Of a stretch of DNA of 32,000 bases, positions 1 to 32,000 are shown one piece after another (positions within the stretch are counted from its first letter, which is position 1; each line of letters begins with the position of its first letter). A program made the position numbers and the translations under genes. The stretch spans positions 30,001 to 62,000 of the forward strand of contig JBBIMK010000009.1 in NCBI GenBank assembly GCA_037444445.1, given 5' to 3'. Below the pieces are notes generated by a model that made no database searches, had not been told where the DNA came from, and was given only the letters and a program-made list of their open reading frames with translations. Source of the DNA: a bacterium. Lineage in GTDB: Bacteria; UBP7; UBA6624; JBBIMK01.

Positions 1-1284
1 CGGCACGAAGGTCTGTTGAACCTGCAATCGGCCAGATTCCACCCATTCCTCACTCATCCAGAAGCCCGGTGCATAGGCTTCCGCAAGGGGCAGACGAACC
101 TCCTGCCCCGGCTTGAAAATGCGAATGCCATCAGGCAAATAAAAATAAATCGTCTTGAAATCTGAAGGAGGCAAACTGTAAACCCCTCCGCTATTCAGGG
201 AAGAATCTTCCTCTCCGGTGAACTTCCAGAAATACTCCTCTCCATCTCCTTCAAGCCAGACAAAAGAATAGGGGCTGGATACAGTGGATAAGGGGGGTGC
301 AAGAGTTATTTTCCCCGAAGTCCGGGAGTCAAAAATTCGGGTGGACGAAATCCATTCCTTTTCTCCATCTTTTATTCCATACACCGCAACCTGAAAAGGC
401 CGGGGTGCACGGGGAAAGTAACTCAATCCCTCGCCGTCCGAGGTTAACGGTGGAAGTAGAAGAAATCGGGAGGGCTGGATGATTTCCACCCTGTAAGGCT
501 CCCTCCCATACCCCTCCAGTTGCACTTCAATTTCTTCATCAAAAGGCTGGGGAAGGTGAAAAAACTGGAGTAAGGAAGAAACGGGAGAAAAGTAGAACAA
601 TCTCCGGGAAGAATCAAAAATCCTGAAAGAGCGGTGCTCTCCACCCCGCAGGAGTAAAGAAACTGCCCTCTCATCAACGGTATAGACCCCATCCGGAGAA
701 ACGCCCTCAGGAGCCGATGGAATTTCTATCGGAAGTTCATCTATGTCTTGCCCTTTCTGAACCCTGAGGATAGAGCCTGCGGGAACCATATCCAGTGAAA
801 CTTTTCCGCCTCCATCCGTTAGCCCGAATAGAAGTTTTTCCTGCTGGAAGAAGAGAGAAAAGGACACACTTCCCACCGGTTTTCCTGTTCTTCGCTCCAC
901 CACTTCCAGATAGAAATATCGCCCTGTTGGGTGGAGTATCATAGATAGGGAAGTAATCAAAAATGTCCGAACCGCTTCGCAGGCGCCGGATTGGAAAATT
1001 GTGCGATAATATCCTCGTTCCAGGGGCTTCTTCAGCGGTCCCGGGAAGGGCCCGGAATAGAGAGACTCAAATCCTCCCTCATCCTCCAGAAATTCTCCCT
1101 CCCATTTTTCTACTTGAATCGTGAACGGTGGAGGGCAGGGAGGTTCACCCAGGGAAATCGTTTCACCGGGTGAAAAACGCCAGAGAGATGAAGCAGGGGT
1201 GGAAACAGAAGCCACAGAACCTGCCATTAGAACCGCTAACCACCAGAGTGGAATTCGTGAAATTGAAAATGGGAGGGGTGTCAA
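1..1284 (-). CDS. Hypothetical secreted protein, C-terminus cut by the window start (absent from the supplied ORF track)
   Basis: My own translation of the minus strand, in the frame with codon first bases at positions divisible by 3, is stop-free from 1284 down to base 1 (428 codons). It reads (TTG)TPLPFSISRIPLWWLAVLMAGSVASVSTPASSLWRFSPGETISLGEPPCPPPFTIQVEKWEGEFLED...YSLPPSDFKTIYFYLPDGIRIFKPGQEVRLPLAEAYAPGFWMSEEWVESGRLQVQQTFVP. The N-terminus looks like a signal peptide only if TTG 1284..1282 is the start. That TTG overlaps the TGA (1283..1281) of the upstream gene (TTGA). ATG 1227 would cut the hydrophobic segment. No family recognised. Confidence 0.6.
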   Translation of the reverse strand, partial: MTPLPFSISRIPLWWLAVLMAGSVASVSTPASSLWRFSPGETISLGEPPCPPPFTIQVEKWEGEFLEDEGGFESLYSGPFPGPLKKPLERGYYRTIFQSGACEAVRTFLITSLSMILHPTGRYFYLEVVERRTGKPVGSVSFSLFFQQEKLLFGLTDGGGKVSLDMVPAGSILRVQKGQDIDELPIEIPSAPEGVSPDGVYTVDERAVSLLLRGGEHRSFRIFDSSRRLFYFSPVSSLLQFFHLPQPFDEEIEVQLEGYGREPYRVEIIQPSRFLLLPPLTSDGEGLSYFPRAPRPFQVAVYGIKDGEKEWISSTRIFDSRTSGKITLAPPLSTVSSPYSFVWLEGDGEEYFWKFTGEEDSSLNSGGVYSLPPSDFKTIYFYLPDGIRIFKPGQEVRLPLAEAYAPGFWMSEEWVESGRLQVQQTFVP

Positions 1285-2462
1285 ATACTCCCGACCATGG
1301 CATCATCCGGCCGGTCAAACGGATAGACTTCAATTTCCGTCTTTTTCGCTTCCCGCAGAACCTGAAGTTTTAACTTATCATCCGGTCCTAACTGTCGGAT
1401 GTTCAGCGCCAGGTCTCGTGGACTTTTATACAGGATTTCCTCGGTCACCAATTGGCCAGCGGGGGATTGGCGCGTGAACTTGGCGCCCAGGATAATGTCA
1501 CCCACCCGAAGCCCACGCTTGGCCGCAGGTCCTTTGAGATCCACAGTATCCACGATAATTCCTGCATCCTTCTCTATCCATTCTTCAGGCATACCGGCGA
1601 AAATCCGAAGGAGTTTCGTGGTGGGTGAAGCGATGACCCCAAACCAGGGGTGATAGATTTTCCGTCCCGCAATTAAATCAAAAGCATACTGCCGAAGGTC
1701 ATTGGAAGGGAATACAATGTTCAAATTCTGCACTTCCCGCACCAGTTCTGTGGGAATGATAGTGGATTGCTCCACTGCCAGGGCATTGATGCCCAGCACC
1801 TCACCTCGCATATTCGCCAGCGGTCCTCCCAGATTGTATAGGTAAAAGCGAGCATCCGTCTGAATCACCTTCGGAACGAAGTAATCCCAGTTCATGTAGT
1901 AATCCCGAACGGAACTAATGACACCCACGGATGCGGCTACCGTTTCCCCCAGCGGATATCCGAGAGCCAGCACGGTTTCTCCCGCTTGAACTGCGGAGGA
2001 ATCTCCGAAGGTAACAGCGGGGAAAGGACCCGGGCCCAGAATCTGGATGATGGCGAGGTTATTCCAGCGGTCATAATTCGCCAGACGGGCGGGCAGAATC
2101 CGCCCGTCGTGGAGGCGAACCTGCATTTCCTTCGCCCCCTTCACCTGTGTATACAGCGTAACCGCATACCCCTCGGGTGATACGATGAATCCTGAAGTTC
2201 CACCCTGGGCTATCAGACGCTGGAAGGAGCGACGAAACACGGGCGACTGATATAATGTCGTCACCACTTCCACAGACACCACCGCCGGCGCTACCTTCTC
2301 CACTGCTTCCACGAAGGCAAAACTTCCAGGGTCAAACACATAGGTGGGAGTCATTGCAGAGCAAAAAAGCAACAGGCTTACTCCCACCACCCAGAAGATG
2401 GAACTCTTCTTCCCCCGGCTATCCATCTTTTCACCCCTTTCCCGCCATTGGCTCCCAGCCAT
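1281..2462 (-). CDS. HtrA/DegP-family (S1C) homologue with one PDZ domain; all three catalytic-triad positions substituted, so a predicted pseudoprotease
   Basis: 393-aa ORF with an N-terminal anchor or signal (SSIFWVVGVSLLLFCSA). The trypsin-fold blocks align by eye to DegS/DegP: TSGFIVSPEGYAVT, NLAIIQI, VLALGYPLG, IQTDA...GGPL. A C-terminal PDZ is present (GIIVDTVDLKGPAAKRGLRVGDIILG). Triad positions read T (TLYTQV where TN.HV is expected), N (NNLAIIQI where D.AVLKI is expected) and L (YNLGGPL where GNSGGPL is expected). The start is ATG 2462 (GAGG 7 nt upstream) or ATG 2426 (AGGGGTG 5 nt upstream). Confidence 0.85.
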   Translation of the reverse strand: MAGSQWRERGEKMDSRGKKSSIFWVVGVSLLLFCSAMTPTYVFDPGSFAFVEAVEKVAPAVVSVEVVTTLYQSPVFRRSFQRLIAQGGTSGFIVSPEGYAVTLYTQVKGAKEMQVRLHDGRILPARLANYDRWNNLAIIQILGPGPFPAVTFGDSSAVQAGETVLALGYPLGETVAASVGVISSVRDYYMNWDYFVPKVIQTDARFYLYNLGGPLANMRGEVLGINALAVEQSTIIPTELVREVQNLNIVFPSNDLRQYAFDLIAGRKIYHPWFGVIASPTTKLLRIFAGMPEEWIEKDAGIIVDTVDLKGPAAKRGLRVGDIILGAKFTRQSPAGQLVTEEILYKSPRDLALNIRQLGPDDKLKLQVLREAKKTEIEVYPFDRPDDAMVGSI

Positions 2463-2471
2463 TTCTTTGCC

Positions 2472-3674
2472 TCAAACGGTTCCCCCGGCGCCCGCAGGGG
2501 GCTGGGGCTGCTCTTCTATCCGCAAAGTCACCAGTCGGAACACACCGCCCCGCCGAATGAAAAATTCCACCGAGTCCCCCACTGACATACTCCGAATCAT
2601 CTTCCGAAGTTCAAAGGCATCTTTGTATACTTTCCCGTTAACGGAGTAAATCACATCCCCGGCGGCAAGCCCCGCCTGCTCCGCCGGCGAGCCCGGAAAA
2701 ACCCCCTTGATTTTTACCGGATATTTCATTCCCTTGTAAAATTCATCTAATCTCAGAATCTCTTCCTTGATATAACGCTGAATATCCTGCTGTGGATTAA
2801 ACCCCTGCTCTACACCGGGCCAGCCACCGATATAAGTAGGATTCCTCTCCTGAGGGGTCCAGAAGATGAAGAGCCCTGCCCACGGGTAAATCACCCGCCC
2901 GTATTTTAAGATGTCTTCCGCACTCTTCTTCGCATCGTTGATGGGGTAGAAAAGATTTTGTGCCTCCATCGCACTGGAACCCCAGGAGTTAATCCCAATC
3001 TGCTCGCCCCGGGCATTAAAAGTGGCTCCCCCGCTGTTACCGGCATTGATGGTGGCCGTGGATTGAATTATCCAGGTGAGTTCCTTACCATAGTCCGGAT
3101 TATTGAAAACATCCTCCGCACTCATCAGCGGAAATGGATATTCAAAATCCTTCACAATACCCACCGTTACAGTGTTCACCAGCTGGAACTCTTTGAGCCG
3201 GAATCCCGGGTTGAATTGCTCAATCATAAATCCTAAGGAGGCATCGCCGGGAGAGCCAATGGCGAAAACCAGGTCATTTTTCTGAATCTTCTCAGAATCC
3301 GCCAGGTCTACATACGGGAAGACTCTGGGTTCCGGGGTGATGATTTTCACCAGGCCGAAATCCACCTTCACATTAGTGCCCACCACTTTCCCGGGAAGCA
3401 CCTCCCCATTATCCAGAGTAATATCTACGAGTTTAGCGGAGGTGACCACATGCCAGTTGGTGTAGATATAGCCATCCGGCGAGACGATGGAGCCGCTTCC
3501 TCCACCCCCCCCTGCTCCACCGGGGCTCCGATGTAACACCCGAACCATGGCAGGCTTCACTTTCGCCACCACCGGCGTCAGGTCCATCGTCGCTATCCCT
3601 TCCGCTCCCTGCTCCTCCGTTGCTTCCAGCGACAGCACCATAAAAGAAAGCAAAAGGATAGAAAGTTTTTTCAT
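2472..3674 (-). CDS. htrA: HtrA/DegP-family periplasmic serine protease with PDZ domain; catalytic triad intact
   Basis: The triad motifs are present: YIYTNWHVV (His), VDFGLVKI (Asp), NAGNSGGA (Ser). PDZ: GVFPGSPAEQAGLAAGDVIYSVNGK. The ORF-track start at 3695 is a GTG lying inside the SD. ATG 3674 has AGGAGGG 8 nt upstream and gives a clean signal peptide, MKKLSILLLSFMVLSLEA. ATG 3674..3672 overlaps the upstream TGA 3673..3671 (ATGA). Confidence 0.9.
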   Translation of the reverse strand: MKKLSILLLSFMVLSLEATEEQGAEGIATMDLTPVVAKVKPAMVRVLHRSPGGAGGGGGSGSIVSPDGYIYTNWHVVTSAKLVDITLDNGEVLPGKVVGTNVKVDFGLVKIITPEPRVFPYVDLADSEKIQKNDLVFAIGSPGDASLGFMIEQFNPGFRLKEFQLVNTVTVGIVKDFEYPFPLMSAEDVFNNPDYGKELTWIIQSTATINAGNSGGATFNARGEQIGINSWGSSAMEAQNLFYPINDAKKSAEDILKYGRVIYPWAGLFIFWTPQERNPTYIGGWPGVEQGFNPQQDIQRYIKEEILRLDEFYKGMKYPVKIKGVFPGSPAEQAGLAAGDVIYSVNGKVYKDAFELRKMIRSMSVGDSVEFFIRRGGVFRLVTLRIEEQPQPPAGAGGTV

Positions 3675-4711
3675 CTTTTCATCCCTCCTTTCCACTCGGC
3701 GATGGTCACATCTCGCTCAAGGATGCGGCCATCCCGCCAGATTTTCACTGAAAAAGTATCCCCGATATTCAACTGATTCACAGGAATCCAGAAGTCCTGA
3801 GGCAGGGTAAGAGATTTCCCCCCCAGTTCCAGCAGGAAATCGTTGGCACGAATCCCCGCTTTATCGGCTGGACTCCCCTCATCTACGAAAGTAACAAATA
3901 GTCCATAATCATACGGGTATCCGTAGCGGGTTCGCTGGGTGTCATCCACCACCAGCAAAGATACCCCGGTCCAGGGGCGGGCGAATCGCCCCTTCTCCAC
4001 TATCTCCTTCACCACTCTCCGCACCGTATTCACCGGAATGGCAAAGTGCAAGTATAATTCCTTATATTGCTGACGCAGGAAAGTAAGAACCCCCACCACT
4101 TCTCCTCGGAAATTCAAAAGAGGTCCCCCCTGCATTCCGTAGGAAATAGGGGCATCCGTTTGAATAAAGGTAGTCACTCCACCTTCCGCCCAGGGTCCCG
4201 CGGTGGGCAGTGCAGAAAGTATCCCGAAAGAAGGTGTGAACAGCCCATTTGAACTCACACCGACGGCAATCAGAGGCTCACCCACTCTCGGTGATTCGTT
4301 CTCGGGCAGGAAAGGAACCGCGGTCAGTTTCTCCGCCCGGATGCGAACCACTGCCACATCCGTCGGCTCATCCATTCCCAACAGCACCCCCTCATAACTT
4401 TTCCCATCTGAAAGAATCACCTGGATATAACGGGCATACTTCAAGGTTTGAGCCGTCGTGAGTATATATCCCTTTTTGTCATCAAAAATGAATCCAGAGC
4501 CTACTTCCGTAAGGGTTGCGTCACCCAGAATCCCTCGCTTACGCTCTAAAAAACGAACCTTCACCTGCACCAGAGCCGGTAACACTCCGTTGGAAATATC
4601 ATTCATCCGCTGGGCATAAGGATGTATTTCCCGGGGCACGGTGGTGCCGAAAAGGAACACCATACAGACCCCCCCCACCAGTCCAGCCATTTTCAGCCTG
4701 AGTCCTTTCAC
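3671..4711 (-). CDS. HtrA/DegP-family homologue with PDZ domain; catalytic His and Ser both replaced by Gln, so a predicted pseudoprotease
   Basis: 346-aa ORF. GTG start at 4711 lies 6 nt after AGGAGG (4718..4723). TM anchor: MAGLVGGVCMVFLF. GSGFIFDDKKGYILTTAQTL shows Q at the His position. PTDVAVVRI keeps the Asp. ISYGMQGGPL shows Q at the Ser position. PDZ: FVDEGSPADKAGIRANDFLLELGG. Confidence 0.85.
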   Translation of the reverse strand: MKGLRLKMAGLVGGVCMVFLFGTTVPREIHPYAQRMNDISNGVLPALVQVKVRFLERKRGILGDATLTEVGSGFIFDDKKGYILTTAQTLKYARYIQVILSDGKSYEGVLLGMDEPTDVAVVRIRAEKLTAVPFLPENESPRVGEPLIAVGVSSNGLFTPSFGILSALPTAGPWAEGGVTTFIQTDAPISYGMQGGPLLNFRGEVVGVLTFLRQQYKELYLHFAIPVNTVRRVVKEIVEKGRFARPWTGVSLLVVDDTQRTRYGYPYDYGLFVTFVDEGSPADKAGIRANDFLLELGGKSLTLPQDFWIPVNQLNIGDTFSVKIWRDGRILERDVTIAEWKGGMKR

Positions 4712-4724
4712 CGCATTCCTCCTC

Positions 4725-5096
4725 TCATTCCAGTAATCCTGTAACTTCCTGTTTTCCGGAGACCTTCAAATTATTGATCACATCCCTCACCTTCTCCACA
4801 CCTCGGGCAAGGGCCTCTGCTTTTTTCTTCTGCTCCTCCGTTTCCAGCTCCCCATCCAGGATGACCACCCGATTCTTCACCGTAATTTTCACATTTTTCA
4901 ACTGAAGGGCAATATAGGGGTCAGAAGCGAGGCTCTCCAGCACAGTGGTCTGGATGGCCATATCAATGCTTTCCACCGCCATATGCTGGGGCGCCAGAGA
5001 AGTTCTCTCCCGCATCGTCCTCCCCTTCCCCTCACACGCCACTCCCATTCCTATCGCCAGCACCAGCGCCACAAGTACACTCCCTCTCATCGCCAT
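4725..5096 (-). CDS. BON-domain (OsmY-like) lipoprotein
   Basis: 123 aa. Lipobox-like signal VLAIGMGVAC. A single BON pattern is present: DMAIQTTVLESLASDPYIALQLKNVKITVKNRVVILDGELETEEQKKKAEALARGVEKVRDVINNLKV. This matches the D..I...V...L......I.V.V.nG.V.L.G.v.....k..A......V.GV..V.N.L.V consensus. The stop codon lies just beside (1 nt from) the SD of the next gene. Confidence 0.75.
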   Translation of the reverse strand: MAMRGSVLVALVLAIGMGVACEGKGRTMRERTSLAPQHMAVESIDMAIQTTVLESLASDPYIALQLKNVKITVKNRVVILDGELETEEQKKKAEALARGVEKVRDVINNLKVSGKQEVTGLLE

Positions 5097-5101
5097 TGTT
5101 C

Positions 5102-5110
5102 ATTTTACCA
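5102..5110 (-). promoter_or_regulatory. Extended -10-like element (TGgTAAAAT) 5 nt upstream of the BON gene ATG
   Basis: The minus strand reads ...GATGTGGTAAAATGAACA-ATG. No SD lies between the element and the start, and no -35 sits at 17 nt (a TTGACT is 23 nt away). Sequence pattern only. Confidence 0.3.
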
Positions 5111-5156
5111 CATCTTTTCTAAAAACTGCAAGTCAACTGCTCCTTCTCCGACTCCA

Positions 5157-6497
5157 TCAGACGGAAAGCCCCCGCAAAAGGCTTCGGTCAGGGGTAAACG
5201 CCGAGGCCGCCTGGGCTGCATAATTCTGCACCAGGTAATATCCCACCCCTCCCACCACCAGCGCAATGAACACCACAGAAATCAGCAAGGCTCCCACGGC
5301 ATTCCCCCGTCGCATATGCCCGAATTCCGCCAGGGCCACGATGGTCAAATACAGCCCCCACAGAAATAGAATTCCTGCAAGCCCATACAGGACAGCGGAG
5401 CCCGAAAGAAATGCCATGTCCCCCGCATATCCAGAGAGAAAAAAAGGCACAAACAGGAAGGATGACCCCTTCCAGACCCAGGGAAAGGTGGTATATTGTC
5501 GGAGTATCACCAGAGCGAGGAAGAAACTCACGGAGTAGACCAGCCAGAGAGCCAGAACAAGGAAAGGAATGAGGTAAGGCCCATAAGTGAGCATTTGCTC
5601 ATACGGCTGGAGAGCACGGCGCCGAACATCATACAGAAGCGCCTGCCTCATATCCTCATCCTTCGTCATCTGGTTAATGGCTGACACAGATTGTATCTGA
5701 GCCTGAGTCATAACCATCTGGTCAAAGTTTGCCATCAAATTGTCCGCATTTTGAAACATTCTTGCCGAGGTCAGAGAGCCCGTAAGCAGGACGATAAACA
5801 GGGGGTAAAGGAAAGTGGCTCCTCGGGCGGTGTCCCGGAAAACATCCCCGGGTGCTACCACCAGCCGATAAAGGTCCACCCAGAAATCTTTCCACAAAAA
5901 AATCAAAATAATCAACGCCAGAAGAACCATAGAGAAAGCACCCATATTCCGTCCCGTGACCGTCCAGAATGGGGTTGCCCAGACCAAACGGTAGTTCCCG
6001 GTGAATTTCAGCGTCCGAAAAATTTGGTCCACTCCTTTAACATCGGATGAGAACTCTGCCGCCGGCGCCTCATACCGGAAGAGATAATCCTTCAGAACCG
6101 TTGGAATCGCTGCCACATATATCCGCACTGAAGCGCTCTCCTTCCGAGCCTCCAGGATTTTCACATACTGCCCATCCACCCGTAAAAGCCCTGCATCCGA
6201 AACCTTGAACCCCTCCTTTTCCAGTCCTTCCCGGAGAGCCTTCACTTTCCGGTCCGTTGCCTCCACAGGCCGGTCCAGGAGCTCTTCCTCGGTGGTAATG
6301 GTCAAAGTGGCTTTTCCAGAGAATTTCAGCACGAGAGTTCCCTTCTCCTCGGTAACGGAGAGGGAGGAAGGGTGACGAAAAAAAAGCCCCCATTCTGTGT
6401 TGTAATAAGGGGTCGTGCCAAAATTCTGCAATACCGTGCACCCGGACAGCACTCCCACAAAAGATAACAAAATCCAACCTCTCCTCTTCGCCATCAC
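5157..6497 (-). CDS. Polytopic membrane lipoprotein: roughly 170-aa periplasmic N-domain plus a multi-TM C-domain (tentatively Yip1/DUF1282-like)
   Basis: 446 aa. Lipoprotein signal: KRRGWILLSFVGVLSGC. About six hydrophobic helices follow, for example FSMVLLALIILIFLW, FLYPLFIVLLTGSL, YLIPFLVLALWLVYSVSFFLALVIL, VLYGLAGILFLWGLYLTIVAL and VGALLISVVFIALVVGGVGYY. The start is GTG 6497 or ATG 6494, with no SD. The family call is tentative. Confidence 0.6.
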   Translation of the reverse strand: MMAKRRGWILLSFVGVLSGCTVLQNFGTTPYYNTEWGLFFRHPSSLSVTEEKGTLVLKFSGKATLTITTEEELLDRPVEATDRKVKALREGLEKEGFKVSDAGLLRVDGQYVKILEARKESASVRIYVAAIPTVLKDYLFRYEAPAAEFSSDVKGVDQIFRTLKFTGNYRLVWATPFWTVTGRNMGAFSMVLLALIILIFLWKDFWVDLYRLVVAPGDVFRDTARGATFLYPLFIVLLTGSLTSARMFQNADNLMANFDQMVMTQAQIQSVSAINQMTKDEDMRQALLYDVRRRALQPYEQMLTYGPYLIPFLVLALWLVYSVSFFLALVILRQYTTFPWVWKGSSFLFVPFFLSGYAGDMAFLSGSAVLYGLAGILFLWGLYLTIVALAEFGHMRRGNAVGALLISVVFIALVVGGVGYYLVQNYAAQAASAFTPDRSLLRGLSV

Positions 6498-6645
6498 TGA
6501 TGAAAGTGTATGACGAAATCACAAAAAAATCAAGGGATTCCTGATTTCCACCTCAGAGGATGTTACAGGATGCCAGTGTGGAGCCTTTCCCCTCTTGGCG
6601 GGGCGGAGATAGAATCCCCCCTGAATGTATCACCGAGGAATGCGG

Positions 6646-6671
6646 GTGGGCGAGCCGACAGGCTCGCCCAC
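6646..6671 (-). terminator. Perfect 11-bp GC-rich stem-loop 36 nt downstream of the groEL stop (possible terminator, processing or stabilising hairpin; no U-tract)
   Basis: GTGGGCGAGCC-gaca-GGCTCGCCCAC is read directly from the sequence. On the minus strand it is followed by CCGCATTCC, not a T-run. It is flanked by complementary CCGAGG and CCTCGG. Confidence 0.35.
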
Positions 6672-6706
6672 GAAACCTGCCTCACCCCTCGGAAAGACAG
6701 CGGGTT

Positions 6707-8329
<1,623 letters not shown>

Positions 8330-8345
8330 TCATCCCTCCTTTTGC

Positions 8346-8636
8346 TTAATCTTCCACGATGGCGAGAATGTCATCTTCCCGGAGGATTAAGTATTCATCC
8401 CCCTTATACCGAACCTCATTCCCGCCATATTTGGAAAACAGCACCTTCTGCCCTTTCTTCACTTCCATGGAGGCTCTCTGCCCATTCTCCAAAAGCCTTC
8501 CGGGTCCCACCGCAATCACCTCACCGAGGATGGGCTTATCCTTCGCTACATCCGGTAACACGATGCCGCCTTCACTGACGGCTTCCTTCTCCAGACGCTT
8601 CACCACAACCCTGTCTCCTAACGGCTTTAACGCCAT
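8346..8636 (-). CDS. groES: Co-chaperonin GroES (Cpn10)
   Basis: 96 aa: LKPLGDRVVVKRLEKE...GGIVLPD.AK.KP..GEVIAVGPGR...V..GQKVLFSKYGG.EV...GDEYLILREDDILA. AGGAGG lies 6 nt upstream of the ATG. Confidence 0.97.
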   Translation of the reverse strand: MALKPLGDRVVVKRLEKEAVSEGGIVLPDVAKDKPILGEVIAVGPGRLLENGQRASMEVKKGQKVLFSKYGGNEVRYKGDEYLILREDDILAIVED

Positions 8637-8671
8637 TCTCTCTACCTCCTGTTAAAATTTTATTTTCCATT

Positions 8672-8698
8672 TTAGCACTCTCGTGCCTTGACCGCTAA
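8672..8698 (-). promoter_or_regulatory. CIRCE-like inverted repeat (putative HrcA operator) in the groES leader
   Basis: The plus strand reads TTAGCACTC-N9-GACCGCTAA, against the consensus TTAGCACTC-N9-GAGTGCTAA. One arm matches 9/9 and the other 7/9. It starts 3 nt downstream of the -10 hexamer. Confidence 0.75.
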
Positions 8699-8700
8699 TA

Positions 8701-8730
8701 ATTATAGAAGATTCAAAAACCCTGTGTCAA
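8701..8730 (-). promoter_or_regulatory. Sigma70-type promoter of groES-groEL (TTGACA-N18-TATAAT)
   Basis: The minus strand reads TTGACA (8730..8725), an 18-nt spacer, then TATAAT (8706..8701). Both hexamers are perfect. The stop codon of the upstream ORF (8713..8715) lies inside the spacer. Confidence 0.7.
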
Positions 8731-9366
8731 GTCCTTCCAGTTACCTCTGGTTTCCCACTCATATTCCAGAATTTGAATGGTTGCTCCTTCCTTCTGAAAG
8801 GTTTTCAGCAGGCGGAAGTTCCACTCGGCCGCCGCCAGCACCGGATTCCCCTGCCAGGGCTCCTGATAGGAAAATCCATAATGGGGATGATAGGTGAGCA
8901 TCATCAACCGATACCCGGGGTATCGGATGGGACGAGGAACCACCAGCCCCAGCAAATCCACCACTTCGCAGTCGCAGTAATACCCTAAATACCCGATGTC
9001 TGTGGAAGAAACGGAAATGGGGGGCTGACCATTCTCCTTCAGCCACTCCGCCGCTTCCTTCTTCAATTCACTCTTCGTTTTGTGTTCCTGAAGTTCATCC
9101 CACAGCCCGGCGGAATGCTCCAGAAAAGACGGAAGCAAGGCAATGCCAGCCAAAACAAGCCCGAATCCAGCCGCTGGCTTCCATTTCCCCAGCCATTGCC
9201 ATACTTTCCCTGTTCCGATACTCACCAGCAAAAGATAAATCGGATAGATGGACATAAAGTACCACGGCGCTATGAGAGCGTGGGTGATGGAGAAAAACAC
9301 TAAAAAAGTCCAGTGCCACACCATCAGCAACAGCCCTTCATTTCTTCTCGCCACGATAGAATACAT
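8713..9366 (-). CDS. C-terminal fragment of a GT-C-like membrane glycosyltransferase (same gene as 9455..10306, displaced by one frame)
   Basis: 217-aa ORF from its first ATG. The same frame is open upstream to 9504 (..GGYDVFGYFFFYNPFIHTLAPLKIFLFPFYLFGMYSIVARR..). It therefore runs across the G8 tract where the upstream ORF terminates. TM helices are followed by a soluble tail. Confidence 0.7.
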   Translation of the reverse strand: MYSIVARRNEGLLLMVWHWTFLVFFSITHALIAPWYFMSIYPIYLLLVSIGTGKVWQWLGKWKPAAGFGLVLAGIALLPSFLEHSAGLWDELQEHKTKSELKKEAAEWLKENGQPPISVSSTDIGYLGYYCDCEVVDLLGLVVPRPIRYPGYRLMMLTYHPHYGFSYQEPWQGNPVLAAAEWNFRLLKTFQKEGATIQILEYEWETRGNWKDLTQGF

Positions 9367-9454
9367 CCCGAACAGGTAAAAGGGGAAGAGAAAAATTTTC
9401 AGTGGAGCCAGCGTGTGAATAAAGGGGTTATAAAAGAAAAAATAACCGAAAACA

Positions 9455-10306
9455 TCATACCCCCCCCTGTGGGTGAATGAAATACTGGGACAGAAGCGAG
9501 GTATCTAAAGACCCCATCGCCCCCATCTTCAATCTCCAGATAACATCCGATAAGTCCTTTTTCGCAAGGAGAGGCTCCGGCAGGAGAACTCCATAATATC
9601 CATAAATCAAAAGGGCAGTCAGAAATGAAAAAAGCCCCAAAAATAGCAGGGTTTTCATTCCCCTTTTCCAGTTTTGATAAAAAAGAAACAGGATTGCCGA
9701 GGCATCGTAAAATATGGCTTCCGGTCGTGTGAGAACCATTGTCAGCATCACTAAAGACAGGTTGAAAGGCTCTGCCTTCTTCCTCATAAGAACGAGAAGC
9801 AGGAAAAACAAAAAGTGAAAAAGTGGCGTTTCCATCCCCGAGGCTTCAAAAATATGAAAGAAGGGATTCCAGGTGAAAAAAAGGAGGGCAATGGTGGCTG
9901 TGCCTCTTCCCCATTCTTCTTTCACAAAAAAATAGAGGAGGATACAGGTGAATAGAAAAAAAAGCCAGTTCAGGAGGTAAGCCGAAAGAATTCCTTCTAC
10001 CCCGATAGAAATCAGTCCAGCGTTCAACAGCATAAAAAGGGGTGCAGAGGTTCCGAAAATCCGCATCCCCGGATTGAACACCGCCCCCAGCCCATCCGCC
10101 AGGTTCCGGGCATATCGCAGGGTGATCAGAGCATCGTCCGTGGGATATTGAACCAGAACATACGCCAGCAAACGAAGAACCGCACCCGTAAGAATCAGCA
10201 GGATTGCCGTCTTCTCTGTTTTCCAGTATTTCTTTACCTGACGAGTGATTATTTTTCTGCCTGTGCAAATATAAGAAAAACCTGCTATGTGGAAGAGCAC
10301 ACCCAT
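9455..10306 (-). CDS. N-terminal fragment of a GT-C-like (PMT/ArnT-type) polytopic membrane glycosyltransferase
   Basis: 283 aa with multiple TM helices. An acidic first-loop motif, YPTDDALITLRYARNLADGLGAVFNPG, resembles the DD/DxD loop-1 motif of GT-C enzymes. The ORF ends ..IHPQGGV-TGA immediately after a G8 run. The family call is by motif memory only. No SD precedes ATG 10306. Confidence 0.6.
   Translation of the reverse strand: MGVLFHIAGFSYICTGRKIITRQVKKYWKTEKTAILLILTGAVLRLLAYVLVQYPTDDALITLRYARNLADGLGAVFNPGMRIFGTSAPLFMLLNAGLISIGVEGILSAYLLNWLFFLFTCILLYFFVKEEWGRGTATIALLFFTWNPFFHIFEASGMETPLFHFLFFLLLVLMRKKAEPFNLSLVMLTMVLTRPEAIFYDASAILFLFYQNWKRGMKTLLFLGLFSFLTALLIYGYYGVLLPEPLLAKKDLSDVIWRLKMGAMGSLDTSLLSQYFIHPQGGV
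9460..9467 (-). repeat. Homopolymeric G8 (C8 on the plus strand) at the frameshift point of the split glycosyltransferase gene
   Basis: Read directly: atac-cccccccc-tgt on the plus strand. Removing one G joins ..FIHPQGG to YDVFGYFFF.. and yields one ORF of about 530 aa (10306..8713). Confidence 0.9.
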
Positions 10307-10343
10307 ATGCAGTTCAGGAGGTAAAATGTGTCGGGAAGTGGAT

Positions 10344-11465
10344 TTATTCTTCTAAACCGGCGATCCCGCCTTTGAACTCGGTTCGTGCTTTCCTCAACGA
10401 GCGCTGGCGGACGAAAAGTTTGAAATCGTGTGGGCTGGAAGCCGCATTTAATGCGGTCTCATAGGTGATTTTCCCCTCCGTATATAACTGATACAGGTGC
10501 TGGTCAAAAGTCTGCATCCCCTCAAACTCATCCTCTTCCATAGCCTGGCGGATGAGGGAAAGGTCTTCCCCTTCCTGAATCAATTCTCGGATTCTTGCCG
10601 TGGCGACCATAATTTCCATAGCGGGGATGCGTCCCCCTCCCACCATAGGCAGTAGTCGCTGGCAGAGAATGCTCTCCAGGGTAGTGGCAAGCATTATCCG
10701 AATCTGGTTCTGAAACTCTGGTGGGAAGTATTCCACAATCCGGTTCAAAGTTTGAACCACATCCATCGTGTGGAGTGTGGTCATCACCAATCTCCCGGTG
10801 ATGGCCGCCGTGATAGCCGCCATAATGCTTTCCCGGTCCCGCATCTCTCCAATCATAATGGCATCCGGGTCCTCCCGCAGAATGGTGCGGAGAGCGGAAG
10901 CAAAGTCCGAGGTGTCCAGCCCCACTTCCCGCTGGTTGATGATAGCCTTTTTATCGTAGAACACATACTCAATGGGGTCTTCCACACAGATGATGTGATA
11001 CGGCTTGTGAAGATTGATGTGCTCAATCATAGTGGCGAGAGTGGTGGACTTCCCGCTTCCCGTGGTTCCAGTAACAATAATCAGCCCCCGGGGTCGCAGA
11101 GAGAGCTGCGCCAGCAGGGGGGGAAGGTTGATCTCTTCAAAGGTGGGGATGCGAGTTTTCACATGGCGAATAGCAAAGGCGAGGGTTCCTCTCTGGCGGA
11201 AGAAGTTCACTCGGAAGCGCCCCTCAATATCCGGCGCCCGATAGGAGAAGTCCAGTTCATCCCGCTCTTCCAGGAGATGTTCCCGCTTGGCAGTCAGGAG
11301 GGTTCGCCCCGCCGCTTCCAGGTCCTCTTCCGTCAGGATAGGCAGGTCCGTAGGTTCCAGAATCCCATCAATCCGAAGATAGGGAGGGCGTTCAAACCCC
11401 AGATGAAGGTCTGATGCCCCCCGCTCCACCATCATTCGGAGCAAATCTCTGATGTCTATCGGCAT
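10344..11465 (-). CDS. PilT/PilU-family hexameric ATPase, divergent second copy
   Basis: 373 aa: GASDLHL, Walker A GTTGSGKSTTLA, Asp box CVEDPIEY, Walker B AIMIGEMRD, His box TTLHT. The PilT AIRNLIRE helix is degenerate (ARIRELIQE). There is a C-terminal extension of about 30 aa. Confidence 0.88.
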   Translation of the reverse strand: MPIDIRDLLRMMVERGASDLHLGFERPPYLRIDGILEPTDLPILTEEDLEAAGRTLLTAKREHLLEERDELDFSYRAPDIEGRFRVNFFRQRGTLAFAIRHVKTRIPTFEEINLPPLLAQLSLRPRGLIIVTGTTGSGKSTTLATMIEHINLHKPYHIICVEDPIEYVFYDKKAIINQREVGLDTSDFASALRTILREDPDAIMIGEMRDRESIMAAITAAITGRLVMTTLHTMDVVQTLNRIVEYFPPEFQNQIRIMLATTLESILCQRLLPMVGGGRIPAMEIMVATARIRELIQEGEDLSLIRQAMEEDEFEGMQTFDQHLYQLYTEGKITYETALNAASSPHDFKLFVRQRSLRKARTEFKGGIAGLEE

Positions 11466-11511
11466 TCCTCATCGCCCCCTTTGCGTTTCATCTTCATTTT
11501 AATTATACTCT

Positions 11512-11555
11512 ATTTATAAAAATCAGGGGGGTCTCCTTCAGGAGGAGACCCCCCC
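11512..11555 (-). terminator. Rho-independent terminator after the last pilin gene
   Basis: The minus strand reads GGGGGGTCTCCT-cctga-AGGAGACCCCCC (12-bp perfect stem, 5-nt loop) followed by TGATTTTTATAAATA. It lies 40 nt downstream of the stop at 11595. Confidence 0.8.
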
Positions 11556-11594
11556 ATTATACGGGCGCCCCACAGAATTGGAAATGAACTTTCT

Positions 11595-12689
11595 TTACTG
11601 TTCTACGGTGCCGCCGGTGGCTTGCTCGGTTCCAGCGGAGTAGTAAACCACGACGCCGTCATAACGACCATCCTGGTTGGGTGTGCTCACATCCGTGGCT
11701 CGGGCAACCCCTGGTGCAGGAACAAAGGCCACATTGGGTATCTCCGCCACGCCCAGGAGTGTGCCCTGAGAGCTCACTCCACCATAGCCCGGCTCATTTA
11801 ACCAAATCGAGCCCGGGATAAAAGCGTTAGGATTCTGACGGCATCCGAACCTGTCTACCACCGTGCCTGACAGGGTGCCAAACTCTGTGGGCAGACCGTT
11901 TAGTCCACCGTTTGGATTTCGTGTCCCCCAGCAGTGCAGGACATCCTTCCCCACAGTGCGGACCGAGCCATACCCAGCCAGCAGGAAGTGGTCAATAGAG
12001 AATGGCCTCATAATGCCTCCGGTGGTGCCTAACTGGCGGATAATCCCCGGCGTTACCCCGTAAGCCCGATAGGCGAACTCACCCGGAATCCAGTCCACCG
12101 TCTGGGTGTTATCATCCCCCATGAAGTAGTAAATTACCTGCTGTTGACCAGTGGCTAAAGGGTTATCACTGGGTAACGGACTCAGGGTGCCGCACTGGGA
12201 AGTCTGGGTATTGCAGTTGTTGGTGTCTCGTCCGGGGTAATTCGGGTCCGATAGAATGTTACCCAGAAGATCGCCGCCTTGTGGCCGCGGGGGTAAGCCC
12301 GCTCTCCACCAGCAGCCGAAGCGCGGGTCCAGGTTGGTCCGAATGCAGAGAGAGCTTCCGTCCTTCATAAATGGATTCCGATGGTAAGAAGTTTGATACC
12401 CGTAGAAAATTAAGGGGTCCATGGGCTGTGCAGTAGCGAGAGCAGCCCACCCTTGCCCATTGGTCCAGGAAGCCACATCCCCACCGTAAATATAGTTCGG
12501 ATATAGGCCATCCTGATCCGTGGCGTATCGCTCCAGGGATATCTGGATGGCGTGGACGGAGGACTTGGTTTGCACCTCCAGCGCCTTGTCCTTCGCCTTG
12601 ATGAAGTTGGGAAGGGCAAGGGAAACCAGTATCCCGATGATGGTGATGACCACCAATAACTCAATGAGGGTAAACCCTCTACGAATCAT
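11595..12689 (-). CDS. Large type IV pilin / GspG-like prepilin (364 aa, 6 Cys)
   Basis: Class III signal peptide MIRRG|FTLIELLVV with Glu at +5. A GspG-like helix follows: LPNFIKAKDKALEVQTKSSVHAIQISLERYATDQDGLYP. The globular part is about 300 aa. SD GGAGGTG lies 5 nt upstream. Confidence 0.85.
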   Translation of the reverse strand: MIRRGFTLIELLVVITIIGILVSLALPNFIKAKDKALEVQTKSSVHAIQISLERYATDQDGLYPNYIYGGDVASWTNGQGWAALATAQPMDPLIFYGYQTSYHRNPFMKDGSSLCIRTNLDPRFGCWWRAGLPPRPQGGDLLGNILSDPNYPGRDTNNCNTQTSQCGTLSPLPSDNPLATGQQQVIYYFMGDDNTQTVDWIPGEFAYRAYGVTPGIIRQLGTTGGIMRPFSIDHFLLAGYGSVRTVGKDVLHCWGTRNPNGGLNGLPTEFGTLSGTVVDRFGCRQNPNAFIPGSIWLNEPGYGGVSSQGTLLGVAEIPNVAFVPAPGVARATDVSTPNQDGRYDGVVVYYSAGTEQATGGTVEQ

Positions 12690-12822
12690 AAAAACACCTC
12701 CTTTTTTCCGTCAGGGAGAAAAGGAAGCCCGCTTTTTCAGGGAGAACCCTGTGGGGCGCCCTTTCTTTTTTATCTCTCTTCAATGCAGGCTTCCCTTCCT
12801 CTCTGCACGGAATTTTTATTCC

Positions 12823-13992
12823 TTACTTCAGTTCCCGTTTGGGCTCCTTATCCAATCCACCGTAAACCAGGGTGATAATTTGGTCAGGCGTGCCATCAGG
12901 GCCACTTCCACTGGGTCCCACCTCATCTCCAGGCTTCAGGGGCGTAATGGTATAGGTGCACTGCCAGGTACTTGGCGGGACTTTGTAGAAGGGGACATTC
13001 ATCGGGTCTGGCTCAAAGGAGAAATATCCCGTGAGAAACCCGTGAGCACCGCCGAAGGAGGTCCAACACCAACCCCCCGCACCCGGTGGTTCACAGCAGG
13101 AGCGGTGCATATAATCGTAGCCCAGGGTTTTGATAGAGCCGAAGCCCACGAGAACATATCCGCAGACGGCGTGGGAAAGGATTCGGGCCGCCGGTAGGCT
13201 ACCCGTGTTGTTCAAGGCTTCCAGATGGGCATCCACGGTCTCACCGTCGCAGAAAACCGGGTGATAAAAGAACTGACCCGGCACATCCATGCTCGGAGGA
13301 CCATACTGCTGACGATAGCCGGACATGTCATTTGCCCACAAATCCGTCCACACCGATTCGCCTTTCCCCCAGCCGAGGTCGAACATAAGGTTGCCATATC
13401 TGCCTCCCACGGCGTAACCAGGGCTGTAGAGTTGAACATAAGGGGACCCCGCAGCCCAGACGCTGTTGATGTTTGGCGGTATGAACGGATTCTTCGGATA
13501 CTCGCTCAGATAGCCGAACATCAACAGCATGTCCATGCAGACTTCCTTGCTCGGGGAGTTGGGACCCCGATACTCCGGAACTCTCTGCTTCAGGGTTCCC
13601 AGTTCAGGCAGACAGTAAGGCCGGTTGGTGTTGCAATCCACAAAGTCCGGCGGGTTTAGCCAACTGCCATCGTAATCCAGGAAGGCAGATTCACCGGCGT
13701 TCGTTCCCGGATTGCATCCGGAGGAACTAGCGTATGGTCCTCCGTCTGCACTGGCGATATTGAACTCCTGGTCACCTCCCGTGACTACCTGTGGATAGAG
13801 CCCCGCATTTTCCACAGCGTAGCGCTCCAGTGCCATCTGAATGATGTGGATGTTGGCTTTGATCTGCGTTTCCTTCGCCTTATCCCGCGCCCGTATATAG
13901 TTGGGTAAGGCGATAGAAACCAGAATTCCCAGAATCACCATAACCACCAGTAACTCAATAAGCGTGAAACCTCGAATCATTCGGGATTTCAC
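12823..13992 (-). CDS. Large type IV pilin / GspG-like prepilin (389 aa, 10 Cys)
   Basis: MKSRMIRG|FTLIELLVVMVILGILVSIALPNYIRARDKAKETQIKANIHIIQMALERYAVENAGLYP. GTG start at 13992 lies 7 nt after GGAGGTG (14006..14000). Confidence 0.85.
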   Translation of the reverse strand: MKSRMIRGFTLIELLVVMVILGILVSIALPNYIRARDKAKETQIKANIHIIQMALERYAVENAGLYPQVVTGGDQEFNIASADGGPYASSSGCNPGTNAGESAFLDYDGSWLNPPDFVDCNTNRPYCLPELGTLKQRVPEYRGPNSPSKEVCMDMLLMFGYLSEYPKNPFIPPNINSVWAAGSPYVQLYSPGYAVGGRYGNLMFDLGWGKGESVWTDLWANDMSGYRQQYGPPSMDVPGQFFYHPVFCDGETVDAHLEALNNTGSLPAARILSHAVCGYVLVGFGSIKTLGYDYMHRSCCEPPGAGGWCWTSFGGAHGFLTGYFSFEPDPMNVPFYKVPPSTWQCTYTITPLKPGDEVGPSGSGPDGTPDQIITLVYGGLDKEPKRELK

Positions 13993-14086
13993 CGCGTATC
14001 ACCTCCTTTCAGATTCTTGTTGTTCTCTTTCATTTTTTGGGTTCCTTCGTTTTACCGCCTTTCATCCTCGGATAACGAAGTAGCCT

Positions 14087-15226
14087 TTACGGCGGTGGCC
14101 CCTGACCTGAGGCTTCGCATCCGGGCTTCCGGGTGTCCATGAGCACCTTCACATCCACGCCGGAGGAGAGAACGGTGATGACACCGTCTGGCAACCCGTC
14201 AGGACCGTTATACACGCAGTAAGCATCGCGTGCGGAGGCATAGTTCAAGTCCCCCGGTTCCAGTTTGCAATCCCCCTCCGCATCATCACAGGCGAGAGTG
14301 CTCTCTGCGTAATCGCCCAGGACATCATAGACATCGTGCCCGCGATTCCAGCTAGCACCATAGCCTGCCAGATGATAGCCCACCACCTTTGCCTGCATAA
14401 AGAACCCTGTCCAGACATAATTCGAGTCTGGCTGTATGGGGTAGTAGTAGAAGTTGCCCGGTAGGTAATTGTGGAGGATTTTGTTGGAGGTTTGAGCCTG
14501 GGCGGGGTCGCAGCCGGGGCTCCCTAACTTGCATCGGATGGAATAGGGTGGGTGCCCTGCCCAGCCTCGGGCGGTAACGGTAAGCCCTGATACAGTATTA
14601 TTCAATTGCCCCCCGCGCTGGCAAGCGCCTTTGCCTAACCCATAAGCCCCGGAAGGACCGCAGATGGCTCCGTAAACCCCCTCGCTGACATCCCACATAA
14701 AGGAGTTGGTAGGTCCGCCCACATGTCGACAAGAGGCGTCGTCGGCTGATTGACACCGATTGTTGGGGAAAACCGTGCTGTAGTTGCAGAACACATCGGC
14801 GTTGCCCCCCATGTTATTTGGCCAGCGCGGGTGTGGACACTCCCGCACCTGAAACTGGATTCCGGTGCCCGCCGCTGACATAAAGGGATTGTTAGGGTAC
14901 CGATTGAGGTAGCCGTATTCCATGAGTGGGTCCCCATCCCCGCAGGGCTGGCTGATCCTCGGGCAGTATATCGGGGCAAAGGGGGAAGCATTCCAGTCGT
15001 CGTAATTCCCCCCCAACAGCCACTTGGGAAAGGCCCCGTCATTATCCGAAGCATACCGTTCCAGCGCAGTGCGGATAATGTGCAGGTTCGCCTCCACCTG
15101 CTTCTCTCGCGCTTTGTCCCGCACCCTCGTGTAGTTGGGCAACGCAATGGCCACCAGTATCCCGATGATGACCATGACCACCAGTAACTCAATCAGTGTG
15201 AATCCACGAATCATTCGGGATTTCAC
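14087..15226 (-). CDS. Large type IV pilin / GspG-like prepilin (379 aa, 14 Cys)
   Basis: MKSRMIRG|FTLIELLVVMVIIGILVAIALPNYTRVRDKAREKQVEANLHIIRTALERYASDNDGAFP. GTG start at 15226 lies 7 nt after GGAGGTG (15240..15234). The leader is identical to that of the 12823..13992 paralogue. Confidence 0.85.
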   Translation of the reverse strand: MKSRMIRGFTLIELLVVMVIIGILVAIALPNYTRVRDKAREKQVEANLHIIRTALERYASDNDGAFPKWLLGGNYDDWNASPFAPIYCPRISQPCGDGDPLMEYGYLNRYPNNPFMSAAGTGIQFQVRECPHPRWPNNMGGNADVFCNYSTVFPNNRCQSADDASCRHVGGPTNSFMWDVSEGVYGAICGPSGAYGLGKGACQRGGQLNNTVSGLTVTARGWAGHPPYSIRCKLGSPGCDPAQAQTSNKILHNYLPGNFYYYPIQPDSNYVWTGFFMQAKVVGYHLAGYGASWNRGHDVYDVLGDYAESTLACDDAEGDCKLEPGDLNYASARDAYCVYNGPDGLPDGVITVLSSGVDVKVLMDTRKPGCEASGQGPPP

Positions 15227-15290
15227 CTGATATCACCTCCTTTGAATTGGATTTGAAAGTGTTTCCGGTTCTTTTTCATTTTTTCATCCC

Positions 15291-16514
15291 TTATTTGAAC
15301 AGGTCAATGATGTGGAAAATGGGGAGGTACAGGGCGATGACAATCGTTCCCACCACGGCGCCAATGACAAGAATCATCACGGGCTCAATCAGGCTGGCAA
15401 GCCCTTTGATGGTGGCATCAATCTCCACATCGTAGAAATCGGACAGTTTATACAGCATATCCTCCAGGTTTCCCGCCTCTTCGCCTACGGCCACCATGTG
15501 GTAGACCATAGGGGGGAAAATCCCGGTTCGCTTCATCGCAGGTGCAATCCCTTCCCCTTCTCGCACCCGGTCCCGAATGTAGTGCACACTCTGAGTGACC
15601 ACATAGTTATCGGCGGTATCCGAAACCACTTCCAGTGCCTCCAGGATTGGTACCCCACTCTGGGTGAGTGTGCCTAAGGTTCTGGAAAAACGAGTGATAG
15701 CCACTTTCTTGGACAGAGGACCCAGAATCGGAAGACGGATGAAAAGAGGGTCCAGCAAGCGATGCCCCCACCGACTCTTCCGAAACCGCCAGAAAATCAT
15801 CACTCCCACAAAAGGAGATGGAAGCACCCACCACCAGTTTAAGACGATAAAGTCGGAAATTTCTACCAGCTTCTGCGTGAGCGCTGGAAGAGGCACATTC
15901 CCGGAAGAAAGGCTCTCATACAGGCTGGCAAACTGTGGCACGATGTAAATTAAAATCCCCATCGTAATCAGGAATGCAATCACGGTAACGAAGGAAGGGT
16001 AAGCCATGGCGGAGCGAATCTTATGCCGCAAATCCAGTTCCTTCTCAAAGAACATGGCCATACGCTCCAGAATGGCTTCCAGAACGCCACCGATTTCCCC
16101 CGCATGCACCATACTTACGAAGAAGTTAGAGAACGAACGGGGGTGCTTCTTCATGGCTCTCGCCAGGGTTTCTCCGCTCTCCACATCCAGCCGCAACTGA
16201 TGCACAATCCGCTTCAGGTTGGTGTCCTGGGTCTGCTCCTCTATCACATCCAGGGCGTTGGCAAGGGTAAGACCCGCCGAAATCAAAAGGGAGAACTGAC
16301 GGGAAAAAACGGTGAGGGACTTTAATCCGACACCACGGAAGCGACCCATGAAAGCCCCCGCACTCCTTCCCCCTTTCTTTTCCCGAATGCGAACCACCCA
16401 GTATCCCTGGCGGCGCAGTGCATCCACCACCGTCTGGGGATTATCCGCCTCCATTACCCGCGAGAAGGTCTTCCCCCCCGCTCCCCTCGCAGTAAATACA
16501 AATGTCTTCGCCAT
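15291..16514 (-). CDS. pilC: Type IV pilus platform protein PilC (GspF family)
   Basis: 407 aa with two GspF-type repeats (FSRQFSLLISAGLTLANAL.. and FSRTLGTLTQSGVPILEAL..), three TM segments, and the typical N-terminus F.F.ARG..GK...G...A......V...LR..G. SD GAGGG lies 7 nt upstream. Confidence 0.93.
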   Translation of the reverse strand: MAKTFVFTARGAGGKTFSRVMEADNPQTVVDALRRQGYWVVRIREKKGGRSAGAFMGRFRGVGLKSLTVFSRQFSLLISAGLTLANALDVIEEQTQDTNLKRIVHQLRLDVESGETLARAMKKHPRSFSNFFVSMVHAGEIGGVLEAILERMAMFFEKELDLRHKIRSAMAYPSFVTVIAFLITMGILIYIVPQFASLYESLSSGNVPLPALTQKLVEISDFIVLNWWWVLPSPFVGVMIFWRFRKSRWGHRLLDPLFIRLPILGPLSKKVAITRFSRTLGTLTQSGVPILEALEVVSDTADNYVVTQSVHYIRDRVREGEGIAPAMKRTGIFPPMVYHMVAVGEEAGNLEDMLYKLSDFYDVEIDATIKGLASLIEPVMILVIGAVVGTIVIALYLPIFHIIDLFK

Positions 16515-16536
16515 TTCTTATCCCTCAGGCAATTTT

Positions 16537-16565
16537 ATATTACCACAGGCAAAAAAACTTGTCAA
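16537..16565 (-). promoter_or_regulatory. Sigma70-type promoter upstream of pilC (TTGACA-N17-TGgTAATAT)
   Basis: The minus strand reads TTGACA (16565..16560), a 17-nt spacer ending in TGG, then TAATAT (16542..16537). It sits in the 95-nt gap between pilT and pilC, about 22 nt before the pilC ATG. Confidence 0.6.
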
Positions 16566-16609
16566 GTGGGGGGGAGGAAAAAGGGGTAAAAAGATGGAAA
16601 TGTGCGTAT

Positions 16610-17752
16610 TCATGGGCTTTCCATTGCCTCCCGGGATGCCATCTCCAGTGCCTCTTCCACACCGCCGGCAGGACCTGCCGCGATGAGACGCTGGAGTTCC
16701 TTCGGATTATGGGCGGCAGCCATGGCAGTCTCCAGGGTTATCCTCCCGGAGAAATAATAATCTCGCAGACACTGGTCCATCGTCTGCATTCCTAATTTGG
16801 TGTGGGTCATCATGGTGGAGTGAATCTGATAGATTTTTTGCTCCCGAATCAGGTTCCGGACCGCCGGGATGTTGAGCATCACTTCAAAGGCAGCCAGGCG
16901 CCCCTTCCCATCCGCTGTGGGCAGAAGTTGCTGGGATAAAACGACCTCCAGGGCATTGGCTAACTGCGCCCGAACCTGGGATTGCTGATGTGCAGGAAAA
17001 ACATCAATGATGCGGTCAATGGATAACGGAGCATTGATGGTGTGGAGGGTGGAAAAAACCAGGTGTCCCGTCTCTGCAGCGGTAATGGCGGTAGAAATAG
17101 TTTCCAGATCCCGCATCTCCCCCACCAGAATCACATCCGGGTCCTGACGGAGCACCCTTCGCATGGCTTCCGCGAAGGAGAAAGTATGGTCGCCCACCTC
17201 CCGCTGATTCACATTGGCTTTTCCATGCGGAATCACATATTCAATCGGGTCTTCCATTGTGACCATGTGAAGAGGCTTGGTCTGGGAAATGACATTGAGC
17301 ATGGCAGCCAGGGATGTGGTTTTCCCGCTCCCCGTGGGACCGGTGACCAGAATCAGCCCCCGAGGAAGCATAATTTTCTCCTTCATAATCGGAGGAAGCA
17401 GGAGTTCATCCATGGTGGGAATGCGGCTGGGCAGCGCCCGAATAGCGAGGGTCACTCCCGTGCGGGTCAGGGATAGATTGCACCGAAACCGACCCAATCC
17501 CTCCTGCTCGTAGGAAAAGTCCAATTCCCTCTCGTTCTCAAACCGCTTCCTCCTCTCCTCCCGAATCATACTGTAAGCCAGTGCACGGGTATCCTCCGCG
17601 TCCAGCACCTCGTATTCTGTCAGGCGGACCAGGTTCCCCAGCACCCGAATCGTGGGAGGAAGGCCCGGCGTCAGATGCAAATCCGTGCCGTTGACTTCAT
17701 GAACCTTTACCAGCAGGTCCAGAACAGTATATTCGCCCACTCCCTTCGGCAT
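16610..17752 (-). CDS. pilT: Twitching-motility retraction ATPase PilT
   Basis: 380 aa: GTDLHL, Walker A GPTGSGKTTSLA, MEDPIEY, ILVGEMRD, STLHT, and a near-canonical PilT helix AVRNLIREQK. SD GGAGGTG lies 8 nt upstream. Confidence 0.93.
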   Translation of the reverse strand: MPKGVGEYTVLDLLVKVHEVNGTDLHLTPGLPPTIRVLGNLVRLTEYEVLDAEDTRALAYSMIREERRKRFENERELDFSYEQEGLGRFRCNLSLTRTGVTLAIRALPSRIPTMDELLLPPIMKEKIMLPRGLILVTGPTGSGKTTSLAAMLNVISQTKPLHMVTMEDPIEYVIPHGKANVNQREVGDHTFSFAEAMRRVLRQDPDVILVGEMRDLETISTAITAAETGHLVFSTLHTINAPLSIDRIIDVFPAHQQSQVRAQLANALEVVLSQQLLPTADGKGRLAAFEVMLNIPAVRNLIREQKIYQIHSTMMTHTKLGMQTMDQCLRDYYFSGRITLETAMAAAHNPKELQRLIAAGPAGGVEEALEMASREAMESP

Positions 17753-17770
17753 TTCAGCACCACCTCCATA

Positions 17771-19573
17771 TTACGAAATCAGGGGAGCCAGTTTCCGCGG
17801 CGCCTCCGCCAGACCGGGAACCCTCCGCTCGGGAACCCGTTCAGGTATTAACTCCAGAGCCCGTTCCTCGGGTGGAACCACCCGGAGCACTTCCTCCAGC
17901 GTCGTAATTCCCTCCAGGGCTTTGCGAACACCGTTTTCGTACAGGGTCCGCATTCCCTCCCGCATCGCCTGGCTCTTGATTTCCATGTGAGAAGCGCCCG
18001 ACAGAGCCATTTCCCGGATCCGGGGGCTCATCACCATAATTTCAAACAGGGCGGTTCGGCCCTTGTAGCCAATCCCGTTGCAGAACTTGCACCCCACCTT
18101 GTTATAAAGAATCACTTCCTCCGTTTCCTTCCGCCCCAGAACCTTCATCACCCCCGCTATCTTCTCCATCTCGTACGAAGAGGGATGGTAGGATTTCTTG
18201 CAATAAGGGCAGAGGACGCGAATCAAACGCTGGGCAACCGCCGCTATCAGTGTGGCATTCACCAGGTAGGGCTCCACGCCGATGTTCACCAGACGAATGA
18301 TGGATGAAGGTGCATCATTGGTGTGAAGGGTAGAAAAAACGAGGTGACCGGTCAGGGAAGATTGAATCGCCATCTCCGCCGTTTCGTAGTCCCGAATTTC
18401 CCCGATCATCATGATGTCCGGGTCGGAGCGGAGAAAGTGCCGGAGCGCCGAGGCGAAAGTCACTCCCACCTTCGTGTTCACCTGCACCTGATTCACCCGG
18501 TCAATTTCATACTCCACCGGCTCTTCAATGGTCATCACATTCACTTCATCGGTGGCAATTTTCATCAAAGAAGCATACAGCGTCGTGGTTTTCCCGCTCC
18601 CCGTAGGACCCGTGAGAAGGATAATCCCGTGAGGGCGGGAAATCAATGAGTTCCACACCTTCATCTCGTCCTCCGAGAACCCCAGGTCCACCAGGCTCAT
18701 CAACCCCACCGCCCGGTCCAGTATTCGCATGACAATTTTCTCCCCGTACACCGTAGGAACGGAAACCACACGCATATCAATCTCCCGGTCGGGCATCTGG
18801 AAAAAAATCCTCCCATCCTGAGGCTTTCGTCGCTCCGCCGTGTCCATCCCTGCAAGAATCTTGACCCGGGCCAGCGTAGCCGCTATGGCTTGCTTCGGGA
18901 TTTCCATCTGTGGTATCAAAATGCCGTCCACCCGGTACCGAACCTTCATTTTTTCTCTCCGGGGTTCCAGGTGGATGTCCGAAGCCCGGGAATTTACCGC
19001 TCCCGTAATCAGCGTGTCCACCAGCTTGACAATCGGGGCATCTTCTACCTCAAACTCTTTGGAAATCTGCTTGAGTTCCAGAAGGTCCAGCCCCTTTTCC
19101 CGCCGCTCCGCCACAAACTCTTTGATGGCTTTCTGCGCAGCGTGCTTCACCCCGTAGTGCTGTTCAAAGGCGTGCTTTAAAGCATCCAGGGTGGTGATAG
19201 CCGGGCGAACCTCATATCCAGTCGCCAGCCGTATGTCATCAATCGCAAGAAGATTCAGAGGGTCCACCATCGCCAGCACAAGCGTATTCCCCTCCAGTCG
19301 CACCGGAAAAACCTGATGCCGAAGAATCAGGTCGGGAGTAATCACCCCTTTCGTAATCAGCGCCTGGTCCACGGGCGTCTCAAACAGGTCAATCACCTCC
19401 ACACCCAGTTGATGGGAGAGGGTCCGGGTGATATCCTCCGGGGAAGCCATCGCCAGTTCCACAATCACCTCTCCCAGGCGCTTCCCCGTTTCCTGCTGGA
19501 CTTTCAGGGCACGCTCCAGGTCCTCGGCAGTAAGTAACCCTGCCTCCACCAGCAAATCACCTAATCTCTTCAT
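17771..19573 (-). CDS. pilB: Type IV pilus assembly ATPase PilB (GspE family) with an N-terminal MshEN-type domain
   Basis: 600 aa. N-terminal T2SSE_N-type repeats are present. Walker A GPTGSGKTTTL, IEEPVEY, IMMIGEIRD, STLHTND. Tetracysteine CPYC...CKFC zinc motif. Confidence 0.93.
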   Translation of the reverse strand: MKRLGDLLVEAGLLTAEDLERALKVQQETGKRLGEVIVELAMASPEDITRTLSHQLGVEVIDLFETPVDQALITKGVITPDLILRHQVFPVRLEGNTLVLAMVDPLNLLAIDDIRLATGYEVRPAITTLDALKHAFEQHYGVKHAAQKAIKEFVAERREKGLDLLELKQISKEFEVEDAPIVKLVDTLITGAVNSRASDIHLEPRREKMKVRYRVDGILIPQMEIPKQAIAATLARVKILAGMDTAERRKPQDGRIFFQMPDREIDMRVVSVPTVYGEKIVMRILDRAVGLMSLVDLGFSEDEMKVWNSLISRPHGIILLTGPTGSGKTTTLYASLMKIATDEVNVMTIEEPVEYEIDRVNQVQVNTKVGVTFASALRHFLRSDPDIMMIGEIRDYETAEMAIQSSLTGHLVFSTLHTNDAPSSIIRLVNIGVEPYLVNATLIAAVAQRLIRVLCPYCKKSYHPSSYEMEKIAGVMKVLGRKETEEVILYNKVGCKFCNGIGYKGRTALFEIMVMSPRIREMALSGASHMEIKSQAMREGMRTLYENGVRKALEGITTLEEVLRVVPPEERALELIPERVPERRVPGLAEAPRKLAPLIS

Positions 19574-19609
19574 CCCTTCTTCACCTGCCTCATCCTTATC
19601 CTCTTTCCC

Positions 19610-21814
19610 TCATCGTTTTTCCCGTCTCATTTTCATTGTAGCATCTTTTTTATTTCTGTCAACTCTTACATCCAGGTGCCTTATACCAGCCTGCAGTGCC
19701 ACCAGGGATTCGGGGGATGGAGGCTCTCCCCCATAAAAATACTTCTCCACACAGGTTAACAGCCCGTGAATTTCCCGCTCCGACGATGGTGAAACCCGGA
19801 GGACAGAAACCAGATACTCCCGATAGGTTGCCGAAGGCGAGCGCGGGAACCCGGCTTTCTTTTCCACCCTCCCCACCAGCGATAACAGCCTCTCCCGGAA
19901 AGAGGGCGAACGCGGAAAACGCCCACCCATAGATAAAATGACAGAATGGATATGGTGATAAGCATAAGGGAAAAAAAGAGGCAGCAGGAACGCAAGGATT
20001 AGAGGAACTTTTACCCGGTTGAACCAATTCCCAATAGGCCTCGCAAGCGTAGATACATAATACGACAGCGTGGCGGCGAGGAAAGCCAGACGGTCCTGAA
20101 AATAATTTCCCGGGCTGAGAGGGTTCACATCCCGGCTGAGACCCCCCACACCACCCGGGTTTGTCACGGAAACATTCTGCAAAACCTCAGGCGTGGGGTC
20201 CATCGTTATCCAGGCATAATTTGGGATATACGCTTCCACCCACGCATGGGCATCCTTATCCTTCAGCGTAAAACTCCCCTGCAAGAAATCATACTCCCCG
20301 CCCATATACCCACCCACCACTCGCGCAGGGATTCCCACCGCTCTTAACAGCACAGCCATCGCACTCGCATAAAACTCACAGTACCCACTCCGCCCCTCAA
20401 ACAAGAAATAATCCACCGCATCCCGGTCCCTCGGAATCCTCCCCAATTCCAGCTTGTACTGGTAACGCGGCGAATTCAGGAATCTCCGTATCGCCTCCAT
20501 CTTCTCATAAGCGGAAGCAAAGCCGTCCGTAATCTCGTGCGCCAGCGCATAAACCCGCTCAGGAACCTCAGGCAATTCCAGATACCGCCTCAGGACCATG
20601 GCCTCCCTGGAGGGTAGTGAATCCACCCGATAAATTTTCAGGGTCGTCTCATCCGTCTTCACCACATACGACTCTACGGAGTAAGAATACCCCGGGTTTA
20701 ACACAAAAGAGGTTCGCAACGACCCCTCCCGGTCCGACGACACGAAACTACCCTCCTGGCGGTGAAATGAAAACGGTAACCTCACCGAAACGGGCTCCCA
20801 CAGGGCAAACAGCACATTCGGGTGAGGTTTCAACACCCGAAAAGTAGTTCTCACCCTTTCATATTCGTAATCCCGCTCCTCATCAGGCTCTATCAGAGGA
20901 ATATACCCCTTTTCCGAGTCAACCGAATGAGGTGTCAGGGGCGAATGCGAGGGGATTTCCCATCCCCTGCCCGTATAAGTCGTGAACACCAGCCCGCGGA
21001 AATACCCCGCAAAAGGAGCAGAAACCTCCATCGCAGGCTCCTCCGACAGGTGGATACTTTCCCCCGATGCCAGTTGCAAGTAAGGCGAGAAGCCCGAATA
21101 CCGCACATAAGCGGGAGGCAGGTCATCCGAAAAATTTAACGGCACAAGACTTCCAATGGTTCCGCCGGCAGAGGTGGGTCCAGCCAGCAACACCAGAGAC
21201 TCACCCCGGGGAATCTTCGCTACCATCAAGAACACAATAGATGAAAGCAGAAAAGCCCATAGAAAAATGTTCAACCCCAGGCGGAAGAAGACGGGCACAG
21301 TCCATTTCTCTCGCTTCTCCAGATTTTTCTGAAAACCTCCCCGTTGGATAAACATAGTGGATTCCCCAAAGATGACCAGTAGCAGGCTTGCCAGCCCCAG
21401 AATCGCAAAAAGTATCCCCGTAAAATTATAAAGGGATAGACCCCCGGTGAACAGCGACACCGCTACAGGAAACGACAGGAAAAATAGCACATCCTGAAGG
21501 GTAAATAACCGGAGGAGAAAAACTATCAACAGCCAGGGAACCAGCCGGCCGATATAGAGATAAAAGTTACCAAAATCCTTCACCCCCTGATAAGTATAGT
21601 AAGTGAACAAAAGGAAGGAACAAATTTCTCCCAGTATCCGAACCCACTTGTGCAGTGAGCGAGGAATGAACAGGCTGAGAAAAAAACTGCCGTTCATCAG
21701 GGCATAGAGAAGGATTGCCTCATAGGGCTTGTAGGAAAGCGCCAGAAACACCAGCGCAAAACACAAAGAGGAAATCACCCATACCAGCACATACTGGAGG
21801 GTGGAAATGGGCAT
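19610..21814 (-). CDS. Membrane transglutaminase-like protein (TgpA-like: N-terminal polytopic domain, transglutaminase core, C-terminal TM tail)
   Basis: The core keeps an intact Cys/His/Asp arrangement: EGRSGYCEFYASAMAVLLRAVGIPARVVGGY, KDAHAWVEAY, ITMDPT. The start is uncertain. ATG 21814 has AAAGGG 9 nt upstream. ATG 21862 has AGGAGG directly abutting the ATG. GTG 22033 from the ORF track would overlap the upstream gene by 194 nt. Confidence 0.85.
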   Translation of the reverse strand: MPISTLQYVLVWVISSLCFALVFLALSYKPYEAILLYALMNGSFFLSLFIPRSLHKWVRILGEICSFLLFTYYTYQGVKDFGNFYLYIGRLVPWLLIVFLLRLFTLQDVLFFLSFPVAVSLFTGGLSLYNFTGILFAILGLASLLLVIFGESTMFIQRGGFQKNLEKREKWTVPVFFRLGLNIFLWAFLLSSIVFLMVAKIPRGESLVLLAGPTSAGGTIGSLVPLNFSDDLPPAYVRYSGFSPYLQLASGESIHLSEEPAMEVSAPFAGYFRGLVFTTYTGRGWEIPSHSPLTPHSVDSEKGYIPLIEPDEERDYEYERVRTTFRVLKPHPNVLFALWEPVSVRLPFSFHRQEGSFVSSDREGSLRTSFVLNPGYSYSVESYVVKTDETTLKIYRVDSLPSREAMVLRRYLELPEVPERVYALAHEITDGFASAYEKMEAIRRFLNSPRYQYKLELGRIPRDRDAVDYFLFEGRSGYCEFYASAMAVLLRAVGIPARVVGGYMGGEYDFLQGSFTLKDKDAHAWVEAYIPNYAWITMDPTPEVLQNVSVTNPGGVGGLSRDVNPLSPGNYFQDRLAFLAATLSYYVSTLARPIGNWFNRVKVPLILAFLLPLFFPYAYHHIHSVILSMGGRFPRSPSFRERLLSLVGRVEKKAGFPRSPSATYREYLVSVLRVSPSSEREIHGLLTCVEKYFYGGEPPSPESLVALQAGIRHLDVRVDRNKKDATMKMRREKR

Positions 21815-21839
21815 CTGCCACAGCCCTTTCCCCCTTTGT

Positions 21840-23108
21840 TTATCCAGAATAGAGTAAGTCATCCTCCTGTGATAAAGTATACACCCTGGCTCCCCCGGAT
21901 GCAACCTGCTGGAGAAACTTCTGCACAGGGTCCCGAGGGAGAGAGAGAGGAGAAATCTTGCCTGAATCCGCCCCCCCACCGGAACGAAAAGCCTCGGGAT
22001 TGATGTAAAAAAAGGATACAGAAGCCACAACACAACTGAGGTGATGGAGAATCGGAATCATTTCCTCCCTGATGCTGGAGGTGAATAAAAGGAGATGAAG
22101 GTTGGGAGAACGAAGATGAGACAGGAGGCGGAGAAGCACGGTAGAGAAGGGGTTAGAGCCTTTTCCCTGAATGCAGGCTAATTTTTGGAAGGCCACAAGA
22201 AGGGAGGCAGGTCCCGAAGCAAGGGTGAAATCCATTCCATCCGGCTCATCAAAATAAACACTCCCCAGTGCACCCGTAGAGAAATAGTAATGCGCCACGG
22301 AAGCGGCAGAGCGAATAGCCACCTCCAGGGTATTCCGGGGACCATCCCCCAGAATTTGATGGGGGTCCACATCCACCACGATTAAGAAATTCCCCCCCAT
22401 TTCCCTGAGGAACTGTTTCAGGACCGGGAAACCCAATCGGGCGGAGGTGAGCCAGTGAATATTCTTAAATGGGTCCCCCGGGACATACGGACGCAGTCCG
22501 ATGAATTCATCCCCCGCTCCTTCCAGGGATACGCTGGGTCGCAGAGGAAGCGGTGAGCCCCCGCCCGCTTCCAGGGGAAAAGAGGTGAGAATGAGAAACC
22601 GAGGATACACGGTGAATGCCCGTTCTATCCGGAATATCTCCTGCACCTGATATAACTTCATCGGGTCCTGCGATTCCAGAACTATAGTGGAAAACGGATA
22701 GATTCCCCGACGCACACTCCGAAGGCTGAAAGGATAACGCACCTCCTCCCCTTTCTGAATCCGGGCAAGATGAATTTCCAGCGGCGACTCTATATAGGGC
22801 GCCTGAAAACTCACTTTTAACAGAATCTTCTGAAGTGGCGTGTGATTCCGCACCACCACTTCACCCTGAAAACTATGCCCCTCTACATTCCCCTCCGGAA
22901 CCCGCAGGTCCACACTCACTCCCCGGAGACTCCGAGTCACCCAGATGAAGGCGATGATGTGTAAAGCCACGAAGAAAGATAGCACCGCATCCAGCGTTTC
23001 CACAGCAGCACTCGTAACAGACAGCACAAAGATAAAAAGGGCAATGAGCAAAAGAGAAATCCCCCGGGGTGCTATGAAATACCGGGTCCTATGCGATGGG
23101 AACTTCAT
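21840..23108 (-). CDS. DUF58-family protein (vWA-like, MoxR partner)
   Basis: 422 aa with two N-terminal TM helices. DUF58 signature: GDEFIGLRPYVPGDPFKNIHWLTSARLGFPVLKQF...FLIVVDVD. It overlaps the MoxR stop by 20 nt. Confidence 0.85.
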   Translation of the reverse strand: MKFPSHRTRYFIAPRGISLLLIALFIFVLSVTSAAVETLDAVLSFFVALHIIAFIWVTRSLRGVSVDLRVPEGNVEGHSFQGEVVVRNHTPLQKILLKVSFQAPYIESPLEIHLARIQKGEEVRYPFSLRSVRRGIYPFSTIVLESQDPMKLYQVQEIFRIERAFTVYPRFLILTSFPLEAGGGSPLPLRPSVSLEGAGDEFIGLRPYVPGDPFKNIHWLTSARLGFPVLKQFLREMGGNFLIVVDVDPHQILGDGPRNTLEVAIRSAASVAHYYFSTGALGSVYFDEPDGMDFTLASGPASLLVAFQKLACIQGKGSNPFSTVLLRLLSHLRSPNLHLLLFTSSIREEMIPILHHLSCVVASVSFFYINPEAFRSGGGADSGKISPLSLPRDPVQKFLQQVASGGARVYTLSQEDDLLYSG

Positions 23109-24027
23109 GAAGAAGAGCCGTGAGAACCTCTTTCTCCGTAAGACCGGAGACCTTCAGATGAGGCTTCAGATACACCCTGTGGGAGAGCAGTGGGACAAAA
23201 AGTTCTTTCACATCGTCCGGAATCACATACTCCCTGCCCCGAAGAAAAGCCAGAGCCTGAGAAGTGCGTAATAGCCCCAGGGCACCCCGAGGACTGGCCC
23301 CCAGCAGAAAATCCCCGTGCCTGCGAGTGGCATCCCCTAACGCCACGATGTATTCCAGAATGGAACCCGACACCTTAATATGCCGTATCGCCCTCTGTAG
23401 TTCCAGAATCTCTTCCTTCCCTACCACTGGAGTTATCGTGGTGATAGGGTGCTGAAGCATCTGGTCTAACAACATTTGCACCTCTTTCTCCGGGGGGAGA
23501 TAGCCCAGGGAAATCCGCATCATAAACCGGTCCAGTTGTGCCTCCGGTAGCTTATACACCCCTTGATATTCCACCGGGTTCTGCGTGGCAACAACGAAAA
23601 AGGGGTCATCCAGAGGTGTGGTAATTCCCTCCACCGTCACTTGATGTTCTTCCATCGCTTCCAGGAGAGAGGATTGAGTCCGAGGCGTTGCCCGATTGAT
23701 TTCATCCGCCAGGAGAATATGAGTGAAGATAGGCCCCTTTTTGAAGTCAAAATCACTGGTTTTCTGATTATAAATGTAAGCGCCCGTGATGTCCGAAGGC
23801 AAGAGGTCTGGCGTCAATTGAATCCGCCGAAAGGTGAGTTGGGTGGAAAGGGCAAGGGCTTTGGCCAGTGTGGTTTTCCCGGTCCCGGGCACATCTTCAA
23901 TCAGAAGATGTCCACCCGCAAGGAAGCAAACGAGGCACTGCTCCACGACAGAGTCTTTCCCGATAATCACCCGCTGAACAGAATTTTTCAGCTGGGAAGC
24001 GAGAGCGAATCCCTGGTCCCAGTTCAA
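23089..24027 (-). CDS. MoxR-family AAA+ ATPase
   Basis: 312 aa: VIIGKD..VEQCLVCFLAGGHLLIEDVPGTGKTTLAKALA (Walker A), ILLADEINRATPRTQSSLLEAMEEHQVTVEG (Walker B / sensor), FFVVATQNP.E..G.Y.LPEAQLDRF. TTG start at 24027 lies 7 nt after GAGGAGG. Confidence 0.92.
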   Translation of the reverse strand: MNWDQGFALASQLKNSVQRVIIGKDSVVEQCLVCFLAGGHLLIEDVPGTGKTTLAKALALSTQLTFRRIQLTPDLLPSDITGAYIYNQKTSDFDFKKGPIFTHILLADEINRATPRTQSSLLEAMEEHQVTVEGITTPLDDPFFVVATQNPVEYQGVYKLPEAQLDRFMMRISLGYLPPEKEVQMLLDQMLQHPITTITPVVGKEEILELQRAIRHIKVSGSILEYIVALGDATRRHGDFLLGASPRGALGLLRTSQALAFLRGREYVIPDDVKELFVPLLSHRVYLKPHLKVSGLTEKEVLTALLHEVPIA

Positions 24028-24042
24028 TCTCCTACCTCCTCA

Positions 24043-25458
24043 TCAATAGGCGCCCCGGGCTGACAGCACAGCCACCGGTGTCAAAAAAAGAATTTTCATA
24101 TCCAGCCAGGGCGTCCAGTTCTGGATATAATACAGGTCCAGCCTTACCCGCTGTTCATACGACAGGTCCGACCGTCCGCTCACCTGCCATAACCCGGTGA
24201 GTCCGGGTTTCACGGAAAGGAATAAACCTTCTGATGGAGCATAGCGGGGAAGTTCCTCGGGCACTACGGGCCGGGGTCCCACCAGACTCATCTCCCCCCG
24301 AAGAACATTCACTAACTGGGGTAACTCATCTAACGAATACTTCCGAAGAAATCTTCCGAGAATCGTCACCCTCGGGTCCTGCTTTAACTTGAATTGCTGT
24401 TGAAATTTCTCCGCCAGAGCGGGCTCCTGCTTCAGCATCTCCTCCGCCTCAGGAACCATCGTCCGAAACTTCCATAAAAAAATCGGCTTTCCCCCTTTCC
24501 CTATCCGCATCTGAAAATGGAATGGGCTCACTCGCACCTCCAGAAAAAGAAGTAAGGAAAGAAGAAGAAACAGCGGAAGGGAAACTATGAACAAAAAACT
24601 TCCCAGGGTGTAGTCCACCACTCCTTTGAAAATTTTTCCGGCAAAGGATGCATATAGACAGCGATGACTCATCAGAGGAATGCCCTCCAGTTCCTCAAAA
24701 GATAAGGTGGAAAACAAAAACCCTGTCACGGGGGGAGTGGCTTTCATCGGAAGACCGTGCTGGAAAGCAAAACGCACCACCTGCGCAAATCTCTCCTCAT
24801 CTCGCACGGGAACCACCAGCAATAGATGAGGTGAATCCTGCATCACCCTGGCTTCTAATCGCTCCATCAAAGTGTCCAGCGGCGCCCAGGAAACGGCAAT
24901 CACTTCCGCCCTCGGGTACATCCGCAAAAGTTTACGCTGAACCTCCTCGCCCCCCTCATCCTCTGAAAGAAACAGAACCTTCCACTGAGCCCGCCGATAA
25001 TGGGGTAATAGCCATCCATCTTTCAGAACAAGGAAGAGAAAAGAAAGCCCCCAGGAAACAACCAGCACTACGCGGGAAGGGTCAAGGGTGTTCAGAAAAA
25101 ATGCCAGTAGTGTGAGGGAAAAAAGCGCAAAAGTGGAGGCATGAAAATAATGCACCGCATTTTTTTTTAGATTAAAAAAGAAATTGTCTAATTCGTAAAA
25201 CCCGCTAAAAAGCAGGTAAATAAGCAGGAAAAAGGCAAACCCGAAGGCATGAAATAGATACCAGGGCAGGGGAGCGTAGGAGGGTGAGAAAAAACCAGCC
25301 AACAGCGAAAAACGAAGCCAGTAGGAGAAAAGAAAAGCCAGGAAGGAAACCAAAACATCCAGAACTATCCGATAACTCAAGTTATACCGGGTTGCCATGA
25401 GCGGATAGAAAACTGAAGAACCTTTCCCGAAAGACCTGCGGAGAAAACCTTCGCGCAT
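24043..25458 (-). CDS. Polyprenyl-phosphate sugar phosphotransferase (bacterial sugar transferase, WbaP/EpsB type)
   Basis: 471 aa with N-terminal TM helices. The C-terminal catalytic domain reads [12 protein letters not shown]....[37 protein letters not shown] 25458 has GGGAGGTG 10 nt upstream and overlaps the upstream gene by 77 nt. Confidence 0.9.
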
Positions 25459-26473
25459 AGTTCTGTAGCACCTCCCGGGAGTAGGAGGAGGAGGAGAAGG
25501 AGCGAACCGCAGACTCCAGAGATTGGGGAGTGGGGGCCGGGAACAGAACGCCCGTTTGACCGGGAATTACCGTTTCCACCGCCGCACCATCGGATAAAGC
25601 AATGACTGGTGTCCCCGCGGCCATGGCTTCCACAGCACACAGCCCGAAATCCTCTACTCCGGGAAAAATCAGGGCTTGCGCCCGGGCGTATAAGCCACGC
25701 AGAACATCTCGCTCCACCCAGCCCAGAAATTCTATATTCTTTCCCGCCTTCTGACGAAGAGTTGAACCCAGGGGGCCCTGCCCTACAATCTTCAAGGGCA
25801 ATCCCAGAGAATGGAAGGCTTCTATTGCCATTTCTACCCCTTTATACGGGACGAGTCGGGAGACCAGCAGAAAGTATTCCTCACGAGGCAAACAGCCCGC
25901 ACTGGCAAAAAACTCTACATCCACAGGAGGGTAAATCACCTCAGCAGGGCGGCGGTAGTACCGCTCAATCCGCTTCGCCACGAATTGCGAAATCGCCACA
26001 AACTCATCCACCCGATGGGAGGCCACCACATCCCACTGCCGTAGCGATGGGAAAAAAGAGGCAGCCAGCGGCCGCTTCCACACGGAGAGTGACGAAAGAT
26101 ACACATCCCGCTGGTCCCAGATATACCGCATGGGCGTGTAGCAGTAGCAGACATGAAACGACCGGGCAGGGGGAAGAACGCCCTTCGCCACACAGTGATT
26201 CCCGGTAATGACCAGGTCCACATCTTCTATCCGCAAACTCTCCACCGCCAGGGGGAATAGAGGAAGAAGATTCCGGTAATACCGATGGATGCCAGGGAAA
26301 TTCTGTAAAAATGAGGGGTGAACCCGATGAACCCCCAGGAATCGTTTCCATCGCCGGGGATGATAAAACAACACATACACCGATGCATTCGGGAAAAAAG
26401 TGAGAAAGTGTGACAGAACTTCTTCCGCACCACCGGGCTCCTCCAACCACTCATGAACCAGCGCGACCTTCAC
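25382..26473 (-). CDS. Glycosyltransferase, GT4 family (GT-B fold)
   Basis: 363 aa: MKVALVHEWL..GGAE N-terminus, LVSRLVPYKGV, and the E-x7-E region FPGVEDFGLCAVEAMAAGTPVIA. GTG start at 26473. Confidence 0.88.
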   Translation of the reverse strand: MKVALVHEWLEEPGGAEEVLSHFLTFFPNASVYVLFYHPRRWKRFLGVHRVHPSFLQNFPGIHRYYRNLLPLFPLAVESLRIEDVDLVITGNHCVAKGVLPPARSFHVCYCYTPMRYIWDQRDVYLSSLSVWKRPLAASFFPSLRQWDVVASHRVDEFVAISQFVAKRIERYYRRPAEVIYPPVDVEFFASAGCLPREEYFLLVSRLVPYKGVEMAIEAFHSLGLPLKIVGQGPLGSTLRQKAGKNIEFLGWVERDVLRGLYARAQALIFPGVEDFGLCAVEAMAAGTPVIALSDGAAVETVIPGQTGVLFPAPTPQSLESAVRSFSSSSYSREVLQNYARRFSPQVFRERFFSFLSAHGNPV

Positions 26474-27833
26474 CCGTTGAACTCCCTGACGGTGTCGGCA
26501 AGGGGGAAATCCGAATGACCTCCGGCGGAGGCTGGGGAGACATTTCCGGAAATAGATTCACCAAATCCTGTGATTTCATCATTAATATCAGCGGATACGA
26601 ACGAGGTGGAAGATTCTGGATATACCACCCTTCCGCTGTCTTCTGCAGGGTAAACTGCACATCAGAGGCGAGAGCAGGATCCACGAGGGCCACAGGCACG
26701 AACCCCGGCGCCCTCGCCACAAGAATCCCTGTATCCTTTGCACCCGTACTCCAGAACACAATCGCTCCCACTCCCCCATTCAGGAAAAAGTAACTCCCGC
26801 TCCCTTCCATCGCCATCCCGGGATAAAGGATTTGATATGAAAACGGCGGATACACAGGCTTCATCCCGGCGAGGAAAGAGTTCATTGAAAGAAACATCAC
26901 ATACACAGGCCGCGGTAACCCCTCCGGAGGTAACAACCCATCCATAGAGTTCTCATCCCTGTTATGCAGCGGGTCAACGAACCACCTATCCACTCCCATT
27001 GCCGTCAAAGATACAGCAAGTCTTGCCATAGCGCTCGCTCGTTCCTCCCCGCTTCTCATATAACCCACAACCCCCAGACGCCCCACCACCACATCCTTCT
27101 TACTCCCCACCAGCCGGCGGATATAATCCACCACCCTATAAGTGCGCAAGTATGTAGAGTAATCCCAATAAGTAGAGGAAGAGAAAGGAATCACCAAAGA
27201 AATCCCGTCGGCGAAAGACAAAACCCCTCTCGCTTGAAGAGTCTCCAGGAACACCTCATCCTCACCAGATACCCCTCCCACATACACCTTCGCCAGAGGG
27301 TCAAAGGCGCGGATGGCTTGATATGCCAGCAAAAATGTCCTCCCATAAGACACAGCCAGAGGTTGAGAAAACGAAATCCCACCGATGGGACCCCCTCCCT
27401 CATCCACATTCTCAAACACCTCATACCCATAAATCAGCCACCGATACCGCTCCGCCACTCTCCCGGCAAACCGTGCGAACGCTTCCGCCCTCTCATCCCC
27501 TCCATATAGCAGGTTAGAGCCCGTTAACAGAGCCAGCACATCCAGCCCCAGGCTCCGTGCATGCTGAACCACAGGGTCATAAACTGAGAAGTCATACTTC
27601 CCCTTTATCCTTTCAATCTCATTCCACAGGATGCTCAACCGGATGGCAGAAAAGTTCCCCCTCCGTATCTCTGCCACATCCTTCTGCCAGTCTGCATCCA
27701 CCGTCACATTTACCCCGGCAGGTTCATACACCTCACCCCTCACTTCCTTCCCCTGCACCAGAAAAACCACCGCAGGGGCAATCCACTTTGCTAGATACAA
27801 AAAGGCACTTTCCTTATACTTCATACCAATCAC
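26451..27833 (-). CDS. Membrane-anchored TIM-barrel glycoside-hydrolase-like protein (clan GH-A-like; catalytic motifs not canonical)
   Basis: 460 aa with an N-terminal anchor (FLYLAKWIAPAVVFLV). IRLSILWNEIERIKGKYDFSVYDPVVQHARSLGLDVLALL resembles the beta2-beta3 region of GH5/39/42 enzymes. The expected NEP motif reads YEVFENVD. GTG 27833 overlaps the alaS TGA (GTGA). ATG 27824 is an alternative start. Confidence 0.5.
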   Translation of the reverse strand: MIGMKYKESAFLYLAKWIAPAVVFLVQGKEVRGEVYEPAGVNVTVDADWQKDVAEIRRGNFSAIRLSILWNEIERIKGKYDFSVYDPVVQHARSLGLDVLALLTGSNLLYGGDERAEAFARFAGRVAERYRWLIYGYEVFENVDEGGGPIGGISFSQPLAVSYGRTFLLAYQAIRAFDPLAKVYVGGVSGEDEVFLETLQARGVLSFADGISLVIPFSSSTYWDYSTYLRTYRVVDYIRRLVGSKKDVVVGRLGVVGYMRSGEERASAMARLAVSLTAMGVDRWFVDPLHNRDENSMDGLLPPEGLPRPVYVMFLSMNSFLAGMKPVYPPFSYQILYPGMAMEGSGSYFFLNGGVGAIVFWSTGAKDTGILVARAPGFVPVALVDPALASDVQFTLQKTAEGWYIQNLPPRSYPLILMMKSQDLVNLFPEMSPQPPPEVIRISPLPTPSGSSTGEGRAGS

Positions 27834-30481
27834 CTTCCTCCGTAAGGCGAGGGTCCCAATAGTTGAAGGAACAGAGAGTCAGCAGCGTTCTGGATGGCCA
27901 ACGAGAGAGAATCCACCTTCTTCCCCCCCGCCTGTGCAAAGTGGTCCTGACCTCCTCCCTCTCCCTGAATGATATCCCGAACCTCATGGATAATCGTGCG
28001 AGCCGACACCCCTTCCTTCATCAGATTCGGTCCTATGGCCACCACCACATACGCTTTCTTCTCGTGGACACACCCCAGTACCACCGCCTTATCCGGGTTT
28101 CTCCGGATGAACAGCCCGGCCACATCTGCCAGTTCCTTAGGGGTCACATCCTCTAATTCTTTATACCCGACAGCATTCCCAATTTTTTCCAGGTGGTCCA
28201 GAGATTCCACCAGCGTGCGGGCTTTCCATCTCTGTACCTGTTTCCGCAGCCCTTCCAGCAGGCGTTGATGTTCCAGGAATTTCTTTTCCAACGATATGAT
28301 GGGGGTAGAAAGGTGGCGGGAAAGGGCTCGGAGAATGCGGTCGGAGTGCTGAACCCACCGGAGAGCCTCCAGCCCGGTGACAGCCTCCAGACGCCGGAGC
28401 CCGGCCCCCACTCCTTCCTCGCCGGTAATCTTAAAAAATCCCACTTCATGCGTCCTGTCTAAATGGGTTCCTCCGCATAACTCCCGGGAAATTCCTTCTA
28501 CTTCCACCACACGAACCGTGCTACCATACTTCTCCCCGAACAGAGCCACCGCTCCAGAAGCCATTGCTTCTTCATACGATTTCTCCTCGGCTTTCACCGG
28601 ATGATTCTGGAAAATCCACTCGTTCACCTTTTGCTCCAGTTCCTCCAGTTGCTCCTGGGATATAGGGTGCAAAGCATGAACATCAAACCGGAGAAGGTCA
28701 GGTCCAACGAGGGAGCCAGCCTGGGTGGCGCCCTCTCCCAGCAGGTTCCGCAAGGCGGAGTGGAGAAGATGAGTGGCCGTATGAGCACGACGAATGGCCG
28801 CCCGCCGTTGCCCGTCCACTTTTGCTTCCACCTCTTCGCCTACCCTCACATCCCCGTTCAGAATTCTACCATAGTGCAGGATGGTTCCCATCTCGTGTCG
28901 GGTGTCCAGAACCTCAATCCGGGCATCCGTGAGGAGGCTTTTAATCTCGCCGGTGTCGCCCATTTGCCCCCCCGCTTCCGCATAAAAGGGCGTTACATCT
29001 AAAGCCACAATAATTTCGTCATTTTTCCGACGGATATATTGAATGTGCGCCGGGCTCTCCAGACGCTGGTAACCCACAAATTGGGACGCCCGGGGTTCCC
29101 CCGCTGCCGCCCACTCCTCAGAAGCCACCCGGTGAGCCCGGCGCCCCCTTTCCCTCTGCCGTTCCATCTCCCGCTGATACCCCTCTTCATCCACCTTCAG
29201 CCCTTGCTCTCTCGCCATCTCTATGGTCAACTCCAGCGGGAATCCGTAGGTATCGTAGAGAGCGAATGCCACCTCACCGGGAAGGGTGTCCTCCCTCAGC
29301 CCCGAAATTTTTTCCTCAAAATATCTCGTGCCTACTTCCAGCGTCCGGAAGAATGCCGTTTCTTCCGCTTCAATGGCTTTCCAGATGAGATAACTTCTCT
29401 CCCGAAAGTTCGGCAAATAAGTCATATCCATGTCAGTGGATTTCCCCACCAGGGTATTGACCCCGGTGTGGAAAAAGGGGCGGGACATTCCCATCTTCAC
29501 GCCGTAGCGGACAGCCCGTCGGATGAGCCGCCGAACCACATATCCGTGTTTCACATTGCTGGGACGGATATTCTCTGCCATGGTGAAACACACCGCCCGT
29601 AGATGGTCGGCACAAATCTGCGCCACTTTCACTCTTTCCTTCGGGTCCTTTTTCTCAAACAGGTTCAAATAATGTTGAACAAGAGGGGCCAGAAGATGGG
29701 TCTCAAATACCGAAGTATAGCCATTGACGACGGCACAAAGACGCTCCAGCCCCATGCCCGTGTCCACGCCCCGCTCCGGTAAACGCTCCAGCTTCCCCTC
29801 TCCCCGACGGTTGTATTCCATAAACACCAGGTTCCAGATTTCCAGGCTCTTCTCCTCATCTCCCGGTAGTGCCTTCTCCGTCAGGCGGTAGTATATCTCT
29901 GTGCACGGGCCACAGGGTCCGGTCTCCCCCATCTTCCAGAAATTATCCTCTTTGCCCCGAGCCAGAATCCGGTCCGCGGGAATCCCCGCTTCACGCCAGA
30001 AATCCCGACTCTCTTCATCCGCTGGAACCTCCTCATCTCCCTGAAATACGGTCACCCACAGTCGGTTCGGGTCCATCTTCAGAAATTCCGTTAGAAACTC
30101 CAGTGCCATAAATATGGCTTGAGCCTTAAAATAACTTTTGGAGCCGAAGGAAAAATTGCCCAGCATCTCAAAAAAAGTCAGGTGCCGTGGGGTGGTGCCC
30201 ACCTTCTCCACATCCGTGGTCCGTAAGCAGGGCTGGCAGGTAACGAGGCGTGGAAAAGGTGGCGCTTTTACCCCCAGATAGTATGGCTTGTATTGCGCCA
30301 TACCTGCATTGGTGAACAACAGAGAAGGGTCATCCCTGAGCACCAGTGGAGCCGGCATCTCCTCCCTGTGGTCCAGATTTTTATAGACAGGGCGGGTGCG
30401 AAAATAAACCAGAAACTCCCTCCGCAGGGTTGAAGCATCCGCCACGCTTTCTTTCGATTCAAACCGTCCTCTCTTCATCAT
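27830..30481 (-). CDS. alaS: Alanine--tRNA ligase
   Basis: 883 aa: FTNAGMAQYKPYYLG, TPRHLTFFEMLGNFSFG, GPCGPCTEIYY, DTGMGLERL, editing-domain RRAHTATHLLHSAL and CGGTHLDRT, and C-terminal DHHA1 GEGGGQDHFAQAGG. Confidence 0.97.
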   Translation of the reverse strand: MMKRGRFESKESVADASTLRREFLVYFRTRPVYKNLDHREEMPAPLVLRDDPSLLFTNAGMAQYKPYYLGVKAPPFPRLVTCQPCLRTTDVEKVGTTPRHLTFFEMLGNFSFGSKSYFKAQAIFMALEFLTEFLKMDPNRLWVTVFQGDEEVPADEESRDFWREAGIPADRILARGKEDNFWKMGETGPCGPCTEIYYRLTEKALPGDEEKSLEIWNLVFMEYNRRGEGKLERLPERGVDTGMGLERLCAVVNGYTSVFETHLLAPLVQHYLNLFEKKDPKERVKVAQICADHLRAVCFTMAENIRPSNVKHGYVVRRLIRRAVRYGVKMGMSRPFFHTGVNTLVGKSTDMDMTYLPNFRERSYLIWKAIEAEETAFFRTLEVGTRYFEEKISGLREDTLPGEVAFALYDTYGFPLELTIEMAREQGLKVDEEGYQREMERQRERGRRAHRVASEEWAAAGEPRASQFVGYQRLESPAHIQYIRRKNDEIIVALDVTPFYAEAGGQMGDTGEIKSLLTDARIEVLDTRHEMGTILHYGRILNGDVRVGEEVEAKVDGQRRAAIRRAHTATHLLHSALRNLLGEGATQAGSLVGPDLLRFDVHALHPISQEQLEELEQKVNEWIFQNHPVKAEEKSYEEAMASGAVALFGEKYGSTVRVVEVEGISRELCGGTHLDRTHEVGFFKITGEEGVGAGLRRLEAVTGLEALRWVQHSDRILRALSRHLSTPIISLEKKFLEHQRLLEGLRKQVQRWKARTLVESLDHLEKIGNAVGYKELEDVTPKELADVAGLFIRRNPDKAVVLGCVHEKKAYVVVAIGPNLMKEGVSARTIIHEVRDIIQGEGGGQDHFAQAGGKKVDSLSLAIQNAADSLFLQLLGPSPYGGR

Positions 30482-30491
30482 TACCAGAATA

Positions 30492-30500
30492 ATTATATCA
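30492..30500 (-). promoter_or_regulatory. Extended -10 element (TGaTATAAT) 10 nt upstream of the alaS ATG
   Basis: The minus strand reads ..CACCTGATATAATTATTCTGGTA-ATGATG. No SD and no convincing -35 are present. The element lies just downstream of the LptF/G stop. Pattern only. Confidence 0.3.
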
Positions 30501-30512
30501 GGTGCCGGCTCA

Positions 30513-31631
30513 TCACAGGCGAACGAGGTATGGATTTTCCCATCGGAGCGAGAGAAGAAGCGTCACCACCAGGAGAATTCCATTGGGAAGCCAGGCGGCA
30601 ATCACAGGAGACAGGGCTCCCCCCTGCCCTACCCGGATGGTTACCGTTACCAGGATGTAGTAAATGAGAGCAATCACGGCGGAGACCCCCAGTCCTATTC
30701 CAGACCCGGAACGCTCCCGGGTTACCCCCAGCGGCACCCCCAGCAAAGCAAAAACAAAACTGGCAAAAGGAATAGCCACTTTCAGGTGCAGTTGAGTTTC
30801 CCATTTTTTTACCACTTCCGGCTCTATCCCGGCGAGCTTCAGGTGTTGAATGTACCGTCGGAGTTCCCGATGAGTCATCTGCTCTGGTGCCAGGGTTTCT
30901 TTCATAGCCTCCTCCAGGGTCCTGGAGAAATCTACATTCAGGCGAGAGAAGTCCGTGTTTAGTGAGCGTCCGTCAGGGAAGAATTGAGTTAACCTTCCGT
31001 TAAAGAGTTCCCATTTTCCAGGCGAAGAGGGTTGAGCCCTTTCCGCTGTAGCCAGTTGTCCGGGTTTTCCCTGCTTATCAAATTCTATCCAGGTGATGGC
31101 GTAGAGCACGCCGCCCTGCAATTTCGTGGCGTAAATCACTCTCTGAACCACATTCCCCACCTTCTCCGGGAGAATGATATTTTCTGCTTCTACGGCTGGC
31201 TTTCGGAGGGCATCTGCTTTCACGCGTTCAAATTCCACCGCCGCCCACGGCACCAGGGTCTCGTTCAACACCAGCCCCGCCAGGCTCACGAATACACCGA
31301 AAAAGGCAAATGAACTCAGAATTTGAAAAAATCCTAACCCCGTAGCCAGTAAGGCGGTAAACTCCCCTCGGGAGGAAAGCCGATTGGCTGTTAAAAGAGC
31401 CGCCAGCAATAACCCCATGGGCAGAGAATAGGTGATTGCCTGCGGGACGCCTAACAGAAAAAGCACACCCACATAGGATATATGAACCTTATGCTCCACC
31501 AGAAGAGAAAGTAAAGGGCGCAGCAAAAGGATGGAAATCATCAGGGTGGAAAAAGCCAATACACCAAAAATGAACAGGGGAAATAATTCTGTCAGGATGA
31601 TTTTATTTTTCAGGCTGAAGTGGAATAACAT
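30513..31631 (-). CDS. LPS export ABC permease, LptF/LptG (YjgP/YjgQ) family
   Basis: 372 aa. The topology is three TM helices, a periplasmic beta-jellyroll-sized insert of about 130 aa, then three TM helices. The N-terminus reads LF.....I..E.....F.....AF. The ATG shares one base with the lptB TAA (TAATG). Confidence 0.85.
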   Translation of the reverse strand: MLFHFSLKNKIILTELFPLFIFGVLAFSTLMISILLLRPLLSLLVEHKVHISYVGVLFLLGVPQAITYSLPMGLLLAALLTANRLSSRGEFTALLATGLGFFQILSSFAFFGVFVSLAGLVLNETLVPWAAVEFERVKADALRKPAVEAENIILPEKVGNVVQRVIYATKLQGGVLYAITWIEFDKQGKPGQLATAERAQPSSPGKWELFNGRLTQFFPDGRSLNTDFSRLNVDFSRTLEEAMKETLAPEQMTHRELRRYIQHLKLAGIEPEVVKKWETQLHLKVAIPFASFVFALLGVPLGVTRERSGSGIGLGVSAVIALIYYILVTVTIRVGQGGALSPVIAAWLPNGILLVVTLLLSLRWENPYLVRL

Positions 31632-32000
31632 TAGCCAGTGGGGGCGGAAGGAGAGGGTGGCAGAGATTCCTTCGGCGCTTCCTGAAGTTCTTCCGGCACC
31701 CGAAAATGCCGACCCAGGTAGTATTCCTTGGCCACCGGGTCCTCCGCCACCTGCCGGGATGTGCCCGACAGGAGGATGCGTCCCTGGTGCATGATATACA
31801 CTCGGTCGCAGATGGCAAGAGTCTCACGAACATTGTGGTCGGTCACCAGAAGGCCCACACCCCGGCTCTCTCTCAGCCGGCGGATGATTTGCTGGAGGTC
31901 CTGGATCGCGATGGGGTCCACGCCGGTAAAGGGTTCATCCAGCAGGAGGAAGGAAGGACTGGTGGCCAGGGCCCTGGCAATTTCCACCCTCCGCCTCTCC
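31631..32000 (-). CDS. lptB: LPS export ABC transporter ATP-binding protein LptB, N-terminus off-window
   Basis: The frame is open to base 32000: ..[40 protein letters not shown]...[21 protein letters not shown]...G.IL..G. This covers the end of the ABC signature, Walker B, the D-loop and the H-loop. The ORF-track M at 31987 is an internal GTG. Confidence 0.92.

Follow-up and report, generated by a model that had tools for sequence, protein, structure and literature searches.

Two ancient, preserved pseudoprotease copies flank one live HtrA in an operon of a rare uncultivated diderm lineage and are probably its non-cutting partners in cell-envelope protein quality control

In some proteases that are obligate hetero-oligomers, conserved inactive paralogues have structural or regulatory roles, as in ClpP/ClpR rings and proteasomes with inactive beta subunits; unlike HtrA, these have unrelated folds and are ATP-dependent and chambered. 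Within the HtrA family, the paralogues Deg5 and Deg8 of the Arabidopsis thylakoid lumen share one hetero-oligomeric complex made of two homotrimers, in which both subunits keep their triads and Deg5 has no PDZ domain. The pairing of an active with an inactive HtrA, MamE with MamO, evolved three times in magnetotactic bacteria, and the presence of the dead MamO, not its triad, is required for MamE-dependent proteolysis (PMC4794232). In plant DEG7 and yeast Nma111p, one active and one degenerated HtrA domain cooperate, the degenerated one being specialised in protein-protein interaction, and DEG7, a single eukaryotic polypeptide, forms a homotrimer via this domain (PMC3194040). In DegS, the L3 loop and PDZ domain act as sensors of C-terminal peptides and pass the signal on to the LD' and L1 loops of the neighbouring subunit, and a PDZ-bound peptide activates its own and the neighbouring protease domain through L3 Arg178 and LD' (PMC11642142). 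In engineered HtrA2 heterotrimers, how much a subunit contributes to activity varies with the identity of the adjacent subunits (bioRxiv 10.1101/2021.10.04.462974).

An operon with one live HtrA (HtrA-B) flanked by two ancient, preserved dead copies (HtrA-A and HtrA-C) is present in an uncultivated, rare diderm lineage. Its features in the window, i.e., the whole 32,000-nt stretch of DNA that was analysed, are listed in Table 1. The three minus-strand ORFs contain no internal stop codon and encode HtrA paralogues, as the initial annotation had proposed, each of which combines a signal peptide or anchor with a single PDZ domain. Pfam Trypsin_2 matched every copy with E values of 2e-22 to 6e-23, and PDZ_2, PDZ_6 or PDZ matches were found in A, B, and C. 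The layout of protease, single PDZ, and N-terminal anchor or signal is that of Escherichia coli DegS (PMC11642142), the difference being that DegS forms a homotrimer whose three sites are all live. The Do/DegP/DegS models of NCBIfam matched all three proteins below the family cut-offs (163 to 203 bits; cut-off, 416), and DegS orthology was rejected (TIGR02038: A, 157; B, 98; C, 115 bits; cut-off, 423). A duplicated HtrA of the DEG7/Nma111 type was rejected as well, with three ORFs having their own starts, stops, and signal peptides in seven loci; in contrast to the single DEG7 chain (PMC3194040), A/B/C are three bacterial genes, each with a PDZ domain and a targeting signal.

Table 1. Features of the HtrA cassette and its upstream context in the window.
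Feature	Position	Strand	Remarks
Gene X, 5' part (428 codons)	1..1284	-	always after C; overlaps C stop codon (TTGA)
HtrA-C, periplasmic pseudoprotease	1281..2426	-	381 aa from conserved start (393 aa from alternative ATG at 2462); T/N/L; one PDZ
HtrA-B	2472..3674	-	400 aa; H/D/S; GNSGG; one PDZ; only copy predicted from sequence to be catalytically competent
HtrA-A, periplasmic pseudoprotease	3671..4711	-	346 aa; Trypsin_2 and one PDZ; Q/D/Q; oxyanion Gly kept; tail not conserved
BON-domain lipoprotein (OsmY-like)	4725..5096	-	Pfam BON 1.2e-14; lipobox; 13 nt upstream of A
Multi-pass membrane protein with lipoprotein signal and Yip1-like C-terminal domain	5157..6494	-	LSGC lipobox; synteny; first cassette gene
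groEL	6707-8326	-	directly upstream of cassette
groES	8346-8636	-	directly upstream of cassette
CIRCE/HrcA operator	8672-8698	-	upstream of groES
Sigma-70 promoter, perfect	8730-8701	-	TTGACA-18-TATAAT; upstream of groES

The three genes had been described as joined by tight junctions, which held for the two overlaps and probably not for the gap between B and C. The stop codon of A and the start codon of B overlap as ATGA at 3671-3674, the ATG of B at 3674 being preceded by an AAGGAGG Shine-Dalgarno sequence 9 nt upstream, and the TTGA at 1281-1284 starts an ORF that continues past the left edge of the window. The B-C gap is more likely 45 nt than the 9 nt initially given, since all orthologues start C at the equivalent of M13 (ATG 2426); this start yields a canonical signal peptide, and the gap is 22 to 45 nt in the other loci. 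In all seven loci, the stop codon of A and the start codon of B overlap or lie side by side (-4, -4, -4, -4, -4, -1, and +1 nt), which favours coupled, equimolar synthesis; no consistent overlap across loci was seen at the B-C and C-X junctions. Every cassette product carries a signal peptide or lipobox, which points to one common compartment.

Catalytic triads were placed by phmmer alignment to solved DegQ and MucD structures. They read Gln/Asp/Gln in A, His/Asp/Ser in B, and Thr/Asn/Leu in C, with the same motif strings as quoted in the initial annotation, and the middle copy alone retains the triad. AlphaFold2 (AF2) models of A (pLDDT 86.6; TM 0.84 to DegS/DegQ-type structures) and C (pLDDT 87.5; TM 0.82 to AlgW/MucD/DegS) superpose on DegS, AlgW, MucD, DegP, and DegQ with target-normalised TM of 0.80 to 0.85, and this structure-guided check agreed with the sequence alignment. 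The triad is [Q/S/M]/D/Q in A, H/D/S in B, and [T/S/D/E]/N(D)/[L/I/R] in C in all seven loci, with Gln at the Ser position of every A protein and, for C, R/D/R in the distant member P0242. As nucleophile and general base are gone in both, A and C are unable to cut. C additionally lacks the Asp and the oxyanion Gly, the Gly193 position being Tyr or Phe across loci and Tyr in the window copy; A keeps Gly193. The catalytic triad and GNSGG were found together in B alone, and thus A and C are classed as homologues of the HtrA/DegP/Do family (MEROPS S1C), not proteases, while B is, judging by its active-site residues, a competent serine protease. The label "S1C family serine protease" that A and C receive in automated annotation is wrong as regards activity.

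The gene order A-B-C is common to seven loci, which represent four or more deep sublineages. Orthologues are 35 to 57% identical between lineages, against 19 to 28% identity among the paralogues A, B, and C, a difference in line with an old divergence of the copies. Purifying selection on the dead copies was confirmed by dN/dS of 0.17 for A and 0.09 to 0.11 for C, which bracket the value for B (0.12 to 0.15), and by the dead-site residues being kept across the seven loci and in P0242. Both pseudoproteases, A and C, are ancient HtrA copies that purifying selection has preserved, with the fold and the PDZ carboxylate-binding loop intact. That they are decaying duplicates or pseudogenes, or that the triad calls are alignment artefacts, has the missing triads in its favour and nothing else; with intact ORFs in seven loci, these dN/dS values, conserved replacement residues, confident AF2 models, and concordant sequence and structure alignments, this explanation is refuted and its probability is negligible. 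Clade C is rare, with only 3 cluster representatives among 1.84 billion in an exhaustive search. A survey of 70 unrelated HtrA loci (676 kb) found H/D/S in every complete HtrA domain and no second HtrA gene nearby, so the one-live-two-dead arrangement is not a background pattern.

Compared with MamE/MamO, the operon likewise places a pseudoprotease in one cluster with an active HtrA. C has both MamO-type traits, a degenerate triad and a residue other than Gly at position 193, and A has the degenerate triad with Gly193 retained. Unlike in the MamE/MamO system, there are two dead copies instead of one, both with a PDZ domain, and there is no magnetosome context, fused TauE transporter or other extra domain, or di-histidine metal site; the neighbours are envelope chaperone-like genes. 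The adjoining groESL, BON, Yip1-like, and SurA_N-like genes are not mam genes. Membership of the MamO clade was rejected (NCBIfam MamO: A, 39.5; B, 39.8; C, 61.9 bits; cut-off, 800). The earlier impression that the arrangement had no described counterpart therefore needs narrowing, as live/dead HtrA pairing is already known; an envelope-stress cassette in which two dead HtrAs and one live HtrA are separate genes, all with PDZ domains, was not found in the searched literature.

A comparable ratio occurs within single polypeptides. At least 18 single-chain proteins, among them P0247, P0248, P0254, P0258, and P0270, contain three HtrA protease domains, only one of them being H/D/S, the same one-live-to-two-dead ratio as in the A/B/C operon, and in P0258 the domain order is dead-live-dead, as in A-B-C. 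Unlike the products of the separate genes, these domains are covalently fused and usually accompanied by a lone recognisable PDZ domain. A generic HtrA profile gives these domains higher scores than any profile of clade A, B, or C, so the single-chain proteins represent an analogy and not A+B+C fusions or a Rosetta-stone link. No literature on single-chain triple-HtrA proteins was found among the sources searched.

The P-W-x-G-hydrophobic carboxylate-binding loop of the PDZ domain is kept in all three clades, and the substrate-cleft residues (IQTDA...GGPL) are conserved in A and C despite the lost catalysis. Invariant L3/LD loops differ clade by clade. The L3 loop of A (PxAGPWAEGG) is near-invariant, yet its GPWAEGG portion has pLDDT below 50 in the monomer model, as expected for an interface loop; in C, the L3 Arg is invariant and an LD-like G-[YF]-P-[LV] is present, and B has a conserved insertion of about 25 aa. 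G-[ST]-hydrophobic-COOH tails are strongly conserved in B (...EQPQxPxGAGGT[VIAL]-COOH) and C (...RPxDAxxG[ST][IFV]-COOH), not in A, and could be PDZ ligands. In the monomer model of C, the tail is confident (pLDDT of about 90) and not modelled as a beta-strand, so that the model shows no docking onto the PDZ domain in cis.

The A-B overlap, the clade-specific L3/LD loops, the C-terminal tails, and the convergent single-chain proteins are circumstantial and consistent with the hetero-oligomer suggested in the initial annotation. Our preferred reading, with about an even chance of being correct, is that A and C act non-catalytically with B, most probably co-assembled in a mixed HtrA oligomer, either as a trimer of A:B:C or as a stack of mixed trimers. 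PDZ and L3 surfaces for sensing or substrate holding would come from the dead subunits, which may also relay an activation signal in trans to the lone live site, in the manner of L3-to-LD' signalling between DegS subunits; by this analogy, a mixed trimer would exploit DegS-type communication from L3 and PDZ to LD' and L1 of the neighbour. The tails of B and C might act as intrinsic PDZ ligands and so tether the assembly or gate it. With 19 to 28% identity between the paralogues, a common trimer interface cannot be assumed. The same structural arguments would apply if A and C were dominant-negative regulators, mixed into B trimers to keep the protease off or diluted until stress shifts the stoichiometry, and inactive subunits do reduce the cleavage rate in engineered HtrA2 heterotrimers (bioRxiv 10.1101/2021.10.04.462974). 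Such a role appears very improbable, because a translationally coupled, fixed operon stoichiometry would suit a titratable inhibitor badly and the MamO precedent activates rather than inhibits.

The surroundings of the three genes are best explained as a conserved seven-gene envelope protein-quality-control operon with A, B, and C as its core. The cassette order is Yip1-like membrane lipoprotein, BON lipoprotein, HtrA-A, HtrA-B, HtrA-C, X, and SurA_N-like lipoprotein. The Yip1 match is weak in the window (2.2e-4) and significant in orthologues (2e-8 and 3.6e-7), the BON gene immediately precedes A in every locus that reaches that far, and the SurA_N-like gene comes after X in the other loci. 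The groESL neighbourhood was also found in locus L008 and is absent from L001, L003, L005, and L007, while CIRCE is shared with L008 and absent from the remaining loci; groESL is thus context in the sublineage of the window only.

These neighbours also bear on a somewhat unlikely alternative, in which A and C work on their own as periplasmic holdases or chaperones, forming homo-oligomers in the same stress pathway as B; they would not bind B and would be co-transcribed only through co-regulation. The fold, substrate-cleft residues, and PDZ peptide-binding loop are kept while catalysis is lost, and the neighbours are chaperone-like (BON/OsmY-like and SurA_N-like, with groESL upstream in the sublineage of the window). 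Catalytically inactive DegP keeps chaperone activity by itself, so dead copies could be useful even apart from a live partner. HtrAs are, in addition, described as homo-oligomers (PMC3194040). This alternative leaves unexplained the A-B stop/start overlap in all seven loci, the distinct invariant L3/LD loops at inter-subunit signalling positions, and the recurring one-live-to-two-dead ratio in single chains, none of which is decisive.

Gene X encodes a secreted product of 843 to 926 aa for which no match to a known domain or family was found; its part in the window is 76% identical to the gene at the same position in L008. Its constant place after C, sometimes with a 4-nt overlap, and its secretion would fit a dedicated machine for the maturation of X, in which B cleaves and A and C hold or present X together with the SurA_N-like and BON proteins, and there is a precedent in MamE, which together with MamO processes particular proteins encoded with them (PMC4794232). 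We consider this improbable: X evolves much faster than the HtrAs (19 to 40% identity; dN/dS of 0.22), and processing of X is compatible with the mixed-oligomer and stand-alone-chaperone readings and does not exclude them.

Taken to its strictest form, co-assembly would make A/B/C an obligate asymmetric 1:1:1 heterotrimer with a single catalytic site, in which the dead subunits act as dedicated allosteric sensor and holdase, the tails of B and C dock in trans into partner PDZ domains to lock or gate the assembly, and the single-chain triple-HtrA proteins are the covalent version. We advance this form only tentatively; if true, one-active-site asymmetric trimers would be a recurrent, so far unrecognised natural HtrA architecture. 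The single-chain proteins with one live site suggest that the principle is much more widespread than the rare lineage described here.

In summary, A and C are probably non-cutting partners of the live B in cell-envelope protein quality control. HtrAs are textbook allosteric, homo-oligomeric, ATP-independent quality-control enzymes, and work on the communication between their subunits has relied on engineered mixed trimers. If co-assembly is real, the operon would offer a natural, ready-made asymmetric trimer in which sensing, holding, and cutting could be assigned to individual subunits, and the MamE/MamO principle of a dead HtrA controlling a live one would hold for general envelope proteostasis and not just for a specialised organelle.

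The three neighbouring minus-strand HtrA-type genes, here called A, B and C, each encoded a Pfam Trypsin_2 domain (E about 1e-22) and a PDZ domain, in keeping with the domain content first read from the sequence. The Do/DegP/DegS/HhoA NCBIfam models matched all three, though far under their trusted cut-offs, so the proteins belong to the HtrA superfamily as divergent members and are orthologous to no named enzyme. In phmmer alignments to solved structures, the His/Asp/Ser positions read Q/D/Q in A (TTA-Q-TL, T-D-VAV, GM-Q-GGPL), H/D/S in B (TNW-H-VV, V-D-FGL, GN-S-GGA) and T/N/L in C (TLY-T-QV, N-N-LAI, YN-L-GGPL), exactly the residues assigned in the initial annotation. The oxyanion-hole Gly193 was retained in A and replaced by Tyr in C. 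Neither A nor C can be a serine protease.

AlphaFold2 models of A and C, made from 44-sequence alignments, were confident (pLDDT 86.6 and 87.5, respectively; pTM 0.81). Their closest PDB matches were HtrAs with a protease and a PDZ domain, namely, DegS, AlgW, MucD, DegP and DegQ, with target-normalised TM scores up to 0.82-0.85, which confirmed the HtrA protease-PDZ fold that had been expected on comparison with DegS and DegP. Judged from these models, the scaffold of both proteins is intact and the chemistry alone lost.

The three genes belong to a cassette in the order Yip1-like gene, BON, A, B, C, X and SurA_N-like lipoprotein gene, which was common to all orthologue-bearing contigs and was often followed by genes for enolase and pyruvate kinase. 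The start of B at ATG 3674 was well supported by AAGGAGG 9 nt upstream and by the ATGA overlap with the A stop codon. All C orthologues began at a Met equivalent to M13, resulting in a standard signal peptide, and by this comparison C most probably starts at ATG 2426 rather than at 2462. Thus, of the tight junctions described in the initial annotation, the ATGA at 3671-3674 and the TTGA at 1281-1284 held, and the 9-nt gap between B and C is more probably a 45-nt spacer.

Features of the window and positions of gene X in other loci with an orthologous cassette
Feature	Position	Strand	Remark
MoxR-type AAA ATPase, DUF58 protein, TgpA-like transglutaminase membrane protein	19610-24027	-	upstream of secretion cluster
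Three prepilin-motif genes	11595-15226	-	within secretion cluster
Sigma-70 promoter and CIRCE/HrcA operator	8672-8730	-	upstream of groES
groES	8346-8636	-	window gene call
groEL	6707-8326	-	window gene call
GC-rich hairpin	6646-6671	-	groEL-cassette intergenic region
Promoter-like element	6505-6533	-	ahead of Yip1-like gene
Yip1-like domain membrane protein with lipoprotein signal	5157-6494	-	downstream of groEL
BON-domain lipoprotein	4725-5096	-	between Yip1-like gene and A
HtrA-A	3671-4711	-	Trypsin_2 and PDZ
HtrA-B	2472-3674	-	Trypsin_2 and PDZ
HtrA-C	1281-2426 (or 2462)	-	Trypsin_2 and PDZ
Gene X, 5' part	1-1284	-	opens at TTGA overlapping C stop; exits left edge of window
Gene X, L008	11197-13977
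Gene X, L001	11134-13665
Gene X, L003	11171-13738
Gene X, L007	6138-8768
Gene X, L005	13408-15954

Sequences of A, B and C were taken from seven loci for comparison of triads and identities. The A-B-C order and the dead triads, for which a search in related genomes had been proposed, were kept throughout: A read [Q/S/M]/D/Q, B H/D/S and C [T/S/D/E]/N/[L/I/R], with D once in place of N (7/7 loci each). The paralogues A, B and C shared only 19-28% identity, less than each shared with ordinary HtrAs (24-34%), and orthologues from different sublineages shared 35-57%; the gap between paralogues and orthologues indicates that the three-way split and the catalytic loss are old. In the closest pair, the window and its relative L008 (dS about 0.5-0.8), dN/dS was 0.17 for A, 0.12-0.15 for B and 0.09-0.11 for C, with 0.07 for groEL and 0.18-0.21 for the Yip1-like gene. 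These substitution rates indicate that the dead copies A and C are under as much constraint as the live B and that both are selected. Simple decay of A and C, against which the initial annotation had argued from the intact reading frames, is excluded by this equal constraint.

Word-indexed searches of 5.8 billion proteins retrieved only a few true orthologues of A and of C, after which identities were generic, at about 30%. When 1.84 billion cluster representatives were searched exhaustively with HMMER, using a profile of clade C (the C orthologues), just three clade members were found, among them P0242, a new distant one with R/D/R at the triad positions. The clade-C alignment gave 20 pattern matches and no relatives among the GTDB species representatives, a set from which the genome of the window and its relatives are absent. 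A scan of JGI metagenomes yielded a single true orthologue, on the L005 contig already seen. The other 70 loci of the scan were ordinary, unrelated HtrAs and served as background control (676 kb, 68 HtrA domains); every complete domain there read H/D/S and no second HtrA gene lay nearby. Against 185,579 GTDB species representatives, GroEL of the window reached no more than 65% identity, with best matches spanning many phyla. By GroEL identity and the empty clade-C search of the GTDB representatives, the host lineage has essentially no representative in reference collections. The sole named source of an orthologue was 'bacterium JZ-2024 1', unclassified in NCBI taxonomy.

All seven cassette products carried an N-terminal signal peptide or lipobox, and the proteins therefore meet in the periplasm or envelope. 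In the window and in L008, the cassette lay directly downstream of groESL, and the groES upstream region of both carried a perfect sigma-70 promoter, TTGACA-18-TATAAT (12/12), followed by a CIRCE/HrcA operator with 2 mismatches, an element for which no chance match is expected. In four more distant loci, the cassette did not adjoin groESL and CIRCE was absent; the conserved unit is the cassette and not its linkage to groESL, and CIRCE, found only upstream of groES, was rejected as a common cassette regulator. The groEL-cassette intergenic region contained an 11-bp GC-rich hairpin (-23.7 kcal/mol) lacking a T-tract and, only about 10 nt ahead of the Yip1-like gene start, a weak promoter-like TTGATT-17-TACACT. 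The cassette may be transcribed either by read-through from groESL or as its own nearly leaderless transcript.

In the Yip1-like gene product and its orthologues, an N-terminal LSGC lipoprotein signal preceded a periplasmic domain of about 170 aa that belongs to no known family, and the C-terminal domain was Yip1-like and multi-pass. This combination is unusual and has no function assigned in bacteria. Elsewhere in the window, three consecutive genes for products of 364-389 aa, each opening with a prepilin N-methylation motif, were found within a cluster encoding three T2SS-E/PilB/PilT-type ATPases and a PilC/GspF-like platform protein. Pilin-like proteins are usually smaller, and the three products may be paralogues of one another. 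Genes for a MoxR-type ATPase, a DUF58 protein and a transglutaminase stood upstream of this cluster.

Gene X, always downstream of C, encoded a secreted, Pro/Leu-rich protein of 843-926 aa. It was fast-evolving, with 19-40% identity between lineages and dN/dS of 0.22, and matched no Pfam or NCBIfam family. The only matches, faint and non-significant (E 0.03-0.08), were to an MG-like BiPBP_C domain and to an alpha-alpha toroid of the prenyltransferase type; they would be compatible with a fold like that of alpha-2-macroglobulin. A homologous-protein search with the 428-aa fragment of X returned zero matches, though orthologues occur in the compared loci.

A and C retained both the framework of the substrate cleft (IQTDA...GGPL) and the loop with which PDZ domains bind carboxylates (P-W-x-G-hydrophobic). 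In the main rival to a partnership with B, A and C would be holdases on their own, acting as independent chaperones; we regard this as less likely. The A stop and the B start overlapped or abutted in 7/7 loci. In DegS, the L3/LD positions pass the activation signal between subunits (PMC11642142); here, each clade had its own near-invariant motif at these positions: 'P-x-A-G-P-W-A-E-G-G' in A, with pLDDT <50 in the monomer model, a conserved insertion of about 25 residues, 'QLVNTVTxG...DYGKE', in B, and an invariant L3 Arg with 'DYxVP' plus an LD-like G-[YF]-P-[LV] in C. Past the PDZ domain, B and C ended in strongly conserved tails, ...EQPQxPxGAGGT[VIAL]-COOH and ...RPxDAxxG[ST][IFV]-COOH, respectively, and the clade alignment of A showed no conserved tail. 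PDZ domains bind free C-termini ending in a hydrophobic residue, and the B and C tails could act as built-in ligands for the PDZ domains of partner subunits.

The matches of the clade-C profile also included single-chain proteins, at least 18 in number and about 750-1070 aa long, in which exactly one of three HtrA-type trypsin domains read H/D/S (P0245, P0247, P0248, P0253, P0254, P0258, P0267, P0270, P0283, P0285, P0312, P0314, P0350, P0360, P0365, P0372, P0381 and P0384). The domain order was mostly dead-dead-live, with live-dead-dead in P0270 and, as in the operon, dead-live-dead in P0258. In the four chains scanned with Pfam (P0247, P0248, P0254 and P0360), only one PDZ domain each was recognisable. 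Their domains showed no specific kinship to A, B or C; a Rosetta-stone fusion of the three genes was thus rejected, and the proteins serve only as analogy. As such, they are convergent cases of a live-to-dead ratio of 1:2 in a family that has the trimer as its basic unit, and may be covalent pseudo-trimers. No description of three-domain single-chain HtrAs was found in the searched literature, which lay mostly outside subscription journals. The search also returned two-domain chains with one degenerate domain (P0249, P0257 and P0260) and P0243, an eukaryote-looking protein of 1008 aa with three to four Deg-like repeats, two reading R/N/S and R/D/S, which may come from a wrongly joined tandem array of genes or be a true multi-domain Deg with degenerate units.

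Taken together, the A-B overlap, the clade-specific L3/LD motifs, the B and C tails and the one-live single chains are suggestive of a physical partnership with B. The hetero-oligomer proposed in the initial annotation is plausible on this circumstantial support, and we put the chances of A and C co-assembling with B in some form at about even. A strict 1:1:1 trimer of A, B and C is less likely. Trimer subunits affect each other's active sites in trans in engineered HtrA2 heterotrimers (bioRxiv 10.1101/2021.10.04.462974) and through the DegS activation cluster (PMC11642142), and plant DEG7 shows that oligomerisation can become the specialised role of a degenerated HtrA protease domain (PMC3194040).

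The nearest described parallel is MamE/MamO, where the presence of the pseudoprotease MamO, not its triad, is needed for MamE-dependent proteolysis; active/inactive HtrA pairs have three origins in magnetotactic bacteria (PMC4794232). A, B and C differ from MamO in score, domains and context, on which a MamO-like metal-binding role was also rejected. In the searched literature, with most subscription journals outside it, no bacterial operon was described in which one active HtrA lies between two distinct pseudoproteases that carry PDZ domains; within that literature, the initial impression of an undescribed arrangement applies to the two-dead, one-live operon and not to live/dead pairing as such. 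The A-B-C module, with its single live HtrA and two dead ones, is ancient, rare and selectively maintained in a conserved envelope-proteostasis cassette. There are precedents for pairing a live with a dead HtrA, and what appears new are the two dead PDZ-bearing copies flanking a live one.

Follow-up and report, generated by a model that had tools for sequence, protein, structure and literature searches.

Three tandem, unusually large prepilins within a type IV pilus gene cluster of an uncultured bacterium: candidate subunits of a retractile pilus

The window, which is the whole 32-kb stretch of DNA that was analysed, encodes three tandem prepilins, here called p1, p2 and p3 (Table 1). They are placed between pilB-pilT-pilC and a second pilT, and the start of p1 at 15226 follows the end of pilC at 15291. 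A strong Shine-Dalgarno sequence (AAAGGAGGTG) lies 7-9 nt ahead of each of the three genes, a distance that speaks for GTG as the start codon of p1 and p2. In all three proteins a basic leader up to Gly is followed by Phe at +1, Glu at +5 and a hydrophobic stretch, and the mature proteins also share Gly14 and Pro22. The class III signals were matched by Pfam N_methyl (PF07963; 30-33 bits, cut-off 21.2; E = 3e-7 to 4e-8, with 4e-8 for p1) and by TIGR02532 (33-35 bits, cut-off 16.3). A preliminary description of this DNA had reported three prepilin open reading frames of these sizes, with the signals MKSRMIRG (p1, p2) and MIRRG (p3) ahead of Phe and with Glu at +5, and all of this was found again. 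The proteins are about 2.5 times the size of the usual pilin. The best NCBIfam match of the PilC-type protein is type IV PilC (393 bits, under the 700-bit cut-off) and the PilB-type ATPase scores 585 bits with TIGR02538 (under the 676-bit cut-off). With PilB, PilC and PilT encoded alongside, p1-p3 have the context of a type IVa major pilin, and right behind pilB-pilT-pilC and ahead of the second pilT they hold the position of the major pilin. The data support p1-p3 as genuine, unusually large prepilins that are linked to the genes of a type IV pilus.

Table 1. Genes and features of the p1-p3 locus, with positions counted from the first letter of the window.
Feature	Coordinates	Strand	Remarks
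PilB-type assembly ATPase with MshEN domain	17771..19573	-	Pfam T2SSE, MshEN
PilT1 retraction ATPase	16610..17752	-	TIGR01420 438 bits, cut-off 319
PilC-type platform protein	15291..16514	-	Pfam T2SSF E = 3e-65
p1 prepilin, p1-like subfamily	14087..15226	-	379 aa; mature 371 aa, 40.2 kDa, 14 Cys
p1 class III leader MKSRMIRG	15203..15226	-	predicted cleavage before Phe9
p1 alpha-1 helix (mature F1, E5, G14, P22 ... ERYA)	15044..15202	-	AF2 helix residues 11-61
p1 C-terminal block GPDGLPDGVITVLSSGVD (family GPDG..DGVI..L.SG.D; last core strand)	14153..14206	-	strand 349-355 in model
p2 prepilin, p2-like subfamily	12823..13992	-	389 aa; mature 381 aa, 41.6 kDa, 10 Cys
p2 class III leader MKSRMIRG	13969..13992	-	
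p2 alpha-1 helix	13810..13968	-	AF2 helix residues 11-61; hhalign to GspG alignment
p2 block D.L...GYL..YPKNPF	13483..13533	-	alignment conservation
p2 block PGQFFYHP, start of first core beta-strand	13258..13281	-	G239, F241 invariant; strand 241-247
p2 block GY.L.G.G....G.D, second core strand	13114..13161	-	D293 invariant; strand 276-284
p2 C-terminal block GPDGTPDQIITLVYGGLD	12850..12903	-	strand 372-378
p3 prepilin, p3-like subfamily	11595..12689	-	364 aa; mature 359 aa, 38.7 kDa, 6 Cys
p3 class III leader MIRRG	12675..12689	-	
Strong intrinsic terminator hairpin, 14-bp stem and T-run, closing the p1-p2-p3 unit	11524..11556	-	
PilT2, second PilT/PilU-family ATPase	10344..11465	-	TIGR01420 431 bits, cut-off 319

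The order pilB-pilT-pilC-p1-p2-p3-pilT is kept in five genomes, namely the present one and the four metagenomic genomes of L081, L086, L087 and L088, which share the whole eleven-gene order and have PilT2 at the identical position. It is shared with L081 even though AlaRS is only 44% identical to that of its organism, ‘bacterium JZ-2024 1’. Distant genomes contain tandem pairs of family genes away from pilB/T/C. As the preliminary description had noted, the window contains no short pilin; a six-frame scan of the 32 kb found no further class III motif on a real open reading frame, and no small pilin was encoded in the 10-kb flanks on either side of nine long loci. Genes for PilD, a secretin, GspC/L/M or other T2SS-specific proteins were not present within the 32-kb window. 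The genome, of which 32 kb are visible, may encode PilD, PilMNOPQ, minor pilins and a small major pilin at other sites. Two loci of another clade (L134 and L162) contain three family genes and then two large prepilins from outside the family with GspJ/PilW-type N-termini, which is the layout expected for major and minor pilins.

The heads of p1-p3 are acidic and comprise about 310 aa each. The short sequence islands that they were said to share are real and kept family-wide, since an alignment of 83 sequences has the consensus blocks D.L...GYL..YP.NPF, PGNF.Y, GY.L.GYG....G.D and GPDG..DGVI. These blocks are spread along the whole head, up to the C-terminus. In the p2 block D.L...GYL..YPKNPF, D154 is invariant and G160, Y161, Y165, P166, N168, P169 and F170 are near-invariant; in the C-terminal block of p2 this applies to D370 (invariant) and to D366, G379 and D381 (near-invariant). 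Past the N-terminus no Pfam or NCBIfam domain was found in p1-p3, nor in 28 family heads. The heads match no characterised domain in Pfam, NCBIfam, PDB sequences or PDB folds, so that the novelty proposed for them stands.

The description of the proteins as GspG-like is valid for the first ~60 residues, for which GspG is the best NCBIfam match, but not beyond, and the likeness to other pilins also ends with the N-terminal helix. TIGR01710 matches with profile positions 1-61 of 134 (52.2, 53.8 and 46.2 bits for p1, p2 and p3; cut-off 88.85), and hhalign of GspG to p2 covers the helix part only (64 columns, E = 5e-22). The top local alignment of the heads pairs the family block GYL..YP.NPF with the similar YL..P.DPW of GspG, but the GspG head does not align significantly to the family heads (hhalign P = 0.05-0.08). 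The conserved GPDG..DG block precedes the last strand and its resemblance to the GspG calcium loop, which had been pointed out before, is positional only. Since the heads have no significant similarity to GspG, reading the C-terminal motif as a calcium site is a guess. In addition, p1-p3 are 2.7 times longer than GspG and their locus differs from that of a T2SS in having two PilT and no T2SS genes in the window.

The AF2 models of p1 (pLDDT 73, pTM 0.79) and p2 (pLDDT 86, pTM 0.88) each consist of one compact domain with 3-5 strands and an alpha-1 helix of about 50 residues (residues 11-61, pLDDT 94-98). Foldseek against the PDB found no match for the p2 model and, for the p1 model, only weak matches to the type IVb pilin CofA (E = 0.58). 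A pilin fold of the head is thus not established statistically. As we read them, the models recall the topology of GspG, as they have three long strands in the core and, ahead of the last strand, a loop rich in D and G. Because the conserved blocks reach the C-terminus, the head as modelled is an expanded single domain and not a pilin with a grafted module. For the same reason, and with the models showing one compact domain, the earlier suggestion of pilin-anchored adhesin domains is a poor fit. The head would have a conserved pilin-like core of alpha-1C and three long beta-strands, recognisable by PGNFYY, GY.L.GYG and GPDG..DGVI, with long coil-rich insertions between the core strands.

The cysteine counts of the three proteins agree with the earlier reading, and the term ‘cysteine-rich’ applies to the p1-p3 lineage but not to the family, in which many homologues have 0-2 Cys. 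Even counts, previously interpreted as compatible with disulfides, occur in 35 of the 40 relatives with at least four Cys, and the Cys columns pair: C248 occurs together with C277 in 16/16 sequences and C300 with C309 in 5/5. The 3-7 disulfides predicted for the p1-p3 lineage probably staple the insertions of the head.

A profile search with the head, which had been proposed to measure how widespread such pilins are, retrieved only 315 clusters among 1.84 billion proteins. The family is small and undescribed, and occurs in uncultured bacteria only, with all named members labelled just ‘[bacterium]’. Its current annotation is ‘type II secretion system protein’ only. The genes are nearly always arranged in tandem, in sets of 2-7, and belong to three old subfamilies (p1-like, p2-like and p3-like). 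Orthologues of p1 have 41-61% head identity, and p3 shares 49% with its orthologue in L081 and 76% with representative P0195. A p2-like gene adjoins a p1-like gene in all four distant loci that were typed by subfamily.

With 359-381 aa, mature p1-p3 are outside the range of 42-297 aa (mean 141) that mature major pilins have among 1,955 surveyed PilA-group sequences (PMC11046646). Among the major pilins of solved pili, PilA of Myxococcus xanthus is the largest with 208 aa (PDB 8TJ2; PMC11046646). This type IVa pilin has F1, E5 and P22 and owes its greater size solely to an enlarged globular part at the C-terminus, which contains disulfides, and its gene likewise lies in a pilB/pilT/pilC neighbourhood. 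The family profile aligns with alpha-1 of this PilA (8tj2_C residues 1-46, E = 1.5e-13), but there is no sequence similarity to p1-p3 beyond alpha-1. Furthermore, PilA is about 1.8 times smaller and is one subunit, whereas p1-p3 are three paralogues that are known here from their genes alone. Characterised pilins as large as p1-p3 are minor pilins, namely PilB and PilC of S. sanguinis, CofB, GspK and ComZ (PMC8179133). These modular pilins likewise are very large, have a class III signal and carry their bulk on a pilin helix, but they link a small complete pilin module to a distinct second module, in many cases of a recognisable kind such as vWA or lectin (PMC8179133). In contrast, p1-p3 have no recognisable extra domain, their core strands and conserved blocks span the head, and they are tandem paralogues at the major-pilin position. 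Assignment to the modular pilins, defined by a complete small module plus a separate domain, was rejected as there is no second domain signature. Several major-type pilins are used by one machinery in the PilE1/PilE2 heteropolymer of S. sanguinis (PMC10628169), and more than one also occurs with PilA-N/PilA-C of G. sulfurreducens and PilA4/PilA5 of Thermus (PDB 6XXD, 6XXE). These precedents cover both heteropolymeric and alternative filaments, but their pilins are small (61-160 aa), unlike p1-p3.

We propose, at about even odds, that p1-p3 are subunits that polymerise into a retractile type IVa-like pilus. A PilD-type peptidase, with its gene outside the window, would cut behind the leader Gly, and the helix with Phe1, Glu5, Gly14 and Pro22 would then be seated in the inner membrane. 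The neighbouring PilB-PilC motor would polymerise p1-p3, which would be the putative major subunits, and the two PilT paralogues would depolymerise them. The adjacency of p1-like and p2-like genes and the order of the trio, which has been kept over a deep divergence, make it probable that the filament is a heteropolymer or that the machine makes more than one filament type; co-assembly of p1-p3 is suggested only by their conserved tandem linkage. On the assumption that each subunit adds the usual rise of ~1 nm, our own scaling from subunit mass predicts that subunits of 39-42 kDa form a fibre of ~9-10 nm instead of ~6 nm.

Alternatively, p1-p3 could be minor, tip or priming pilins of low abundance, with bulky heads that bind a ligand, and a small conventional pilin encoded elsewhere would build the body of the pilus. 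Every characterised pilin of similar size is indeed minor (PMC8179133), three related yet different subunits could make a tip complex like GspI-J-K, and just 32 kb of the genome are visible. Still, we consider this unlikely, because all three proteins keep Glu5, Gly14 and Pro22 and are encoded at the classic major-pilin site beside pilBC, the head is one domain without a grafted module, separate minor-pilin-like genes accompany the family genes in L134 and L162, and small pilins are lacking within 10 kb in the nine long loci. A catalogued identity of p1-p3, as DUF1559/H-X9-DG proteins (PF07596) of the Planctomycetota-Verrucomicrobiota or as Verru_Chthon cassette proteins (TIGR02596-TIGR02599), is very improbable. 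Both groups are uncharacterised proteins of 200-400 aa with prepilin-type N-termini from poorly studied phyla, and p1-p3 are alike in size (300-400 aa) and in the class III N-terminus. The N-terminus-only matches of the first search were DUF1559 proteins, and TIGR02596 and TIGR02599 gave weak N-terminal matches. However, these latter matches span 23-32 N-terminal residues with 13-23 bits against cut-offs of 70-256, PF07596 was matched by none of p1-p3 (E <= 1) nor by the 28 family heads, and hhalign of the head profile to a 15-sequence DUF1559 alignment covered 22 columns only, which lie at the end of the helix (E = 0.04). The p1-p3 family differs from both groups in its tandem sets of 2-7 genes and in having one clade within a pilB-pilT-pilC-pilT cluster.

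It is also conceivable, although we give it a low probability, that p1-p3 make no external fibre at all, with the helix as an inner-membrane anchor or part of a short periplasmic pseudopilus and the head serving in binding or catalysis in the envelope. An ordinary TM anchor without Glu5 and cleavage motif has taken the place of the class III signal in 60 of the 212 complete family representatives (~28% of the distant members), which means that the head does not require a filament. Some of these TM-anchored versions have a cytoplasmic zinc-ribbon extension, and they are solitary genes, distant from pilus genes; in one locus (L100) six copies lie in tandem, and their N-termini are degenerate or lipobox-like. 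Judged from the alignment, the invariant or near-invariant D154, D293, D366 and D370 and the conserved Y/F/N/P positions could together make a binding site or a metal site, and within NCBIfam the helix is best matched by a pseudopilin, GspG. On the other hand, among the 29 close orthologues of p1-p3 the canonical signal persists in 27, the heads matched neither a catalytic family nor a catalytic fold, and the window contains no T2SS-specific gene and no secretin. The two flanking PilT retraction ATPases point to a dynamic, extended filament, and T2SS loci are not known to carry PilT.

Building on the proposal that p1-p3 form a retractile pilus, a wider picture is possible, which we offer tentatively. 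A deep-branching uncultured bacterial lineage would have a retractile type IV pilus with a body of two or three different ~40-kDa subunits, which have a head fold without solved relative and would be the largest major pilins known. The heteropolymeric ~10 nm fibre may not fit a conventional secretin, and the head would repeatedly have parted from the pilin signal and found a new use in envelope proteins with a membrane anchor. If they form filaments, p1-p3 raise the upper size of major type IV pilins almost twofold (208 aa solved, 297 aa surveyed), and it becomes a question how a helical lattice accommodates such heads, what stiffness the fibre has and by which route it passes through the outer membrane. 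The conserved sets of two or three subunits lend themselves to testing ideas on heteropolymeric pili. The family is unseen by current domain databases and deserves its own family model. It records an evolutionary shift between true prepilins and membrane-anchored proteins with the same head, and this shift could reveal the role of the head.

The three prepilins p1, p2 and p3 are encoded by consecutive ORFs on the minus strand (see table), and AAAGGAGGTG lies upstream of each at 7–9 nt from the start codon, a spacing that speaks for GTG as the start codon of p1 and p2. All three proteins carry class III signals (MKSRMIRG/FTLIELLVV... or MIRRG/FTLIELLVV..., with predicted cleavage at the slash), their matches to Pfam N_methyl and TIGR02532 exceed the cut-offs, and the mature helix of each contains Phe+1, Glu+5, Gly14 and Pro22. 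The preliminary description of three giant ORFs with class III signals was therefore borne out in coordinates, lengths and signals, and its cysteine counts of 6, 10 and 14 were verified. It had also claimed that a short conventional pilin is absent, in agreement with a motif scan of the 32-kb window that found no other prepilin motif on a real ORF. The leader peptides of p1 and p2 are identical, as are 72% of their first 60 mature residues, and both genes share a duplicated 5' leader (AAAAAATGAAARAGAAC ... AAAGGAGGTGATA), so the duplication or conversion takes in the untranslated region.

Features of the prepilin locus and its surroundings
Feature	Position	Strand	Remarks
AlaRS	27830-30481	-	
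460-aa ORF	26451-27833	-	between AlaRS and GT4 glycosyltransferase
Bac_transf, MoxR (AAA_3), DUF58, TgpA-like transglutaminase	19610-25458	-	194-nt overlap (21840-22033) between the listed DUF58 and transglutaminase ORFs
PilB-type ATPase	19573-17771	-	MshEN domain; upstream of p1
PilT	17752-16610	-	upstream of p1; TIGR01420, 438 bits (cut-off 319)
PilC platform protein	16514-15291	-	directly upstream of p1
Duplicated 5' leader copies	13993-14066 and 15227-15290	-	ahead of p2 and p1
p1	15226-14087	-	379 aa; predicted mature 371 aa, 40.2 kDa; 14 Cys
p2	13992-12823	-	389 aa; predicted mature 381 aa, 41.6 kDa; 10 Cys
p3	12689-11595	-	364 aa; predicted mature 359 aa, 38.7 kDa; 6 Cys
Intrinsic terminator	11556-11524	-	14-bp stem; 3' of p3
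Second PilT	11465-10344	-	downstream of p3; TIGR01420, 431 bits (cut-off 319)
Two membrane ORFs	8713-10306	-	283 and 217 aa; different frames, 88 nt apart; just 3' of second pilT
Three HtrA/DegP-like proteases	1281-5096	-	tandem; Trypsin_2 and PDZ; beside BON-domain protein

The best-scoring models for PilB and PilC are those of type IV pili. Further upstream, the window encodes the TgpA-like transglutaminase, DUF58, MoxR and Bac_transf sugar transferase, a GT4 glycosyltransferase, AlaRS and LptF/G, the last of which indicates a diderm host. Downstream are the two membrane ORFs, GroEL and the HtrA-like proteases. Within the window, no gene for a secretin, PilD or PilMNOP was found, nor an operon of minor pilins, and Rfam and tRNA scans of it returned nothing. 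AlaRS shares 44–48% identity with its nearest database relatives, including ‘bacterium JZ-2024 1’, and 40–42% with many phyla; these low identities place the host in a deep, sparsely sampled lineage. Of the overlapping DUF58 and transglutaminase ORFs, one start is probably mis-set, and the 460-aa ORF has only a sub-threshold Glyco_hydro_42 match (E = 0.0017). The first of the two membrane ORFs has a sub-threshold match to PMT_2 (GT-C glycosyltransferase, E = 0.006) and the two may together represent one GT-C gene that is split or frameshifted; the syntenic loci do not share the pair, and a role in pilin glycosylation is pure speculation. A triple protease array similar to that of the window occurs in a distant family-bearing contig (L212:1-3380).

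At the level of sequence, the likeness of p1–p3 to known pilins ends at the alpha-1 helix. TIGR01710 (GspG) matched them with 46–54 bits (cut-off 88.85) over profile positions 1–61 of 134, and a family profile matched geopilin, M. xanthus PilA, Thermus PilA5 and GspG chains in the PDB over residues 4–72 only. An hhalign comparison with the GspG alignment covered 64 columns, all in the helix. For the remaining part of about 310 aa, the head, hhalign against GspG was not significant (P = 0.05–0.08), also with core columns only; the best local alignment, at the same P, pairs GYL..YPKNPF with YL..P.DPW of GspG. The earlier label ‘GspG-like’ thus holds for the N-terminal helix but not for the head. 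Pfam and NCBIfam identified no known domain in the heads of p1–p3, Pfam had no head match in any of 28 members, and PDB sequence profile searches, full-length and head-only, gave no head match. Kinship with DUF1559 was rejected, as hhalign showed no relation. The preliminary description had tied the novelty of the C-terminal parts to whether they belong to a characterised domain family; none was found by Pfam, NCBIfam, PDB profiles, Foldseek or hhalign.

A search with p2 retrieved about 90 full-length relatives of 340–460 aa, named ‘type II secretion system protein [bacterium]’ or ‘[bacterium JZ-2024 1]’, with N_methyl as sole Pfam annotation. A head-only profile, beginning at the ERYA motif and built from 28 diverse sequences, was run against 1.84 billion representative proteins and found 315 clusters at 1e-3, 240 at 1e-10 and 75 at 1e-30. 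Among the best 150 of the 315 clusters, the head mostly begins at about residue 52–60, right after a pilin-length helix. Median mature length in metagenome loci is 350 aa, and about 239 columns of the alignment are filled in 80% or more of the sequences. The head family is therefore small, sharply delimited and inherently large. An N-terminal-motif scan of the genome collection gave, among the matches listed, N-terminus-only matches in unrelated phyla and no family loci.

AlphaFold models and Foldseek searches of the PDB, as had been proposed for all three proteins, were run for p1 and p2. The p2 model (pLDDT 86, pTM 0.88) has a helix at 11–61, strands at 241–247, 276–284 and 372–378 and a small hairpin; the strands correspond to the conserved blocks PGNFYYHP, GY.L.GYG and GPDG..D.VI. 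The p1 model (pLDDT 73, pTM 0.79) has a helix at 11–61 and strands at 259–264, 283–289 and 349–355, with low confidence in the Cys-rich insertions. Foldseek found no match for p2 (best E = 1.3); for p1 it gave three weak matches, each of them to CofA, a type IVb pilin (best E = 0.58). In our reading of the models, the pilin head is a single enlarged domain that bears long insertions and has a putative pilin fold; a pilin with a grafted module was set aside on these models. The heads of p1–p3 are acidic, with a high content of Gly and Pro. Most Cys positions fall in variable insertions, and the Cys number is even in 35 of 40 sequences with at least four. Cys columns pair up, as for p2 C248/C277 (16/16 sequences), C300/C309 (5/5) and C127/C152 (Jaccard index 0.71). 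It is a reasonable inference that predicted disulfides staple lineage-specific loops. The term ‘cysteine-rich’ applies to the pilBTC-linked clade (6–14 Cys) but not to the family, as many relatives have 0–2.

p1, p2 and p3 represent three subfamilies, each with orthologues. The order Bac_transf-MoxR-DUF58-transglutaminase-PilB-PilT-PilC-p1-p2-p3-PilT recurs in four other metagenomic genomes (L081, L086, L087, L088); the first four genes are kept directly upstream of pilB in all five. The MAG of L081 is GCA_054402895.1, and that of L086 is the FWPU01 assembly GCA_900174565.1. More distant genomes have family genes as tandem pairs apart from the ATPases, namely a p2-like then a p1-like gene in L082, L084 and L085 and a pair of untyped subfamily in L089. 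A degenerate DNA pattern for D.L...GY...YP.NPF found 80 more family loci in JGI metagenomes. By head HMM, 44 loci, mostly short contigs, contain one family gene, 29 two, 12 three and 4 four to seven. Two loci (L134:4416-10835, minus strand; L162:354-6956, plus strand) encode three family pilins followed by two large prepilins from outside the family (about 350 and 600–630 aa), whose N-termini are GspJ/PilW-like with weak likeness to GspJ and Verru_Chthon cassette protein C. This layout suggests major-type and minor-type pilins, the non-family pair possibly being the minor pilins that go with the family pilins.

We put the chances at about even that p1–p3 polymerise into a retractile type IVa-like pilus built by the adjacent motor, because the helix has the full set of polymerisation hallmarks, the genes occupy the major-pilin position in conserved synteny, and small pilins are absent nearby. 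It seems unlikely that they are instead bulky pilins of the minor or tip kind and that a small major pilin is encoded elsewhere. In a survey of 1,955 PilA-group sequences, mature size was 42–297 aa (mean 141), and among the major pilins of solved pili M. xanthus PilA (208 aa) is the largest (PMC11046646); very large pilins on record are modular minor pilins (PMC8179133), and our literature search found no report of larger major pilins. Judged from sequence, the novelty of p1–p3 lies not in the N-terminus or the machinery, both ordinary, but in the head, which appears undescribed and is unprecedented in size. Membership in a catalogued group of large prepilin-like proteins is highly improbable, being rejected by the tests.

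It is also doubtful that the head serves the cell envelope, either membrane-anchored or in a pseudopilus, as 27 of 29 close orthologues of p1–p3 have the canonical signal. Among 212 complete family representatives, 137 have a canonical class III signal and 15 a variant with Glu5, but 60, including a few start-truncated canonical pilins, have an ordinary hydrophobic anchor without Glu5 or cleavage motif. Several of the latter have a cytoplasmic extension of 50–100 aa with zinc-ribbon-like CxxC pairs ahead of the anchor; in P0153, P0193, P0205, P0231, P0223, P0230 and P0252, and at loci L210–L213, this extension (CxxC...CxxC) accompanies a plain TM anchor that replaces leader and Glu5, while alpha-1C and head are kept. 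The anchored members are solitary genes distant from pilus genes, and gene contexts of the non-pilin members gave no functional lead. One 6.8-kb contig (L100:52-6797; JGI contig Ga0180435_10016225) is filled by six family genes arranged head to tail, with degenerate N-termini in place of class III signals, some lipoprotein-signal-like (lipobox, e.g. ...LGVASCGG). Evidently, the head would be able to function without a filament, which keeps the envelope function alive as an explanation.

If p1–p3 do form the pilus, they probably make up a heteropolymer, or else the machine makes alternative filaments. The rise per subunit of type IV pili is usually about 1 nm, and by our own scaling subunits of 39–42 kDa at such a rise imply a fibre of about 9–10 nm.
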